Shown: piece by piece, positions 1-64,000 of the stretch
Position numbering within the stretch: the first letter of the stretch is position 1
Layout: each line of letters starts with the position of its first letter
Assembly: GCA_031283585.1 (NCBI GenBank)
Contig: JAITBP010000003.1
Span: 70,845-134,844 of the forward strand
DNA: 64,000 bases
Source of the DNA: Puniceicoccales bacterium
GTDB taxonomy: Bacteria > Verrucomicrobiota > Verrucomicrobiia > Opitutales > LL51
Direction of reading: 5' to 3'
Notes under the pieces: generated by a model
Database searches by the model: none
What the model saw: the letters and a program-made list of their open reading frames with translations, nothing else
Told to the model about the DNA's origin: nothing
Position numbers and translations under genes: made by a program

Positions 1-270
1 CTGAACCTATTTCATAAAATTGCTAAGAATTCTTTTGAAAAAGCCAGGCTATTATTATTATCTCAATGTGATCAAAATAGTAGTGATGAATATATTCCTC
101 GCAAAGATTCAGATCGGGAGGTGATGAAGGTGGCGATTAATATGTTAAAATATGAAAAAGATGGATACACTAAGGATGCTGATGAGCTTTTAAAAAAATT
201 GAAAGATCTGGAAAATACGCCCTATGGGTTTGGGTTTCTAGCGGGAAAAGGTGTTCTAGTGAGAAAATAA
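1..270 (+). CDS. Hypothetical protein, 3' fragment; the ORF enters from the left window edge
   Basis: Frame 1 is open from nt 1 to TAA at 268-270 and translates ...KDADELLKKLKDLENTPYGFGFLAGKGVLVRK*. I recognise no motif. The region is AT-rich like the next gene. Confidence 0.4.
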   Translation: MNLFHKIAKNSFEKARLLLLSQCDQNSSDEYIPRKDSDREVMKVAINMLKYEKDGYTKDADELLKKLKDLENTPYGFGFLAGKGVLVRK

Positions 271-298
271 AAATTTAGATGGTAAGGAGTAATGGGAT

Positions 299-1627
299 AT
301 GGAAAATTTTTTGTTGAGATCAGTGTTTATGGGCATGTTGTCCATAATGCTTTTGGTATGTAGGTGGTCGTTTGGTGGTATTATGTGTACAGGAAATGAC
401 CTTCGTATGGATGTCTTTTGTGTTGGACAGGGAAATTTTATAGTGTTAAGGATTAATGATGTGGCTCTTATTGTGGATTTTGGCATGGGTAAGAAGCATT
501 ATGACTTGGATTCGTTTTATGGATTCTTAGTTGATAGTTTTGGTGGTGTTAATGGATGTGGGATAGTTGTTACTCACAGGCATGGTGATCATTTTGATTA
601 TGGTATACTTAAGTATATATGTAGTAATAATATATTTAAGGGTACTTTTGCATATAGTGAGTATTTGGAACCATGTAATACAACAAAAGAATTATTATAT
701 CAGCATAACGATTCAGATTTGTTCAATGAAATTACTAGAAAGTTTGCTGAAAAAAATGTGTTAATTGAGGCAATTATACCAGAATCTGTTTGGCTTAATC
801 CTATTGAAAAAAAACATAATACTGTAATTGATCATCAACATAACACTGTGGTAAAGATAAGCTATCGCGGAAGATCCATATTATTGCCCGGGGACGCCGG
901 TGCAGCTTTGTTTGCCCATTGTTGTAACAATTTTCCTAATTTGTGTAAATATTACAGTAATTGGAATGGTACTGTTAATGGTCATACATTTAATGATTTT
1001 CCTTCATGGGTTAATAATGCCGCGGTTCTTGTTCTACCGCATCACGGCAGCTGGGCGAATGGTGAACAGTTTTGGCTGGAGGCATTTTTGAAGGATAGTA
1101 ATGTGCCTAATAATCCTAAATTATGCATAATTTCAAGCGATCCTTGGTATGGCCACCATTTACCAAGGATAGATTATATGGCTAGTATGTTAAACAATGA
1201 TTATATTAATAATATTAGCGGGTACGGGGTTAACCCCCACTGGATTGCATGTTTTACTAAAGATAAGCGTCAACGTACTGAAACTGGAAATGGTGTAAAC
1301 GAACCTTTAATTTCTGAAGAAGAAGAAGATGGTAATGGTCAGCGTCAGCTATACATAACGCGGATAGAATCCAATGGTAACAGTGAATTAGTACAACAAC
1401 AAGTACAAAATGAAAATGTAAAAATAATTGGAAAATGTAAAAATAGTAATAAATGCTCAAGGATCGAAAAAAGGGAATTAAATAGTGTGTACGATTTCAT
1501 TACACAACTCCCTGTATTTTTGACAAGCTGTGCAGGATCTTGTTGTTATACAGTTGTTATTAGAAACAATGGAGATGTTCAATTGTTTGACGTAGACGGA
1601 TGTATGTTCCAATCACCATACCGATAA
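299..1627 (+). CDS. MBL-fold metallo-hydrolase resembling the C-terminal domain of ComEC, stand-alone, with an N-terminal hydrophobic signal or anchor
   Basis: It carries HxHxDH (VVTHRHGDHFDYG), a downstream LLPGDAG, and VLVLPHHGS, which is the motif order of the ComEC/Rec2 beta-lactamase domain. The N-terminus MGMLSIMLLVCRW is hydrophobic. AAGGAG lies 9 nt upstream of the ATG. The C-terminal tail is acidic, Q-rich and Cys-rich. Confidence 0.65.
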   Translation: MENFLLRSVFMGMLSIMLLVCRWSFGGIMCTGNDLRMDVFCVGQGNFIVLRINDVALIVDFGMGKKHYDLDSFYGFLVDSFGGVNGCGIVVTHRHGDHFDYGILKYICSNNIFKGTFAYSEYLEPCNTTKELLYQHNDSDLFNEITRKFAEKNVLIEAIIPESVWLNPIEKKHNTVIDHQHNTVVKISYRGRSILLPGDAGAALFAHCCNNFPNLCKYYSNWNGTVNGHTFNDFPSWVNNAAVLVLPHHGSWANGEQFWLEAFLKDSNVPNNPKLCIISSDPWYGHHLPRIDYMASMLNNDYINNISGYGVNPHWIACFTKDKRQRTETGNGVNEPLISEEEEDGNGQRQLYITRIESNGNSELVQQQVQNENVKIIGKCKNSNKCSRIEKRELNSVYDFITQLPVFLTSCAGSCCYTVVIRNNGDVQLFDVDGCMFQSPYR

Positions 1628-1645
1628 ACCACTACGATAATAATC

Positions 1646-3280
1646 TTGCAAAGGCGGCAGAAGAGTACAAGTATGTCCTCTTCGGAGGGTAATACCATGA
1701 GTAGTCGCATCAAGATATTGATACTGAGCTTGTTATGCTTAGTTATCGGACTGGGAGGTGGATGCGTTAAAAAAGAAAGTACTGCCATACTTAGAGTCGG
1801 CAATTCCATAGATCCAAGCTCGTTGGATCCTCAGGTGGCCAGCGGTGTCAGCGAAATAAAGCTGTTGGCTGCGCTGTTCGAAGGTTTGGTGGTTCTTCAC
1901 CCGGAAACCCTGGAGCCGATGCCTGGCATGGCAAAATCCTGGACCGTATCGAAGGATTTTCGTAAATATAAGTTCAAACTTCGAAAAGATGCCGTTTGGT
2001 CCAATGGTGACCCTGTTATCGCTGAGGATTTTGTTTTTTTGGTAAAGAGGGGACTGTCGAAAAAATTAGCATCGCCCTGGACGGATATGTATTTTTTCAT
2101 AAAAAATGCCCGAAGCTATTACGATGGTGAATTGAATGATTTCGATAAGGTTGGGATCAAAGCAATTTCTAAAAGAAGGCTGAAAATAAAATTAGAAAAT
2201 CCTGTTCCATTCTTTCTATCGATCGTTTCCCATTCATCCTGGTTTCCGGTTAACGCTAGGACGGTTTTGGACCATGGACACATGGACGATCGTACTTCCA
2301 GGTGGACAAAAATCGGGAATATAGTCACAAACGGTCCATTTGTGGCTAAATCCTGGGTTTTGTCGGACAGATTTGTGGTGGCTAAAAATAGAAACTATTG
2401 GGACAGGGACATGGTCAGGCTAAAGGAAATACATTTTATTCCAGCAGATGCGGATACGGAAGAAAGAATGTTTCGAAGTGGTGAAATCGATATTACAGAA
2501 ACCGTGTCCATATCCCAAATAGAACGATATAAAGGTTCGGATTGTCTGAAAGTCAATAATGGCCTTGGCTGTGTGTTCCTTTGGCTGAATTGCCAAAAAG
2601 CTCCGCTGGATAACAAAAATGTGCGCAAAGCCTTGAGCTTCGCAATAAACCGCGAGGCCCTGTGCAAAATATCCAACCGAGGGGAAAAGCCTGCCTATTC
2701 GTTAATACCACATGGCACAATGGATTATAAGTCCAAGGATCTGTTCCAGGAAGATATGGATGCGTCAAAAAAACTACTTGAGGAAGCCGGGTTCAAAAAT
2801 GGCAATGGCTTCAGGTCGTTGACCTTTTTGTATAACACTTCCGAGTCCATCAGGTTTATCGCCGAGTCTACCAAAGAAACATTGAGAAAAAGTCTCGGTA
2901 TAGATGTGGTATTGGAAAACGAAGAGTGGAAGGTTTTCCTGGATTCTAGACGCAGTGGACGGTTCGATATCGCTAGAGGTGGCTGGGAAGGTGATTATAA
3001 CGATGCCACAACCTTTTTGAATTTATTCAGGTCCGATGATCCAAATAACCATGGCAGGTGGCGTAACCCTGAGTTTGATAAAATGTTGGACAAAGCCCTA
3101 GGCGACGCAAAAAATAGATCAGAATTCTTAGAAATAGCCGAAGGAATTCTCCTAGATGAGATGCCGATTATACCGTTGTATTTCAGAACTACTGCCCATC
3201 TGGTCAACGATAAAATCGGAGGCTGGCATGGCAATGTGTTGGATTACCATCCCTGGAAAAGTATCTTTATTAATCCCTAG
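1646..3280 (+). CDS. ABC transporter substrate-binding lipoprotein, family 5 (peptide/oligopeptide, OppA/DppA-like)
   Basis: It is 544 aa with family-5 SBP-like sequence (LDPQVASGVSE..., WSNGDPVIAEDF). A lipobox LGGGC follows a signal peptide. The likely true start is ATG 1697 (MSSRIKILIL), which has GGAGGG upstream. Confidence 0.8.
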   Translation: MQRRQKSTSMSSSEGNTMSSRIKILILSLLCLVIGLGGGCVKKESTAILRVGNSIDPSSLDPQVASGVSEIKLLAALFEGLVVLHPETLEPMPGMAKSWTVSKDFRKYKFKLRKDAVWSNGDPVIAEDFVFLVKRGLSKKLASPWTDMYFFIKNARSYYDGELNDFDKVGIKAISKRRLKIKLENPVPFFLSIVSHSSWFPVNARTVLDHGHMDDRTSRWTKIGNIVTNGPFVAKSWVLSDRFVVAKNRNYWDRDMVRLKEIHFIPADADTEERMFRSGEIDITETVSISQIERYKGSDCLKVNNGLGCVFLWLNCQKAPLDNKNVRKALSFAINREALCKISNRGEKPAYSLIPHGTMDYKSKDLFQEDMDASKKLLEEAGFKNGNGFRSLTFLYNTSESIRFIAESTKETLRKSLGIDVVLENEEWKVFLDSRRSGRFDIARGGWEGDYNDATTFLNLFRSDDPNNHGRWRNPEFDKMLDKALGDAKNRSEFLEIAEGILLDEMPIIPLYFRTTAHLVNDKIGGWHGNVLDYHPWKSIFINP

Positions 3281-3328
3281 CCGATGGCCAGATACTGGCC
3301 AATGGTCAATGGGTCATTTCTTGATTTA

Positions 3329-3356
3329 TTGACTTTGCCATCCTAATTTATAGACT
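3329..3356 (+). promoter_or_regulatory. Candidate sigma70-type promoter upstream of glgC
   Basis: TTGACT at 3329-3334, a 16-nt spacer, then TAGACT at 3351-3356. The match is by eye only. Confidence 0.3.
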
Positions 3357-3366
3357 ACCTGGCGGG

Positions 3367-4653
3367 ATGGGATTAACAGATGTATTGTGTGTCATAATGG
3401 GTGGTGGCAGAGGCACACGGTTATTTCCGTTGACAAGATATCGGTGCAAACCGGCGGTCCCATTGGCCGGTAAATATAGACTCGTGGATGTGCCTATAAG
3501 TAACTGTCTAAATGCCGGACTTAATAAGATATATATCCTAACCCAGTTTAATACAAGATCGCTCCATAGACATATAGAAAATACCTATAGATTTGACACC
3601 TTTGGTGGTGGCGGTATCGAAATTTTTTCAGCAGAGCAAACCGATGATGGTATCGGCAATTGGTACGAGGGAAATGCTGATGCAGTAAGAAAAAATATGC
3701 GTTACTTTAATGTCAATGATGATGATATAATGGTAATCCTATCCGGTGATCAGCTCTATAGAATGGATATTGCTGACTTCATTAGGCATCACATAGAAAC
3801 CAAAGCCGATCTTACCATTGCTGCCAAATCAATTATGACCGCAAAGGTTTCACCCTTCGGTGTAATGAGAGTAGACAGTAACTTTTCCATCTGTGAGTTT
3901 GTCGAGAAACCAACGGATCCATCTGTGATAGAAGAGCTTACGCTTCATGGACCTCTAAGAAATAATTTGAAAGATATGTCCGATACACCCTATGCATTGG
4001 TTTCCATGGGCATATATGTTTTTAAAGTTGGTATATTGAAAAGAGCTCTGGCTGGTAGCGGAACGGATTTTGGTAAGGAAATAATACCGTCTTTGTTGAA
4101 TAGGATCAGGTTAAAAGCATATATTTTTGATGATTACTGGGAAGATATAGGTACCGTGCGTTCATTTTTTGAAACCAATTTGATGCTAGCCAAGGATGTG
4201 CCGCAATTTAATTTTTTTGATGAAAAAAACCCAATATATACGCATCCTCGGGCATTGCCAGCGTCAAAAATAAATAGCTGCAGCATGAGGGAGGTCCTAA
4301 TCTCCGAAGGAAGCATAATCTCAGAATCTACGTTGCGTAGATGTGTCATAGGTCAACGAGGCATTGTGGGCAGAAGTTCTTTGATGGAGAATGTGTTGAT
4401 GATGGGTGCGAATATGTATGAAACCGCCGACGATGTGGCGAATAATAAAAAAATTGGGATCCCAAACATAGGTGTTGGCGACGGATGTTATATTCGTAAC
4501 TGCATAATAGATAAAAATGCAAGAATTGGTAATAATGTAAAATTAACCCCAGATAGAAAGGATGATGGATTCGAATACGACGGAATTTATGTAAGAGACG
4601 GGATATTATGTGTTGGACAAGATGCGATAATTCCTGACAATACCTCCATATGA
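3367..4653 (+). CDS. glgC: Glucose-1-phosphate adenylyltransferase
   Basis: The N-terminal nucleotide-binding motif MGGGRGTRLFPLTRYRCKPAVPLAGKYRLVDVPISNC is present, and a left-handed beta-helix-like C-terminus follows. Length is 428 aa. Confidence 0.9.
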   Translation: MGLTDVLCVIMGGGRGTRLFPLTRYRCKPAVPLAGKYRLVDVPISNCLNAGLNKIYILTQFNTRSLHRHIENTYRFDTFGGGGIEIFSAEQTDDGIGNWYEGNADAVRKNMRYFNVNDDDIMVILSGDQLYRMDIADFIRHHIETKADLTIAAKSIMTAKVSPFGVMRVDSNFSICEFVEKPTDPSVIEELTLHGPLRNNLKDMSDTPYALVSMGIYVFKVGILKRALAGSGTDFGKEIIPSLLNRIRLKAYIFDDYWEDIGTVRSFFETNLMLAKDVPQFNFFDEKNPIYTHPRALPASKINSCSMREVLISEGSIISESTLRRCVIGQRGIVGRSSLMENVLMMGANMYETADDVANNKKIGIPNIGVGDGCYIRNCIIDKNARIGNNVKLTPDRKDDGFEYDGIYVRDGILCVGQDAIIPDNTSI

Positions 4654-4725
4654 TATTATAATTTTCTTGACTTGAGAGTAAAAAAGGTATTCGTGCGAGT
4701 TTGTTATTGCAACTGGAAATAAAGC

Positions 4726-5577
4726 ATGTTGGTTAGTGTATTAGTAATGTTTTTGTTGTATGTTTATAGTGATACAATTTATCCAATTATAAATGAGAAA
4801 GTTATTTGCAATATTGATACCATGGAAACGGAGATATATAATAAGCTAAAGGCAACCAGTGGTGATGTATCACTCCAGGCTAGATTACTATTCGATAAGG
4901 TTTGGAATAATCTCGTTATCAAGTATGGTAATGAGGAGACGTTTAGAATGCCTCCATATATACTATGGCTAAATGGTGCCCCTGGTTCAGGCAAAGGTTC
5001 TAATACTCGCAGTATAATGAAGGCGACAAATATATTTTCTAAGCCGGTTGTGGTCAGCGACCTACTTAATTCAGACGACAATAAGGACCTGATCGATAAT
5101 GGATCGCTTATCGATGATGAGAAAGTCGTTAGACTGGTATTTGAGAAGTTGCTAGATGGCAGCTGTAAGGGTGGCGCAATAATAGATGGTTATCCTCGTA
5201 CGCTGATCCAGGCCGAGTGTGCCTATTTGCTCATGATAAAACTCCGGCAATTGCCTAAGGGTAAAAATACTAAGTTTTCTGTTGTAATTCTCAATGTGGA
5301 TGAAAAGACCAGTGTGGAGAGGCAGTTATACAGAGGTAGAATTGCCGAAATGAACAACGATAATGTGAAAAGAACCGGTGTTGGTGAGTTCCAGGAGATA
5401 CGTAAGACAGATATGGACCCCAAATTTGCTAGAGCCAGATACCGGACGTTTTTGGAACAAACAAAAGAAGCACTGGAGTTCATGAAGAAAGTCACCGAAG
5501 CCCATGAAATAAGCGCTGCTGGATCTTTTGAGGAAATAAAAACCAGGATATATGAGTCGTTGCGTAAAAAGATGTAA
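4726..5577 (+). CDS. Adenylate kinase-family nucleoside monophosphate kinase, atypical and long
   Basis: It has the P-loop LNGAPGSGKGS, IDGYPRTLIQAE (compare DGFPRT..QA of Adk), and a LID-like stretch R..GR...RKTDMDP...RYRTF. An alternative start at ATG 4822 (METEIYNKL) would remove the hydrophobic first 32 aa. Confidence 0.6.
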   Translation: MLVSVLVMFLLYVYSDTIYPIINEKVICNIDTMETEIYNKLKATSGDVSLQARLLFDKVWNNLVIKYGNEETFRMPPYILWLNGAPGSGKGSNTRSIMKATNIFSKPVVVSDLLNSDDNKDLIDNGSLIDDEKVVRLVFEKLLDGSCKGGAIIDGYPRTLIQAECAYLLMIKLRQLPKGKNTKFSVVILNVDEKTSVERQLYRGRIAEMNNDNVKRTGVGEFQEIRKTDMDPKFARARYRTFLEQTKEALEFMKKVTEAHEISAAGSFEEIKTRIYESLRKKM

Positions 5578-5608
5578 CCTTTCTGTACTTTGCAGTTGAT
5601 TCTTTTCC

Positions 5609-6697
5609 ATGGATAGGTTACCAGATATTTCGAGGTTCAGGAAAAGATTCGAGGCCCTTGAGAATGAGATGGCCGATGAGAAGTTTTTCTCAGACCGAAG
5701 AAAAGCAGCTGAGTTATCCAAAGAACACAGCAGGTTAGCTTTACTTTTGTCCAAATTTGAATCCTACGAAATGATGAAAAAATCTATTTCGGACAGTGCC
5801 AATATGGCAAAAGACCCGTCTCTGGATCAGGAGATGCGTGATCTTGCAGCAGAGGATGTCGAATCAGGCAACGTGGAATTGGATAGACTGGTCCGTGATA
5901 TATTACTTGCCATGATTCCCGGTGATAAAAGTGACTCACGAAATACGGTGATTGAGATCCGTGCTGGTACCGGCGGAGATGAAGCAAGTCTTTTTGCCGG
6001 AGATCTTTACAGAATGTATACCCGGTATGCCGAGAGGCGTGGCTGGACCGTGGAGATCCTCGGTACAAGTGCCTCGGAATGCGGAGGAGTTAAGGAAATT
6101 TCGTTCCTGATAAGCGGTGATGAGGTTTATAAAAATTTAAAATTTGAAAGTGGTGTGCATCGGGTTCAAAGAATTCCAACCACCGAGGCAAATGGCCGAA
6201 TCCATACGTCGGCGGCTACGGTTGCAGTTTTACCTGAGGCAGAAGAGGTTGACATACATATAGCGCCGGAGGAGCTTGAGATATCCATATGTCGAGCCAG
6301 TGGTCCCGGTGGTCAGGGTGTGAATACCACCGATTCGGCGGTACAGATACTACATAGGCCGACGGGAATGATTGTAACCTGTGCAGATGAAAGATCTCAG
6401 CAAAAAAATCGCGTGAAAGCGATGACGGTCCTACGCTCCAGATTGTTACAGAAGAAAGAGGAGGAAGAACATGCAAAGTACGCCGCGGATCGCAAAAGCC
6501 AGGTAGGATCCGGCGATCGTTCCGAGCGGATAAGAACTTATAATTTTCCACAGAATAGGCTTACAGATCACAGGATTCAAATGACACTATACAGTTTGCC
6601 CCAGATAATGGACGGTGATCTGGATGAGTTGGTAAATGCACTGATTTTATTTGATACGGAGCAAAAAATTGAGGGTCTGCTAACCAACAAATGCTGA
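5609..6697 (+). CDS. prfA: Peptide chain release factor 1
   Basis: The GGQ motif ([15 protein letters not shown]) is present. The RF1-type tripeptide region [14 protein letters not shown] carries a P-x-T motif rather than the SPF of RF2. Confidence 0.95.
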
Positions 6698-6713
6698 TTT
6701 TGGTATAAATTTC

Positions 6714-6741
6714 TTGTGTATTTAGTCTAAAATTCTATAAT
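6714..6741 (+). promoter_or_regulatory. Candidate promoter of gap
   Basis: A perfect TATAAT sits at 6736-6741. TTGTGT lies at 6714-6719, giving a 16-nt spacer, and the gap ATG is 28 nt downstream. Confidence 0.35.
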
Positions 6742-6769
6742 CTAGACAGATTTGTTTTCAAATAAAAAT

Positions 6770-7795
6770 ATGGCAATTAGAGTAGCAATAAATGGGTTTG
6801 GTAGAATTGGTAGACTTGTCTTCAGGGCAATTGTAGATAGTGGGAAGTTTGGCAAAGAGATAGAAGTTGTTGCTGTCAATGACCTTGTCCCTGCGGATAA
6901 TCTGGCGTATCTGCTGAAATACGATTCTACCCAGGGTAAGTTTACCGGTGAGGTTCGGGCCGATGGTGAAGAGGTGTTAATAGTTAACGGTAAAAGGATT
7001 AGGTGCCTAGCAGTTAAGGATGGGCCCGGTGCCATGCCCTGGAAAGACCTGGAAGTGGATGTGGTCGTAGAATCGACCGGATTATTTGCCAGTGATATCC
7101 TTGCGGAAGGCCATCTGAAAGCCGGTGCGAAGAAGGTTATAATATCTGCTCCAGCCAAGGGCGAAAGAGTAAAAACCATTGTGCTTGGCGTCAATCATAA
7201 TACCCTAACCAAGGATCACAATATAATTTCCAATGCATCCTGTACCACCAATTGTTTGGCACCAATAACCAAGGTGATCGTTGACAATTTCGGCATAGTA
7301 GAAGGACTTATGACTACTATCCACAGCTATACAGCGACCCAAAAAACCGTGGATGGTCCGTCGCGTAAGGATTGGAAGGGTGGACGTAGTGCTGCGGTGA
7401 ATATAATTCCATCCACCACCGGTGCCGCCGCCGCCGTTGGATTGGTTTTACCTGAGGTAAAAGGTAAGCTTACCGGCATGTCATTCCGGGTACCGACTCC
7501 GACGGTTTCTGTGGTTGACCTGACTGTAAAGACCGAAAAACCAACGTCCTATAAAGAGATTTGCCAAAAAATGGAAGAGGCCTCCAATGGCTATTTGAAG
7601 GGAATTTTGTGCTATACGGCCGACGAGGTGGTTTCTTCTGATTTCATCCACTGCAGCCATTCTTCTATTTTTGATGCTGGATCTGGCATCGAACTGAACC
7701 AGACCTTTTTCAAGCTCGTCAGTTGGTATGACAATGAATGGGGTTACAGTTGCCGCTGCGTTGAACTTATCGACAAAATAAAACAATTTCTTTAA
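6770..7795 (+). CDS. gap: Glyceraldehyde-3-phosphate dehydrogenase (type I)
   Basis: It has INGFGRIGR and the active site [12 protein letters not shown], plus WYDNEWGYS. The track ORF starts at TTG 6752, but ATG 6770 ([15 protein letters not shown]) fits the family N-terminus. Confidence 0.95.
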
Positions 7796-7831
7796 ACTCC
7801 ATCCTATTCGATTCAAACGTTAGTTAATATT

Positions 7832-7859
7832 AAAAAAACAGCCTTCGGGCTGTTTTTTG
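7832..7859. terminator. Bidirectional rho-independent terminator between gap (+) and the 7886-8368 gene (-)
   Basis: The sequence is AAAAAAACAGCC-TTCG-GGCTGTTTTTT. It forms a GC-rich 6-bp stem with a tetraloop, flanked by an A-run upstream and a T-run downstream. Confidence 0.7.
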
Positions 7860-7885
7860 TAAGTAAAGATAAAGAAAAAAAACTG

Positions 7886-8368
7886 CTAGGTTTTTTCAAT
7901 GTCTTCAATATCAGGTATATTGCTTCGATTTATGCCGGTTATGACTATATCTATTTTATCGATATTTTTTATACCAATGTCATCGGCCAACACAATATGC
8001 AGGTGTTTTTGTAGCCTAGTACTGACCTCGGGTAGCTTCTGATCGCTAGGGATATTAAAGCTTATTTTGATATTTATTTTTTTACTTTTACAAAAAATAT
8101 CTATCCTTGGTCTGGACTGCATTCCTAGGGATTCGCAGGCTTCTCGGATGGTTTCCTTTAGTACGGATTTTTTTATAAAAACCTTACCACTTTCATTGTC
8201 CAGTAGGCACAGAATTGTTTTCTTGGCAGATCGTAGGGCGATTTTTATCAGGACATAAACGGCCATTAACCCAATAAACCACAGGAAATATCTAGAGGTA
8301 ACGAGGCAATAAATAACACCGTCTGTCTGAAGCTGAGTCAGCAGCCAATTATAAAAATCTCCTAACAT
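7886..8368 (-). CDS. Hypothetical membrane-anchored protein (loosely Asp23/AmaP-like architecture)
   Basis: It is 160 aa with one N-terminal TM segment (YFLWFIGLMAVYVLIKIAL) followed by a soluble domain. No diagnostic motif was seen. Confidence 0.4.
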   Translation of the reverse strand: MLGDFYNWLLTQLQTDGVIYCLVTSRYFLWFIGLMAVYVLIKIALRSAKKTILCLLDNESGKVFIKKSVLKETIREACESLGMQSRPRIDIFCKSKKINIKISFNIPSDQKLPEVSTRLQKHLHIVLADDIGIKNIDKIDIVITGINRSNIPDIEDIEKT

Positions 8369-8420
8369 CCGACAAAGATGTTACTAATATGATGGCACAT
8401 ATAAAGAAGAAAATTATGAT

Positions 8421-8870
8421 TCAGCATCCGCTGATGTTGAAAATTGACTGATCGAGGGCATGCCACACCAGTGTTGCACATTTTATTCGCATTGGAAAAT
8501 TTCTAACACCAGCCAATGCTAGGATATCAGTTGCTTTTTTAATGCTTTCGTAGTCTAAATTATCAGAGGTGGTTAGGAAACATTGGGCCGAGGCAGAAAG
8601 CGCAAGGGCATCCTCCAACCGTTTAAATTTCACATTTTCACTCATTATCGAGGCCGATGCCATTGAAATCGCGCAGCCACTACATTCAAAATTGACATCG
8701 GTTATCATTCCCTGGCTGATCGTCAAGTAAACAGTTACCTCGTCACCACAGGAAGGATTTGTTCCATTTGCTTCGGTGGTAAATCGCGTTGGACGACCGT
8801 AATTCCGTGGATTCTTGTAGTGGTCAAGTATGATTTCTTTATATAAATTATCGATTTCTGTGTTTATCAT
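8421..8870 (-). CDS. sufU: SUF-type Fe-S cluster scaffold / sulfur acceptor (SufU, IscU family)
   Basis: DHYKNPRNYG, NPSCGDEV, GCAISMASASIM and FPMRIKCATLVWHAL match the B. subtilis SufU motif pattern closely. Confidence 0.85.
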   Translation of the reverse strand: MINTEIDNLYKEIILDHYKNPRNYGRPTRFTTEANGTNPSCGDEVTVYLTISQGMITDVNFECSGCAISMASASIMSENVKFKRLEDALALSASAQCFLTTSDNLDYESIKKATDILALAGVRNFPMRIKCATLVWHALDQSIFNISGC

Positions 8871-9278
8871 TGCAGTGCAAAATCATCAATCTCATGACGC
8901 GGATATAAAAATTTATTACTAATGCAAGGTGTAAAATTTTTTTACTAAAAAATAATAGATTATGCTACAAAACTTATTGCTGATTTATGAGTTATAGATC
9001 GATAAAGTTATTCACATACCTATTGTTAATAACTTGTGCATATATTGGGCTTGATACCAAAAAATCTTTTGCAAAACTGTTAGGTTCTGATGGCGATGAA
9101 TACTATCGGTAGATTGAAGTGGAAGTTGTTATCATCCGTCAAATACAGTATTTTAGCGGGATGTGGATATTTTTTATAGATTGGTTTTGTGAGTTTGTTG
9201 CCTGGAAAAAATGCGCAAGCTTGGTTGGCAGTGAAAGCACTAGGGTGATTTATATGTTGCCAGAAATGTTAATAACTT
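8871..9278. other. Candidate chromosomal replication origin (oriC) upstream of dnaA
   Basis: This is the largest non-coding gap in the window at 408 bp. It contains TTATTCACA (9008-9016, fits TTATNCACA), TGTGGATAT (9162-9170, reverse complement ATATCCACA, one mismatch), a weaker TGTGCATAT (9035-9043), and an A/T run at roughly 8930-8960. Confidence 0.3.
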
Positions 9279-9296
9279 TTGATGCGTTGTGTTGGT

Positions 9297-10679
9297 ATGG
9301 CGAACCTTGCAAATATAAATGATATCTGGAATGTGGTGAAGGAGGACTTCAAAAAGTCATTTCCGGCAGATGTATACAGTACCTGGTTCGATACAATCCC
9401 AGGTGTGAAACAGAGTGGCAATGATAGCGTAATTATCATGGTGCCTAACGATTTCGCCGCCATATGGATCCACGATAACTACCGGGATATTATAATCGAT
9501 AAATTCCAAATGGCCCTGGGGCATTCCACCGAAATATCCTTCGAAGTTGTCTGTGATGATGTTGACTGTGGCTATGCCGATCAAAAGCCGCTAAAAAAAC
9601 GTACAGCCAAGGGCAGTAAGGATTCCAAGGCCAACTGTTCTGATAATTCTGAAGAGTATGCACTTAGTCCGCGCAATACCTTTGAAAATTTCGTAATTGG
9701 TACCGGAAACCAAATGGCCCATGCGGCCAGTATTGCCATAGCAAATGCGCCGGCTAAAGCCTATAATCCATTGTTTTTGTATGGGTTTACAGGTCTTGGT
9801 AAAACCCATTTAATGCACGCTGTTGCCCATCATGTTTTAGCCCATAACAGGAACACAAAAGTCGTGTATACCTCTACGGAAAAATTCACCAATGAGTTTA
9901 TCCATGCCATTCAATCCAATGCCATGACAAGGTTTCGCTCGAAATATAGAAACGTAGACGTACTGTTGCTGGATGATATTCATTTTCTTTCCGGTAAAGA
10001 ACGCATACAGGAGGAATTTTTTTACACTTTTAATGATCTTTTTGAATCACAAAAACAGATATTTTTATGTAGCGATAGGCCGGCTTCAGAAATTGCAGAT
10101 CTTGAAAGTAGACTTGTGTCAAGGTTTCAATGGGGCCTGGTTACCGACATACAGCCGCCGGATCTTGAAACCAGGACTGCTATACTTTCGAGAAAGGCGG
10201 AAGCTATGCACCTTAGCTTGGATAGCGATGTGTTACTATATCTGGCGGAACACATCTCCACAAATATTAGGCGGCTTGAAGGGGCACTAACCCGTCTGGC
10301 CAGCTTCATAAAATTGTCCAAAATAAACGTGGATATCCATGCCATAAAGACGATAATGCGTGATATCTTTGAAGAGGAAAAGAATGTCCAGTTGCCGATC
10401 GATGCAATACAACAAAGAGTGGCTGAATTTTTCAAAATAAAAGCGTCAGATATTCTTGGCAAGCGGAGGCCGGCGAACATAGCATTGCCGCGGCAGGTTG
10501 CCATGTACCTGAGCAGATCCTTGACAACACTCTCACTGGTAGACATAGGTCTCGCGTTCGGTGGTCGAGATCATGGAACGGTTATTCATGCCTGTAAATC
10601 CATCGAAAATATCATGAAAATAGATCCTACTTTGAAGCGCAATGTCGATCATCTCAAAAAGATATTGCAAAATAGGTAA
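9297..10679 (+). CDS. dnaA: Chromosomal replication initiator protein DnaA
   Basis: It has the AAA+ Walker [24 protein letters not shown], and the C-terminal DNA-binding helix region [13 protein letters not shown]...[11 protein letters not shown]. The track ORF starts at TTG 9279, but ATG 9297 ([11 protein letters not shown]) is the more plausible start. Confidence 0.95.
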
Positions 10680-10695
10680 AGCTAGGTGTTCTAGA

Positions 10696-12042
10696 ATGGC
10701 AACAGGAATGAAGCAGCGTACGATCAGACGAGAAGCAAGCATCCGTGGGAAAGCTCTACACACCGGCACCGAAGTAACTCTTACAATAAAACCAGCCAAG
10801 GAAAATGTTGGCATAGTATTCCGGCGCATGGACCTGTATAATAGGCCGGAAATTTGTCCATCGGTTGATGCCATCGGTGACCTGATTCGTTGTACGACAA
10901 TAACATCTGGTCACGTAAAGGTTCACACAGTCGAGCATATACTCAGCGCCATATACGGCATGAATGTGGACAACATCATCATAGAAATGGATGCTTCCGA
11001 GCCACCGATACTGGATGGATCGGCGAAATTTTTTGCTAATTTGATAAATGAAGCTGAACCTATTGAACAGGAGGAGGATCGTGTATACTGTGATATCACG
11101 AAGCCGATTTCTGTAACCCGGGGTAATCGTTCGATGATCGCCTTGCCCTACGATGGGTTCAAAATAACCTGTACTTCCTCCGATGATAGAGGCATACATA
11201 CACAGCATCTGTCCATCGACCTAGATCCCGAGGTTTATTTATCAGAAGTAGCTCCAGCAAGGACATTTACGATATATGAGGACATCGAAGAGCTCCTGAA
11301 GCTCGGCAAAATCCAGGGAGGCAGTTTGGATTCGGCAATAGTCATAAAGGGCGATAAGATATTATCAAAAGAGCCGTTGAGGTTTGCCGACGAGTTCGTT
11401 CGGCACAAGGTCTTGGATGTGGTAGGAGACCTGGCGTTGGTAGGAATGCCGATAAGGGGCCATATAATTGCCGTGAGGCCTGGCCATGCTTTGAACGCCG
11501 AATTAACAAGAGGCATTGTCAACTCGTACAATGAAGCAAAGACGGGTAAAAAAAAGATGCCTCAAACGCCGGCTGGTCCAGTGGTAATCAACGAGGAAGA
11601 GGCCTGCCTGGACATAAAACAGGTACTAAACACGTTGCCACACAGGTATCCATTTGTGTTGATAGACCGGGTTGTAGAATTCATTGGTGATACAGAACTA
11701 CGTGCCATAAAGAATGTTACAATAAATGAGCCCTATTTTGTTGGTCATTTCCCTGGCCAACCGGTGATGCCCGGTGTTCTTCAAATAGAAGCCATGGCCC
11801 AGGCTGCCGGCCTATTGATGATGCGCCGGGGTGGCATTGAAAACAAGTTAGCCTACTTTATGAGTTGCGACAAGGTCAAATTTCGGAAGGCCGTTGTGCC
11901 GGGCGATCAATTGGAAATATGCGTAAAATTACTGAAGCGGCGCGGAGACAGAATCGGTATAGCCGAAGCTCAGAGTAGAGTTAATGGGAAAGTCGTATCG
12001 TCGGCCGAATTGATGTTTTCCATAGTGGATCACGAAGAGTGA
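10696..12042 (+). CDS. lpxC/fabZ: Bifunctional UDP-3-O-acyl-GlcNAc deacetylase / 3-hydroxyacyl-ACP dehydratase (LpxC-FabZ fusion)
   Basis: The N-terminal half is LpxC-like ([36 protein letters not shown]). The C-terminal half is FabZ-like ([39 protein letters not shown]). ATG 10696 avoids the overlap with dnaA that the track start 10642 would create. Confidence 0.9.
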
Positions 12043-12043
12043 C

Positions 12044-12820
12044 ATGGCTAAAAAAATTCACAGTACGGCTATAATAGAGCCTGGAGCCCAGCTGGCCGAT
12101 GATGTGGAGGTTGGTGCCCAGGCCTACATTGGCAGCCAGGTGAAAATTGGCCCAGGTTCGGTCATTATGCATCATGCTACGGTGGAAGGAGATACGTCCA
12201 TTGGCCGTTGCAACGTTATCTATCCCTACGCCTATCTCGGTGGACTTACCCAGGATTTAAAATACACCGGTGGAAAATCCAGGTTATTGATAGGCGATAA
12301 TAATATATTTCGTGAATTTTTTACAATACATACAGCCACAAGTCCGAACCATGCCACAATCGTAGGTGATAATAATGCTTTCCTGGCCTATGCCCATGTG
12401 GCCCATGATTGTGTTGTGGGCAGTGGAGTGATTATGAGTAGCCATTCGGCACTCGGTGGTCATGTCCTGGTAGAAGACTATGCCAATATCGGATGGGGTT
12501 CCGGAGTTCATCAGTTCTGCCGAATCGGTAGCTATGCAATGCTGTCGGCTATGTCCAAGGCAACGATGGATGTGCCACCCTATATGATTGCCGATGGTAA
12601 CCCGGCTAGAACAAAGGCATTTAACAAGATACTACTTGACCGTCATGGATTTAATGAACAAGAGATTCGTGTGATTAGGGAAATTTACGTGATGTTGTAT
12701 GTGCAAAAGGGGATTAGAGCAGATTCATTGGCAAAGCTGAGAGAAGCCAGTTTGACCAGTGGCGATTTATATGATAGGGTGTGTTCGTTTTTCGATGCTA
12801 GCACTCGTGGTGTCTGCTAG
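12044..12820 (+). CDS. lpxA: Acyl-ACP--UDP-N-acetylglucosamine O-acyltransferase
   Basis: It shows hexapeptide-repeat LbH sequence (IHSTAIIEPGAQLADDVEVGAQAYIG...) and an LpxA-type C-terminal helical domain. Only 1 nt (12043) separates the lpxC/fabZ stop from its ATG. Confidence 0.9.
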   Translation: MAKKIHSTAIIEPGAQLADDVEVGAQAYIGSQVKIGPGSVIMHHATVEGDTSIGRCNVIYPYAYLGGLTQDLKYTGGKSRLLIGDNNIFREFFTIHTATSPNHATIVGDNNAFLAYAHVAHDCVVGSGVIMSSHSALGGHVLVEDYANIGWGSGVHQFCRIGSYAMLSAMSKATMDVPPYMIADGNPARTKAFNKILLDRHGFNEQEIRVIREIYVMLYVQKGIRADSLAKLREASLTSGDLYDRVCSFFDASTRGVC

Positions 12821-12900
12821 CAATTTTATCTACATCAAATGTTGTAAAAATGTTGCGGATGTTTGTGTTATTGTTCTACTTAACCCCAGGTGAACGTTGA

Positions 12901-13782
12901 ATGAAGGGCATAAAGGAGATTCGTCAAAGAATTAAAATAGTTGATGGCACTGCGAAAATAACCAAAGCCATGCAGCTGGTCGCGGCCTCAAAGATGAAAA
13001 AGGCCCAGGCCCTGGCCATTGGAAGCCGGAAATATATAGTCGGATTAACCGATATCATTGGCTGTATGTCATTAACATGTATTGAAAAATTAAAAAGCAG
13101 TCGCTTTTTTAATATCAATGATGAGGGATCTCGTTGCGTGATTGTTGTGGCGAGCGACAAAGGGTTATGTGGCGCAATGAATAATAATATATTTCGCGAA
13201 GCTGCTCAGGTTGAAAAAGATGCTCAATTCATCGCCGTTGGGAAAAAAGCCACCAATTATTTGAGCCGTTGTGCTAGGAAATTAGTGGCCAGTTTTTCTA
13301 TCAATGATATATCCGAATTTCACGAAATCCTTGGCATAAGTGAACTTGTTATGCAGTTGTATGAATCCGGTGAGATAAGTAGATGCGATGTGTTGTATTC
13401 GGGGTTTAAGAATACTTTGGCCTATGTGCCCGTCTATCGAAGAATCCTGCCAATGGTCGATTTTTATGATGAGTTTAAAAAGATTACCGATTTCCTAGGC
13501 ATTGATAGTGAAATACTTGTGAAAGATAAAAGGAAGATGATCTTCGAACCATCGCCGGCAGGCATCCTTGATTCCATCGTAAAGACATTTATTAAGCATG
13601 GTATGTATCAAAGTATTTTGGAAGCAAAGGCTTCTGAACATAGTGCCCGGACCGTAGCCATGAAATCTGCCACGGATAACGCCAAGGAATTGTCGAAGAG
13701 CTTGAAATTAGAGTACAATAAATCCAGGCAATTTGCCATAACCAATGAGATTATTGAGCTGGCGGCAGCTAATTGTAGTTAG
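12901..13782 (+). CDS. atpG: F1 ATP synthase gamma subunit
   Basis: The N-terminus IRQRIKIVDGTAKITKAMQLVAASKMKKAQ and the C-terminus ARTVAMKSATDNAKEL...NKSRQFAITNEIIEL are typical of the gamma subunit. Confidence 0.9.
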   Translation: MKGIKEIRQRIKIVDGTAKITKAMQLVAASKMKKAQALAIGSRKYIVGLTDIIGCMSLTCIEKLKSSRFFNINDEGSRCVIVVASDKGLCGAMNNNIFREAAQVEKDAQFIAVGKKATNYLSRCARKLVASFSINDISEFHEILGISELVMQLYESGEISRCDVLYSGFKNTLAYVPVYRRILPMVDFYDEFKKITDFLGIDSEILVKDKRKMIFEPSPAGILDSIVKTFIKHGMYQSILEAKASEHSARTVAMKSATDNAKELSKSLKLEYNKSRQFAITNEIIELAAANCS

Positions 13783-15195
<1,413 letters not shown>

Positions 15196-15203
15196 GAATA
15201 GCT

Positions 15204-15614
15204 ATGCAGATTTTTCTGGAAATAATAACTCCTGGTGATGTTGTTTTTAGTGGCGAAGCGTCTTCGGTGACCATTCCTACTGCTCTTGGCGAGATCCAGA
15301 TTCTGCCGGAACACAGGCCTATAATTGCCCTGGTATGGCCAGGTAGTGTTGTTGTTTCCATCGATGAAAACCGTGAAGACATTGCCGTTTCATCCGGTTT
15401 TTTGAAGTTGGAGAATAATAGGTTATTGCTGTTGGTCGACGAAGCCGTGGATATAAAATCCGTGGATATTGACAGTGTGGCAGATGCTAAAGAAGCTGCC
15501 GAAAAAGCTCTCGAGGCAGCAAGATCAAAGGGCGATTATGATCAGGAGAAAATCGAAAGCCTTGAGGCTAAAATACGTTACCATATGGCTCAACTGGCCG
15601 GCAGAGTCAGATAA
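15204..15614 (+). CDS. atpC: F1 ATP synthase epsilon subunit
   Basis: It is 136 aa, immediately follows atpD, and has an epsilon-type beta-sandwich followed by a helical C-terminus (AEKALEAARSKGD). Confidence 0.85.
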   Translation: MQIFLEIITPGDVVFSGEASSVTIPTALGEIQILPEHRPIIALVWPGSVVVSIDENREDIAVSSGFLKLENNRLLLLVDEAVDIKSVDIDSVADAKEAAEKALEAARSKGDYDQEKIESLEAKIRYHMAQLAGRVR

Positions 15615-15663
15615 TTGCTCGGCCAAGCAATTATATTTTTCTTTTTTCTTTTTTCTTTTTTTC
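15611..15663 (+). terminator. Rho-independent terminator of atpC with an extended T-rich simple repeat
   Basis: A 9-bp stem forms between ATAATTGCT (15611-15619) and AGCAATTAT (15626-15634). It is followed by T5C-T6C-T6C-T7C, a (T)nC heptamer-like repeat at 15636-15663. Confidence 0.55.
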
Positions 15664-15729
15664 TAAAAGCATAACAATGGGCCACAACAAATCCAGGCCA
15701 CAGCCTATAAAAACGGACCTCTAAATAAA

Positions 15730-16797
15730 TTAGAATTCAAAATTGTCGCTGCTTGTCAGGGTTTTTGCAAACTCACATAGCAGCTTAATGGCATTGCTGA
15801 TGTCGTCCAAATGGGCTGTCTCTGCCGGTGTGTGCATATAGCGAAGAGGTATGGATACCAGGCCTGTGGCCACTCCACCTCTTGAAATCTGCATCGATCT
15901 GGCATCGGTGCCGGTTGGAGCTGGTTCGGACTCTATTTGGTAAGGTATTTTAGCCTTTTCAGCACACTTTACCAGTTTTTCGAAAACCAGTGGATTTATG
16001 TTACAGCCTCTCGCAATTATCGGTCCTGCTCCTAGCTCAATCTTGCCAAAGCGCTTTTGATCGCAGCTAGGGAAATCTGTGGCATGACCCACATCAACTG
16101 CCAGGCCAACGTTAGGCCGGATTGAAAATGTTGATGTTATGGCTCCACGAGTACCAACTTCTTCCTGTACAGAAGCTACTGATACAACGCCACATTTTAA
16201 CGAAGATTTTTCTTCCATAAGTTTATTGATGACCTCCATTACGACGTAGGTGCCGGCTTTGTCATCGAATGCCTTGCCAGTAATCACCTTACCCTGAATG
16301 GCGGCCACGTCTGGCATGTCATATACCACGGGATCGCCGATCTGTACTAATTTTTTGGCTTCTTTTTCATTTTTGCAGCCCAGATCGATCCATAGGTCAT
16401 AGGCTTTTGGCACCTTGTTGCGTTCATCCGAGTCCAAAAGGTGTACTGCCCTTTTTCCAGTGACACCGTGGATCGGTCCATTTTTTGTCAGGACAATCAC
16501 TCTTCTTCCGGAAATCATCGAGATATCATGGCCACCAACCGTATCAAAGTATACAAACCCTTTGTCATCAATGTATTTGACAAGGAATCCAAGCTCATCC
16601 ATATGGCCAGATAGCATCAGCAGTGGTGTTTTGCCCTCATTTATATAGGCATAGCGATTGCCCATCACATCTTTTTTGTACACCTCGGCTTTGTTATCCA
16701 TGTATCTGTCCACAACCTTCTGGGCTTCGAATTCATAGCCCGATGGAGATCTTGCAGCCATTAAATCTATGAGAAATTTTGGAATATTCATAATCAA
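15730..16797 (-). CDS. M42 family metallo-aminopeptidase (FrvX/YsdC/TET-like)
   Basis: SPSGYEFE, LMLSGHMDELGFLV, AFDDKAG and SVQEEVGTRGA follow the M42 motif pattern. Confidence 0.85.
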   Translation of the reverse strand: MIMNIPKFLIDLMAARSPSGYEFEAQKVVDRYMDNKAEVYKKDVMGNRYAYINEGKTPLLMLSGHMDELGFLVKYIDDKGFVYFDTVGGHDISMISGRRVIVLTKNGPIHGVTGKRAVHLLDSDERNKVPKAYDLWIDLGCKNEKEAKKLVQIGDPVVYDMPDVAAIQGKVITGKAFDDKAGTYVVMEVINKLMEEKSSLKCGVVSVASVQEEVGTRGAITSTFSIRPNVGLAVDVGHATDFPSCDQKRFGKIELGAGPIIARGCNINPLVFEKLVKCAEKAKIPYQIESEPAPTGTDARSMQISRGGVATGLVSIPLRYMHTPAETAHLDDISNAIKLLCEFAKTLTSSDNFEF

Positions 16798-16912
16798 CTA
16801 CACACCGTGATAACTAATAACATAGCCGATAGGTGGTTAGTATGAATATCAAGGCCTATAAGATATTGTCAATAGCTATATTAATTGTTAGAATTCTGTC
16901 GGTGAAAATTTT

Positions 16913-17854
16913 ATGAAACTGGCTATTTGTATACCGGTCCATGGATTCAGTGATGTGTTCCATAATACATTGGACATCATAGCTAATTGTGATGATGACC
17001 GGGTTAAAACCGCAACCATCGTCGTTAGCAATAGTGGTGCGGCTTTTGGTGAAGATTCCATAAGGTTTGACCGGAAAAAAATACTGGGCGTTCCTGGAAA
17101 TTTCTACTGGTCGAAGGCCGTTGAGGTTTTGTATAAGTACTGCATCGCCGAGAACTTCGACAAGGTTTTGCTGATGAATCACGACTGCCATCCGGCCACA
17201 AACACATTGAAACAGCTTCTTGATTTACACGAGACCTATCCGGAGCATGTTCTCCATCCTGTTGTGGTAGATGCGGTTGATGAAAAAATTATCTGGGCAG
17301 GCATAGATATCAAGTTCTGCCGCCGTCCCCGGTGGAGGTATTTGGGCGATTCATTAAAAGATCTGCCAAGTCAATGCTATGAGACCGATTGTGCACCAGG
17401 ACAGATGTTGTTGTTACCCCTGGGCGCTGTCAGGCCAGAATGTTTAAAAGCAAAATATTTCCCGCATTATTTTTCTGATTTTGTGCAGATCCGGGAACTC
17501 CAGCGCCGGGGTATAAAAACACTGGTGGTTCCCGATGCTATTGCCTATGCGAATGAAGCCGATTATGAAAGAAAAAAATTATTTATGGATACCGGAACCT
17601 GGGCCGGTGTGTTCAGGGCATTCTTCGATGTTCGATCCCAGAGAAATTTGCGTAGCAGAATCCTGGCTCCATTTTTTCTCCAAAGTAATCTGTTTGGCGC
17701 GTTGATTCAACTGGGTTATCAATTCCCAGGGAGCATAGCAAAAACCATCCTCGAAAGGCTAGCTAAGTACATCGTGCACAGAGACCAACAACCTAGTCAT
17801 CAAGCTGATCGGAAATTTCATCAGGAAAATCGTGATTGGAAAAAACCATCTTGA
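16913..17854 (+). CDS. Putative family-2-like glycosyltransferase
   Basis: The N-terminus MKLAICIPVHG and a LLMNHDC segment are GT-A-like. The similarity is weak, and the last 62 nt overlap the convergent yebC. Confidence 0.45.
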   Translation: MKLAICIPVHGFSDVFHNTLDIIANCDDDRVKTATIVVSNSGAAFGEDSIRFDRKKILGVPGNFYWSKAVEVLYKYCIAENFDKVLLMNHDCHPATNTLKQLLDLHETYPEHVLHPVVVDAVDEKIIWAGIDIKFCRRPRWRYLGDSLKDLPSQCYETDCAPGQMLLLPLGAVRPECLKAKYFPHYFSDFVQIRELQRRGIKTLVVPDAIAYANEADYERKKLFMDTGTWAGVFRAFFDVRSQRNLRSRILAPFFLQSNLFGALIQLGYQFPGSIAKTILERLAKYIVHRDQQPSHQADRKFHQENRDWKKPS

Positions 17855-18545
17855 CATCGTCCAATTCATCGAGTTTGTCTAAAAGTTTTACGATTTTTTT
17901 TGCTGTTTCGATGTCGGTGATCTGAACGTAGTTATTGGGAATATAGGCCAATTCAGAGGCTTCTACCGCTACATTTGCTTCAACTAAGGCCTGGGAAAGC
18001 TTATCATATTCGCTGACCTGGCACAGAACCTCAAAAATATCCTCTTCTTTCTTAACGTCCTCGGCCCCAGCGTTTACTACGATGTCCATCAGTTTGTCTT
18101 CGGTTATGTCGTTGGCCGGAACTATGAATTGGCCCATTCTTTGAAAATTGAATGCTAGAGCTCCCGGGGAAGCTAAATTGCCGCCACATTTTGTAAAAAC
18201 ACTTCTTACTTCGGATACGGTACGATTCTTGTTATCGGTGGTAACTTCAACAATCACGCCAATGCCGCCATAGGCATATCCTTCATACATAAGTTCTTCT
18301 ATGATGACACCCGGGATTTCCCCGGTACCTTTTTGGATGGCTTTTTTAACGTTGTCGGCGGGCATGTTTGCCGCCTTTGCTTTCTGGATAACGGTTCGCA
18401 GCCGAGGATTAAATTCGGAATCACCGCCACCGGCTCGAGCCGCAATGGTCAATTCTTTGCTCAAAATACTGAACAGTTTACCTCTTTTAGCATCAACGGC
18501 AGCCTTATGCCTTTTCGTTGTAGCCCATTTACTATGTCCTGACAT
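17793..18545 (-). CDS. yebC: YebC/PmpR family DNA-binding transcriptional regulator
   Basis: The N-terminus MSGHSKWATTKRHKAAVDAKRGKLFSILSKEL is diagnostic. The C-terminus LDELDDVKMVFSN is also family-typical. Confidence 0.9.
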   Translation of the reverse strand: MSGHSKWATTKRHKAAVDAKRGKLFSILSKELTIAARAGGGDSEFNPRLRTVIQKAKAANMPADNVKKAIQKGTGEIPGVIIEELMYEGYAYGGIGVIVEVTTDNKNRTVSEVRSVFTKCGGNLASPGALAFNFQRMGQFIVPANDITEDKLMDIVVNAGAEDVKKEEDIFEVLCQVSEYDKLSQALVEANVAVEASELAYIPNNYVQITDIETAKKIVKLLDKLDELDDVKMVFSNHDFPDEISDQLDD

Positions 18546-18554
18546 TAATTCCTC

Positions 18555-20303
18555 CTAAATTTTTCGCTTTTTTTTCTTACCATGATCAGGCTCGGCCGGA
18601 TCGACCTCTAGGTTTTTGTTATTCAACACAAATTGCTGTAATATTGTGAATAAATTTTGAATTGTCCAATATAGAACCAACCCGGATGGCAAATTATAAC
18701 AAAAAAATGTGAAAATTACTGGCATAAACTGAAACATTTTTTTCTGAACATTGTCTATGCTTGGGCTTGGCATTATCTTCATCTGCAGGTAGGTAGTAAG
18801 TCCCATTATAAACGGCAACGGATTTATCGGAAAGGCCCCGATCCTTCCCAATGTGTCTGGCATGGACAGATCTTTTATCCATAAAAACTCAGCAAATCTC
18901 AAATCTGACGCAGTCCTCAGCATGGAGTATAAGCCCAAAAATATCGGTATTTGGATAAAAATCGGAAGACAGCCGGCGGCCGGATTTATCTTATTAGCTT
19001 TAAACAACTTCATTGTTTCTGCCTGTAGTTTTTGCGGATTATCTCGAAACTTTTCCTTTATTTCGCGCATAGGTTCCTGGATTTTTGCCATCCGACGAGA
19101 TGATCGAACCTGGGCCGTGGTTAAAGGCCACAAGACCAATTTAACTATCAGCGTCAGGATGATGATCGTCAGGCCCCAGTTTCTTATAATCGAATGAATT
19201 CCTCGCATCATCAGCAGAAGAATTTTCCCTATAAAGCCGAAAAATCCGAATTGCATGACCAAATCCTGGTTATGACCAAGCCTATCCAGTTTAACGAAGT
19301 CCTTGGGCCCGGTATAGAATTCTGCCTCAAGTATTTTGGTTTCACCGGCATTTAGAATGCCAAGGTTGAATTCCAAAGATCCGGCCACGGTGTCCTTGGC
19401 ACTTTTTGACATGTAATCGTAGGATTTGGCAGGAAAGGCCAAAAATCCACAGGCCGGTGTGTTTGGTCTCAAAACCGCCGCAAAAAATTGGTTTTTTACA
19501 GAGCCCCAGCTGATCGTAGACTTGCTAGATATTACTTCGCGAGCATCTCTTCGGCCCAGGCCCAGAAAGCCACTGCTGGCACTGAAGTCGGTCAGATTCA
19601 GGAAGTGGACATTTCGCCCATCGTAGTAACCAAAATTTAGAAATTCTCCGGTGGAATCGCTGGCCGTTGGCGGAAAACTACCAAGTTCAAGGAATACACC
19701 CCTGAGATCAAATGCCTGGGTTCCATTGTTGGTAAATTTTGTCGAATGTTTTATTAGATATTTTTCTGTAGACTCTTCGTCACGAGGCACCGAATAGGAC
19801 CTTTCGATAACAAGGCCATTGGTTGTTTTATAGCTGAACGATATGGAGTTGTCGTTATGTTGCTTGACCACCGTTTCGTTGGTAAAAAATTTCCTGTTTT
19901 CTCCAGAAATCGACAGGGACAATGCTGGTATATCGGATTCCTTATTAAAAATAAACGGCTCGGTTTCGCCTTTTTTCACCGGATATTTTAAAAATGAAAC
20001 GCTTTCGATTGTGCCACCAAGATTGCTTAGATTCAATAAGATGCTATCGTTTTTTATGGTGAAATATTTTGGCTCATTATCTTTTTGTGAAATGGTCTGT
20101 TGATCAACCACCGGTACCAGGTCTTCGTTGTTGGTTGTACGATTAATCGCCAAACCATGGCCAACAGGACCGCTAGGCCTAGGCAGAGCAGCTGTGGTTC
20201 TAATTTGACTGCCGTGGTAGAGCATGAGGCCAAGTGCCGCAATAATGCAAAACATTCCTGCCCAGAAACTACTTTTATCCATAGATATTTGCCTACAAAC
20301 CAA
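18555..20303 (-). CDS. yidC: Membrane protein insertase YidC
   Basis: It is 582 aa with an N-terminal TM, a large periplasmic domain and a C-terminal 5-TM core (NPAAGCLPIFIQIPIFLGLY, GLVLYWTIQNLFTILQQ). The tail is basic (GKKKKRKI). Confidence 0.9.
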   Translation of the reverse strand: MVCRQISMDKSSFWAGMFCIIAALGLMLYHGSQIRTTAALPRPSGPVGHGLAINRTTNNEDLVPVVDQQTISQKDNEPKYFTIKNDSILLNLSNLGGTIESVSFLKYPVKKGETEPFIFNKESDIPALSLSISGENRKFFTNETVVKQHNDNSISFSYKTTNGLVIERSYSVPRDEESTEKYLIKHSTKFTNNGTQAFDLRGVFLELGSFPPTASDSTGEFLNFGYYDGRNVHFLNLTDFSASSGFLGLGRRDAREVISSKSTISWGSVKNQFFAAVLRPNTPACGFLAFPAKSYDYMSKSAKDTVAGSLEFNLGILNAGETKILEAEFYTGPKDFVKLDRLGHNQDLVMQFGFFGFIGKILLLMMRGIHSIIRNWGLTIIILTLIVKLVLWPLTTAQVRSSRRMAKIQEPMREIKEKFRDNPQKLQAETMKLFKANKINPAAGCLPIFIQIPIFLGLYSMLRTASDLRFAEFLWIKDLSMPDTLGRIGAFPINPLPFIMGLTTYLQMKIMPSPSIDNVQKKMFQFMPVIFTFFCYNLPSGLVLYWTIQNLFTILQQFVLNNKNLEVDPAEPDHGKKKKRKI

Positions 20304-20437
20304 AGTAGGTTGTTAAGCCATTGCAAGGATTTTCAGGAAAATCCAATAATTGTCTCTGATATTTTATAACAATATTTCATAATCTTAAAAATTTTCTTGC
20401 CTGTCATCTTGATTAATGTTTAACATTAGCATCGCGT

Positions 20438-20905
20438 ATGTGTGAGTTTGGACTGAGTGTTGGTGAGAATGGGAGCGGTACTAGGACTGCGAATAGATTA
20501 CTGGCGGTGCAATTTCTTTATATGGCCGAGGTCAGAAATCTGGATGATGTGGGCTCTGAATTTGTTACCTTCTTTGATGCGGTGAATGTGGATGGCATGG
20601 ATTGTACATTCGCGTCGGAATTGGTTACATTGGTTTTATCTAACCGTGAGGAAATAGACTCAGCCATACGGAAATGCGCTACAAATTGGCAGATAAACAG
20701 GATCGCAAAGGTGGAACTATGTGTACTGCGCATGGCTATCGCGGAAATGTTATTTAGACAGGATATACCCCCGGTGGTTACGATAAACGAGGCCATTGAG
20801 ATTATTAAGATGTTGGCAGACAATGATTCAAAGCGATTTGTCAATGGTGTCCTCGATAGGGTAAAAGACTCTTTGAATAGGCCGTGTAGAACGGCAAATA
20901 TATGA
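20438..20905 (+). CDS. nusB: Transcription antitermination factor NusB
   Basis: RLLAVQFLYM, a helical bundle and the C-terminus KRFVNGVLDRV are typical of NusB. Confidence 0.8.
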   Translation: MCEFGLSVGENGSGTRTANRLLAVQFLYMAEVRNLDDVGSEFVTFFDAVNVDGMDCTFASELVTLVLSNREEIDSAIRKCATNWQINRIAKVELCVLRMAIAEMLFRQDIPPVVTINEAIEIIKMLADNDSKRFVNGVLDRVKDSLNRPCRTANI

Positions 20906-21390
20906 AGATGGTGAACTATAAATTATCTTCGTTTGAAGATGCGGTTAGAAGACGTAATGAGGCAAAAACGTCCGGTGCTGTCGTTGTACTGACAAACGGG
21001 TGCTTTGATTTTCTTCACGTGGGACATGTTTTATCGCTGGAATCAGCTAAAAAACTAGGTGATCATCTATGGGTTGCCATGAACAGTGACGATAGTGTCA
21101 AAATGATCAAAGGTGATAACCGACCAATTATGAATGAGGAGGAAAGAGCTTATATGTTGGCTGCCTTGGAGTGCGTCGATGGTGTTTTTTTGTTCGATGG
21201 TCTAAACTTAGCAACCGAACTAAGCCTCTTTCGCCCAGACGTATATGTGAAATCTTCCGACTATAACATGGATACGCTGAATGAGGAAGAAAGAGTTGTT
21301 CTCACAGAAATTGGTAGCCGGATCGAGTTTACCCAATACCTTGATGGTATGAGTACTACGAAACTCATAGAAAGAGTAAAAAATATCTAA
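20902..21390 (+). CDS. D-glycero-beta-D-manno-heptose-1-phosphate adenylyltransferase (RfaE/HldE domain II, stand-alone)
   Basis: It has the cytidylyltransferase-fold motif VVLTNGCFDFLHVGHVLSLESAK and NSDDSV. Its start overlaps the nusB stop by 4 nt. Confidence 0.8.
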   Translation: MKMVNYKLSSFEDAVRRRNEAKTSGAVVVLTNGCFDFLHVGHVLSLESAKKLGDHLWVAMNSDDSVKMIKGDNRPIMNEEERAYMLAALECVDGVFLFDGLNLATELSLFRPDVYVKSSDYNMDTLNEEERVVLTEIGSRIEFTQYLDGMSTTKLIERVKNI

Positions 21391-21441
21391 TCCTATCAAT
21401 CTTGACAAAACCCTTTTGGGTGCTTCTATGCCTACATAGTT

Positions 21442-21591
21442 ATGAAACCTACCTATAACCCATCCAGGATAAAGAGAGCAAGAAAGTTTGGATTTCGGGC
21501 AAGGATGGCTACCTCTGGAGGCAGAGCGGTTCTTTCGGCCCGTAGACGTAAAGGCCGTAAAAGATTGTCGGCTAGTACCCCATGCAACTGA
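21442..21591 (+). CDS. rpmH: 50S ribosomal protein L34 (not in the supplied ORF track; 49 codons)
   Basis: My own translation gives [49 protein letters not shown]. This matches the L34 pattern (..P...[23 protein letters not shown]). It lies directly upstream of rnpA, as is conserved in bacteria. Confidence 0.9.
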
Positions 21592-21926
21592 TCTCTCCAA
21601 ATAGATTGCTGAAGTCTCAAAGGATAAGAAGACAGCTTGACTTTAAAGCTTTTTGGAGTGTTCGGCCATGTTTTGATGGAGGGATGTTTTTAGTGAAAGC
21701 CCTAGGGAATGATTCCGGTCTTGGTAGGGCTAGGTTTGCCGTTGTGGTTGGCAAAAAGGTTGGCAATGCTGTTTACAGAAATCGTATAAAAAGGATTTTT
21801 CGTGAAATTTTTAGGTTGAACCAGCAGAAATTAAAGCAGGACTTCGATTATCTTGTGGTTGCCAAGCCAGGTATCATGGATGAATTCTATGATCTTCAGC
21901 GATTGTTTTTACATGTGGTCAGATGA
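21582..21926 (+). CDS. rnpA: Ribonuclease P protein component
   Basis: It has [25 protein letters not shown] (the RNR motif region). It sits after rpmH and overlaps it by 10 nt. Confidence 0.85.
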
Positions 21927-22606
21927 AGGATTTTATTATAGTTGCCATCGATGGTACGGCTGCTTCAGGAAAATCCACAACGGCGGCTAGATTGGCTGAG
22001 GCTCTTGGTTGTATGAATGTAAACACCGGGAATCATTATCGATGTCTAACGTCGCTGTTGATTAGAGATGGTAATAGCTATGATGATTTTGATTCCATAG
22101 GCGAGTTTTTAGGTTCGGCTGTGCTGGACACAAAACTAAATGGCAATTGTGCTGACCTGGTAATCAATGGAATGACCAGGGATCAACTGGATGCAAGATC
22201 AGGCCTGGTTAATGATCAGGTGTCGATGTTTGCTAAAAATCAGGAGCTGAGAAAGTTTTTAAAAAAATATCAGCAGAGTCTTGTGGACTTCGCTCGCCAA
22301 AATGGTTTCGGTGGAATTGTCATGGAAGGCAGGGATATTTGCTCGGTGGTTTTACCCGAAGCAGACTTCAAATTTTTTCTGACTGCGGACAGGGGTGTAC
22401 GTGTGAATCGTTCTATTAATGATAATCGTAGTGACAATATTTGCCTGCGTGACAGCATTGATTATTCCGAGTCCAACATTACAAAAGATGCTATAAAAGT
22501 AGATACGACCCATTTAGATATGGATCAAGTCCTGGCGTTCATGATTGAAGTAATCACAGCTTCTATGCCAGCCCGCCGGATATCAGACTCACTAATAATT
22601 AAATGA
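21923..22606 (+). CDS. cmk: Cytidylate kinase
   Basis: The P-loop IIVAIDGTAASGKSTTA is present and the overall length is Cmk-like. Confidence 0.9.
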   Translation: MKDFIIVAIDGTAASGKSTTAARLAEALGCMNVNTGNHYRCLTSLLIRDGNSYDDFDSIGEFLGSAVLDTKLNGNCADLVINGMTRDQLDARSGLVNDQVSMFAKNQELRKFLKKYQQSLVDFARQNGFGGIVMEGRDICSVVLPEADFKFFLTADRGVRVNRSINDNRSDNICLRDSIDYSESNITKDAIKVDTTHLDMDQVLAFMIEVITASMPARRISDSLIIK

Positions 22607-22609
22607 TTA

Positions 22610-23287
22610 TTAATCAATTGCCATCGCTCTTAATGTGGGGATCGGAACTCCGCCACCAAGTGCCTCGGCTATGTTATTTGTGGGTGTTCCGGTGCCACTG
22701 TTTACCAACTTACCGTCCGATGGACCGGTGCCGAGATCACTAAACCACTCCACATGGCCATCTAGAAACCCAATGTATCCTCCTTTGTTTCCATAGATAC
22801 CGGTTGTATCCCATTTGCCATCGGCTCCAAGACCCCTGGTCCAGGCTATCGGTGTGATTGATGGATCAGCGTGGGCCGGAACTCCGGCAGCAACGCAAAT
22901 ACTTGTGATGGCATTCGTGAAATTGGAATCGGCAACACTGCCATCGGGCTTACAGATTATCTTCGAAGTGATTTTGGTGGCCATGGTATCATCCGGGAAT
23001 AGGTACATTCTGACATCATTCAGTAATCCGGCCTTGGCCAATATCACGGCCCATTCACCAACGGTATCCACTTCCTCGGGGTTAATGGTCGTACCTTCAC
23101 CATTCATGCTTGAAAATTGTAAATAGGCTTTAGCTATCTGGGCCACAGCATTGGCACCTTTCGTTCTTCTGCCCTGTTCCATGACCCTACTTGTTGCTGG
23201 CACAAGCATGGAGACCAATATGCCTATGACAGCCATGGCCACAAGTAACTCAACCAAAGTGAATCCACTTCTATGTTCCACACCCAC
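22610..23287 (-). CDS. Prepilin-type N-terminal cleavage/methylation domain protein (PVC-type pilin-like protein)
   Basis: The N-terminus is GFTLVELLVAMAVIGILVSMLVP. The C-terminal GFLDGHVEWF resembles the DGHV motif of the prepilin-associated domain that is abundant in Verrucomicrobia, Planctomycetes and Lentisphaerae. Confidence 0.75.
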   Translation of the reverse strand: MGVEHRSGFTLVELLVAMAVIGILVSMLVPATSRVMEQGRRTKGANAVAQIAKAYLQFSSMNGEGTTINPEEVDTVGEWAVILAKAGLLNDVRMYLFPDDTMATKITSKIICKPDGSVADSNFTNAITSICVAAGVPAHADPSITPIAWTRGLGADGKWDTTGIYGNKGGYIGFLDGHVEWFSDLGTGPSDGKLVNSGTGTPTNNIAEALGGGVPIPTLRAMAID

Positions 23288-23407
23288 GGTTGATTCGAAC
23301 TTTATGTATTGGGACCTAAATGTCTATATAATTTTATAAAACAACATCCATTTTGCAATTTGTTGATAATAAACGATCTATCTAACAAATTAGCTAAAAT
23401 TAATGTC

Positions 23408-24319
23408 CTAGTTTCGGCGTTTTTTACGTGCATGGAGAAAATTTTCCAATGATTTTATATAATGCTCATCGGTGGATATACTTAGAACATCTATCTTGGC
23501 CTTATTCAGTTTTTCGCAGAAATATGATTCTTTTTCTTTCATCCTGCTTATATACTTTTTAAGATAGGTCTTGTTGGATGTGTCGATTTCCAATACCTCG
23601 CCGGTTTCCATGTCTTCCAACGTGAGGATCCCAATATTTGGTATAAACGTCTCCCTTGGATCGCTTATCTTTATACATACCAGATCATGATGCCTGTCCG
23701 TAAGTTTAAGAGCTCTTATCATGTCATCGGACTTCTGATCCAGTTCATCGGTGGCGAAGTCACTTATTATAAAAATTATCGACCGTCTTTTCAAAATATT
23801 GTTCACATAGCCAAGTGTACCTACAAAATCCGTCCCATTGCCTGTGGGTTTATGAAACAGAATATCGCGTATTATGCGCAATGAATGCTTCCTTCCCTTG
23901 TCTGGCTTGATAAGTTTTTCCACAATATTTGTGAAAAGAATCAGTCCTACCTTGTCATTGTTTTTGTTGGCCGAAAATGCAAATAAGCTGGCCAACTCGG
24001 TGGCTATCTCACGCTTACTTCTCGAGCTACCGAAGTCCATAGATCCGCTCATATCAACTAGGATCATCATGGTAAGCTCGCGTTCTTCCTTAAATTTTTT
24101 TATGAATGGGCGATCCATTTTTGCCGTAACATTCCAGTCTATGGCTCTAACGTCATCGCCGGGCGCATATTCACGAACTTCCTCGAAATCAATACCTTGA
24201 CCTTTGAATATGCTTTTATAGGTACCGATGAGCTGGTCATTGAGTAGCCGGTCAGTGCTTATCTCAAGACATCTAACATGCTTCAGTATTTTTCGAGTAA
24301 CTTCGTTGCTGTAGGTCAT
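23408..24319 (-). CDS. DUF58 family protein (vWA-like, MoxR partner)
   Basis: It has GDDVRAIDWNVTAKMDRPFIKKFKEERE and the MIDAS-like LVDMSGSM. It lies directly downstream of the MoxR ATPase. Confidence 0.8.
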   Translation of the reverse strand: MTYSNEVTRKILKHVRCLEISTDRLLNDQLIGTYKSIFKGQGIDFEEVREYAPGDDVRAIDWNVTAKMDRPFIKKFKEERELTMMILVDMSGSMDFGSSRSKREIATELASLFAFSANKNNDKVGLILFTNIVEKLIKPDKGRKHSLRIIRDILFHKPTGNGTDFVGTLGYVNNILKRRSIIFIISDFATDELDQKSDDMIRALKLTDRHHDLVCIKISDPRETFIPNIGILTLEDMETGEVLEIDTSNKTYLKKYISRMKEKESYFCEKLNKAKIDVLSISTDEHYIKSLENFLHARKKRRN

Positions 24320-24336
24320 TTATTCATCATCAAATT

Positions 24337-25326
24337 TTATGGAACAGGTACCGTATTGAGAATCTTCGATACCACGGTTTCCGATGACATTTCTTCGGCT
24401 TCGGCTTCATAGGTCACTATGACCCGATGCCTCAGCACATCCATGCCAATGATCTTAACATCGTTTGGCGTCACATAGCCACGGCCCTGGAGAAAAGCCC
24501 AGGCCTTAGAAGCCAATGCCAGGGCGATGGTTGCTCTGGGTGATGCGCCAAACTGAATAAAATTATCCATGTCCAATTTGAAGTCACTTGGCTTCCGTGT
24601 TGCGAAGACAATATTTATGATATAGTCGCATACCTTATCGTCTATGTATATATTATCTAAAAGCTTCCTCGATTCCAATATCACCTCAGGGCTAATCACC
24701 TGGGTAACCTTCGGAACCTGGGACGTTTTCCCCATGGATGACATTATTTGTTTTTCTTCCAAAATGCTTGGATAATCTATGCTGAGCTTTAGCATAAACC
24801 TATCCACCTGAGCTTCGGGTAATGAATAGGTACCTTCTTGGTCCACAGGGTTTTGTGTAGCTATTACTATGAAGGGCTTTGGAAGGAAGAAGGTTTCCTC
24901 GCCCAACGTAACTTGTTTTTCCTGCATTGCCTCGAGCAATGCGCTCTGGACTTTGGCCGGTGCACGGTTTATTTCATCGGCCAATACAATGTTTGCAAAA
25001 ATTGGACCTTTTTTTGTTACAAATTCGGCGGTTTTTGGATTATATATCAGTGTGCCGATTATATCAGCTGGTAATAAATCCGGAGTAAATTGTATCCTCT
25101 TGAAGTCAGCTTTAATCGCATCCGACAGCGTTTTTACCGACAGAGTCTTGGCCAAGCCTGGTACACCTTCCACCAGTATGTGCCCTCCGGCCAGTAGTCC
25201 GACAATTATTCTGTCAACCATATATCGTTGACCGACAACAATTTTACCAACTTCATCTCGCAGTAGCGACACCCAGCTGGAAGATTCTCTTATTCTATTG
25301 TTAAGTTCTGCTAAATCTCCACTCAT
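24337..25326 (-). CDS. MoxR family AAA+ ATPase
   Basis: It has Walker A GHILVEGVPGLAKT, Walker B VLADEINRA and QNPVDQEGTYSLPEAQVDRF. Confidence 0.9.
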   Translation of the reverse strand: MSGDLAELNNRIRESSSWVSLLRDEVGKIVVGQRYMVDRIIVGLLAGGHILVEGVPGLAKTLSVKTLSDAIKADFKRIQFTPDLLPADIIGTLIYNPKTAEFVTKKGPIFANIVLADEINRAPAKVQSALLEAMQEKQVTLGEETFFLPKPFIVIATQNPVDQEGTYSLPEAQVDRFMLKLSIDYPSILEEKQIMSSMGKTSQVPKVTQVISPEVILESRKLLDNIYIDDKVCDYIINIVFATRKPSDFKLDMDNFIQFGASPRATIALALASKAWAFLQGRGYVTPNDVKIIGMDVLRHRVIVTYEAEAEEMSSETVVSKILNTVPVP

Positions 25327-25372
25327 ATCAAACTATGTTCAATAAGGATATTATCAGTAACTTACAATGCAA

Positions 25373-26893
25373 CTATGATTTTTGTATTTTTTGAAAATAT
25401 GGTCTAATAAATGGTAATATCAATAGTCCAATGGCGAAAATTGTTGTGCCATAGTGGCAAGCTGTGGTATCCCAGCTCCAAAATAGCGGTATGTATTTTT
25501 CAAGGCCACTGAGCACGTTTTCGATGGCCGCAGCGCCGATGCCAGCGAAGAACAACAACATATTGGTAATAGCTTCTATATTAACGAGTAATGACAGTAT
25601 CGTTAGAGTTCCTGCGATGATGGTGACCCAGGCCACGGGAATAACTACTATATTCGCCAATATGCCAACCAGACTTATGGATCCGAAATATTCAAAGATC
25701 AAAGGTAGGCTTGCCATATTGGCTGCCAGAGATATGGCCAGGGAATCTATGATGGCATAGATTATTTTTTTTAACAATTTAGAAGAGGCAGTTATTTCGT
25801 CTTTTGGTACAAATTTGTCTATAGATACAAAGGATTTTAGTTTATTTGCCAGTGGTACACCAAGCAGTATTATATAGTACGCTACGCCGTAGGACATCCT
25901 AAAGCCTGGGTCAAACAATTGTACTGGGTTGACCAATAGAGACAATACGGCCGCATTGATAAGCGAAGAAAATGTGTTTGGCTTTCGGTTGAAATAGCAG
26001 GCACTCCAATAGAACGATAGCATTATAAATGCTCTGGAAGCCGATGGCGGCGAGCCTATTATGCCAAGATATAGGAAGGCAATCACCAGGCAGGGAATTC
26101 TCCTAAATTTTTTTCTCAGGCCAAGTATTCTGAGCAACAGTTCAAGAGAAAAGCCTATTATTCCCATATGCAGACCGCTTACCGCTAAAAGATGTGCTGT
26201 ACCGGTGTTGTGGAAGCTGTTTTTTTGCTCTTTGGATAGATTTGTTTTGCTGCTTAAGAGCATCCCTGGCAATATGCTGAGGAACGACTTTGTTGTATTT
26301 TTGGTCAGGCCCTGGTTGATTTTTTCATGGGCAATGAAGTATAGTTCGAATAATTTGGTCCCGTTGTCTGTTATTTTTTCTACGGTCCCATTCGACGCAT
26401 AGAGGAATACTTTGGATCTGTACAGATAGGAAAAGAATGAATTGTTTTTATCTAAGTTGTCTATTTTTTCAATGGCCGCATAGGTTTTAAATGATTGGGA
26501 CTGAAACAGATTGGCGCTATTGGTTTTTAGCATAAAGTATATGGGTTTGTCGATGATTACCCTATCTTCAGCGTCCTTTATGATTCCTTTGCCATAGGCA
26601 TAAAGACCAGAGCGAAAATATTTGGTCGCGACCTTGGTTATATGTATTTCCAGGTGTTGTTTGGCCTGGTGGCTAGGATTAGGTGGAGCACTATCGATTT
26701 GCCACATAGCATTTAGGTAGGAAATCACAGAGACTAGGCACAGAATAAGTCTATTTAATTTTGGTCCAGGTACTATGCAAATAGCTGATGCAATAATGAA
26801 AATTATATAAATTCCCCAGGAAATTTGTGACAAAATTATTCCTACTATTATAGCAACCAGAGCGAATAATAGGGGAGGGTAGTTTTCCAGCAA
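25373..26893 (-). CDS. comEC: ComEC/Rec2 family DNA internalization membrane protein lacking the C-terminal MBL domain
   Basis: It is a polytopic membrane protein with the competence-domain motif TGTAHLLAVSGLHMGII. At only 506 aa it has no HxHxDH region. Confidence 0.8.
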   Translation of the reverse strand: MLENYPPLLFALVAIIVGIILSQISWGIYIIFIIASAICIVPGPKLNRLILCLVSVISYLNAMWQIDSAPPNPSHQAKQHLEIHITKVATKYFRSGLYAYGKGIIKDAEDRVIIDKPIYFMLKTNSANLFQSQSFKTYAAIEKIDNLDKNNSFFSYLYRSKVFLYASNGTVEKITDNGTKLFELYFIAHEKINQGLTKNTTKSFLSILPGMLLSSKTNLSKEQKNSFHNTGTAHLLAVSGLHMGIIGFSLELLLRILGLRKKFRRIPCLVIAFLYLGIIGSPPSASRAFIMLSFYWSACYFNRKPNTFSSLINAAVLSLLVNPVQLFDPGFRMSYGVAYYIILLGVPLANKLKSFVSIDKFVPKDEITASSKLLKKIIYAIIDSLAISLAANMASLPLIFEYFGSISLVGILANIVVIPVAWVTIIAGTLTILSLLVNIEAITNMLLFFAGIGAAAIENVLSGLEKYIPLFWSWDTTACHYGTTIFAIGLLILPFIRPYFQKIQKS

Positions 26894-26940
26894 TTTTTTG
26901 TACTTATTAAAAATTTGTGATGGATGTATCAGTTGGCCTC

Positions 26941-26958
26941 GATTTGTTCAATGCAAAA
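26941..26958. repeat. Direct repeat copy 1 (GATTTGTTCAATGCAAAA)
   Basis: This is an exact 18-mer that also occurs at 29949-29966. It lies 48 bp upstream of the comEC start and 106 bp upstream of the 958-aa ORF. Confidence 0.9.
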
Positions 26959-27064
26959 ATTTGTGACTTGAAAAATTTACACCAATCCTATTAACTGCGA
27001 TGATTTTATATAAAAAGCGTAAATAATTGTAGTTTTTATATTTTTTTAAATAATTGATTTTATT

Positions 27065-29941
27065 ATGTATCTATCTAGGGCTATCTTGTACAATATACTT
27101 ATCTGTGCGGGTTCTTTGTTATTTAGCGTAACCGCTCTGGGTGCTTCAACTACATCCTTTGCAAAACGGTATGATGAAATACGTGAATTTATTGATTCAG
27201 ATAAATGTAAACCTGAATACGAACAATCGCTGAAGTCTTTGGTTGGTAAAGAGTTTACTCTTACACAGGATTGTTTTGAAAAATTGGAAGACGATACCGT
27301 AACTCCTTTGGTCATCGATCTATTTGAAGGAAAGAACCTGGCTGTTGCCATAAAGAAAGTTATTGAGTTTTATCTGAATCCAGAAAATACCACGGATAAT
27401 GAAGGAAAGAATACTCCGTTCATTTTTGGACACTTTGGAATTGTAGATGACATCAGGAATAATGATGAGCTAAAAAATAAATTATCTTCTATTTTGGAAG
27501 AATTAAATAAGACGCATGAAATTGTAGATGGCTACGAAAATTATTTTGAAAAATTAATTACAATCAGACCTTTTTTGTTGGATGCTCATGATTTAATAGT
27601 CAAAGATGCTAACATTAAGGCCGACGGTGGTCTGGCGAAGTTTATTAAAGGTGCCATAAGGATTATCAACACAGTAGAAGCAAGTGGGATGGCAGCAGAA
27701 ATTTTGAAGACACTCAGAAGTGATGCAGAATCAGAGCTGCTTAGTGCAGGTGTTTCCAATGATGTTTCGGTAGATATTTCTAGTAATGGTGTTGTAAGCC
27801 TAAGCGCCGGAATAAGCTATTCGGTGAAAAAAGGAGTAGGAGCTAACTCTTTGTATGAAATATCTAGTAAAATTGGTGCTTCTGCTGGAGTCAAAATAAA
27901 AGTTCCTGGTGATATTTTTTCTCTTTCTGGAACCATTAGTGCAGAGGTTGCCTACACATCTCTTTTCTTCTCCATTGAGCAACTGCTAGATTCAGGTGAA
28001 TTACTGGCAGGAGATCAGCCAGGACATATTTCTAAAGCCCTTTTTAATGAGCTTTCTGGGAGTAGGCAAAGATTACAGGATAAAGAACGGGAATTGTTAG
28101 CTTGTTTTGGTACTGATGTCGAAAATTTCCTAAAGATGCTTATGGTTATACCTTTTGACGTGAATATACGTTGGCCACGAATTACCCGGGCCGAAGGAGC
28201 CATGTCGAGCGTTTCTAAAACATTGGAAGCTGCAATATCTGCAGAGATAACCAGTTTAATTGAGTTAGGATTTGAATTTACTTCAAGCTGTACAAGTACG
28301 ATTTACAAAAAATCGCATCCTTTTTTATCCCTGCTCAATGATGATTGTTTTCCAGCAAATAATCTAAATATAAAAGATATTAAGAAAATCATAGGCTCAA
28401 AATATGATCTTTCTGGCAATTTTATTAAGGACAAGCTTATTAAGGACAAGATTCCAGTCCTATATCAAAGTTATATATTTTTAGGAGACCTTCGTGATTA
28501 TGTTTCTACTCTGGCAGATTTGGCAGAATTGGCACAGGATATAAAAGTGCTTGTGGAAGCCAAAGATGATTATGGAAAAAAGAGTAAAATTTCAAAAATA
28601 GGATTTAGCTACGTGGTTGATAAAGAAAATGGGTCGGATACAGATAAAAAATTAAAAGCTAAAAAAGCCTTAGTAAAGGAATTGACAAAGAGAAAACATA
28701 AATATGAATCTAGCCTTTCTCCTAAGAATCTAATTGGCTCCGAAGGACGTTTAGGGGTTTTGAAAGCCTGTATTATCACCGCGGCGATTCTAAGAAGTGC
28801 AGCAAAAACAGAAGAGGAAATTTCTTTGTTTAGGAAGATGTTCATGGAGATTGAGAAACTATCGCTACTTTTGGAGTTGTCGAAGGATAAAAATTCTAGA
28901 AAAGGAAGTTTTTCTCATAGCGCAAACCAGAAACTTCGTGACATTGGATATGCCGGATCTATGACGGTCACTATTCCAGGAATTATTGAAAACGTTACCG
29001 TAAGTTGTGATTATCATAATGTTTCGAATAGCGTGTTTTTAGACGAGGACGGGACATCCATTTCGTTAACTATAAAAATACCATCATACTTTGTCGATAA
29101 AGATATTACTAATAAATTGATAAACCTTTGTAAAGAAAAATCCAAAAACTCTAAAATTGAATCGATCAAAAAAATATTTAGATGCATGAAAAACTCGATT
29201 AGTTGGTTTGCGTCAAAATATGATAATTTAACGGCTTCCGAGCTTATTCCTTTTGTCAACATAAAAAGCCTTATTTATCGGGGTGAAATAGAAATAAGTA
29301 CATCTATTGCAAAAATACCAGGTAACTCTTCGCCAGAATCATCAAAACCAAAACCTATACCTGGCAGAAAAAAGTTTATTAAAACCAAATCCAAATGGAA
29401 GCGGGTTTATTCTCAGTACAGTGTGGTTCTTCCATCGACCTATACAATACCAGGCAAAGAGGAGATAGAAAACAGCCTGAAAAAGATCGTACCAATAGAG
29501 GTAACCTTAACTAAAGAGCTTACCCAAAATACTCAACAACTTGGAACTGAGACTCTTAATTACATTGTTTCCAGGTTCAACGTGTGGCAAATGGGTCTTA
29601 GCGGAGAAGAGGATAACGTTAGTGTAACCTGGAATTCCTTTAAGAGTAGCAATAAACAAGAACTGTCAGGAATTATAAAAAATATAGGCAGTAGCAAACC
29701 AGGCATTCTTTATGAGCTGCAATGTATTTATAACGACAACCTAGGAAACGTTAATAAGATGACCAAAAAAGACAATAAGATTTTCGAGAACTTGCTTAAG
29801 TGTTGTAGTACTTTTGTACAAAACGAAACAGATGCCAACCTTAATGCAGCTCTAGACGCTTTAGATGAGGTACTAAAATTCAACTACAAAAACAATTTTC
29901 TTGTGCACTATAACAAGGCATTTTCTCTGAAAAAATCTTAA
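27065..29941 (+). CDS. Large secreted orphan protein (958 aa), function unknown
   Basis: The ORF is uninterrupted. It has a Sec-type signal peptide (LLFSVTALGA|STT), is K/S/N-rich, and carries an alternating-polarity beta-like segment at aa 228-303. I recognise no family motif, and the gene is more AT-rich than its neighbours. Confidence 0.6.
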   Translation: MYLSRAILYNILICAGSLLFSVTALGASTTSFAKRYDEIREFIDSDKCKPEYEQSLKSLVGKEFTLTQDCFEKLEDDTVTPLVIDLFEGKNLAVAIKKVIEFYLNPENTTDNEGKNTPFIFGHFGIVDDIRNNDELKNKLSSILEELNKTHEIVDGYENYFEKLITIRPFLLDAHDLIVKDANIKADGGLAKFIKGAIRIINTVEASGMAAEILKTLRSDAESELLSAGVSNDVSVDISSNGVVSLSAGISYSVKKGVGANSLYEISSKIGASAGVKIKVPGDIFSLSGTISAEVAYTSLFFSIEQLLDSGELLAGDQPGHISKALFNELSGSRQRLQDKERELLACFGTDVENFLKMLMVIPFDVNIRWPRITRAEGAMSSVSKTLEAAISAEITSLIELGFEFTSSCTSTIYKKSHPFLSLLNDDCFPANNLNIKDIKKIIGSKYDLSGNFIKDKLIKDKIPVLYQSYIFLGDLRDYVSTLADLAELAQDIKVLVEAKDDYGKKSKISKIGFSYVVDKENGSDTDKKLKAKKALVKELTKRKHKYESSLSPKNLIGSEGRLGVLKACIITAAILRSAAKTEEEISLFRKMFMEIEKLSLLLELSKDKNSRKGSFSHSANQKLRDIGYAGSMTVTIPGIIENVTVSCDYHNVSNSVFLDEDGTSISLTIKIPSYFVDKDITNKLINLCKEKSKNSKIESIKKIFRCMKNSISWFASKYDNLTASELIPFVNIKSLIYRGEIEISTSIAKIPGNSSPESSKPKPIPGRKKFIKTKSKWKRVYSQYSVVLPSTYTIPGKEEIENSLKKIVPIEVTLTKELTQNTQQLGTETLNYIVSRFNVWQMGLSGEEDNVSVTWNSFKSSNKQELSGIIKNIGSSKPGILYELQCIYNDNLGNVNKMTKKDNKIFENLLKCCSTFVQNETDANLNAALDALDEVLKFNYKNNFLVHYNKAFSLKKS

Positions 29942-29948
29942 AAATCTT

Positions 29949-29966
29949 GATTTGTTCAATGCAAAA
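29949..29966. repeat. Direct repeat copy 2 (GATTTGTTCAATGCAAAA)
   Basis: It is identical to 26941-26958. It starts 8 nt after the stop of the 958-aa ORF and lies 80 nt upstream of tRNA-Leu. Confidence 0.9.
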
Positions 29967-30008
29967 CAGCTATTCGGACCCGGTGACTGCCTGGATCAAT
30001 TTTTACTT

Positions 30009-30043
30009 GCAAATGCCACTGTAGTCGGCAGGTTGGCATTTGC
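30009..30043 (+). other. Strong hairpin abutting the 5' end of tRNA-Leu
   Basis: A perfect 10-bp stem forms between GCAAATGCCA (30009-30018) and TGGCATTTGC (30034-30043) with a 15-nt loop. There is no T-run, and it ends 2 nt before the tRNA. Confidence 0.5.
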
Positions 30044-30045
30044 TT

Positions 30046-30132
30046 GCCCGGATGGCGGAATTGGCAGACGCGTCGGACTCAAAATCCGATTCCAGTGATG
30101 GAGTGAGGGTTCGACCCCCTCTCCGGGCACCA
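30046..30132 (+). tRNA. tRNA-Leu (anticodon CAA), type II with long variable arm, CCA encoded
   Basis: I folded it by hand. The acceptor stem is GCCCGGA/TCCGGGC, the anticodon loop CTCAAAA sits on stem TCGGA/TCCGA, the variable arm is TCCAGTGATGGAGT, and the T-arm is GAGGG-TTCGACC-CCCTC followed by A-CCA. Confidence 0.9.
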
Positions 30133-30304
30133 TGTTATAGGTAAATCGACTGCTATAAATTATACGGTGTTGTCAGAAGTTAGTGTAAATAGTCATTGAA
30201 TGTTATTTTTGATTATCCGGTGTTGCTAGCAATAAATATGAAGTAACACCTAGGAAAACATTGACAAATCCCTGCGCAGCCGTTTATTGCAAAAACTGTT
30301 GTGT

Positions 30305-30379
<75 letters not shown>

Positions 30380-30392
30380 GTATGGAATTTGA

Positions 30393-31310
30393 CTATAATT
30401 TATCTTCTAGGCTCTTGCCTACGATAATGGATTCTCTTATTTGGTCAGCCAGTGACGCTAGATTTCCCGGGGAACTTGGTACAAATATTACATTGGATTT
30501 AGAAGTGCCGGCGATTTCCTTTAGTGTATCTATGTATTGTATCAGCAATACCGTTTCCATCACATCTTTCTGGGTCAATCCAGGCACCTGTTTTACAAAT
30601 TCTTCGACAGAATCTTTCAGTCCGGCTACTATGGCGTGCCTTTGCCCAGCCAGCCCCTTACCATGCAATATGGAAGATTCGGCTTCGGCTTCGGCTTGCT
30701 TTACCTTTAGTATCTTTTCGGCTTCACCTTTTTCCGAGGCAGCTACCCGGGTTCGTTGGGCTGCATTTATCTCATTCATTGCTGCTTTGACATTGGCTGC
30801 TGGAGCTATATCTGTTACAAGAGCTTTTACTATTTCGTAGCCAAATTCAGCCATCATTTCCGAAAGCTCGACCTTTACGGCATCGGCTATGTCATCTTTT
30901 TTAGCAAACACGTCATCCAGGGATATTTTTGGAACCTGTGCTCTAACTACATCAAATACAAAGGCTTCGATCTGATGTGTAGGGCTCTGCAGCATATAGA
31001 ATGCTTCGTAAATTTTTCTTTCCAGGACACGATACTGGACTGAAACAAGTATATTTATAAAGACATTATCATTGGTTTTTGTTTCCACATTCACGTCAAG
31101 CTGATTTATCCGTAGCGATAGTCTTGCGCGAATGCCGTCGATTATTGGTATTTTGAATTGGAGTCCAGGATAGGCTATGCGGATGAATTTTCCAAACCTT
31201 TCGATTATGGCACAGGTCTGTTGTTCGACTGTGAACAGGGTTGCAGACAGGATCATAAGGATCATAAGAGCCCCAGTAATCATGACCGGTATAATCATTA
31301 TACTTTCCAT
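30393..31310 (-). CDS. SPFH/band 7 (stomatin/prohibitin-like) membrane protein
   Basis: An N-terminal TM is followed by IIERFGKFIRIAYPGLQFKIPIIDGI and a coiled-coil AAQRTRVAASEKGEAEKILKVKQAEAEAE. Confidence 0.85.
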   Translation of the reverse strand: MESIMIIPVMITGALMILMILSATLFTVEQQTCAIIERFGKFIRIAYPGLQFKIPIIDGIRARLSLRINQLDVNVETKTNDNVFINILVSVQYRVLERKIYEAFYMLQSPTHQIEAFVFDVVRAQVPKISLDDVFAKKDDIADAVKVELSEMMAEFGYEIVKALVTDIAPAANVKAAMNEINAAQRTRVAASEKGEAEKILKVKQAEAEAESSILHGKGLAGQRHAIVAGLKDSVEEFVKQVPGLTQKDVMETVLLIQYIDTLKEIAGTSKSNVIFVPSSPGNLASLADQIRESIIVGKSLEDKL

Positions 31311-31340
31311 GGTTTTATCCTAGCTATCTAGCTGACTAAA

Positions 31341-33679
<2,339 letters not shown>

Positions 33680-33693
33680 TCATTGATAATAAT

Positions 33694-35124
33694 TTATGAT
33701 TTGGATAGAATGTGGTTGTTTGCAATGGATACGCCGCTCAGCATGGCTCCAACTATACCAAGGAATCCCTGGTCGGTTCCGCATAGGTACAGGTTTTCAA
33801 TTGGCAGTAATCCGCTGTAGATCTTATTTGGTGAACCATATATTGCTCCATTTTGGTGACCGGTGAACCGTTCGATGGTGAGCGGTGTAAAAAAGTCAAT
33901 ATCTATGATTTTTTTTAGAAATGATTGCCTGTTAAACCCTTCGCGATCTCTGGTTAAAATGCTGATGGCTTTGTCTATCAATGCATTGAACCACCTGGAT
34001 TTATTTTCGCTGTAATCATCGATGGGTGCTGATTTCCAAGCATCATAGCTGGCCAGAGCGGTTACTCGTAGCATGCCTTCGTTGAGTTTCATGCCATTCT
34101 GGTAGTTAAAGTTGTTTGGCATACAAATGACCCCGGAGGATGTATCGGCCATATTTGTTGGAGTCCGATATTCAAAGTGGTTTTTTTCCTCAAAAAAAAT
34201 TATGGTATCATCCCAGCCAAAATCCGACGGTTGGCCGTCAAACATGGCGATCGCCTCGCAAAAAGAAAGTTTTCCAACTATTTTATTATCGTTGGTGTTG
34301 GCCGAGTAACACAGTTTCATTGTCTCCGCATGGCCAATGGTAGAAATTATGTGATTGGCCTCGATAAATCTATCATTATCAATGACTACGCCACTGGCTT
34401 TACCATTGATCGTTTCTATTTTTTTCACGGCGCAACGAAGCTTTTTTTCACCGCCGAGTTCGTTAAATTTTGTTATCAGCAGCTGAAGTATTTTTTTTAT
34501 ACCATCAAAGGGCCTGGCAAACCCCTCGAGAAATATGGAGCGGAACATGATTACAAACTGTCTCCAATCCATATCATTTTCTCTGGCACTGCCATAGTAG
34601 GATGTAGGCAATAGAAGGATATCTTCCAATTCTCGATTATTTAAAATTTCCGAGAGTATGCTGCGAGCCGAAATGTAATCCGAGGTTTCAGCGAAAGGGT
34701 TGTATGCCTTGATCATTTCAACCAATTTTTTGAATCTGTCCATGGCCTGGGGAAATAGGCGTGAGATCTCTGATTCCAACAGAGAAAAATCGTTGTTAAA
34801 TTTAACAACAAGCTGGTTTAGTAGTATTTTTGATGATTTTTGTTCACTCAGCTCCAGGCTGTCGTGCGATATCCTGAGCTGGCGCAACAGCTTTGATAGG
34901 GGCGAGCCGGTAATACCCTTTTTAACAAAATTCGTTATGGCATGCAACCCCACATCTATTCGCCGGCCAAGCCGATTGTAAAAACTATTGAGACCACCAA
35001 TAACATAGTGTTTCTCGAGCAGCAAGACTTTTTGCCCGAACTGGGCCAGCCTTATGCCTGTGGCCAGCCCTGACAATCCAGCGCCTATGATGATCGAATC
35101 GTATTTATCCGAAATAATAGCCAT
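33694..35124 (-). CDS. FAD/NAD(P)-dependent oxidoreductase, phytoene desaturase (CrtI)-like family
   Basis: The N-terminal dinucleotide-binding motif YDSIIIGAGLSGLATGIRLAQFGQKVLLLEKHYVIGG is present. At 476 aa its length is typical of amine-oxidase/CrtI-like proteins. The substrate is unknown. Confidence 0.7.
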   Translation of the reverse strand: MAIISDKYDSIIIGAGLSGLATGIRLAQFGQKVLLLEKHYVIGGLNSFYNRLGRRIDVGLHAITNFVKKGITGSPLSKLLRQLRISHDSLELSEQKSSKILLNQLVVKFNNDFSLLESEISRLFPQAMDRFKKLVEMIKAYNPFAETSDYISARSILSEILNNRELEDILLLPTSYYGSARENDMDWRQFVIMFRSIFLEGFARPFDGIKKILQLLITKFNELGGEKKLRCAVKKIETINGKASGVVIDNDRFIEANHIISTIGHAETMKLCYSANTNDNKIVGKLSFCEAIAMFDGQPSDFGWDDTIIFFEEKNHFEYRTPTNMADTSSGVICMPNNFNYQNGMKLNEGMLRVTALASYDAWKSAPIDDYSENKSRWFNALIDKAISILTRDREGFNRQSFLKKIIDIDFFTPLTIERFTGHQNGAIYGSPNKIYSGLLPIENLYLCGTDQGFLGIVGAMLSGVSIANNHILSKS

Positions 35125-35163
35125 CTTATGAATTATCTAAATTTTCTAGGAAATTTGCAAATA

Positions 35164-36897
35164 TTATTTAGTATATTGCCAATCAATGATTGTGAGCTGT
35201 GGACGATTTGAGTTATTCCAGGTATCCGCGCCAAGCTTGACAAGCATATCGAAGGATCTATTCAGCTCGGGCATATTGTCCGCCATATTCCAAACAATGC
35301 AGCAAATTGGTAGGTTGTTTTCGCCTAGTATGTTGAATTTAAAATGGTTTTTATATAGGCCAAAAATTTCTGGTTTTGTCATAACCACATTCCTTATGCA
35401 AAAAATTGGTTCTTCATTTTTCTGTCCATAGGGTTGTAACTGATCGAGTTCATGAATTAATCCATTGCCCAATTGATTTGGTGTCAACTCACATATTACG
35501 TTTATTGCTGTTTCCGTATCACCCAGTTGGTAAGCTGATATTGCGTTACAAAACCCGGTCCGAAATTGATCTATTTTTTCTACGGCTAGCGATAGGCCAA
35601 TGGCGAATGGATGACCACCCCAGGTTTCTATATTTTTTTGGCATTTTAAAATTATATCCACCAGGTTATATGGTGGGATGCTGCGTCCGGAGCCTTTGGC
35701 CAGACCTCGTTCTTTCCCTAAAATAATGCATGGTCTGTTATAATCACGGCAGAGTCTGCCTGAAACAATGCCTACGACGCCGGAGTGCCAATTTTCATCA
35801 TACAATACAAAGCCCGGGGCATTTGGGTAATTTGTGTCAATTATTTTCGACGCCTGGATGATAATCTCATGTTCTATCTTTTGCCTCTCTTTGTTCATTA
35901 CTTCGAGTGTCGATGCTAACTCTTTGGCCAAGTTTGTGTCATTGGATAACATCAATTCGACGGGCAGTGAAGCATCTGCCAGTCTTCCGCAGACATTTAT
36001 TCGTGGGGCGAGTTTGAATGAAACGTCGGCAGCTCTTAATTTTTCTCTATCATGGATGCCAGATTCATGGCATAGAGCTGCCAGTCCAGGTCTTTTTTTT
36101 GCTGCAAGGCATTCCAGCCCAAATTTTGTAAAAATTCTATTTTCTCCTTCCATTGGAACCATATCGGCAATGGTTCCAAGTGCCACAAGGTCTAGATAAT
36201 CACTGAGTTTTATGTCAAAAGCGATCGCATCATCGGACTCTCGTCGCAGTTTGAGGAAGGCATGCATAAGTTTGAAAATCAGGCCAACGGCGCAGAGGTT
36301 TGGCGATTCCTTGTCATCGTCTGAATTGGAAATATGCGGATTAACAATGACACATCCACCAAAGATTTCTCCATTCGATATATGGTGATCTACCACAAGC
36401 ACATCAATGCCAAGAGATGTTAAATGGCGGATTTGCTTTGCACAGTTTGTTCCGCAGTCGATGGCTACCAGAAGCTTTGGCTGTGATTCGATCAGCACCC
36501 GGTTGACTATTTCGTCTGAAATACCATAGCCTTCCGTGAACCTTCTTGGAATGAAGAACTTTGGGAATAATCCAAACCGGCGCATGATATCTATAAAAAG
36601 TGAAACGCCGGTTATTCCATCCACATCATAGTCTCCTATGATGCTGATCTCGGAATGAGCTCGTATATGTTTATCAAGTACTTCGACGGCACGATCCAGG
36701 TTTTTTATCAGAAATGGATCTGCTATATTCGCTAGTTTTGGAAAAATAAACCGTGCGGCACTGGCTTCGTCGGTAATACCATTGTTGACCATAACCATCG
36801 CCGCAACTTTGCTTACATTAAGTCGTTCTGATATATTTTTTACATAATACTCATCTAGTTCGGCAAACCGCCACGGAATTTTATTTTGATTAACCAA
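35164..36897 (-). CDS. recJ: Single-stranded-DNA-specific exonuclease RecJ
   Basis: It carries the DHH family motifs IIGDYDVDGITG, AIDCGT and VVDHH, plus the DHHA1 region GGHPFAIG. Confidence 0.9.
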   Translation of the reverse strand: MVNQNKIPWRFAELDEYYVKNISERLNVSKVAAMVMVNNGITDEASAARFIFPKLANIADPFLIKNLDRAVEVLDKHIRAHSEISIIGDYDVDGITGVSLFIDIMRRFGLFPKFFIPRRFTEGYGISDEIVNRVLIESQPKLLVAIDCGTNCAKQIRHLTSLGIDVLVVDHHISNGEIFGGCVIVNPHISNSDDDKESPNLCAVGLIFKLMHAFLKLRRESDDAIAFDIKLSDYLDLVALGTIADMVPMEGENRIFTKFGLECLAAKKRPGLAALCHESGIHDREKLRAADVSFKLAPRINVCGRLADASLPVELMLSNDTNLAKELASTLEVMNKERQKIEHEIIIQASKIIDTNYPNAPGFVLYDENWHSGVVGIVSGRLCRDYNRPCIILGKERGLAKGSGRSIPPYNLVDIILKCQKNIETWGGHPFAIGLSLAVEKIDQFRTGFCNAISAYQLGDTETAINVICELTPNQLGNGLIHELDQLQPYGQKNEEPIFCIRNVVMTKPEIFGLYKNHFKFNILGENNLPICCIVWNMADNMPELNRSFDMLVKLGADTWNNSNRPQLTIIDWQYTK

Positions 36898-36914
36898 ATT
36901 GAATTAAATTTAGG

Positions 36915-39425
36915 TTATAATTCCTTGGTTAAGGAATTTTTTAATAACTTTTCACCAACATCCATGCTTTTGCGATTACCATTGTGCCATAGGAATAGTA
37001 TTTGTGATGCTACAAAAATGGATGAAAATGTGCCGGTTGTGATCCCTATCATGAACATAAGTGCTATATTTTGTACCACACCGGTGCCAAACCAAAACAA
37101 CGCAAAGGCTGAGAAAAATGTGGTAAGACTGGTTAAGATTGTCCGCGATAGCGTTTTGTTGATGGATAAATTTATTACATTGCGCAGAGATAGCGCTGGG
37201 TTCAGATTCAACTCTTCGCGGATTCTATCGAATATAACAATGGTATCGTTGATTGAATACCCGATGATCATTAGGATCGCAGCTATCATTGGAGAAGAAA
37301 ACTGTTTACCGAAAATGATGTATACTCCTATGGTTGATAAAATGTCATAGATTGTTGATACCAAAGCGCCTATGCCAAAGCCAACTTCAAATCTGAATGC
37401 TATATATAGCACAATGCCGATCAATGCTACGATAATTGCCAGTAGGGCATTGAATCTTAGGCTGCTGCTAACCGATGCGCCGATACTATCTCTTTTAATA
37501 ATAGAGATGTTTGCATCTGGGTATTCGGTCCTCAGTGCCGAGATCAATGCTTCGCCCCTGCCTTCTTCGGTTTGCAATTTGAGAATTTCTGAGTGCCCAC
37601 CAAGGGATTTTTGATATAAAGAGTAGACTTCTTTTAAGCCAATTTGCTTGGCCGTATATTCTATATCCTGCAGGGCAATTTTTTTGTCAAAGGAAATGCT
37701 AATTTCGTCTCCGCCGGAGAAATCCATGCCATAGATATGCTTACCTCTATAGGCTGCGGTGGACAGACCAGCAATGATTATAACACCGCACAGAATGGCT
37801 GCCAATTTTCTATATTTCATGAAATCCAGATGTGTTTCGTTGAAAAGCGATTTTGGTAACAATTTTTTCCAACCAAGCGAGATAAGTGCTTCGGCTATAA
37901 CACGGCTTAAAACCAGAGCACAGAACAGCGTTGCGAAAATTCCTATGGATAGAATTATTCCAAACCCACGAACCGGTCCGGTGCCTAGCCAAATTAGTAT
38001 TAAGGCCACAAGAAGGGTGGTTATATTGGCGTCGAATATGGTCGAAAATGCTCTATTATATCCGTAGGCCAGTGCTGATTTGATGGTTTTCCCCAGCTTT
38101 AATTCTTCTCTAATTCGTTCTAATATAAGAATATTTGCGTCAATGCCCATGCCTATGTTTAGTACCAGTGCTGCAATGCCAGGCAGAGTAATTGTTGATT
38201 TGATTAGGGCCATGATTGCCAGGGTGATCAGTGTATTGATCAGCACGGCGATGATTGCTATTAGGCCAGATGTTCTGTAGTAGGCTACCATGAATAGTAC
38301 CACAAAAGAGACTCCTGCGATAGAAGCATTTATGGAACTTATTCTGGCATCTTCTGCTAGAGAAGGCCCTATTTCGTTAACCTCTATGAGCTTTAATGCA
38401 AACTCGAGCGGATTGTTTAGCACATTTGCCAGTTCGATGGCATCGCGCTGGGAGAATGAACCAGAAATGCTTGCTCGACCTTCATCGATTTCACTTCTAA
38501 TTACTGGTGCTGAACAAAGTTTGCCATCAAGTACAATCGCCAGAGGTCTATTTATATTATTCCTGGTTATGGTTGCGAATTTTTTCGCACCTTCATCGGT
38601 CATGGCGATACTTACTTCGTAGCCACCGAATTGGTTAATAACTGGTATGGCAGACTTTATGAATTTCCCGGTCATCTCGGGAATTCGCTTAACATACATC
38701 GGAATGCTTATCATTTTTCCGGTGTTTTTGTCTTCGTATTCTTCCACAAGCAGTTCATAGCCAGGAGGAACGTCGCTGTCGGTGACAGATTTTGGTTCCA
38801 AATCAGGATGAACTAACCTAAATTCCAGTTTCGCTGGCTTTTTGATAGCATCGATTATCTCCGGATTGTCCTGGGTTGATAGGCCAGGTAATTGTATTTC
38901 AATCTGGTTGATTCCCCGGGTGCGAATAATTGGCTCTGCCACCCCGAGGCCATCCAAGCGCTTACTCATTATCTGGATGGTTTTATCAAGATTAATAAAA
39001 GAATCTTCGGTTTTTTTGGCTTTTATTTCGTCGGAAATTTCCAGGGTGAACGAGATGCCACCTTGCAGATCCAAGCCTTTACGTAGCTTGCTATGGGTTT
39101 CGTTTAAAATCGCGCCCAATATTATGGAATTTTTCTTTTCCAAATTTTTGACATCGGCTATGTTGAGGTCACTGAAGTATTGTGACAAATCCAAATGCTT
39201 TTCCTTTGCCACCTCTTTTATTGCGACAAACAGGCTCGGCGTCTGTTTATTGTCGACAATATCTCGAGCTTCTTTTAGCACCTCCAGAAATTCCTCTTTA
39301 TTGGATGTGGCGCGATGCTGGATGTAATCGTTGAACACTCGATCGTTGATTGGTATCAAACATATAAATGACACCAACACAATCGTTATACATAACGCTA
39401 ACCTTGAAAATATATCCCTAGCCAT
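36915..39425 (-). CDS. secDF: Protein translocase subunit SecDF (fused)
   Basis: It is an 836-aa polytopic protein with two SecD/SecF-type 6-TM modules (GLDLQGG, FDANITTL, IVIFDRIRE). Confidence 0.9.
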   Translation of the reverse strand: MARDIFSRLALCITIVLVSFICLIPINDRVFNDYIQHRATSNKEEFLEVLKEARDIVDNKQTPSLFVAIKEVAKEKHLDLSQYFSDLNIADVKNLEKKNSIILGAILNETHSKLRKGLDLQGGISFTLEISDEIKAKKTEDSFINLDKTIQIMSKRLDGLGVAEPIIRTRGINQIEIQLPGLSTQDNPEIIDAIKKPAKLEFRLVHPDLEPKSVTDSDVPPGYELLVEEYEDKNTGKMISIPMYVKRIPEMTGKFIKSAIPVINQFGGYEVSIAMTDEGAKKFATITRNNINRPLAIVLDGKLCSAPVIRSEIDEGRASISGSFSQRDAIELANVLNNPLEFALKLIEVNEIGPSLAEDARISSINASIAGVSFVVLFMVAYYRTSGLIAIIAVLINTLITLAIMALIKSTITLPGIAALVLNIGMGIDANILILERIREELKLGKTIKSALAYGYNRAFSTIFDANITTLLVALILIWLGTGPVRGFGIILSIGIFATLFCALVLSRVIAEALISLGWKKLLPKSLFNETHLDFMKYRKLAAILCGVIIIAGLSTAAYRGKHIYGMDFSGGDEISISFDKKIALQDIEYTAKQIGLKEVYSLYQKSLGGHSEILKLQTEEGRGEALISALRTEYPDANISIIKRDSIGASVSSSLRFNALLAIIVALIGIVLYIAFRFEVGFGIGALVSTIYDILSTIGVYIIFGKQFSSPMIAAILMIIGYSINDTIVIFDRIREELNLNPALSLRNVINLSINKTLSRTILTSLTTFFSAFALFWFGTGVVQNIALMFMIGITTGTFSSIFVASQILFLWHNGNRKSMDVGEKLLKNSLTKEL

Positions 39426-39464
39426 AATTACAGAAATAACAATATGTGAACCATTTGATTTATG

Positions 39465-39761
39465 TTAATCTAATTTTGCATGTACAAATGATCTATGCAA
39501 CTCCACATGAACACCATTTGATATTTCCACCACAAATATGCTGTCTTTTACATCTATAATTTTGGCAAATATTCCGGAGGTGGTCAATATGCGGTCATTT
39601 TTTTTGAGAGCCTTGATCATTTCATCATGGCGCTTCTGCTTTTTCCTTTGTGGTGCTATCAATATGAACCATAGGCCAATAAAAAACAAGGCATAGGCTA
39701 GTAAAGGAATACCTATACCTGGTGTTTGTGACTGTACAATTTGATCAGATTCAACACTCAT
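39465..39761 (-). CDS. yajC: Preprotein translocase subunit YajC
   Basis: It has a single TM, PQRKKQKRHDEMIKALKKNDRILTTSGIFAKI, and sits upstream of secDF as is usual. Confidence 0.8.
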   Translation of the reverse strand: MSVESDQIVQSQTPGIGIPLLAYALFFIGLWFILIAPQRKKQKRHDEMIKALKKNDRILTTSGIFAKIIDVKDSIFVVEISNGVHVELHRSFVHAKLD

Positions 39762-39819
39762 ACGCGGTTTAATTGTACCTGATCAATAAAATTTGTTAAA
39801 CAACTGCAAGATTCTTTTC

Positions 39820-40740
39820 CTATAAGCTTAATTTCTGTCGTGGATTTAGCCAAACCTGAACCACATCTGCCAATGTGTTGAATAGAATAATCAGTAGGGC
39901 ATAGAAGTTTACAATACCTAGGATCAGGGTATCATCCCGGTTAGAAATCGCATTGATAAACAACCTGCCGATGCCAGGAATATTGAATACGGTTTCGATG
40001 ACTATGGCTCCACTGATAAGACTAGCAAAGGCCGGGCCTAGGAACGCAATGACTGGTTGTAGTCCGTTGCGTAGTACATGGATAAAAAAAATTCTTAGTT
40101 TTGAAAGACCCTTGGCTCTGGCTGTGATAACATAGGGCCTGTTCATAGCTGCCAGTATACTGTCCTTTGATAATTTGCTTATATAGGCTGTATAAATCGT
40201 GCCCAGTGTCACTGATGGTAGAAACTTGTTGCTAAAATCAGACCAGCCAGAAACCGAAAACATATGAAGTTTTATGGCAAAAATATATGCTAAAATTGGG
40301 CCCAGCACAAATGTGGGTAGGCATACGCATAGGCTCGATAGGGATGAGAAAAAAATATCGATTTTTGTATAACTGTATATGGCTGAGATAGATCCAAATA
40401 AAATCCCAAATGTGGTTGCTATTAACAGTCCATAGCATGCTAATTCGAAACTTATGGGTGCCTTGGTCATCACCAATTCGGTCACATCCCAATCGGTGTA
40501 CTTATAGGATGGCCCGAAGTTACCATGTAGCATGTTATTTACATAGTTGAAGTACTGAACTATCAATGGCTTATCAAATCCATAATAGCTGTTCAAAGCT
40601 ACTTTTACCTCGCTGGGAACCTCCCGTTCCATGTCAAAAGGTCCGCCCGGTATGATTCTGACAATAAAGAAAGTTATGGTTATTACCGTTAAAATCACAG
40701 GTATCGCATACAATGTTCGGCGTATTAAAAATTTAAACAT
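39820..40740 (-). CDS. ABC transporter permease, peptide/nickel type (OppB/DppB-like)
   Basis: It has MFKFLIRRTLYAIPVILTVITITFFIVRIIPGGPF and the EAA-loop region YVITARAKGLSKLRIFFIHVLRN. Confidence 0.85.
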   Translation of the reverse strand: MFKFLIRRTLYAIPVILTVITITFFIVRIIPGGPFDMEREVPSEVKVALNSYYGFDKPLIVQYFNYVNNMLHGNFGPSYKYTDWDVTELVMTKAPISFELACYGLLIATTFGILFGSISAIYSYTKIDIFFSSLSSLCVCLPTFVLGPILAYIFAIKLHMFSVSGWSDFSNKFLPSVTLGTIYTAYISKLSKDSILAAMNRPYVITARAKGLSKLRIFFIHVLRNGLQPVIAFLGPAFASLISGAIVIETVFNIPGIGRLFINAISNRDDTLILGIVNFYALLIILFNTLADVVQVWLNPRQKLSL

Positions 40741-40752
40741 GACAGGCAGGCA

Positions 40753-41715
40753 TTATATAAAGGTTTTATTGTAATAACGAGCACGCAGACCAGCAATCCA
40801 TTTATTATAAAGCTCTTCACTGAGTTTTTTGGAAATTTTTTTCTCTATATCATCGGATGCTTCCTGGAGAGTCAGTTGATGGGCTTCAGATATCCATTTG
40901 TTGACAATTATCATAATGTAATGTCCTTTGATTTTTATTGGCTTCGATGCCATGCCCTCCTGTAATAAGCCGACCTCTTGACGTAGTTCGTCGATGACAT
41001 CGGCTAGGGAAATTTTCCCAAGTGGAGTTACTGATATGTCGCAGCTATTGTGATATTTTTTTACTATTTCATTTAGATTTTCATTTTTTGAGAATTTTTT
41101 GTAAATATCATCTATGGTGGCATCGATATCCTGACAACCATTATGAGGGAAAATCGCTACCTGAGATATGTCTATTTCCGCATCTTTATAAAAATCATTA
41201 TAATGTGCATCGTAGAATTCTTTTATCTGTAGTGGGCTTACTTCAAAGTGTTGACCAATCCTTTGCTTAAGCATAAAGCTCGATATGGCATTTTTTTGTA
41301 TATCATCTTTGAATGCTTTGGCTGATTGACCGGTCATATGAAGATATTCGGAGAATATCACCCGGTTACCTCCAAAATCTTCGTTGAGGATTTGTATAAA
41401 TCTCTTATCCTTAAAGTGTTCTGGTGCTTTGCCCTTCATCCTTTCGAATTCTTTATTCATCAATTCCATGTCTATATTATGCTGAAGTATTTTTCGACCG
41501 AGTTTGTCCAGCATATCTGGATTGTTATTGTATCTACCGTTGGTTTCCTCCGACAGTTGTACTCCAATTTGATGGGATGTGATTGCCCTATCATTGGCTA
41601 CGGCTGCTATCTGATTCATGTATAGTATAGTTGGGTCCTGAGGCGTTGTTGTAGCCGAAGCAAGTACGAAACAGCCCATAAATATTGAGGCAAGTGAACA
41701 GAAAAATGATTTCAT
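40753..41715 (-). CDS. SurA/PrsA-like periplasmic chaperone with a degenerate parvulin-like segment
   Basis: It has a signal peptide and a SurA-N-like region (IAAVANDRAITSHQI). A C-terminal ...GMASKPIKIKGHYIMIIV resembles the parvulin S.P....GYHII motif. Confidence 0.5.
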   Translation of the reverse strand: MKSFFCSLASIFMGCFVLASATTTPQDPTILYMNQIAAVANDRAITSHQIGVQLSEETNGRYNNNPDMLDKLGRKILQHNIDMELMNKEFERMKGKAPEHFKDKRFIQILNEDFGGNRVIFSEYLHMTGQSAKAFKDDIQKNAISSFMLKQRIGQHFEVSPLQIKEFYDAHYNDFYKDAEIDISQVAIFPHNGCQDIDATIDDIYKKFSKNENLNEIVKKYHNSCDISVTPLGKISLADVIDELRQEVGLLQEGMASKPIKIKGHYIMIIVNKWISEAHQLTLQEASDDIEKKISKKLSEELYNKWIAGLRARYYNKTFI

Positions 41716-41813
41716 AATATTAGAGTAATTTTTATTATTTATAATATATTAAAAAAGAAAGACAAAATTAACCCACCGGGTATGATATCCAAAATTCATG
41801 GCTGTTTATCATG

Positions 41814-43208
41814 TTAGCCGAGAATTTCCACAAATTTTTTCGGTATGTTACCAAAATTTCCATTGGATAGGAAAGCCACAACGGTAGCTTCGGTAAATTT
41901 CATTTCTGTCAGGGCCGACAAAATTTCTTCATTGTTCAGTGCCCTGGCACTTATACCAGTTTTGTTTAAATCTTCGGAGAGCCTGGCGGTATCAAGAGTG
42001 GTTTCTCTGGATTTAAATACATTTGCTATGAACACATGGTCGGATTCATCGAATGCACCGATGAACTCGTTCTGAAATACGTTGGAGCAAGCGGTGTTAC
42101 TTCTTGGTTCAAAACAAGTTATAATCCTATGGCCGGGGTATTTTTGTCTGAGACTTTCCAGGGTTACTTTTATGGCAGTTGGATGGTGTGCGAAGTCGTC
42201 AATTACGGTTAATTTTTCGTTAGAGACCAACACTTCTTGGCGTTTTTTTATGCCTTTGAAATCCGGTAGCCATCTGATGTCAGTTCCAAGGGGGTCACCG
42301 GAAATGGCCAAGCCCGATGCGATGATTGACATCATGGTATTGCGAGCATTGTACTTACCAAATAAACTCGATGCTATCTGCATTTTTCTGCCAGATTTTT
42401 TTTCAACAATTTCGAAGGTGGTAAACGAGTCGTTGACCACAAAATTCCTCAGCAGGTAGTCATTATCGTCATTTTCACCAACAAATATGGATTTCGTCCA
42501 GTTTACTGGAAGAATGGACCTGATATTTGGGTCATCACCATTGGCGACGATGCAACCATTTGATGGAACAACTCGTACAAGATAGCTGAAGGATTTTTTG
42601 ATATCCTGGATGTCGCGAAAAATATCACCGTGGTCGAACTCTATATTTCCAATCACAAGTATATCCGGCGCATAGTGTATAAACTTGCTTCTTTTGTCAA
42701 AAAATGCCGAATCATACTCATCACCTTCTATTATAAATGGACCATTTTCATCACCAATATGGCTTCCGGATGAGAAATCCAATGGCACTCCACCTATCAT
42801 ATATCCTGGATTTAGACCATTTTTTTCCAGTATGAATGAGGTCAAGGTTGTTGTGGTTGTCTTTCCATGGGTACCAGTTATGACGATGCTTAGTCGTTTT
42901 TTTATTATTTCCCTATGAATAAATTCAGGTAAGGAACAATAGGGTATTTTTTTTGTAGACAGTAACCATTCCACTTCCTCATTTCCTCTGGGTATGGCAT
43001 TCCCTACAATGACCACATCGGGGTTCAGGTACTCAATTCTAGCGGCAGAGAAGGAATCATATATTTCGAGATTATTTGCTTCTAACAGTCCGGCCATTGG
43101 CTGATATGGCTTTGAATCAGAACCACATACGCCATGACCAAGTTTACTTAACATAATCGCCACATTTCCCATGGCCGTCCCACAGATTCCTATAAAATAA
43201 ATTTTCAT
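41814..43208 (-). CDS. mpl: UDP-N-acetylmuramate:L-alanyl-gamma-D-glutamyl-meso-DAP ligase (murein peptide ligase)
   Basis: The N-terminus MKIYFIGICGTAMGNVAIMLSKLGHGVCGSDSKPYQPM parallels E. coli Mpl (MRIHILGICGTFMGGLA...GSDANVYPPM). The Mur ligase P-loop ITGTHGKTTTT is present. Confidence 0.85.
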   Translation of the reverse strand: MKIYFIGICGTAMGNVAIMLSKLGHGVCGSDSKPYQPMAGLLEANNLEIYDSFSAARIEYLNPDVVIVGNAIPRGNEEVEWLLSTKKIPYCSLPEFIHREIIKKRLSIVITGTHGKTTTTTLTSFILEKNGLNPGYMIGGVPLDFSSGSHIGDENGPFIIEGDEYDSAFFDKRSKFIHYAPDILVIGNIEFDHGDIFRDIQDIKKSFSYLVRVVPSNGCIVANGDDPNIRSILPVNWTKSIFVGENDDNDYLLRNFVVNDSFTTFEIVEKKSGRKMQIASSLFGKYNARNTMMSIIASGLAISGDPLGTDIRWLPDFKGIKKRQEVLVSNEKLTVIDDFAHHPTAIKVTLESLRQKYPGHRIITCFEPRSNTACSNVFQNEFIGAFDESDHVFIANVFKSRETTLDTARLSEDLNKTGISARALNNEEILSALTEMKFTEATVVAFLSNGNFGNIPKKFVEILG

Positions 43209-44245
43209 GTACGTATACCGAGTATTATTGAGCTCAATCCACTACCTATGCCAAGCAATGCATAATTTGAGTCATTTTTTATCAATCCGGTTGATCTGGC
43301 TATGGCTAATGTGATCGGTAGTGCTACTGAACCAGTATTACCTAGGTAGGTATAGGTGGAAAAATCCTTATGAATATCTAATCCCAGTGTTTCATAAAGC
43401 CTTACCATATGTCTTCTACTTACTTGATGACATAGAGATTTGTCAATTATTTTATCATTCCAGCCGGATGATTTACAGAATTTTTCCCAGTTCGATGATG
43501 CCAATGATATGCCGGCGTTCAGTAATTTTTCGGATTCGGTTTGCATGGTTAGTGAATTATTCGCAACATCACCTTCACATAGGTTGCAGGCACTGGAATC
43601 TGACAGGACATTTGCGTATTTTACCCTTGGGCTGGAAGTGGAAAGTGAACTGTGGCATAGCAGTGCAGCAACGGCTCCGGAGCCCAACGTCAGGTTCGCA
43701 AAATATGGTTTGATTTCATTTCTATCAAAACGAGATGAATTAAGTATGGATATGGTGTTATCTAGCACTGGCTTACCATCTTCTCCAGAAACTATCAGCG
43801 CGCAGCCTATCCGGCCGGATTCTATCATTCCTCCGGCGATGAGTATGGCGTTTAAAAACCCTAAACAGGCATTTGATAGATCGAAAAATTGCGCAGACTT
43901 GCTGAGGCCCAGTATGTTGTGTACATAGGCAGCCGTCGATGGTTCAATCCGATCTCTACACACCGAAGAATGTATCAGCAGCTCTATGTCATTCTTCTTG
44001 AACTGTGATGTGCCGGAAGAGAATAATTTGTCTGCCGCTTCTGCGCTGGCTTCGGATGGTTTTTTATAATCTTTCCAGAAGCGCCGTTCCTTTATTCCTG
44101 TCATCAACTCCAGCCGCCCTTTTGGCAATCTCAATCGCTCATAGGTGCTATGTAACAGGCCTTCTATTGAATCTGAAGATACACACTCCGGTGGTAAAAC
44201 ATAGTCCATGGCCTCGATCGAAACATTTTCGAAGGAAAAAAACAT
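43205..44245 (-). CDS. KAS III (FabH)-like 3-oxoacyl-ACP synthase family paralog
   Basis: The thiolase-fold Cys-His-Asn triad context is retained (SNACLGFLNA, CHQVSRRH, LGNTGSVALP). It is distinct from the canonical fabH at 60588-61574 and overlaps the mpl start by 4 nt. Confidence 0.75.
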   Translation of the reverse strand: MFFSFENVSIEAMDYVLPPECVSSDSIEGLLHSTYERLRLPKGRLELMTGIKERRFWKDYKKPSEASAEAADKLFSSGTSQFKKNDIELLIHSSVCRDRIEPSTAAYVHNILGLSKSAQFFDLSNACLGFLNAILIAGGMIESGRIGCALIVSGEDGKPVLDNTISILNSSRFDRNEIKPYFANLTLGSGAVAALLCHSSLSTSSPRVKYANVLSDSSACNLCEGDVANNSLTMQTESEKLLNAGISLASSNWEKFCKSSGWNDKIIDKSLCHQVSRRHMVRLYETLGLDIHKDFSTYTYLGNTGSVALPITLAIARSTGLIKNDSNYALLGIGSGLSSIILGIRT

Positions 44246-44293
44246 CAGATCCTATGCTAACGTGGTAACGGTGGAAAACAACATAAAACTATG

Positions 44294-44689
44294 CTAATCA
44301 AGGCATATATACTTAGCGTCTATGATCCTGTTGTTGTCTTTTTTCCGTATTTTACCACCTATTACCACTTTTTTATCAATGAACTTTGATATATCGCTCT
44401 GGAGTACCGCTTTGGAAGTTTCCACATAGGCAACCCTAGTACCATTGGAACCAACAAGTTCGTATTTAGCTTCGGGACTAAATAGTCCAAAAAACCCAAA
44501 CAGAAATTTTTTTGGTTTTTTTAGTGTGCCAGCATATTGATAATCCTTCCATAGCTCTATTTGTTCATGATCTGCAGTGGCATAGCCAAATGTATCGGTG
44601 GTTTTTGCTATGGAATCCATCGGCATACCTAGAGATATCAAAGATACAAGCAATACAACTTTCAACATGAAACAGATCTTTATTAACAT
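44294..44689 (-). CDS. Small secreted hypothetical protein
   Basis: It is 131 aa with an N-terminal signal-like segment (VVLLVSLISLGMP). No motif is recognised. It lies 27 nt downstream of the HtrA-like gene. Confidence 0.4.
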   Translation of the reverse strand: MLIKICFMLKVVLLVSLISLGMPMDSIAKTTDTFGYATADHEQIELWKDYQYAGTLKKPKKFLFGFFGLFSPEAKYELVGSNGTRVAYVETSKAVLQSDISKFIDKKVVIGGKIRKKDNNRIIDAKYICLD

Positions 44690-44716
44690 GTGAGATTTTC
44701 AAGAATTTTTTTCTTG

Positions 44717-45820
44717 TTAATTAAAATGGCTTTGGTCATCTAATTTAACTGGCAGTTGTAGCATATTTCCTTTGCGAATTATGTCTATGTTAACAATATC
44801 TCCTGGTCTCAGCAGGAATAATGAATTAGCTATATCTCCAATATTAACAATTTTATTACCATTTATTGCAGAAATTACATCATCGATCAATATGCCTGCC
44901 TTTTCTGCAGGTGAATCCTGTTGAATCCTGGAGACAAGAATTTGGACACCATTTTCCTGGGTATATTGCTGATGGACAAAAAACCCTGCAGTACAATGGG
45001 TTACGCCACCTGTCTTAATTATGTCGCTGCATACCCGATCCAATGTCCAGGCCGGCATGAGAAAACTTGAACGCATGTCAGGCAGGGAAGCTATCATTAT
45101 TCCGGCCAATGTGCCATCTATAGAAAATACCGGTGAGCCGGTTTCTCCACCATCTATCGGTAGGTTGGTTCTGGTCAATTTAACCGGGAAAGATGTACTT
45201 CCATAGCTGGAGTTTTCGCCAACGATTATGCCAAAATTTGGCGATGGATCCAGTCCAAGTTTACATTCCACCGAGACTAAAAATTCACCACAGCATACAT
45301 TGCCTTTGGGTTTTCCATCGGTGATGTCTATTATATCAAAATGATCAGGTTTTTTTAAAAGTCTCACTATGGCTATGTTTGTTATGCGATCAGACCCGAC
45401 GAGTTCAGCGGCATATGACAACCCATTGAATTCTACCCATATGTTCGTTGCATCATCGACGATGATTGCGCTGGTAACAACCCGGGCCATGTCATCGATA
45501 AAAAAACCAGACCCAAACAAAATTTTGTTACTGAGTTCTGGATTTTTGCCAGCCGGACTTTTGGTTGAATCTGGTTGTTTGTCATCCTTGGTCTCGGACT
45601 TCGCGCTCGATGTTTCGTTGTTACTAATGCGAATTCCTATGATTCGCACGACCGCGTCCTTTTTTTTATAGAAAACATCGCTAACAAAAGAAAACGGCAT
45701 CGGGTTGATTGGATTGCCAATGGCTGTTCCACAGCTCTTGGCCGTTGAATCAGATGTATCGCCATTACAATTAGATAGGCAAATAACAATCGATATGACT
45801 ATACAAAACACATAACGCAT
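44717..45820 (-). CDS. HtrA/DegS-like trypsin-fold + PDZ protein with all three catalytic residues substituted (predicted pseudoprotease)
   Basis: I aligned it to E. coli DegS from memory. GSGFFIDDMARVVTSAIIV aligns with GSGVIMDQRGYIITNKHVI (His->Ile119). LVGSDRITNIAIVRL aligns with LVGSDSLTDLAVLKI (Asp->Asn148). IDGGETGSPV aligns with INHGNSGGAL (Ser->Thr227). The PDZ segment VSRIQQDSPAEKAGILIDDVISAINGNKI is intact. Confidence 0.7.
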   Translation of the reverse strand: MRYVFCIVISIVICLSNCNGDTSDSTAKSCGTAIGNPINPMPFSFVSDVFYKKKDAVVRIIGIRISNNETSSAKSETKDDKQPDSTKSPAGKNPELSNKILFGSGFFIDDMARVVTSAIIVDDATNIWVEFNGLSYAAELVGSDRITNIAIVRLLKKPDHFDIIDITDGKPKGNVCCGEFLVSVECKLGLDPSPNFGIIVGENSSYGSTSFPVKLTRTNLPIDGGETGSPVFSIDGTLAGIMIASLPDMRSSFLMPAWTLDRVCSDIIKTGGVTHCTAGFFVHQQYTQENGVQILVSRIQQDSPAEKAGILIDDVISAINGNKIVNIGDIANSLFLLRPGDIVNIDIIRKGNMLQLPVKLDDQSHFN

Positions 45821-45850
45821 AACAACATTCGTAACAAATCTATAGATAGG

Positions 45851-46321
45851 TTAAAACGAGTTATTACGTTTTGTCCAATAGGAAGAATCCATATCCATAG
45901 AATTGCTGACATAACATATTGCATTTTGACTGTTAGACGTATATGATATCGTATCATGGCAACCACTGATGCATGACAGTTCATTTCTAACAAAGTCCTT
46001 TGCACCTAGCACCGAAGTGCTATTAAAGCTAGGTCTATTATCGTGATTTTGAAAATTGAATGCCACCAGTATGACTAGCAAACACATTATGTAGGAAATA
46101 AAAGGAACCATCCGTTTGCTAACTATGAAAAATAAACACACATTATCGATGCAGGTACTGCCATCAGGTGTTGGTTCTAACAATTTGCTATGTAACCGAT
46201 TATCAAAATCTGCCCAAAAATCTTTAGATGGCCTTTCAGCCTTCTTGATTTGTAGCAAAATCGACACCTTTTCATCGAGTTTTTTACGATGTCTATCATC
46301 GGACGAAAAAAACAATCTCAT
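45851..46321 (-). CDS. Putative single-pass anti-sigma factor
   Basis: Its start overlaps the ECF sigma stop by 4 nt. It has one central TM (VPFISYIMCLLVILVAF) between short cytoplasmic and periplasmic segments. The call rests on position and topology only, as there is no zinc-binding anti-sigma motif. Confidence 0.45.
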   Translation of the reverse strand: MRLFFSSDDRHRKKLDEKVSILLQIKKAERPSKDFWADFDNRLHSKLLEPTPDGSTCIDNVCLFFIVSKRMVPFISYIMCLLVILVAFNFQNHDNRPSFNSTSVLGAKDFVRNELSCISGCHDTISYTSNSQNAICYVSNSMDMDSSYWTKRNNSF

Positions 46322-46950
46322 TTGATAAAATCCTCTAAATATGCTTGTAACTCTATCTTTGCATAATGCAACCTTGATCTAACGGTCCCAGGAGAACAAC
46401 CCATTATTTCAGCTATCTCGCTATGGGATAGCCCTTCGATTTCAAATAACACAACCACTAGTCTATGATTATCGGATAGTTTTTGGAGAGATTTATTCAG
46501 TATTTTTTGTAGTTCTAAAAGATATTCATTTCTCTCTCCTTGGTTTTCCACTGTAATTTTTTCAATTACTTCTGGTGGAAGGGTAGACTCATCAAGTTGC
46601 TCTAGAGCTAAAAATCTATTTGACCTATGTTTCCTGAGATAGGACATGGCCTGGTTTATAGCAATCTTGTATAACCAGGTAAAAAATGCAGAATCGCCTT
46701 TAAATTTATGCATGGAACGAAATGCCTTTATAAAAATATCCTGCATTAAATCTAAAACATCGGCAGTGTTGGACACAAGATTATATACCACCGAATATAT
46801 CCTTTCTCGGTATTTTTTGACCAGCACTTCAAAGGCTGCCACATCACCACTTTTAGCCAAGGCAACGATCTCCTTTTCGTTTTCACTCGGACCCACAGCC
46901 TCGCTAATTCCATTCAGTGAATTATGACTTACTGTTTCAATACTATCCAC
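46318..46950 (-). CDS. ECF-type RNA polymerase sigma factor (sigma-70 family group 4)
   Basis: Region 2 is DLMQDIFIKAFRSMHKFKGDSAFFTWLYKIAINQAMSYLR. Region 4 is the HTH LSHSEIAEIMGCSPGTVRSRLHYAK. It uses a GTG start. Confidence 0.9.
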   Translation of the reverse strand: MDSIETVSHNSLNGISEAVGPSENEKEIVALAKSGDVAAFEVLVKKYRERIYSVVYNLVSNTADVLDLMQDIFIKAFRSMHKFKGDSAFFTWLYKIAINQAMSYLRKHRSNRFLALEQLDESTLPPEVIEKITVENQGERNEYLLELQKILNKSLQKLSDNHRLVVVLFEIEGLSHSEIAEIMGCSPGTVRSRLHYAKIELQAYLEDFIK

Positions 46951-47068
46951 ACAACTAATTCGTTAATAACTATCTTAAAATATTATCAAATAGCAATATA
47001 AAAATTATTTTTTGTGCCAAAATCTAATCATCGAGATTATCATAAATTTATAAAAATTCATGATTTTT

Positions 47069-47095
47069 TTGACTTGTTATCCAAGATGTTATATG
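47069..47095 (+). promoter_or_regulatory. Candidate extended -10 promoter upstream of mutL
   Basis: TTGACT lies at 47069-47074, followed by a 15-nt spacer ending in TGT, then TATATG at 47090-47095. The match is by eye only. Confidence 0.3.
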
Positions 47096-47164
47096 AAATA
47101 TGGCGGTGGCCGATTGGTCGACGTAATTGTAAGATGATTGATGATTGGAAGCTGTGTTTTTAAT

Positions 47165-48928
47165 ATGCCAAAAATAAAAATATTACCGGAATTTGTTTCT
47201 AATCAGATTGCTGCTGGTGAAGTTGTCGAAAGACCGGCCACAGTTATCAAAGAATTGGTAGAAAATAGCCTGGATGCATGTGCAACTAAAATTATCGTCA
47301 GATTCTCAGCTGGTGGTAAAAATTTAATATCCGTCGAAGATAATGGGGTTGGCATGGCCAGAGCTGATGCAGAATTGGCCATTGTCAGGCATGCCACGAG
47401 CAAAATAGCCTCGGTGGAAGATATACAATCGGTCAATACATTTGGGTTTAGAGGCGAAGCCATACCGTCAATTGCCAGTGTCTCAAGGTTTTTGTTGCGG
47501 ACCAATGAGATTGGCCAGGATATTGGTACAGAGATCCTGATCCACTGTGGAAAGGTTCAGCATATTCGGGACTGTGGATTGGCCCAGGGCACCTATATTG
47601 AAGTGAGTGGATTATTGCATAATTTACCAGCCCGCAGACAGTTCCTAAAATCCGATGAAACCGAAAGCATACATATAGTAAGAGTGATGAGGGCATTTGC
47701 TCTAGCCGAGCGTGCTGTAAAGTTTGAGCTATACAAGGATGGTAAATTACTGTTTTGTTCACCAGAAATGGACTCGTGGAGTGGCAGAATCTCTAAGCTA
47801 TATGGAGATTTTTATAGCGATTGTCTATTTGATTTTAGAGATAATAGGGATGGTATGACAATCGAAGGAGCATTACTAATTCCATCATGTACGAATGTTA
47901 ATAGAAATGAAATTGTCTGTTTCGTAAATAAAAGACAGGTTCTAAGCTCAATTATAAATAGAGCAATTAGAGATGCCTATATGGGTTTTTTACCAAATTG
48001 GCAGGGATTGGTGGCGTTCATTTGGTTAGATTTTCCAAAAAATACCCTGGATGTAAATGTCCATCCACAGAAGAGGGAGGTAAGGTTTAAAAATGAATAT
48101 ATGATAAAAACTTTTGTAGAGAAAACCATATATGGGGCAATCGACTCGTTTTTATCTTCAAAGTCTGTTGTCAATGAGGCCAAGTTTTATGGTAACAATT
48201 TTACCAATTATACACCGGGTGAAATAAAAGAAACCAGCATAAAATTTAACTGGAACAGGGATAGAAACGGTTTACAATTGCCTTTTAGACAGCCTAATAT
48301 CAAAGGAATTATTGAGTCAAATGAAGAGCAGAAGATTTCAAATATAGATTCAGAATTGTCGTTTGTCGGTACGGTTTTTGGCCAATTTGCAATATTTGAG
48401 TCGATCAATGGCCTATGGGCTATGAATATAAAGGCAGCATCAAGGCGCGTTTTTTTCGAGCAATTTCTCCATGAGCAGATTAACAATGAACCTCAGTGTC
48501 TTTTATTACCGAGGGTTATCCAGATACCAACAATTGAGTGTGAAATCTTGGACAAAGCTATGGATTTGTTTCTGCAATATGGCATTGGGATTGAACGATT
48601 TGGTAAGGATTTATGCAGGATCGATGCCGTACCTCAATGGCTGGACGAAACACTGGTAGAAAAATTGCTCCTGGATGTCATTTCTGGTGTTGTCAGTGAA
48701 AAAAGTCTGCCGTTGTCACTGAACAGTAAATGGTTTGCAAAGTTAGCCTGCCCCTGCATCAATATCAAAATTTATGACGGAGTAGAAAAACTGATGGAGT
48801 TAGCTAAGTTATTGCTATCCAGTGACAACTATATCATCGATCCCGATGGAAATATAACACTTATTGAAATTAGTTTAAACGAGTTAAGAAATAAATTTGG
48901 ATTACATGATCCCATAATAAGCTTGTAG
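47165..48928 (+). CDS. mutL: DNA mismatch repair protein MutL
   Basis: It has the GHKL ATPase N-terminus IKILPEFVSNQIAAGEVVERPATVIKELVENSLDA, DNGVGM and GFRGEA. The track start 47138 adds 9 aa. Confidence 0.9.
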   Translation: MPKIKILPEFVSNQIAAGEVVERPATVIKELVENSLDACATKIIVRFSAGGKNLISVEDNGVGMARADAELAIVRHATSKIASVEDIQSVNTFGFRGEAIPSIASVSRFLLRTNEIGQDIGTEILIHCGKVQHIRDCGLAQGTYIEVSGLLHNLPARRQFLKSDETESIHIVRVMRAFALAERAVKFELYKDGKLLFCSPEMDSWSGRISKLYGDFYSDCLFDFRDNRDGMTIEGALLIPSCTNVNRNEIVCFVNKRQVLSSIINRAIRDAYMGFLPNWQGLVAFIWLDFPKNTLDVNVHPQKREVRFKNEYMIKTFVEKTIYGAIDSFLSSKSVVNEAKFYGNNFTNYTPGEIKETSIKFNWNRDRNGLQLPFRQPNIKGIIESNEEQKISNIDSELSFVGTVFGQFAIFESINGLWAMNIKAASRRVFFEQFLHEQINNEPQCLLLPRVIQIPTIECEILDKAMDLFLQYGIGIERFGKDLCRIDAVPQWLDETLVEKLLLDVISGVVSEKSLPLSLNSKWFAKLACPCINIKIYDGVEKLMELAKLLLSSDNYIIDPDGNITLIEISLNELRNKFGLHDPIISL

Positions 48929-48968
48929 ATTAGTTTATTAAAGTTAGGTTATGGTTATCCGGTAACTT

Positions 48969-51287
48969 ATGTGGTTTACCAGAAAGTCAAAGACTAGAAT
49001 TTACCAAGAACTAGAAGATTATTGTTCATTTAATAAACGAACAGGTGGTGTCTTTCCATTTATAAAGACTTCTGTTATCTTGGTTATACTGGTATTAACT
49101 GTGATCATAACCATGATATGTTTTTCCTTCAGGGATATGTTTGTCATCCAGTTTGTCCTAGGTCAAAAGGCTAAAGCAACGGTGATTGCCGAGGTTCCAT
49201 TCGAATATGTAAACGATACAAAAACAACCATCGAGAAAGAAAAAAAGCGGAATCAACTGGCTCCTATTTATAGATTGAGTCTTGCTAACTACGATAAGTT
49301 TGAGAAACAAATTTTTGACCTGGATGATGAACTTGACGTATTTGTTAGAGAAGAAAAAACTGGCAATGCCTATTTGTTCGAATTAAGAGAATTTGTAAGA
49401 AATTTTAATGAAAAAAATCATTTGATGTTGAGCTGGAACGACATAGACATATTGATTAAATCCATTGATGACGGTGGTCGTACTAGCATACTTCTCGAAG
49501 CTCTATCCATTGTTCGTGAGATCCTATGTGATGGTGTCTATAGTGACCGTGATTTACTAAACAAAGATGAATCCTACCTGATAAACATTGAGATAAGTGG
49601 ACAGATGAAAAAAGCTCATATACGGTCCACCGAAGAAGCGCTAAGATACCTGAGAATACAGCTGGAATCCATGGATGTTCCATTTGAATTAAAACAGGCG
49701 CTGCTAAGGATAGTGAAAATTGGTATAGCTCCGAACCTTTCCTATGATGAAACCGCGACCAATGCAAAGATTTTTAAAGTCATGCAGGAGGTTAAGCCTG
49801 TAATCGATACTGTAAATGTGGGAGACGTCATTGTTGAAGCAGGTACAGTTGTGAAAAGTGATGTTCGTGAACGATTGATGGCCTATCGTAAGGTTTGCAA
49901 TGCTGAAAATACGATGTGGTTTGGTATAAATTCAGCGGTTATGACAAAATTGTTCATGATATTTTGTATACTGATTATCGGATTCTTATGTCTCAAGATG
50001 TCGCCGACCAAGTCCGTAGATTTATCTAAAAATTTTTCATTAATAGTGACGATTTTAGTCGTTAATTTGATAATAATTAGGGGAATATTTCAGATAGGGG
50101 AGATAAGGTTTTTCATGAATTCGGATATTTTTGTCCGATTGCTACCCTATGTTAGTCCATTTTATTTGAATACCATATTAGGCACATTGCTTGTTCGAAC
50201 CTATGTGGGTGTGGTATTAGGTGGCTTGACTTCGGTCCTTTTTTCGATGATGCTTGCTGAGAACTTAGAATTTTTATTGATGTGTATATTGACTGTATTT
50301 ACTTCGGCTTATTACTGCCGCAGGGCATCGTTAAGGTCGCAGGTTATGTATACAGGAATTTGTGCTCCTACGGTTTTTTCGTTTATTCCAATTTTTCATT
50401 TTCTGCTAAAAGACCTTGAGTCATTTTTTTGCATAAGACAAGTATTTTGTTCCTTTGTAACTGGTATTACAACGAGCATATTTGTGCTGGGTGTTTTGCC
50501 ATTGTTCGAAAAATGGTTTGGCTGTTGTACTAACATAAGGCTAGTAGAATTAAACGACCATAGTAATTCATTGATGCAAAAATTGCAGATGTTAGCACCA
50601 GGAACCTATCATCATAGTTTGATTGTTGCAAATATAGCCGAACAGGCTGCCATGGCAATGAATGCAAATGCATTTTTATGCAGGACATTTGCCATGTATC
50701 ACGACATAGGAAAGGTGATAAAACCTGGGTATTTTACCGAAAACCAGAGAGCAGACTATAACCCTCATGATGAAAAAACCCCATTTATCAGTGCCATAAT
50801 AATAAAAACCCACGTAAGGGATGGTATTGTAATGGCAGAACAGGCTGATATCCCACCTAGGGTTATAGATGGCATAAGAGAACACCATGGCACGTCTATA
50901 ATAAGATATTTTTATAATAAGGCGTTACAGCAGAATGACTGTAAATCTAATTCAGGATCGGCCAATGAATCTAGAACGACCTTTTCTGCAGAAACCATAG
51001 ATGAAGCAGTTTTTAGGTATGATGGTCCGAAACCCAGGTCTAAAGAAACTGCCATACTCATGGTGGCAGATTCGCTGGAGGCTGCCAGTCGATCTATGAA
51101 AGTCGTGAATCCCCAGTCGATAAAAGATCTGGTAGATAATATTATTGAAGAGAAAGTGAATAGCAATCAATTGGATGATTGCTCGATGACTTTAAAAGAG
51201 ATAAATGAACTTAGAAAAGCCCTTTATTCAATTATGATAAATATGTTACATTCACGCATTGCCTATGACAATGTTTCAAAAAAGTAG
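48969..51287 (+). CDS. 7TM-receptor-type HD-domain phosphohydrolase (PgpH/YqfF-like; possible cyclic-di-AMP phosphodiesterase)
   Basis: It has a large extracytoplasmic N-domain, about 7 TM segments, and a C-terminal HD domain (HHSLIVANIAE...YHDIGK...REHHG). Confidence 0.8.
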   Translation: MWFTRKSKTRIYQELEDYCSFNKRTGGVFPFIKTSVILVILVLTVIITMICFSFRDMFVIQFVLGQKAKATVIAEVPFEYVNDTKTTIEKEKKRNQLAPIYRLSLANYDKFEKQIFDLDDELDVFVREEKTGNAYLFELREFVRNFNEKNHLMLSWNDIDILIKSIDDGGRTSILLEALSIVREILCDGVYSDRDLLNKDESYLINIEISGQMKKAHIRSTEEALRYLRIQLESMDVPFELKQALLRIVKIGIAPNLSYDETATNAKIFKVMQEVKPVIDTVNVGDVIVEAGTVVKSDVRERLMAYRKVCNAENTMWFGINSAVMTKLFMIFCILIIGFLCLKMSPTKSVDLSKNFSLIVTILVVNLIIIRGIFQIGEIRFFMNSDIFVRLLPYVSPFYLNTILGTLLVRTYVGVVLGGLTSVLFSMMLAENLEFLLMCILTVFTSAYYCRRASLRSQVMYTGICAPTVFSFIPIFHFLLKDLESFFCIRQVFCSFVTGITTSIFVLGVLPLFEKWFGCCTNIRLVELNDHSNSLMQKLQMLAPGTYHHSLIVANIAEQAAMAMNANAFLCRTFAMYHDIGKVIKPGYFTENQRADYNPHDEKTPFISAIIIKTHVRDGIVMAEQADIPPRVIDGIREHHGTSIIRYFYNKALQQNDCKSNSGSANESRTTFSAETIDEAVFRYDGPKPRSKETAILMVADSLEAASRSMKVVNPQSIKDLVDNIIEEKVNSNQLDDCSMTLKEINELRKALYSIMINMLHSRIAYDNVSKK

Positions 51288-52137
51288 TAATATCAAGTTA
51301 GATTCGGATTTTTTGCCATATGATTTCAACGATTCAAATGTGGTTGCTCTACTGGCGGGTAATGGTATTTATCCGATTTTATGTGCCAAGCGCATGATTA
51401 GATCCGGCGTCAATGTTAAACTTATAGCCATTGAAGATGAGGCTGACGAACAATTGTCTAGTGAGTTTGATGAATCGAATAGATTTGTGGTAAATGTTGG
51501 CAATTTAGGTAGATTACTCAAGATATTGAAGACCATAAAAGCCGACTATGTTATAATGGCTGGTCAAATTCGACCAAAGAAACTATTTCACGGACTTAGA
51601 CCAGATTGGCGAGCATTGCTTTTGATGAAAAAATTAAAGATCAGAAATGCCGAAACTATCTTTAGCTCTATTTGCGAACTTATTGGGAAACGTGGAATTA
51701 AGGTATTAGATGCCCGCTCATTTATGGATGAAGATATCGTAAGCGTCGGATCATTAACTAATTGTAAATTTGATCTGGCCGAGGAAATTCTAAATCATGG
51801 AATCAAAGTGGCAAAAGAGATAGCCAAACTAGACATAGGCCAGGGTGTTGTGGTGAGCAGTGGTACGGTACTGTGTGTCGAAGAGTTTGATGGAACGGAC
51901 AGTATGCTGCGGAGAGCTGGTAAATTTAATACCAAAAATGCCCTGTTTGTGAAGGCATCAAAACCAGGTCATGATTTCAGATTTGATGTGCCGGTTTTTG
52001 GTATGCGTACACTGGACGCAATGATAGAATCCGGCATAAGATACGCTGCACTGGAATCCGATTGCACCATTGTCCTTGATAGGGAAAATGTACTGAACCG
52101 GGCCAACGAACTGGGCATCAAAATATTCGGATATTGA
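51259..52137 (+). CDS. lpxI: UDP-2,3-diacylglucosamine diphosphatase LpxI (DUF1009 family)
   Basis: VALLAGNGIYPILCA, VIMAGQIRPKKLF, LDIGQGVVV and DGTDSMLRRAG follow the LpxI pattern. The track ORF overlaps the preceding gene by 29 nt. Confidence 0.75.
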   Translation: MPMTMFQKSSNIKLDSDFLPYDFNDSNVVALLAGNGIYPILCAKRMIRSGVNVKLIAIEDEADEQLSSEFDESNRFVVNVGNLGRLLKILKTIKADYVIMAGQIRPKKLFHGLRPDWRALLLMKKLKIRNAETIFSSICELIGKRGIKVLDARSFMDEDIVSVGSLTNCKFDLAEEILNHGIKVAKEIAKLDIGQGVVVSSGTVLCVEEFDGTDSMLRRAGKFNTKNALFVKASKPGHDFRFDVPVFGMRTLDAMIESGIRYAALESDCTIVLDRENVLNRANELGIKIFGY

Positions 52138-52138
52138 T

Positions 52139-53368
52139 ATGTATTGGTATTTTTATTTAGCCCTTAGAAATTTATTTCCATTCAGGAAAATTGTTTCGTT
52201 TTTTTCCCTGGTATCTGTGGTAGGTGTGGCGATTGGCGTGGCGGTGTTGATTGTGGTACAAAGTGTCATGAATGGCTTTAATAATCAAACAAAATCCAAT
52301 ATAATCAATACCCAGGGCGAGGTTCGAGTGGAATGTAGCTCGATGACTGGTGATTTAGAATTTCTTGAAAAATTTTTTACCAACGATGCTTCGGTATCAG
52401 CAGTTTCATCCTATGCAACGGGTGTGGTCATACTGCGTTATGAGGATCGGACTGCATTTCCATTGGTGAAAGGTGTTGATCTTGGAAAGGAATGCCAGGT
52501 CATGGCTCTCGAAAGATTTGTGAAATCAGGAAAAATCGATGAACTAGATGACGGGACGATTTTCCTGGGATCTGGTCTGGCTAGGTCGCTTGGATTGAGA
52601 GTTGGAGATATGGTAGATATTTATTCACCTCGAATGATTACAACCATTGGCAGCGACGATGTGCAATTACCACGAGAGGTTAGGGTTGGTTGTATTTTTG
52701 AAACCGGCGTGAATTATGTAGATAATGGTTCCGGAATATGTTCATTGCCTTTCATCCAGGATCTATGTGATCTTGGCAGTGGTATTCATGGTATGGTCAT
52801 AAAGTTGAACGTCAGAGAATCTATTGATGACTTTGTTCGCCGGATGAGATCTGTTTTGCCTAGTGCTGTAACCATATTCAGTTGGAAAGAGTTGAACAAA
52901 GATCTACTGTTTGTTTTACAGCTGGAAAAAACCATGATGTTTTTTACATTGATGTTCATATTATTGGTGGCATCGTTTTCTATTTCCAGCACATTGATGA
53001 CTTCTGTGGTAAGAAAAACCAAGGAGATAGGATTGCTCCGAGCCCTAGGTGCAACTAGATTTCAGATTACCATGTGTTTTTTTATCCAAGGGTTATTGAT
53101 AGGATGTTGCGGAACATTTTTAGGTTGCCTGTTTGCCTGGCTTGTTTTGCGATACAGGGACTTCATCGTCGATTTGATGGCAAAAATATTCAATTCTTCC
53201 TGGATGCTATCTAAATTTTCGAACTTTGTCTATCTGCCCGTGGCATGTTCCGGATACGAAATTACCATTATCGTTCTATTTTCAGTGTTTATATGTATGT
53301 TGGCCGGAGTATTTCCGGCCTGGAGGGCGATGCGCGTCCAACCAGCCATTGCGCTCAGAAATGAATGA
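52139..53368 (+). CDS. Lipoprotein-releasing system permease LolC/LolE (FtsX-like)
   Basis: It has an N-terminal TM, a periplasmic MacB-like domain, and a C-terminal FtsX 3-TM module (KEIGLLRALGATRFQI). Confidence 0.8.
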   Translation: MYWYFYLALRNLFPFRKIVSFFSLVSVVGVAIGVAVLIVVQSVMNGFNNQTKSNIINTQGEVRVECSSMTGDLEFLEKFFTNDASVSAVSSYATGVVILRYEDRTAFPLVKGVDLGKECQVMALERFVKSGKIDELDDGTIFLGSGLARSLGLRVGDMVDIYSPRMITTIGSDDVQLPREVRVGCIFETGVNYVDNGSGICSLPFIQDLCDLGSGIHGMVIKLNVRESIDDFVRRMRSVLPSAVTIFSWKELNKDLLFVLQLEKTMMFFTLMFILLVASFSISSTLMTSVVRKTKEIGLLRALGATRFQITMCFFIQGLLIGCCGTFLGCLFAWLVLRYRDFIVDLMAKIFNSSWMLSKFSNFVYLPVACSGYEITIIVLFSVFICMLAGVFPAWRAMRVQPAIALRNE

Positions 53369-53419
53369 AATTTTATAAAAACTTCTTGAGCTATATGTTC
53401 CACGGGTTAGGGTTTTGAC

Positions 53420-54403
53420 ATGATTGAAAAATACTCGAATGCCTTGGAACTACGTTCTTTGCCGGAAGGCAAAGCCGTTGTGTTTAAATCGGTTTTAGTG
53501 GTGAAAAAAATCGATGTTAGAAATGCGAAGAATGGCAGCGAATTTTTGAAAATCGAGGTCGGCGACAAAACTTCTAGCTTTAGTCTTACCTGCTTTGAGA
53601 GCTCAGTGGCATTTAGTCTGTTTCGTTGGTGTAATGCTGGTGCGATAGTTTTTCTGGAAGGGATGAGCCGGCATTATAACGGCACATTTAGTCCTGATAT
53701 TCTTTCGGTGAGAGAATTGACCGAAGAGGAAATAGTCGAAGGTGATTGGAGGAATCGGTTGACAATGGCTTCGGAGGAATCCGTGGAAAAGTTATCCGAA
53801 GAACTAAAAGATTATATCGCCTTGATTTTCAACGAGAAGCTCCGAAATACGGTGGTGGACGTATTGGATGAATTGGGCGACGCATTTGTCAATAGTGTGG
53901 CCGCTAAAACCATGCATCATGCCTACAAAAATGGCCTGCTCGAACATACGGTGCATGTAACCCGTAGCGGTATGGCTTTGTTAAAATTTTATGGTGATGT
54001 GCCCAGGGATTTGGCTCTGGCCGGAATGATACTCCATGATGTGGGCAAAGTCGCTGAGTATACCGGGGATACGGCCATCGAGCGTACAAAGGTTGGAATT
54101 CTTCAAGGTCATGTGATACTGGGCTATCGATTGGTCAGGCACTTCGGTGTCAAAAACGATTTGGATCCAGAATTATTAAGTAGATTGGAGCATATAATAC
54201 TTAGCCACCAGGGTAGACCGGAGTACGGTGCAGTGGTCATGCCATCTACGCCGGAGGCGGTTTTTGTGTCACTGGTTGATAATCTGGATGCCAAAATGGG
54301 AATGGTTAGCCATCTTCTACGCACTACACCGGTTACCCATACCTTCTCTGAAAAGTTTCCAGGCCTTGAGGCTCAGTTACTTATCGAACCCATTAGTCTA
54401 TGA
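53420..54403 (+). CDS. OB-fold + HD-domain 3'-5' exoribonuclease (YhaM-like)
   Basis: An N-terminal OB-like region (KNGSEFLKIEVGDKTSSFSL) is followed by an HD domain (GLLEHTVHV, ILHDVGK, ILSHQG). Confidence 0.7.
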   Translation: MIEKYSNALELRSLPEGKAVVFKSVLVVKKIDVRNAKNGSEFLKIEVGDKTSSFSLTCFESSVAFSLFRWCNAGAIVFLEGMSRHYNGTFSPDILSVRELTEEEIVEGDWRNRLTMASEESVEKLSEELKDYIALIFNEKLRNTVVDVLDELGDAFVNSVAAKTMHHAYKNGLLEHTVHVTRSGMALLKFYGDVPRDLALAGMILHDVGKVAEYTGDTAIERTKVGILQGHVILGYRLVRHFGVKNDLDPELLSRLEHIILSHQGRPEYGAVVMPSTPEAVFVSLVDNLDAKMGMVSHLLRTTPVTHTFSEKFPGLEAQLLIEPISL

Positions 54404-55037
54404 TATTTCTGATAAACAGAGATCGATGGGCCGGGGTTTGTCCCTGGGTTTTCAGGATGGCGATGTGCTGTTTTGTTCCATAGCCTTTGTGCCTGGCGAA
54501 TCCATAGGATGGGTATAGCCTATCTAGGTTTTCCATGTATTTATCACGCAATACCTTGGCTATTATTGATGCCATGGCAGTGGCCAGGCTTTTGCCATCG
54601 CCTTTTATAATCCCAATGTGGTTGAATCTAAGGGCCTTCAGTTTATTGCCATCCACAAGAATTAGGGCATTGGTTTTGTTCAGTTTCTCCAGGGCGCGTT
54701 GCATTGCAACCACCGTAGCTCCAAGGATGTTTAGATTTTCTATCTCCTTAACACTGGCACTGCCGACGGCCAAGGATAGGGCTCCCTGGCTCTTAGCTTC
54801 GGCTATGCTGGTAAACAGCTGTTCTCTTTTTTTTGGACTGATTTTTTTAGAATCATTTACATCGTTTAGCCAAGGGAATTTGGATAGATTTTTGTAAAAA
54901 ACCATGGGAAGCTTTACTGCGGCGGCGTAAACTGGTCCCGCCAGTGGTCCTCGACCGGCTTCATCCACACCAATGACTGCTTCATTATTTTGTATAATAT
55001 CTAGGTCAAATAGTCCCAATGGATTGTTCATTTTCAT
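54393..55037 (-). CDS. rnhB: Ribonuclease HII
   Basis: It has IGVDEAGRGPLAGPVYAAAV, DSKK and GYGT..H. Confidence 0.9.
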   Translation of the reverse strand: MKMNNPLGLFDLDIIQNNEAVIGVDEAGRGPLAGPVYAAAVKLPMVFYKNLSKFPWLNDVNDSKKISPKKREQLFTSIAEAKSQGALSLAVGSASVKEIENLNILGATVVAMQRALEKLNKTNALILVDGNKLKALRFNHIGIIKGDGKSLATAMASIIAKVLRDKYMENLDRLYPSYGFARHKGYGTKQHIAILKTQGQTPAHRSLFIRNIID

Positions 55038-55112
55038 AAAATTTCATTCAATTTGGTATTTCCAATTGATAGTTTTGCTGGATTTAATATCCTAGGCTAT
55101 TAATTTTTGCCT

Positions 55113-58100
55113 ATGGATCTAATTAACTCCCTTGGAATAAATGGAAATGAGAAATCACAAATTCTTAAAGATAAATCTCTTTTGGAATATGTAAATCTTA
55201 TGCTCCTGGCGATAGGGCAACCATGTTTTGGTAGTAAAGAAGATTGCTCAATAACGAAGATGGCTGCGCCATTATTGTCGATGGTCAATGAATTGCGCCT
55301 ACGACAACATGGCAACTATTGTCCTGCTGATCAACGAATTATAGCATTTTTAGATGAGTTTTTAAAGGACTTGCCGGTGGAAGAAAAACATGATTGGCTT
55401 CCCTGTTCAACATTTACCGTCGATCGCCATGGTATTTCAAGGGTTCTCTCGCTGCCACCGGATGCCGATGAGTTTCACTCAGAGTATATCTCTTCCTATC
55501 GGGTCCATCAGGGCATATTGCATAATCCCAGGATAGATAGGCGCACCACCAAGGGCGTGTTCCATATAGTGGAAGGAGGCCTAGAAGTCCCTGCGGATAA
55601 ATTAGCTGTACCGAAATTAGCCTTCTGTCGAATGCTAAAACACGCCTGTAATCCACCGAAGCAGTTACTGGAATTGCCATTCACAGCCACACAGCCTAAA
55701 AAAGCTTATACCTTTGTATCTGGCTATCTCAGGCCAATAGTATGCCCGAAGGTTCCTGGTTATTGCAATGAGATGTGGATGGAAGTAAGATTTTTTACAC
55801 CCGGTTCCCTGGTCAATTTTCTTGATATGGTCGAGAGCATTTTTGGCAGCGCTGGTTGCCCATTTCTGGCTGAAAATGATGCAGCTTTCATGCCAGATTC
55901 CTGGACGGGCCATACCGGTTGCATAATCGTTGCTCCTCATCTTACCCAGTTGACAAAAAAGGAACTTGGGCTGCCACATGTTTCGGAAGCCACTGATAGA
56001 CAAAAACGTGACGGTATGTGTTGGGAAAAAGCAGACGAATTATATCATGACGGGCAACCGTTCAAAATAATGGCGAGAACCAATGATGGTGTGGTGATTT
56101 CGATCATCGCTGATAGCTATAACGGCTATGGTAAAAAGGAAATAAAAACCCATATAAGCTATTCGGCAAATCTTATGGGGCTCTGTGAGGAAGAACATTC
56201 AGGTGGCGCAATTGCTTTTGCAAGGTACGATCTGGGTGATGACTTCTCGATGGATTATATAGAGCATTGTAATCAAACCATGCAGCGTTTTTTGAAAGAA
56301 TATGGCAATTTAGTCATATTAAAGGATGATGGTTATGCCGTCGACAGGAAGTTCAAGGATATAATATATGTACCAGAGGATGCCCATTTCTCGATGATGG
56401 ATCAAAAAATTTCTTGGTCGCTCAACGGCCACAAAAAGGCTATAAATCTTGTGCCAGGTTGTACTTATATATTACCCTGTGGCTATCAGATCGAATTGCT
56501 TAGACCAAAAGGTGGTGATGGTTGGCGAATGATCGGTACCCGGGGCGATGGCGTGTTTTGCCATAAACCGTCAACGGTGTCAGGCGGTGGTAAGTCAGAG
56601 ATTTCTAAATCTATTTCTGACAACATATTACTTGGGAGTGTTGTCAGCGTAGAATTTGATAAAGACTGCGATGCGGTCGATGATATCATAAGACATGACT
56701 ACAGCAACAGATATAAAATCAATAAAAAGGCGGATTTGCCTATTTTAGATAGAAGGCGTTCCCTGGGCTCGGTCATAAAGATGTTTACCCAGAATGAAGA
56801 GCATTCCAATGAACATAATTCTTGGCTGAGAACTATCCCTCCACATATAAAGGATCTGTTATATGTGTTGAAAGCACACTATCGTGATAGTTGGGGAACC
56901 GATTGGCGAAAGTATTTTTCGGTGGATTTTATAAATGGTACCAATGGCAATGAACTAAAGTATCTGAATAATAAATTGGTTGCCCACTACCTTAGGATTG
57001 GACTGATTGGTGATAAATACTGGAGGACGTTTACATTACGTCACGATTTTTACCCAGCCAAAAAAATACAGATGGAAGACGATATAACGGCCACAACGGT
57101 GGTTTCAACCAGTAAATTGGCTGGATTGAATAAGCCGTTCAAGTCGGTAAAATTTGTTGAAAACTGTGAATTCAGGTTATATCAAAGGCCAGACGATGCG
57201 ATTATACCAGGCTATGATAATGGTGCTGAATTGGATATGACATTGCCAGATACCTTTTTATGTAATTACCATCCGCTTACCAAATCTGAGGTGGCAGAGA
57301 TGGCCAAGGATAACATCGGGTTTTCCAAATACACCGAGCCGATGCAAAAGTTTCTGTTGAGTTTTTTGAATAGCGATGAGTCACCAAAGTATGTGGTATG
57401 TCCATCCAGATTAAGAAAGATGCCAGATGGTAAATTCAGTACAAATCCAAGATATCTTCAGACCAGGGAGGATATTCTAGATCCTAGAGCCATTCATATA
57501 ATGACCATGGGTGCACGGTTAGTCAACCAACTTACCAGTAATCAAAATGTGTATCATGCGGTGGATGTGGTCGTTGCCGGACGCAGGAATAATCCTCCAG
57601 AGAAAGGAATAAAACCTCTATGTGTTCACAGCCCATTGCACTACTTGGAGCTGCCAGAATTGTTCATGGAGTTTGCCTCAAATATGACCGGAAAGTCACC
57701 GTCAACTACCGGTGCTGGCTTGGAAGGAGTTATGACCAAGGGGCCGTTCAATTGTTTGAGCACAATAATAGATCTCAACAATACTTTGGTTAGTTTCCTT
57801 GTCACCGGCTATGCTGGTTTCATATCTTCAGCAGGTTGTATTGGTCCGAACTTTAGGATTGGCCACGATATATCCTATCTGATTCCTGAGATAGTGTGTC
57901 GAATGACAGCCATGGAGAGGGATCCGGCCTATCTTATAGAAAATGGATTTCTGGAAAGATGCAGCGACATGGTACATAGAGGTAAGACCATTGCTAGCAG
58001 TAGGCTAGGCTATCGCATAACAAAAAAATTTGTGTCGGCATTTTTAGGCAGGATATTATCGAGTCCGGATACGGTGATTTCCGACGAAATGCTAAAGCCA

Positions 58101-58553
58101 GAACTACAGGATATGAATGTTTTTGCCGATAGCATGGAAAATATAGTCAATGCTCATCAGCGGGCTGCAAGTATATTTTTTGAGGATGGATCTATAGCAA
58201 AGGCCTGCCCGCCGCTAAAAGCTCTGCTCCATATAATGGCCAGGGGAGACTACGAAGGAATGACATTGTCCTCACCGGAATTCAGGGCCATGTTTTCAAA
58301 TGAAAATATCCTAAACAGCGACTGGTATATCGAACGGCTTCGTGCTAGCAAAGAAGTAACTTTAAATCGCTATAAAAAATGCCTAAATTATATGAAGTCG
58401 TTTTGTGATGCTTACAATAACAGTTCGATTATAGGCTCTCTTGGCCTGGATGCGACGATAAAAAAAACAACCTCAACCGTTAATGCATTGTCCAGGGACA
58501 CGAAAGCCAGCCTGGCATTAGGTACAATAGGCGCCGATCCAGCGGTGCTTTAA
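55113..58553 (+). CDS. Very large conserved-looking cytosolic enzyme; tentatively PPi-type phosphoenolpyruvate carboxykinase-like
   Basis: The uninterrupted ORF is 1146 aa from ATG 55113 (1148 from TTG 55107) with no signal or TM. Its size matches the roughly 130-kDa PPi-PEPCK class, and it carries a P-loop-like VSGGGKSEISK. That it is a real CDS is near certain; the functional call is weak and made from memory of the family only. Confidence 0.4.
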   Translation: MDLINSLGINGNEKSQILKDKSLLEYVNLMLLAIGQPCFGSKEDCSITKMAAPLLSMVNELRLRQHGNYCPADQRIIAFLDEFLKDLPVEEKHDWLPCSTFTVDRHGISRVLSLPPDADEFHSEYISSYRVHQGILHNPRIDRRTTKGVFHIVEGGLEVPADKLAVPKLAFCRMLKHACNPPKQLLELPFTATQPKKAYTFVSGYLRPIVCPKVPGYCNEMWMEVRFFTPGSLVNFLDMVESIFGSAGCPFLAENDAAFMPDSWTGHTGCIIVAPHLTQLTKKELGLPHVSEATDRQKRDGMCWEKADELYHDGQPFKIMARTNDGVVISIIADSYNGYGKKEIKTHISYSANLMGLCEEEHSGGAIAFARYDLGDDFSMDYIEHCNQTMQRFLKEYGNLVILKDDGYAVDRKFKDIIYVPEDAHFSMMDQKISWSLNGHKKAINLVPGCTYILPCGYQIELLRPKGGDGWRMIGTRGDGVFCHKPSTVSGGGKSEISKSISDNILLGSVVSVEFDKDCDAVDDIIRHDYSNRYKINKKADLPILDRRRSLGSVIKMFTQNEEHSNEHNSWLRTIPPHIKDLLYVLKAHYRDSWGTDWRKYFSVDFINGTNGNELKYLNNKLVAHYLRIGLIGDKYWRTFTLRHDFYPAKKIQMEDDITATTVVSTSKLAGLNKPFKSVKFVENCEFRLYQRPDDAIIPGYDNGAELDMTLPDTFLCNYHPLTKSEVAEMAKDNIGFSKYTEPMQKFLLSFLNSDESPKYVVCPSRLRKMPDGKFSTNPRYLQTREDILDPRAIHIMTMGARLVNQLTSNQNVYHAVDVVVAGRRNNPPEKGIKPLCVHSPLHYLELPELFMEFASNMTGKSPSTTGAGLEGVMTKGPFNCLSTIIDLNNTLVSFLVTGYAGFISSAGCIGPNFRIGHDISYLIPEIVCRMTAMERDPAYLIENGFLERCSDMVHRGKTIASSRLGYRITKKFVSAFLGRILSSPDTVISDEMLKPELQDMNVFADSMENIVNAHQRAASIFFEDGSIAKACPPLKALLHIMARGDYEGMTLSSPEFRAMFSNENILNSDWYIERLRASKEVTLNRYKKCLNYMKSFCDAYNNSSIIGSLGLDATIKKTTSTVNALSRDTKASLALGTIGADPAVL

Positions 58554-58592
58554 CCTAAATACTTCCTAGGGCGTTGCTGATCTGGTTATCTA

Positions 58593-59177
58593 CTATAGGG
58601 TTCTATCGATCGAGATCATTATAGAATCTGGGATAACCCATTTATCCTGACCATCTTCTTTTATTTGTTTTGGGGCTGTCTTACTTTCCCATTGACCATC
58701 ATTGGTAATGTATAGGTACCTTAGCCCATTGCAGTTGTTTAGTATTTCCACTTCGGTGGGGGTATCAGAATCGGTGCTATTGGAGGTCTTATAATGAATG
58801 GATAATTTTTTATCATTTAGTACTAGCCAATACTCTACATGTTTAATATCGGTATGATTGGTGTCTGCAACAAACGGTTGATAGTTGCTATAGGCCTTCC
58901 AATGCAGATAGGTGGTGAGGTCGTTGCCAGTTGGCAAAGGTGAAAAATCCATTTCATATACAGATTCGAAGAGTGCTTTGAGTATTTCTTCGGTGATGAT
59001 TCTGTTTGCCGAATATTCTTTTTCTCTGTACAAATCCTGCTTTTTTTCTCGGCTCCACATGGTCATGAATGTTATTACTGTGGACGCACAGCCGGTAAGA
59101 ACTATAGCGCCTATGCTCAGTGCTAATAACATTTCCATTAAGGTGAATCCGCGAGATCTCCTCATAATTTTCGCCAT
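58593..59177 (-). CDS. Prepilin-type N-terminal cleavage/methylation domain protein (minor pseudopilin-like)
   Basis: The N-terminus is RGFTLMEMLLALSIGAIVL. The gene is AT-rich and stands alone. Confidence 0.65.
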   Translation of the reverse strand: MAKIMRRSRGFTLMEMLLALSIGAIVLTGCASTVITFMTMWSREKKQDLYREKEYSANRIITEEILKALFESVYEMDFSPLPTGNDLTTYLHWKAYSNYQPFVADTNHTDIKHVEYWLVLNDKKLSIHYKTSNSTDSDTPTEVEILNNCNGLRYLYITNDGQWESKTAPKQIKEDGQDKWVIPDSIMISIDRTL

Positions 59178-59297
59178 AGTTTAGGGATTGTATTGCCGAT
59201 GTCAAATGAATGAAATTGGATTATTTATTAAAAAGCCTTGACTGGCTAGGGTCATGATACTTAGATCTATATCTATTGTTATTGTAATAGATTAAAA

Positions 59298-59486
59298 ATG
59301 GCACAACCAAAAAGAAAACAGTCCAAGCAAAGAAGTCGTAAAAGGCGAGGAGCCAATAGGTTCGTTGTGCCGCAATTTTCCGTAGATAAATCCGCTGGAG
59401 GGTTGGTTAGACCTCATTACGTAAATCCTGAGACTGGTATTTATAGAGGCAGACAGGTTATTGATTTGGACGATGATGCTGAGTAG
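59298..59486 (+). CDS. rpmF: 50S ribosomal protein L32
   Basis: It has MAQPKRKQSKQRSRKRR and lies upstream of plsX-fabH as is conserved. Confidence 0.9.
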   Translation: MAQPKRKQSKQRSRKRRGANRFVVPQFSVDKSAGGLVRPHYVNPETGIYRGRQVIDLDDDAE

Positions 59487-59500
59487 TCCACAGTTTTCTG

Positions 59501-60538
59501 ATGTATAATCAACAAAGGTCTGTTGCCATTGATGTAATGGGATCTGATGCCGGGCCTGAAGAAATTCTTCAGGGTATTTTAATGGCTGTGGACAGCTATG
59601 CTGAGTTAGCCAACATCGTATTGGTTGGTGATAGTGAAATTATTACCAAATACATGGCCAAGTACAGGTGCGCCAGATCTGAAAAAATTTCTGTGGTTCA
59701 TGCCTCGGAGGTAATAGCCATGGACGAAAAACCATTGATTGCGCTTAAAACCAAGAAAGATTCATCTATGTTAAAAGCCATAGAGCTTGTAAAAAATGGC
59801 TCTGCTTCGGCCATGTTGAGCTGTGGCAACACTGGTAGTTTAATGGCAGGAAGTACGCTGAAGATAAGAATGAAGGATGGCGTTGATCGACCGGCCTTGG
59901 CATCGATTATACCTTCAATGGATGGCCGTTTTATACTAGTAGATGTGGGTGCTAACCCAAATTCCAGTGTTATCAATATGGCGCACAATGCCGTGCTTGC
60001 GTCAGTGTATTGTAAGTCTACGTTGAAAATTGAAAAGCCAAGGGTTTCGCTTTTGACCATAGGCACCGAGGAAGGAAAAGGTAATGATCTGACCCAATTG
60101 GCCCACGAAGTCCTCAAAAAAATGAATGGATTGATTTCCTATATTGGGTTAGTAGAAGGATTTCAACTTTTTGACAACTATGCCGATGTGGTTGTCTGTG
60201 ACGGGTTTGTTGGAAATATATTGCTGAAGGCTTTGGAAAGTGTCGCTTTTACATTGGCCAATGGCCTAAAACATGAGATTAAAAAAAATCCACTTCGAAT
60301 GTTTGGAGCTTTGTTGGCTAGTGGAGCATTTAGGGCTTTAAAGTCCAGGTTAAATCCAGAAAAATATGGTGCAGCTCCGTTGCTTGGTCTGAAAGGAATC
60401 GTCCTAAAAGCCCATGGATCAAGTAATAAGAATGCCATAAAAAATGCGGTTAAGATAGCTTCCGATCTTTCCATCAATGGCATAAACGAAATGGAGCTTG
60501 ATTTGATTGCCAAGACCAACGAGATTATCGGTCTCTAG
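59501..60538 (+). CDS. plsX: Phosphate acyltransferase PlsX
   Basis: It has IAIDVMGSD, CGNTGSLMA and VVCDGFVGNILLK. Confidence 0.9.
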   Translation: MYNQQRSVAIDVMGSDAGPEEILQGILMAVDSYAELANIVLVGDSEIITKYMAKYRCARSEKISVVHASEVIAMDEKPLIALKTKKDSSMLKAIELVKNGSASAMLSCGNTGSLMAGSTLKIRMKDGVDRPALASIIPSMDGRFILVDVGANPNSSVINMAHNAVLASVYCKSTLKIEKPRVSLLTIGTEEGKGNDLTQLAHEVLKKMNGLISYIGLVEGFQLFDNYADVVVCDGFVGNILLKALESVAFTLANGLKHEIKKNPLRMFGALLASGAFRALKSRLNPEKYGAAPLLGLKGIVLKAHGSSNKNAIKNAVKIASDLSINGINEMELDLIAKTNEIIGL

Positions 60539-60587
60539 GTTTTATTGCTTGTAAAAAAAAGATTGGCATCAATTATCGGCCTAGATT

Positions 60588-61574
60588 ATGCCTGAAGCTA
60601 TTTATATAAATGGGATTGGATCCTATCTCCCAGAAAAAATTTTGACTAACTACGACATTGCTAGGGTTGTTGACACTTCAAATCAGTGGATAGTTGAGCG
60701 CACAGGCATAGAATCTAGACACATTGCTGCCGAAGCGGAAATGACATCTCATATGGGCTTCATGGCTGCCAAGGCCGCATTGGTTGATGCGAACCTGACT
60801 CCGGCAGAAATAGATATGATAATACTGGCAACCATGGCTCCTGATATGCTGTGTCCCTCAACCGCTTGTATTGTGCAAAACCTCTTGGGTTGCAGTCAAA
60901 TACCAGTCATGGACATCAGCGCGGCCTGTTCGGGATTCCTGTACATTTTAGATGTGGCCTGTAGTTATTTGCTAAGCCACAAGAATTACAAAAATATTCT
61001 GATTATTGGTAGCGAGAAGCTATCATCGATGGTTGACTGGGAGGATAGGTCAACCTGTATTTTATTTGGGGACGGAGCCGGAGCTGCCGTGATAAGTAAA
61101 GGAGATTATCATGGGGTTATGGATGTGCTTATCGGTGCCGATGGCTCGGGTGCCTATATGTTGACTATACCAGCAGGTGGTTCAGCCAGACCAGCTTCCG
61201 AGATGACTGTCAAAAACAGAGAGCATTTTATAAGAATGGATGGTCAAGAGGTCTTTCGCAATGCCATAAAATATATGGGCGAGGCTATTGATATGGTTTT
61301 GAAGAGGAACAACCTAGCCATCGATGACATAGCCTGTGTGATCCCTCACCAGGCTAATATTAGGATAATAAATATGATCGCCGAACGGTCCAATATTGGC
61401 CAGGATAAGCTGTTTTGTAACATCGATCGTAGAGCAAACACCTCGGCGGCTTCTATACCCATAGCATTGGCCGAAGCTGCAAAGATTGGAAGGATTAGGT
61501 CCGGAGATCTGATTTTGCTTGTGGCGTTTGGCGCTGGAGTGACCTGGGGTGCATCTATTATAAAATGGAAGTAG
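60588..61574 (+). CDS. fabH: 3-oxoacyl-ACP synthase III
   Basis: It has WIVERTGI, the active-site Cys ISAACSGFLY, IPHQANIRI, GNTSAASIP and GFGAGVTWG-like AFGAGVTWGA. Confidence 0.9.
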   Translation: MPEAIYINGIGSYLPEKILTNYDIARVVDTSNQWIVERTGIESRHIAAEAEMTSHMGFMAAKAALVDANLTPAEIDMIILATMAPDMLCPSTACIVQNLLGCSQIPVMDISAACSGFLYILDVACSYLLSHKNYKNILIIGSEKLSSMVDWEDRSTCILFGDGAGAAVISKGDYHGVMDVLIGADGSGAYMLTIPAGGSARPASEMTVKNREHFIRMDGQEVFRNAIKYMGEAIDMVLKRNNLAIDDIACVIPHQANIRIINMIAERSNIGQDKLFCNIDRRANTSAASIPIALAEAAKIGRIRSGDLILLVAFGAGVTWGASIIKWK

Positions 61575-61637
61575 TTTTTGATTGAGAATATGTAATTGGT
61601 AATTTTACTGTGGGGCATTTAACCCTAGGACATTTGC

Positions 61638-62912
61638 ATGTTGAATAGACGTTTAGTTTTTTGTTATTTATCTCTTATATCTTGTGCTGTAGTTACTTCT
61701 TGTACAGTTCCCCGGGAAGCTACCCACCAGGGCAGTCGTAGAGCAAGGATACTTGCGAAGAACGCCTGGAGCCCTGATATGGTCATAAAAAAGTTTATGG
61801 AAGCTGAAGATCTTTACAGGCGAGGCGATCTTAAAGGGTCTCTAAAAATATGTGATAAAATTATAAAAAAACATAAGGATTCGCCAATCATTGCCGATGC
61901 ACTGTTTTTGAGTGGTGAAATTTATCTGGCTAGGCATCAATACAATGACGCCTCGGATGCGTTTAATGAAATAGTATTAAAGCATAATAATAGTCCACTT
62001 TTTGAAGCGGCAGTTGTAAATCAATTCGATATAGGCCGAGCGCTGCACAGAGGTGATAGGCCTCATTATTTTGGTGTAATCCCTGGGTTTAAGGATCGCA
62101 ATTCTGCTGTAAAATATTATGAGAAAGTCATTAACAATGCGCCATTCAGCAACTACGCCCAGGATGCACTTTTTAATATTTATAAACTACAAAGAAGGGC
62201 AAAAAAGTACGATTTAGCCTTTGTCGCTCTGGACAGACTAATAGACGAATATCCCACTTCAACTTTGTTGCCCAGGGCCTATCTGGAGCTTGCCGATATG
62301 TACGAGTCTTTGGGTAAGGGGCCTGACTATGACCAGGAAGCGGTTTCTCTTGCGTTGAATTATTACAAAGACTTTATAGTTCTGTTTCCGACCCACGAAA
62401 GTGTTGGTTTTGTAAAGGAACGCATCGATAAATTATCCGCAGAGCTTATAGAAACTAACCTTAATATCGGAGATTTTTACTATAATGCCAAACATAATCC
62501 GAAGGCTGCCTATATTATGTATAAAGCCGCCTCGGAAATTGATGGTGGCGATGACATTAAGAGCGAAGTACAGGCCAAGATGGATGGTCTTATTGCCGGG
62601 GTGCCACCGGCCAAGACACCGGTGGATTTCCTGTTTAAAAAATATAAGGGCCAGGATATAGCAGAGTGGGTCAATAATGGTTGTGTAGATGTTTCTAACA
62701 ATAATGTCATTCAAAAAGATATGACACAGATTGGCATTGAAGGGTCCGCAGAGCAATCCGGGTCAGCCGATGCAAGTAATGGATTTGAACAGACGCAACA
62801 TGATATAACTCAACCCATCGCAGCCGATGATGAGACGCCTTATACCGACGAGGTTGCCGAGGATGACTTCGAAGATAATGTGATGCCGAATGAGGATGAT
62901 CAAATAGACTGA
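61638..62912 (+). CDS. BamD-like TPR outer-membrane lipoprotein with a long acidic C-terminal extension
   Basis: It has a lipobox (VVTSC) and TPR-like repeats (YRRGDLKGSLKICDKII..., ADALFLSGEIYL, AQDALFNIYKL). Its roughly 130-aa C-terminal tail is rich in D/E. The call rests on architecture. Confidence 0.6.
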   Translation: MLNRRLVFCYLSLISCAVVTSCTVPREATHQGSRRARILAKNAWSPDMVIKKFMEAEDLYRRGDLKGSLKICDKIIKKHKDSPIIADALFLSGEIYLARHQYNDASDAFNEIVLKHNNSPLFEAAVVNQFDIGRALHRGDRPHYFGVIPGFKDRNSAVKYYEKVINNAPFSNYAQDALFNIYKLQRRAKKYDLAFVALDRLIDEYPTSTLLPRAYLELADMYESLGKGPDYDQEAVSLALNYYKDFIVLFPTHESVGFVKERIDKLSAELIETNLNIGDFYYNAKHNPKAAYIMYKAASEIDGGDDIKSEVQAKMDGLIAGVPPAKTPVDFLFKKYKGQDIAEWVNNGCVDVSNNNVIQKDMTQIGIEGSAEQSGSADASNGFEQTQHDITQPIAADDETPYTDEVAEDDFEDNVMPNEDDQID

Positions 62913-63460
62913 TGTTTAAAATATTTGCACATTGCCTGGTGATTTTTGCTTTGCTGTTAGGTGGTTGTACTTCAAATTACCATCTAGGCAAAAGCGAAAC
63001 GCTTCCGTTTAAAAGTATATGCGTGCAAATAGTTGGCAATGAGTCGCTTGTTCCACAAATACAAGCTGTTATCACGAAAAGATTGGGTGATGAATGCGCC
63101 AAAGATAGCAGATTGGTGGTAACCAGTGATGCCGATGCAATTCTAAATGTGGTCATTCTTAGCTCTAGGCAAAATACATCGGCCACGTCTAGCAGCGATA
63201 CAGGCTTAGCTTCTTATCTAACCATTTCGCTCAGTGCAGCTTGTACGCTAATCGATGGGAAATCCGGTACGGAGTATTTTTCAAAGGAAATTGTTTCCAC
63301 CGAAGCGGATTTGTTGGTCGATAACGACTATCAGGCCAGAAAGGACCAGGTTATGCCAAAGATTTGCGATGAGTTGGCAAAAAAGATAGTCAACATGGTT
63401 ATTCATCCTTGGATTGCCTATGAACCAAAAATTGATAGTTCCGTCAATATTTGCCGGTAG
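62912..63460 (+). CDS. LptE-like LPS-assembly lipoprotein
   Basis: The lipobox LLGGC is followed by TSNYHLG (compare CGWHLR of E. coli LptE). Size is about 180 aa. Its ATG shares the A of the preceding TGA (TGATG). Confidence 0.55.
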   Translation: MFKIFAHCLVIFALLLGGCTSNYHLGKSETLPFKSICVQIVGNESLVPQIQAVITKRLGDECAKDSRLVVTSDADAILNVVILSSRQNTSATSSSDTGLASYLTISLSAACTLIDGKSGTEYFSKEIVSTEADLLVDNDYQARKDQVMPKICDELAKKIVNMVIHPWIAYEPKIDSSVNICR

Positions 63461-64000
63461 CCATTCCAATTTACTGGCAACCCTGGCCACGATCAATGAA
63501 AGTGGCGTTAATATGGTGCATCTGGACATAATGGATGGTCATCTTGTGCCAAACCTGAGCTTTGGGCCAGAAACTGTTGCCGAACTTAGAGCGGCGAGTG
63601 ATTTGTTTTTTGATACCCACCTAATGCTGATGAATCCCGAGGATTTTGTGAAAAAATTTATTGATGCAGGTTCGGATTGCCTGACGATTCATGCCGAGTG
63701 TTCTTCGGACATTAGGTCTGTTTTTGATACTATAAAATCTGCCAATCGTCGCGTTGGCATTGCAATAAACCCAGGAACAAAAATTGACACAATTATCGAT
63801 TATCTTAGCTATGTAAATGTGGTGACCGTTATGTCCGTATGGCCAGGGTTCTGTGGCCAAAAATTCGAACCATCGGCCATTGATAAAATAAAACGCTTGG
63901 CTGCGTTTAGAAAAATAAATAACCTGGAGTTTCTTATAGAGGTCGATGGAGGTATCAATGAAGATAATTGTAGCATTTGCTATGATGTTGGAGCTGATAT
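63420..64000 (+). CDS. rpe: Ribulose-phosphate 3-epimerase, 5' portion (runs off the right window edge; not in the ORF track)
   Basis: My own translation from ATG 63420 gives MNQKLIVPSIFAGSHSNLLATLATINESGVNMVHLDIMDGHLVPNLSFGP...FFDTHLML...VMSVWPGFCGQKF...IEVDGGIN. These are the classic Rpe motifs. Confidence 0.9.
   Translation, partial: MNQKLIVPSIFAGSHSNLLATLATINESGVNMVHLDIMDGHLVPNLSFGPETVAELRAASDLFFDTHLMLMNPEDFVKKFIDAGSDCLTIHAECSSDIRSVFDTIKSANRRVGIAINPGTKIDTIIDYLSYVNVVTVMSVWPGFCGQKFEPSAIDKIKRLAAFRKINNLEFLIEVDGGINEDNCSICYDVGAD

Follow-up and report, generated by a model that had tools for sequence, protein, structure and literature searches.

A repeat-bracketed gene between comEC and tRNA-Leu(CAA): a probable long-standing resident of a Puniceicoccales lineage

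Introduction

When a long gene lies between two copies of a short direct repeat, close to a tRNA gene and in AT-rich DNA, is it a mobile cassette or a resident of its genome? The question is raised by a 3-kb segment of the window, as we call the whole 64-kb stretch of DNA analysed here, in which comEC (minus strand), a 958-aa open reading frame (ORF; plus strand) and tRNA-Leu(CAA) (plus strand) follow one another in this order (Table 1). A sequence-only reading of the window had taken the segment for an acquired or mobilisable cassette carrying an orphan gene. The observations from which that proposal was built, namely the repeat, the composition and the tRNA adjacency, all stand, whereas its recent or mobile character does not, since the relatives are occupied at the same site, and neither does the orphan status of the gene. 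The explanation that we favour, with a probability of about 0.6, is that the segment is a resident gene of the Puniceicoccales (Verrucomicrobiota), vertically inherited within the lineage and neither recent nor mobile, with an element that is conserved on both of its flanks.

Table 1. Features of the comEC to tRNA-Leu(CAA) interval, in window coordinates.
Feature	Position	Strand	Remarks
comEC (506 aa, Competence domain only)	25373..26893	-	divergent from the ORF
Window-specific tandem duplication of a ~52-nt upstream module	26910..27022	+	unit 1, 26910-26962; unit 2, 26963-27022
Putative comEC promoter	26923..26951	-	TTGAAC (26951-26946), 14 nt, TG-A-TACATC (26931-26923)
Upstream copy of the flanking element	26938..26958	+	exact 18-mer at 26941-26958; 20/21 match from 26938
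Putative promoter of the 958-aa ORF	27027..27054	+	TTGTAG (27027-32), 16 nt, AATAAT (27049-54)
958-aa ORF	27065-29941	+	between both repeat copies
Downstream copy of the flanking element	29946..29966	+	exact 18-mer at 29949-29966
Conserved block 5' of tRNA-Leu	30007..30035	+	TTGCAAAT (from 30007) to GGCAGGTTG (30027-30035)
tRNA-Leu(CAA)	30046..30132	+	nearly identical in the relatives L001 and L002

A direct repeat beside a tRNA gene

The 18-mer GATTTGTTCAATGCAAAA occurs exactly twice in the window, both times on the plus strand, and the scan bears out that the two copies bracket the whole ORF, which is the sole ORF between them. Inclusion of the three preceding nucleotides, CTC in one copy and CTT in the other, extends the match to 20 of 21 positions. 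No third copy exists in the window at up to two mismatches, and three copies are counted at three mismatches. With two copies at up to two mismatches in 64 kb, the repeat is not a dispersed motif of the REP-like or regulatory-box kind; a dispersed motif had been named as fatal to the cassette proposal. The degenerate core of the element has three matches in 64 kb against 1.0 expected, the third of them in coding sequence. There is also a third exact match of 13 nt to the 18-mer at 716-728, within a coding region, which is probably due to chance.

Once low-complexity repeats are set aside, the 18-mer is the longest exact direct repeat of the window. Dinucleotide-shuffled versions of the window contained an exact direct repeat as long as 18 nt in 2 of 60 cases, and on its own statistics the repeat is therefore borderline (p approximately 0.03). 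This figure is what could be said for a meaningless coincidence in AT-rich intergenic DNA. The coincidence becomes extremely unlikely against the recurrence of the motif on both flanks in two further genomes, at a level reached by none of 200 shuffles, and against its conserved spacing to the flanking features; the repeat is clearly non-random once the relatives are compared.

The downstream copy ends 79 nt 5' of tRNA-Leu(CAA), in agreement with the adjacency first described. Neither an integrase nor a transposase is encoded within ~9 kb on either side of the ORF, as had also been reported, and the neighbours in this range are all housekeeping genes (YidC, Cmk, pilin-like, DUF58, MoxR, ComEC, SPFH, IspD, PyrG, amine oxidase, RecJ and SecDF). 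The Rfam search of the window returned two tRNAs and nothing else. In its deviant composition, its tRNA-Leu adjacency and its short exact direct repeat, the segment is similar to the tRNA-associated islands of tyrosine integrases, such as the P4-type islands at tRNA-Leu. Islands of that type extend from the 3' side of a tRNA gene, whose 3' end provides the repeat, and have their integrase gene at the end nearest the tRNA. The segment of this locus, in contrast, is on the 5' side of its tRNA gene and syntenic in divergent relatives, and its repeat lies upstream of that gene and contains none of its sequence. An integrase, a repeat derived from the tRNA 3' end and variable presence (among three genomes) were all looked for as marks of an integrase-type tRNA island, and none of them was found.

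The same slot is occupied in the relatives

A protein named from a Puniceicoccales metagenome-assembled genome (MAG) matches the ComEC of the window at 100% identity, and only two relatives are on record, L001 (ComEC 71-72% identical) and L002 (67%). In both of them a homologous large ORF is located in the same slot between comEC and tRNA-Leu(CAA), on the same strands as in the window, and the three ORFs can be aligned from end to end, with 37-43% protein identity. The left flank, comEC-MoxR-DUF58-pilin-like, is also syntenic in L002. The check for an empty site in the comEC to tRNA-Leu interval of relatives thus returned two occupied loci, and none of the collections searched yielded an empty one, the conservation of the locus being drawn from a small sample, the three genomes of the lineage on record. 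Neither a ComEC profile nor the tRNA-Leu sequence gave a match when run against reference genomes and JGI metagenomes. Distant ComEC homologues (~30% identity) lie in contexts that share no synteny and hold no empty site, and no outgroup with comEC adjoining tRNA-Leu was found in the collections searched. In L005, another Puniceicoccales contig, tRNA-Leu(CAA) is located near dnaA, away from comEC.

The composition of the gene can be read in the same light. The ORF has a GC content of 0.355 and a GC3 of 0.310, compared with 0.420 +/- 0.032 and 0.417 +/- 0.046 for 43 long ORFs. Only the ORF at 299-1627 is lower in GC, and other GC-low genes include the housekeeping gene mutL (0.385) and an ECF sigma factor gene (0.370), so that the AT-richness of the segment is real but modest. 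The family gene has a GC content of 0.313 versus 0.396 for comEC in L001, and of 0.297 versus 0.386 in L002; no gene of the locus exceeds the family member in AT-richness in any of the genomes examined (the window, L001, L002, L005, L007 and L008). Because the orthologues are equally GC-poor relative to their neighbours, the AT-richness belongs to the gene family itself, with its composition rich in lysine, asparagine, isoleucine and serine and its low GC3, and is not a trace of recent transfer. The AT-rich insert of the sequence-only reading is thus real, its interpretation as a sign of recent transfer being what has to be given up, and the AT-richness shared by the relatives is therefore an argument against recent acquisition. 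The same reading had expected the cassette to be contradicted by relatives that carry the gene at the same locus with typical composition and no empty site; the shared locus and the lack of an empty site are found, the composition being atypical there too.

These observations bear on the possibility that a foreign cassette arrived recently beside the tRNA gene, leaving the 18-mer as a fresh attachment-site or target-site duplication. Such an event would explain the exact 18-bp direct repeat, the position next to a tRNA gene and the lower GC, and the presence of the family across unrelated phyla does indicate transfer at some time. It is nevertheless very unlikely at this locus, where both relatives carry the gene in very divergent form, the two repeat copies have diverged orthologues of their own in these relatives, the relatives' genes are as AT-rich as that of the window, and the repeat lies outside the tRNA gene on the wrong side for an integrase-driven insertion, with no integrase at hand.

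An element positioned by the flanking genes

A common 16-mer is present in all six flanks of the three genomes with a sum-of-pairs score of 192 out of 240, compared with 145.6 +/- 4.6 in shuffled flanks, none of 200 of which reach it. The motif forms a conserved island in the alignments of both flanks, within intergenic DNA that is otherwise diverged, and the upstream copy of the window is orthologous to the upstream copies of L001 and L002. In the three genomes, the distance from the end of the downstream copy to a conserved TTGCAA in the block 5' of tRNA-Leu is 40, 42 and 42 nt, and that from the stop codon of the ORF to its start is 7, 26 and 27 nt (40 and 7 nt in the window). At the upstream copy, the geometry TTGAAY-N14-TGATA is identical in all three genomes. 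Both copies thus keep their place with respect to the neighbouring genes, comEC and tRNA-Leu, rather than with respect to the ORF. By its sequence, the element is AT-rich, conserved, locus-specific and about 18 bp long, and is predicted to act in cis.

No similarity was detected between the flanks and the DNA of the ORF, and a derivation of the element from the coding sequence of the ORF (the conserved DLFE region) was ruled out since the flanks are unlike ORF DNA. At the paralogue loci adjoining glgC the element is absent. The upstream module is single in L001 and L002 and duplicated in the window, where each unit can be aligned to the module of these relatives; the comEC-proximal unit carries the element intact, and the ORF-proximal unit has lost it, holding the decayed copy GATTTTATATAAAAAGCG (27002-27019).

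Read on the minus strand, the upstream copy contains TTGAAC, and the combination of TTGAAY with TGATA looks like an extended -10 promoter for comEC; in the alignment of the flank, TTCAA, TATCAG and AAAATTT are conserved blocks. The proposed -10 hexamers are weak (TACATC, TAGGCA and TAGACG, with the final T missing), and the site was not listed by a consensus promoter scan. The ORF has a putative promoter of its own, whose AATAAT lies ~10 nt 5' of the ATG and which is matched by TTGCGA-16-AATAAT in L001 and CTGCAA-16-AATAAT in L002. Downstream of the ORF, a conserved T-run, CAATTTTTAC, precedes the conserved block 5' of tRNA-Leu and may represent the end of the ORF transcript. No terminator-like site of the window passed the scan, and a significant hairpin ahead of the T-run (z -2.8) is present only in L001.

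An AT-rich element of ~18 bp at a fixed distance from its neighbours, with a minus-strand TTGAAY at -35 distance from a conserved TGATA, resembles the shared upstream elements of divergent promoters (-35/UP-like elements or regulator sites). It differs from them in that there are two direct copies, 3 kb apart, which co-vary within genomes, and in that the -10 hexamers of this locus are weak, the promoter reading itself being putative.

Because the copies are positioned by the flanking genes and not by the ORF, the simplest history is one in which comEC and tRNA-Leu were neighbours and the insertion came later. The history that we infer would start with comEC and tRNA-Leu as divergent neighbours with one copy of the element between them. 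The gene, together with its own promoter, would then have been inserted between them in an ancestor of the three genomes, and the element would have been duplicated during this insertion. Both copies would have been kept, each serving its neighbouring gene: the upstream one as a -35-like TTGAAY for comEC on the minus strand, followed 14 nt on by TGATA, and the downstream one in a role that is putative. An ancient insertion that duplicated a pre-existing element is thus possible, and the patchy spread of the gene family across phyla would also fit it; current mobility of the segment is unsupported.

Similarity of the two copies within genomes

When the upstream and downstream copies of the same genome are compared, the scores are 37, 23 and 38 (p < 0.003, 0.023, 0.003), and all six cross-genome pairs of upstream and downstream copies score 19-23 (p 0.07-0.40). 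Two derived bases are common to both copies of the window, which have G where the copies of L001 and L002 mostly have A. In L002, the stretch common to both flanks extends to 32 nt at 81%. The two copies thus appear to evolve in concert within genomes. Copies that are more alike within than across genomes are not what simple independent conservation predicts for two sites that serve different purposes, and this observation runs against the explanation that we favour.

One process that would homogenise the copies is recombination at sites still in use, through which the 3-kb segment would now and then be excised and reintegrated or tandemly amplified and collapsed, either by a recombinase encoded elsewhere or by homology-driven unequal exchange. 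The similarity between upstream and downstream copies, highest and significant within each genome, the two shared G positions and the extended similarity of the L002 flanks would all fit, and duplications are found around family genes: in L007, a paralogue beside a glgC remnant lies between two copies of a 129-nt repeat (95% identity), and the upstream module of the window is duplicated as well. We consider recombination of this kind unlikely, given that all of the three genomes, divergent enough for protein identities of 37-43%, carry the gene at this site, that no recombinase is encoded within ~9 kb, that 18-32 nt is short for homologous exchange and that the signal of concerted evolution comes from three genomes, too few for firmness. 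As a single gene between short sites with no recombinase of its own, the segment is comparable to the elements that exploit Xer (dif-flanked islands and pdif modules). The architecture of dif comprises roughly 28 bp, with two 11-bp arms around a 6-bp spacer, and pdif modules are usually flanked by inverted sites. Unlike these, the flanking element does not appear to resemble dif or to have a convincing two-arm recombinase-site architecture, and no mobility is seen among the three genomes.

Conservation of both copies and their co-variation within genomes would also be expected if the element acted through one common partner. This could be a DNA-binding protein that brackets the gene, such as a silencer or nucleoid protein that nucleates on either side, or an 18-bp RNA duplex that couples the genes. 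In the RNA version, the element would lie in the 3' untranslated region of the ORF and its complement in the minus-strand leader of comEC. The downstream copy is located between the stop codon and the T-run, which is preceded by a hairpin in L001, and is thus probably transcribed; further, of the six differences between the copies in L001 and L002, four go in the direction that G-U pairing tolerates, although this proportion is not different from chance. A transcript made from the comEC promoter proposed above would start downstream of the element and lack its complement, no candidate regulator was identified, and a protein that binds an element found nowhere else in 64 kb would have to be dedicated to this locus. 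A shared partner is therefore an improbable explanation.

A sizeable and undescribed protein family

The resident gene of our preferred explanation would encode a Sec-exported, fast-evolving protein of ~900-1100 aa from a wider undescribed family. An exhaustive profile search of 1.84 billion representatives recovered 81 cluster representatives at E <= 1e-3 and 44 at E <= 1e-30, with protein lengths of ~860-1300 aa, and the members are named from MAGs labelled Puniceicoccales, Holosporaceae, Alphaproteobacteria and Clostridia. The Holosporaceae belong to groups known as intracellular symbionts of protists. Word-indexed searches, whether started from the ORF or from a 2-sequence profile, had returned one homologue only, a result that turned out to be misleading. 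With at least 81 cluster representatives, and homologues outside the lineage, the gene is not an orphan. The family is undescribed, unnamed and sizeable, with a patchy distribution across unrelated phyla, and a literature search on the carrier taxa taken together found nothing.

The N-terminus of the 958-aa protein, as read from the sequence, is signal-peptide-like (a charged start, hydrophobic residues 6-29 and an ending ALGA), and similar N-termini are present in nearly all of 59 family members. Pfam, NCBIfam, PHROGs and PADLOC gave no match for the protein or for members of the family, and neither did sequence-profile searches of the PDB; the Sec signal peptide and the lack of an assignable motif had both been recognised from the sequence-only reading. 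An internal duplication, raised by a weak BLAST segment, was ruled out by comparison of the N-terminal with the C-terminal half (hhalign probability 1.2%).

The AlphaFold model obtained with 59 sequences reached a pLDDT of 84.6 and a pTM of 0.86; a first run with 2 sequences was unusable (pLDDT 33.6). The model combines helical domains with 12 long antiparallel beta-strands in which polar and hydrophobic residues alternate, arranged in four groups separated by long helical insertions, and its C-terminal domain is helical. The predicted structure is confident and, as a model, unlike any solved one. Of the sensitive homology and structure searches proposed for this protein, the former recovered the family, and the latter gave only outer-membrane barrels as fold matches in the PDB, all of them weak: the best E was ~1e-3, TM ranged over 0.25-0.34 and the rmsd exceeded 15 A. 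The signal-peptide-like N-terminus and the 12 long predicted strands recall outer-membrane barrels (FadL, autotransporter translocator domains, BamA and SusC). Unlike these, the model has its strands broken up by the helical insertions and closes with a helical domain in place of a barrel strand, the sequence matches no Pfam, NCBIfam or PDB entry, and some family members are named from Clostridia-labelled MAGs, which may have no outer membrane. We infer that the protein may have a role in the cell envelope or at the surface.

Conclusions

The locus is a cautionary case for genome scanning, where a flanking repeat, tRNA adjacency, low GC and the lack of a word-indexed match mimicked a mobile orphan cassette, and where neither 'recent' nor 'orphan' held up once two related contigs had been compared and one exhaustive profile search had been run. 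It is doubtful that the copies are kept alike by an active process, be it recurrent recombination across the 3-kb gene or functional coupling. If this were true, a fast-evolving surface or secreted gene would occupy a slot between comEC and tRNA-Leu that is prone to recombination and homogenises itself, and would belong to a new family common to unrelated bacteria, at least some of which (Holosporaceae) come from groups known as intracellular protist symbionts. Concerted evolution of the element, if real, would point to a means of retaining or rearranging genes of this kind that has so far gone unrecognised.

The flanking repeat and its locus

The 18-mer GATTTGTTCAATGCAAAA occurs exactly twice in the window, with no third copy at up to two mismatches in the 64 kb, and its copies bracket the ORF encoding a 958-aa secreted protein. 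The match lengthens to 20 of 21 bases on extension and, low-complexity sequence excluded, it is the longest exact direct repeat of the window. Because an exact repeat of 18 nt was reached in 2 of 60 dinucleotide shuffles of the window, the 18-mer taken alone is only borderline significant. Ordinary housekeeping genes are all that lies within about 9 kb on each side of the ORF, and no integrase or transposase gene is among them. To this extent the sequence-only reading, which had described a twice-occurring 18-mer around an ORF lacking a neighbouring integrase or transposase, proved accurate on re-examination.

Positions of the features in the window, on related contigs (L001 and L002, closest relatives; L005 to L007, contigs with paralogues) and in the predicted protein
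Feature	Position	Strand	Remarks
Window, ORF 299-1627	299-1627	+	442 aa
Window, third core match	716-728		exact 13 nt, in frame as DLFNE
Window, pilin-like gene	22610-23287	-	
Window, comEC	25373-26893	-	Pfam Competence
Window, duplicated module	26910-27022		comEC/ORF intergenic region
Window, AAAAATTTGTGA	about 26916 and 26955		either side of copy 1
Window, 18-mer copy 1	26941-26958		divergent comEC/ORF intergenic region
Window, decayed copy GATTTTATATAAAAAGCG	27002-27019		ORF-side module unit
Window, the ORF	27065-29941	+	958 aa, enclosed by both copies
Window, 18-mer copy 2	29949-29966		starts 7 nt past ORF stop, ends 79 nt short of tRNA-Leu(CAA)
Window, TTGCAAAT...GGCAGGTTG block	30007-30045		directly ahead of tRNA-Leu
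Window, tRNA-Leu(CAA)	30046-30132		
Window, tRNA-Asn	30305		next after tRNA-Leu(CAA)
L001, same block	5098-5139		
L001, long ORF	7211-7897	opposite	repetitive translation
L001, GC peak	7501-8000		0.514 vs about 0.35 around
L002, same block	2992-3032		
L005, paralogue	8001-10709		
L006, paralogue	3-2660		
L007, paralogue	443-3625		
L007, 129-nt direct repeat	154-282 and 3597-3725		95% identity
L007, glgC 3'-end fragment	300-479 and 4728-4907		180 nt, 82% identity
L007, ankyrin-repeat protein	10813-11625		
Protein, signal peptide			disordered
Protein, N-terminal region			helical
Protein, strand groups	228-301, 380-419, 615-673, 741-826		twelve long strands, long helices between groups
Protein, C-terminal domain	832-952		helical

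A protein whose name refers to a Puniceicoccales MAG (Verrucomicrobiota) matches the ComEC of the window at 100% identity, and only two further close ComEC proteins were found (72% and 67% identity; next best 33%). Both are encoded on metagenome contigs, L001 (9.6 kb) and L002 (22 kb), which show the order seen in the window: divergent comEC, a large ORF without Pfam match and tRNA-Leu(CAA) on the ORF strand. The large ORFs are homologous to the window ORF over their full length; identity in L001 is 43% over the N-terminal part and 34% over the middle and C-terminal parts, and in L002 it is 37% end to end. Since arrangement and full-length homology are shared, the common ancestor of the three genomes already had the ORF at this locus, and identity has since fallen to about 70% for ComEC and about 40% for the ORF protein. 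The left flank (comEC, MoxR, DUF58, pilin-like) is common to the window and L002. The sequence-only reading had proposed looking for empty sites in relatives; L001 and L002 are both occupied, no empty site was found, and searches of reference genomes and JGI metagenomes with a ComEC profile and the tRNA-Leu sequence gave no hit. The contexts of distant ComEC proteins are unrelated to the window locus and hold no empty site.

Several other features of the region were recorded. The pilin-like protein has a methylation motif at its N-terminus and a ...LDGHVEWF... segment at its C-terminus, and its gene clusters with DUF58 and MoxR ATPase genes beside comEC, as in L002. Synteny is lost directly past tRNA-Leu (window 30133 onward, L001 5227 onward, L002 below 2905), where the window has tRNA-Asn and an SPFH gene and the relatives have a secreted Metallophos-like protein. 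At its 5' end the latter gene shows short similarities, 25-nt matches at 84%, to the sequence ahead of the large ORF; these may be due to chance. The GC peak of L001 lies inside a partial 807-aa ORF, and the long opposite-strand ORF suggests a repetitive coding region there.

Base composition

The window ORF has the second lowest GC of the window (GC 0.355, GC3 0.310; 43 long ORFs average 0.420 +/- 0.032 and 0.417 +/- 0.046); GC values below 0.39 are also seen in housekeeping genes such as mutL and that of an ECF sigma factor. Its orthologues are AT-rich relative to their neighbours to the same degree, with GC/GC3 of 0.313/0.261 in L001 (comEC 0.396/0.429) and 0.297/0.240 in L002 (comEC 0.386/0.420), and so are more remote members of the family at other loci (L005, L007, L008). 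Because a foreign composition would fade over such divergence, low GC is a trait of the gene family and not a sign of recent acquisition. The low GC noted in the sequence-only reading was confirmed, and its use as a mark of acquisition fails against equally AT-rich orthologues. Serine, lysine, leucine, isoleucine and asparagine abound in the protein, and GC3 is low.

The lowest GC of the window belongs to ORF 299-1627 (0.348; GC3 0.275), which has no Pfam match. Its THRHGDHFDY and LPHHGS motifs resemble the metallo-beta-lactamase domain at the C-terminus of full-length ComEC. The 506-aa ComEC of the window has the Competence domain only, and distant homologues of about 800 aa add DUF4131 and Lactamase_B. 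ORF 299-1627 may be a split-off or diverged ComEC partner.

A family of secreted proteins

The window ORF has no Pfam or NCBIfam match, and a word-indexed protein search returned one homologue only. When 1.84 billion cluster representatives were searched exhaustively with a HMMER profile, 81 matched at E <= 1e-3, 44 of them at E <= 1e-30, so the label of orphan was not borne out. Most representatives have 860-1300 aa, matching in three stretches, and a signal-peptide-like segment starts nearly all of 59 aligned members. Above threshold, no Pfam domain is present in any member, and PDB, PHROGs and PADLOC were likewise without match. The named members trace to several Puniceicoccales and several Holosporaceae MAGs, one Alphaproteobacteria MAG and one Clostridia MAG; one cluster of 77 sequences has Mur ligase and LigA genes as neighbours on contigs of about 300 kb. 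Because the ORF is ancestral at this locus within the lineage, the composition family-wide and the homologues many, the proposal of a horizontally acquired or currently mobilisable cassette with an orphan gene is unsupported.

A second locus conserved in Puniceicoccales carries a paralogue directly upstream of glgC-adk-prfA (L005, L006, L007). L006 and L001 come from the same sample; the window itself holds no second family copy. In L005, tRNA-Met precedes the paralogue, and tRNA-Leu(CAA) lies 1.5 kb further upstream, beside dnaA. The paralogue on L007, a contig of another Puniceicoccales MAG, is bracketed by a direct repeat that takes in the final 28 nt of the ORF, the intergenic stretch and the glgC start, and a fragment of the glgC 3' end lies upstream of it. 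Together these look like what is left of a tandemly duplicated ORF-glgC unit, close to the upstream end of the contig. The ankyrin-repeat protein encoded on L007 and the presence of the family in Holosporaceae MAGs hint at an association with eukaryotic hosts.

AlphaFold with two sequences gave an unusable model (pLDDT 33.6); the 59-sequence alignment raised pLDDT to 84.6, with pTM 0.86. Foldseek against PDB returned only outer-membrane barrels (FadL, SusC, BamA, CymA, autotransporter translocators), all weak (best E 1e-3, TM <=0.34). From signal peptide, strand pattern and fast evolution, a role in the cell envelope or at the surface may be guessed. An internal duplication in the protein was tested and rejected.

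Conservation and setting of the element

The element is present on both sides of the ORF in all three genomes: ATTTGTTCAATGCAAA upstream and ATTTGTTCAATGCAAA downstream in the window, TTTTATTCAATAAAAA and ATTTATTCAATTCAAG in L001, and ATTTATTCAACACAAA and ATTTACTCAATATAAA in L002. The best common 16-mer over the six flanks reaches a sum-of-pairs score of 192/240, against 145.6 +/- 4.6 (maximum 162) in 200 shuffles, none of which reached 192. In flank alignments the element is a conserved island on both sides, and downstream it is the sole conserved block from the stop codon to the T-run/TTGCAA block. Its degenerate core matches three times in 64 kb against 1.0 expected, and the element is therefore not dispersed; the third match lies in the coding sequence of ORF 299-1627. 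The repeat is a genuine, conserved and locus-specific element, and its two copies appear to be part of the regulatory setting of comEC and tRNA-Leu.

In the window, L001 and L002, 40, 42 and 42 nt separate the end of the downstream copy from the conserved TTGCAAAT...GGCAGGTTG block preceding tRNA-Leu, and the gap between stop codon and copy is variable (7, 26 and 27 nt). The upstream copy reads, on the comEC strand, TTGAAY, exactly 14 nt, TGATA in 3/3 genomes, about 47 nt ahead of the comEC start, and these positions are where the upstream alignment has its conserved blocks (TTCAA, TATCAG, AAAATTT). This spacing is that of a -35 hexamer and an extended -10; the -10 hexamers are weak, however, and a consensus scan did not list the site. 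A second promoter-like pair (TTGNNN, 16 nt, AATAAT) stands directly before the ORF ATG in 3/3 genomes. An upstream module of about 52 nt is tandemly duplicated in the window and not in L001 or L002; its comEC-side unit keeps the element intact and its ORF-side unit holds a decayed copy. Fixed spacings and the intact element in the comEC-side unit therefore make both copies appear tied to the flanking genes and not to the ORF.

The block ahead of tRNA-Leu is itself strongly conserved, but nothing recognisable as a -10 hexamer stands at the usual spacing; the tRNA-Leu of L005 is preceded by CTTGACT at an equal distance. The tRNA promoters of this group may be unusual.

In the simplest history, comEC and tRNA-Leu would have shared one intergenic region with a single element copy, and the ORF would have been inserted between them, duplicating the element, before the three lineages split. 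Such an ancient insertion is plausible and would preserve the sequence-only idea in an ancient form.

Likeness of the two copies within genomes

Local alignment of upstream with downstream flanks of the same genome scored 37 in the window, 23 in L001 and 38 in L002 (p < 0.003, 0.023 and 0.003), whereas all six cross-genome pairs scored 19-23 (p 0.07-0.40). Two positions are G in both window copies and mostly A in those of L001 and L002, and the stretch shared in L002 spans 32 nt. The two copies look as if they co-vary or evolve in concert within genomes, which would not be expected if two sites with different jobs were conserved independently. Recombination taking place now and then between the copies is compatible with this pattern, and duplication around the family is known from the 129-nt repeat and glgC remnant of L007. 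Also compatible are a shared binding partner and pairing of the 3' untranslated region of the ORF with a minus-strand transcript, and a sample of three genomes is too small to choose among the three. The interest of the locus lies in this within-genome co-variation and in an undescribed family of secreted proteins, whose predicted structure is confident but without match.

Follow-up and report, generated by a model that had tools for sequence, protein, structure and literature searches.

Signalling by regulated proteolysis is classically illustrated by the sigmaE/DegS system of Escherichia coli, in which an RpoE-like sigma factor is partnered by an anti-sigma factor in the membrane, itself protected by a periplasmic protein. 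C-terminal aromatic residues (YxF) are read by DegS, a single-PDZ sensor of the HtrA fold that is catalytically active, membrane-anchored and encoded elsewhere. HtrA-family genes are also found inside sigma operons. In Pseudomonas aeruginosa, the algU-mucA-mucB-mucC-mucD operon carries the HtrA homologue MucD, a negative regulator, and the PDZ domain of AlgW reads an aromatic motif, WVF, at the C-terminus of MucE, a small protein distinct from the anti-sigma factor; both MucD and AlgW are active. The sigE-rseA-htrA genes of Mycobacterium tuberculosis (Rv1221-1223) encode a sigma factor, an anti-sigma factor and then a single-PDZ HtrA, which is active, and the RseA of this species is a cytoplasmic anti-sigma factor. 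The MucD encoded in the corresponding operon of Xanthomonas and Stenotrophomonas is proteolytically active and DegP-like, having a complete catalytic triad and two PDZ domains. This operon, rpoE-rseA-mucD, places the HtrA-family gene directly behind rpoE-rseA in Xanthomonas campestris and Stenotrophomonas maltophilia, functions in envelope stress and is a member of its own regulon (PMC4229105). The PDZ domains of DegS and AlgW recognize C-terminal aromatic residues, RseB masks RseA and so protects it, and the PDZ domains of RseP keep bulky substrates out (PMC10202637). Natural HtrA- or trypsin-like folds that have lost catalysis and been repurposed are known as well, namely MamO of magnetotactic bacteria, which binds metal for biomineralization (PMC4794232), and the degenerate protease domain of plant DEG7, which mediates oligomerization (PMC3194040); neither is tied to a sigma/anti-sigma pair.

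Here we describe a locus from a Puniceicoccales (Verrucomicrobiota) metagenome-assembled genome that holds the same parts list as the sigmaE/DegS system, but in which the sensor protease has turned into a non-enzyme and has been kept so across the whole phylum. Within the window, that is, the whole stretch of 64,000 nucleotides that was analysed, the following features are distinguished:

46951 to 47137, no strand: AT-rich spacer separating the sigma operon from the divergently oriented mutL, presumed promoter region
46318 to 46950, minus strand: ECF (RpoE-like) sigma factor, 210 aa, GTG start, matched in Pfam and NCBIfam
45851 to 46321, minus strand: single-pass membrane protein in the anti-sigma position, 156 aa, of an undescribed family; its start overlaps the sigma stop (ATGA)
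46178 to 46303, minus strand: cytoplasmic N-terminal two-helix region of the membrane protein, residues 7-48, with invariant L22, L23 and P31 (AF2 and alignments)
46052 to 46108, minus strand: transmembrane segment, residues 72-90 (hydropathy peak 2.36; AF2 helix 72-90)
45854 to 46051, minus strand: periplasmic tail, residues 91-156, predicted to be disordered (pLDDT <50 throughout)
44717 to 45820, minus strand: HtrA/DegS-fold pseudoprotease with one PDZ domain, 367 aa (Pfam, NCBIfam, AF2/Foldseek)
45035 to 45529, minus strand: trypsin-like, protease-fold domain of the pseudoprotease, residues 98-262, with Ile119, Asn148 and Thr227 at the triad positions
44741 to 44992, minus strand: PDZ domain, residues 277-360 (Pfam PDZ_2, PDZ_6 and PDZ)
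44294 to 44689, minus strand: secreted protein, 131 aa, a clade-restricted accessory with a signal-like N-terminus

The sequence-only reading of this DNA had described four co-directional, closely packed genes, and its coordinates and spacing match the open reading frames and the sequence throughout. The sigma and membrane-protein genes share a 4-nt ATGA overlap (junction ATCAAATGAGA), 30 nt separate the membrane-protein gene from that of the pseudo-HtrA, and a further 27 nt precede the gene of the 131-aa protein. No terminator-like sites were found between the four genes.

The same reading had held that every catalytic residue of the HtrA-like protein was replaced, a claim borne out by three alignments: phmmer against solved DegP, MucD and HtrA chains, MAFFT with 84 HtrA loci, and hmmalign with 150 representatives. 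All three place Ile119 (ATC, 45464-45466), Asn148 (AAC, 45377-45379) and Thr227 (ACC, 45140-45142) at the His, Asp and Ser positions, in agreement with the codons read from the DNA. A triad relocated within the protein, which would have overturned the claim, can be dismissed because the family's protease domain contains no conserved His at all. What the family does conserve in this domain are residues of its own, W128, E130, N148, P192, P194, R217 (98%) and E226, of which R217 and E226 fall in the former active-site region.

The fold blocks and the PDZ domain are retained, as had been proposed. The GSGFFIDD, ELVGSD and GGETGSP motifs are present, and Pfam recognizes Trypsin_2 (residues 103-241, E 6e-11) and PDZ_2 (residues 291-360, E 4e-12). 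The AF2 model (pLDDT 84.9) is superposed by Foldseek on DegP, DegQ, DegS, MucD and AlgW with E of about 1e-25, and its TM-score against DegP, DegQ and DegS is 0.62-0.72. Thus, the protein has the chymotrypsin-like two-barrel fold of HtrA/S1C enzymes and, where these carry at least one C-terminal PDZ domain, a single one; the His-Asp-Ser triad of the enzymes is missing. The curated HtrA profiles score far below their cut-offs (TIGR02037, 118 vs 416; TIGR02038 for DegS, 72.6 vs 423), and MucD-type chains are among the best PDB sequence matches. The N-terminus is a signal sequence, and the protein is possibly a lipoprotein with Cys18 as the lipidated residue. Its gene is under purifying selection and is no decaying pseudogene, the other possibility that the sequence-only reading had named as fatal to its idea: dN/dS is 0.08-0.16, in the same range as for mutL and the fabH-like neighbour, and the open reading frame is intact in all relatives (more than 20 loci). 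Retention of the fold, a triad loss conserved among orthologues and purifying selection together characterize a pseudoenzyme. As judged from its sequence, catalysis by the classical mechanism, and hence site-1 cleavage of the DegS type, is impossible for a protein lacking the triad.

The PDZ domain has features of its own. The glycine of the carboxylate-binding loop (G279) is kept and is 86% conserved in the pseudo-HtrA family, whereas helix B carries a phenylalanine (F335, 90% in the family) where canonical HtrAs have Ala. The carboxylate-loop Arg of canonical HtrAs is replaced by Tyr in the family and by His275 in the protein of the window; ligand binding could therefore differ.

The first gene of the operon encodes an ECF sigma factor (group 4 sigma-70), limited to sigma-2 and sigma-4 regions, with Pfam matches to Sigma70_r2, Sigma70_r4_2 and Sigma70_ECF and an NCBIfam TIGR02937 (sigma70-ECF) score of 119.8 bits against a cut-off of 42.9. 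Its best equivalog-type matches, PRK11922 and RpoE (E of about 1e-41), both stay under cut-off (PRK11922, 142.9 vs 204; TIGR02939, 139.8 vs 236). On these profile scores the protein is classed as RpoE-like and is no assigned RpoE (sigmaE) equivalog.

For the second gene, the sequence-only reading had proposed an anti-sigma role, and its position, its topology and its single transmembrane segment agree with this. A recognizable anti-sigma domain is the part that did not hold up. Profile searches of Pfam, NCBIfam and the PDB with the protein and 17 family members gave no match to a known family, and assignment to a class I ASD, RseA, zf-HC2, RskA or similar anti-sigma family was rejected; the sole weak match, to a Leptospira family (E 5e-4), lies far under cut-off. 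The protein is translationally coupled to the sigma gene, crosses the membrane once and has a helical cytoplasmic N-terminus, an arrangement conserved in 18 loci. From this position and topology we infer that it is an anti-sigma factor, and its N-terminal two-helix region (helices 7-28 and 33-48, AF2 pLDDT about 87-93) would be the part that binds sigma.

Members of this family, recovered from 17 loci and as 24 database proteins, are without exception annotated as hypothetical. Across the 24 homologues only five alignment columns are invariant in the whole protein, two of which, Tyr137 (codon 45911-45913) and the C-terminal Phe156 (TTT, 45854-45856, followed by TAA), lie in the tail. The last residue is Phe in 17/17 locus-derived and 24/24 database members. 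In most of them, the tail closes with an outer-membrane-protein-like hydrophobic-x-Phe-COOH end; unlike these, the clade of the window ends in ..RNNSF, with no hydrophobic residue at -2. A conserved, free, hydrophobic C-terminal residue within a disordered region is what is expected of a PDZ ligand, and the periplasmic tail may well be one. A Tyr-Val motif lies 15-24 residues before the C-terminus. This spacing resembles the distance from the PDZ-anchored C-terminus to the cleavage site in DegP, and the motif recalls the Val-Ser site in RseA.

The association of these genes extends across the phylum. Triad-less, single-PDZ HtrA-like proteins form about 100 protein clusters (50% identity), in which Asp to Asn is the commonest triad change (Asn in about 76%). 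The sigma and membrane-protein genes precede a triad-less HtrA gene in 18 of the 20 verrucomicrobial loci with upstream sequence, the sigma orthologues of these 18 loci matching with E between 1e-43 and 1e-95. The same pair precedes a triad-bearing HtrA gene in 0/61 loci (Fisher p about 4e-16, phylogeny being ignored). Thus, both the loss of the triad and the synteny with the ECF sigma gene are kept in orthologues, as the sequence-only reading had required. Across the linked loci, conservation is limited to the genes for sigma, the membrane protein and the pseudo-HtrA. A search started from divergent homologues of the membrane protein met the same triad-less trio in two of three lineages, and a metagenome scan with a 12-sequence family alignment yielded only two weak loci. 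The organism names obtained for three cluster representatives were all Puniceicoccales or Verrucomicrobiota. Two loci (L015 and L021) carry triad-less family members away from any sigma gene, and in P0069, a lineage of the anti-sigma family, the C-terminal Phe is retained and no HtrA gene adjoins; linkage between sigma and pseudo-HtrA is therefore not obligatory. A different PDZ protein might read the Phe, candidates being RseP, Prc/Ctp and an active DegS-like enzyme. By analogy with active mucD/htrA genes in other phyla, the adjacency of the pseudo-HtrA gene could also reflect membership of the sigma regulon.

Taken as a whole, the sequence evidence is best read as indicating a regulatory, PDZ-based and non-proteolytic role for the pseudo-HtrA, a reading strengthened because the protein in the anti-sigma position always ends in Phe. 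It suggests that a former protease is now a binding protein controlling a sigma switch. We propose a three-component envelope-signalling module, found throughout Verrucomicrobiota and in which an ECF sigma factor of the RpoE-like type is joined by a new kind of anti-sigma factor that spans the membrane once, and by a non-cleaving, periplasmic, single-PDZ HtrA-fold protein. We rate the chances of this module, together with the following mechanism, as about even. The cytoplasmic two-helix N-terminus of the membrane protein would hold the sigma factor. Its disordered tail, with the outer-membrane-protein-like end and a Tyr-Val segment resembling an HtrA cleavage site, would be bound by the dead HtrA as an uncleavable, substrate-like ligand: the PDZ pocket would receive the C-terminal Phe, and the former active-site cleft may accommodate the Tyr-Val segment. 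The bound HtrA would cap the tail and add bulk to it, and the tail would therefore be shielded from a tail-specific or site-2 protease, a protective role like that of RseB, carried out by a DegS-like fold. During envelope stress, unassembled outer-membrane proteins with aromatic ends would compete for the PDZ domain and the cleft; the tail would be released, the anti-sigma factor degraded and the sigma factor freed.

Compared with E. coli, a non-cleaving DegS-like fold is thus found in the rseB slot, and it is the anti-sigma factor that carries the Phe-COOH signal. The fold of RseB is unrelated, and no gene of the operon has an RseB/MucB-family match in Pfam or NCBIfam; operon position and proposed role alone are analogous. 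In P. aeruginosa, unlike here, MucB is present and the aromatic motif is carried by MucE instead of the anti-sigma factor. The sequence-only reading had regarded an HtrA homologue in this operon slot as a departure from E. coli. An HtrA-family gene directly after rpoE-rseA was already established, in the same order of ECF sigma, single-pass anti-sigma factor and periplasmic HtrA-family PDZ protein (PMC4229105), and the novelty is the loss of catalysis and not the position of the gene. In contrast to rpoE-rseA-mucD, with its anti-sigma factor of the RseA family, the locus described here has no triad, one PDZ domain and an unrelated, undescribed anti-sigma family ending in Phe. A literature search that included the main text of the ECF re-classification paper found no mention of a verrucomicrobial ECF group that has a Trypsin/PDZ neighbour; the supplementary group descriptions of that paper may hold an automated note.

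The dead HtrA could instead be an effector, a protease-free holdase chaperone for envelope proteins that is co-transcribed with an autoregulated sigma operon only as a member of the regulon, the Phe being read by a DegS-like protein, Prc/Ctp or RseP encoded elsewhere. The chaperone activity of DegP S210A provides a comparison for such a role. We consider this account somewhat unlikely. It agrees with the active HtrA genes in the same operon slot of Xanthomonas and Stenotrophomonas, with the presence of MucD among the best PDB matches and with the incomplete linkage (L015, L021, P0069), and general unfolded-protein binding would suit the conserved cleft residues and the PDZ domain equally well. 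However, a holdase leaves unexplained why only the triad-less clade is tied to one sigma/anti-sigma pair phylum-wide, and the pseudo-HtrA is the only PDZ protein encoded in the module. Nor does it explain why PDZ loop classes track the tail classes of the anti-sigma factor, xAF tails occurring with RHGWVGV loops, xCF with SYVxxGFS and NSF with THCTAGFF, a correspondence seen in no more than three clades, with phylogeny as a confounding factor.

Alternatively, the dead HtrA could act as an adaptor, decoy or subunit of an active HtrA paralogue, forming mixed trimers or competing for the tail and so tuning site-1 cleavage at a tail that has its own activating C-terminal Phe and Tyr-Val site. HtrAs trimerize via the protease domain, whose fold the pseudo-HtrA keeps, and the location of the Tyr-Val motif would be suitable for cleavage. 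Nevertheless, no active HtrA gene is present within the window or in any linked locus and there is no sign of hetero-oligomerization, and we find this explanation quite improbable. Decay of the gene into a pseudogene, or an alignment artefact behind the triad loss, has next to no probability: the annotation 'S1C family serine protease' and the low NCBIfam HtrA scores would fit it, but the dN/dS values, the intact reading frames, the agreement of three alignment methods, the lack of a conserved His and a triad loss common to about 100 clusters refute both this and a relocated triad.

The proposed binding-based module has a more far-reaching form, which we regard as doubtful. This would be the main envelope-stress sigma switch of Verrucomicrobiota, operating without a site-1 protease: a dead DegS-like plug would hold the outer-membrane-protein-mimicking Phe-COOH tail as a pseudo-substrate, and unassembled outer-membrane proteins would displace the plug, exposing the short tail directly to intramembrane (RseP-type) cleavage. 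If the binding model is true, the locus is an example of a protease-based switch evolving into one based on binding or competition, and would give a first way into the sensing of envelope stress by Verrucomicrobiota, whose members include symbionts of the gut and of the termite gut. The pseudo-HtrA is accompanied by an anti-sigma family that databases do not recognize and that has a built-in C-terminus resembling a PDZ ligand. In addition, the approximately 100 clusters, which now bear the names 'serine protease Do' or 'S1C family serine protease', almost certainly do not consist of proteases.

Upstream of the operon, no consistent -35/-10 pair of an ECF-type promoter was common to the sigma upstream regions of the 19 loci inspected; GAAC-like elements occur in some of them. 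Near 47 kb the GC skew switches, but a replication origin there was rejected: the skew is positive over the greater part of the window, and the local switch goes with the orientation of the genes.

Neither Pfam nor NCBIfam matches the 131-aa protein at the end of the operon, and the PDB offers nothing meaningful for it; it is absent from more distant loci, outside the conserved module. It had been described as a small secreted orphan. Secretion is in keeping with its N-terminus; it is no orphan, because locus L002 carries an orthologue, although the protein is confined to the closest relatives. This orthologue, the only one found, is 46% identical, occupies the same position and gives a dN/dS of 0.15.

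The operon consists of four open reading frames (ORFs), all reproduced, together with their overlap and spacing, where the sequence-only reading had placed them:

46318–46950, minus strand, sigma factor of 210 aa (Pfam Sigma70_r2, r4_2 and ECF)
45851–46321, minus strand, single-pass membrane protein of 156 aa (no Pfam match)
44717–45820, minus strand, HtrA-like protein of 367 aa (Pfam Trypsin_2 and PDZ_2)
44294–44689, minus strand, small protein of 131 aa (no Pfam match)

The sigma stop codon and the membrane-protein start codon share an ATGA (sequence ATCAAATGAGA), the intergenic gaps computed downstream of the membrane-protein and HtrA-like genes are 30 and 27 nt, and no terminator-like sites were found between the four genes. 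In NCBIfam, the sigma factor exceeds the general ECF cut-off and is RpoE-like, yet falls under the RpoE equivalog cut-offs; the HtrA-like protein scores far under all HtrA, DegP, DegQ and DegS cut-offs.

Alignments and structure prediction indicate that this third protein, the pseudo-HtrA, keeps an intact fold from which the catalytic chemistry is gone. The triad columns were set by phmmer against the solved chains of DegP, MucD and Helicobacter pylori HtrA, which pairs VTSAIIV with LTNNHVV, DRITNIAIV with DPRSDVAVL and GGETGSP with PGN(S/A)GGP. The His, Asp and Ser positions are occupied by Ile119, Asn148 and Thr227 (codons ATC, AAC and ACC), the same columns being obtained with MAFFT (84 loci) and hmmalign (150 representatives); the replacements and codon positions first aligned by eye are therefore correct. 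The AF2 model (pLDDT 84.9) matches DegP, DegQ, DegS, MucD and AlgW in Foldseek with E-values of about 1e-25, in agreement with an HtrA fold. A relocated triad is excluded, since the family's protease domain lacks any conserved histidine.

The gene is under purifying selection. Pairwise dN/dS of the pseudo-HtrA is 0.08–0.16 (0.13 for the least saturated pair, L002 and L003 from close relatives, with a dS of 0.71), comparable to the neighbouring sigma (0.08), mutL (0.10) and fabH-like (0.10) genes, which rules out a decaying pseudogene. The window protein is identical to a protein of a Puniceicoccales MAG annotated ‘S1C family serine protease’. In orthologues with 78, 67, 38 and 42% identity, the His position is Thr, Thr, Ser and Ser, the Asp position is Asn, and the Ser position is Thr, Ser or Gly. 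Triad loss is kept among orthologues.

A large family emerged when 1.84 billion cluster representatives were searched with a profile built from five members. Among the best 150 matches, 103 are single-PDZ proteins shorter than 460 aa without a full triad, and canonical H/D/S ‘Do’ proteases start lower, at about 175 bits, most of them scoring under about 140 bits. By family consensus, His gives way to Ser, Thr, Asn or Ile, Asp to Asn (76%), and the Ser position carries Gly, Ser or other residues. Residues conserved in the family and not in canonical HtrAs include W128, E130, P192, P194, R217 (98%) and E226, and, in the PDZ domain, F335 (90%) and a Tyr at position 275, where the window protein has His. 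The few members with source names, all Puniceicoccales or Verrucomicrobiota, are called ‘serine protease Do’, ‘S1-C subfamily serine protease’ or ‘PDZ domain-containing protein’.

The association with the sigma factor is also conserved. Scanning GTDB at one genome per species yielded 80 loci; 84 loci in all were searched with the four window proteins, and the triads were extracted from each. All 18 HtrA-like genes that follow an orthologous sigma (E 1e-43 to 1e-95) are triad-less, in Puniceicoccales, Methylacidiphilales, Verrucomicrobiales and unclassified Verrucomicrobiota, and the orthologous sigma is absent from all 61 triad-bearing loci (Fisher p ~4e-16, uncorrected for phylogeny). Orthologue-bearing contigs keep the order sigma, small membrane protein, pseudo-HtrA, and clustering of all ORFs of the loci returned these three as the sole conserved gene set. 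An independent route, through the neighbourhoods of divergent homologues of the membrane protein, covered three lineages. In two, sigma and membrane protein are followed by a Trypsin_2+PDZ gene; the triad positions read Ser/Gly/Gly and Ser/Asn/Gly. In the third, the Opitutaceae-like lineage P0069, an acyltransferase gene comes next in place of a pseudo-HtrA:

4001–4810 in L085–L087, P0069-type membrane protein of 269 aa, overlapping the sigma gene and followed by an Acyl_transf_3 gene

This protein has a much longer periplasmic region and the C-terminus LVGFRF. Two further triad-less loci, L015 and L021, have no adjoining sigma. Their HtrA-like proteins (L015 5680–7050, L021 5728–7059) form a sub-family with Ala/Gly/Val at the triad positions; the L015 member carries a long Pro/Ala/Gly-rich C-terminal extension, and a STAS-like ORF of 121 aa lies upstream of its gene on the opposite strand.

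The membrane protein, placed in the anti-sigma position, is the least expected part of the locus. Alone or as a 17-member family it has no match in Pfam, NCBIfam or PDB, and its database homologues are all annotated ‘hypothetical’. Every member is built alike, with a short cytoplasmic N-terminus bearing the motif LxxLLxxKxxExP...(Y/F)(F/W)D.F, in which AF2 confidently predicts two helices (residues 7–28 and 33–48), a single transmembrane helix (about residues 65–91) and a periplasmic tail of 53–80 residues predicted to be disordered. Just five columns are invariant in 24 homologues, namely L22, L23, P31, Tyr137 and the C-terminal Phe156. The last residue is Phe in all members seen, within endings of the form ..(S)YDxx(hydrophobic)AF in most of the phylum, ..CF or ..NSF in Puniceicoccales, and ..FDF, ..FSF, ..GFRF or ..TTF in divergent forms; the invariant Tyr lies 15–24 residues ahead of it, mostly inside R/H-Y-V.

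PDZ domains bind free C-terminal hydrophobic residues on disordered tails, and the pseudo-HtrA is the sole PDZ protein of the module. C-termini of that kind, on OMPs or MucE, are read by DegS and AlgW (PMC10202637). The PDZ loop and helix-B sequences of the pseudo-HtrA fall into three classes that match the classes of tail endings, a correspondence that is suggestive but confounded by phylogeny.

The best-supported reading of these features has the dead HtrA bind the anti-sigma tail and leave it uncut. The Phe-COOH of the tail would sit in the PDZ domain and its Tyr-Val possibly in the former active-site cleft; RseA is cut by DegS after Val148, and DegP cleaves about 10–20 residues upstream of the PDZ-anchored C-terminus of its substrate. 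Tail binding would then control the access of proteases that destroy anti-sigma factors and, by further extension, competing OMP C-termini could activate the pathway. A role as protector or plug is plausible by analogy, because RseA is masked by RseB and bulky substrates are excluded by the PDZ domains of RseP (PMC10202637). The main rival explanation, in which the dead HtrA is simply a chaperone without protease activity, encoded within the regulon, and the Phe is read by a different PDZ protease, is kept alive by the unlinked cases L015, L021 and P0069. An adaptor or decoy towards an active paralogue is the third option.

The order of the module is that of algU-mucABCD and mycobacterial sigE-rseA-htrA, in which, as in rpoE-rseA-mucD, the protease is active; here it is triad-less. 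Direct gene-order precedent comes from rpoE-rseA-mucD of Xanthomonas and Stenotrophomonas (PMC4229105), where an HtrA-family gene holds this place. The contrast drawn in the sequence-only reading, a dead DegS homologue in an RseB-like slot, is therefore E. coli-centric; its interpretation is partly supported, regulation without proteolysis remaining the best reading, and its observation is confirmed and generalised. Natural HtrA-fold pseudoproteases are represented by MamO (PMC4794232) and a degenerate DEG7 domain (PMC3194040), which, unlike the window protein, have no tie to a sigma/anti-sigma pair. No description of the module was found in full-text literature searches, though the group catalogue that supplements the ECF re-classification may carry an automated mention of a Trypsin/PDZ neighbour. 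The module is best classed as a variant of the sigmaE/AlgU-type envelope-stress module, its new traits being a conserved pseudoprotease and an undescribed anti-sigma family, assigned by position and topology, with an invariant C-terminal Phe.

Residues 66–96 of the pseudo-HtrA (45532–45624) form a Ser/Lys/Asp-rich low-complexity insertion between the first protease-domain strands, predicted to be disordered (pLDDT <50) and very variable in length among relatives; DegP has its regulatory LA loop at this place. The signal sequence (45761–45820) ends ..VICLSNC-NGDTSD, with CNGDTSD kept in L003. Its Cys may be a lipoprotein Cys, though the −1 residue is atypical; in more distant relatives the signal peptide is an ordinary one (..SLA-EE).

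The 131-aa protein, with its signal-like N-terminus, was thought to be an orphan; L002 carries an orthologue in the same position (46% identity, dN/dS 0.15). The more distant loci among those searched lack it, and no relatives of known function were found in Pfam, NCBIfam or PDB. The gene is real, but a clade-restricted accessory. In its place, next after the pseudo-HtrA, the loci L001 (3049–5028, minus strand) and L004 (971–2047, minus strand), from the two relatives with 38–42% identity, have convergent ORFs of 659 and 358 aa without Pfam match, which look mutually related. The flanks hold housekeeping and envelope genes (a fabH-like paralogue, mpl, secDF, mutL, a 7TM-HD protein, lpxI and lolCE-like genes), and no RseP, Prc/Ctp or active HtrA lies within the 64-kb window. 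Three features bear on the extent of the operon:

43205–44245, minus strand, divergent FabH/KAS-III-like paralogue (weak ACP_syn_III matches)
41814–43208, minus strand, mpl, after the FabH-like paralogue and on the strand of the small gene
59501–61574, plus strand, canonical plsX-fabH pair

As the gap between the small gene and the FabH-like paralogue is 48 nt without a terminator, the order through mpl is also that of L002, and a canonical plsX-fabH pair lies elsewhere, the transcription unit may extend past the four genes into the FabH-like paralogue and mpl.

Other ORFs of the window include an LpxC fusion directly after dnaA (9279–10679) and ahead of lpxA, five ORFs without Pfam match at an E threshold of 1e-5 or 1e-6, and two of prepilin type, pseudopilin-like proteins being common in Verrucomicrobia:

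10642–12042, plus strand, LpxC fused to a FabA/FabZ-like dehydratase, single ORF of 466 aa
299–1627, plus strand, no Pfam match, 442 aa
16913–17854, plus strand, no Pfam match, 313 aa
27065–29941, plus strand, no Pfam match, 958 aa
40753–41715, minus strand, no Pfam match, 320 aa
55107–58553, plus strand, no Pfam match, 1148 aa
22610–23287, minus strand, prepilin-type N_methyl ORF, 225 aa
58593–59177, minus strand, prepilin-type N_methyl ORF, 194 aa
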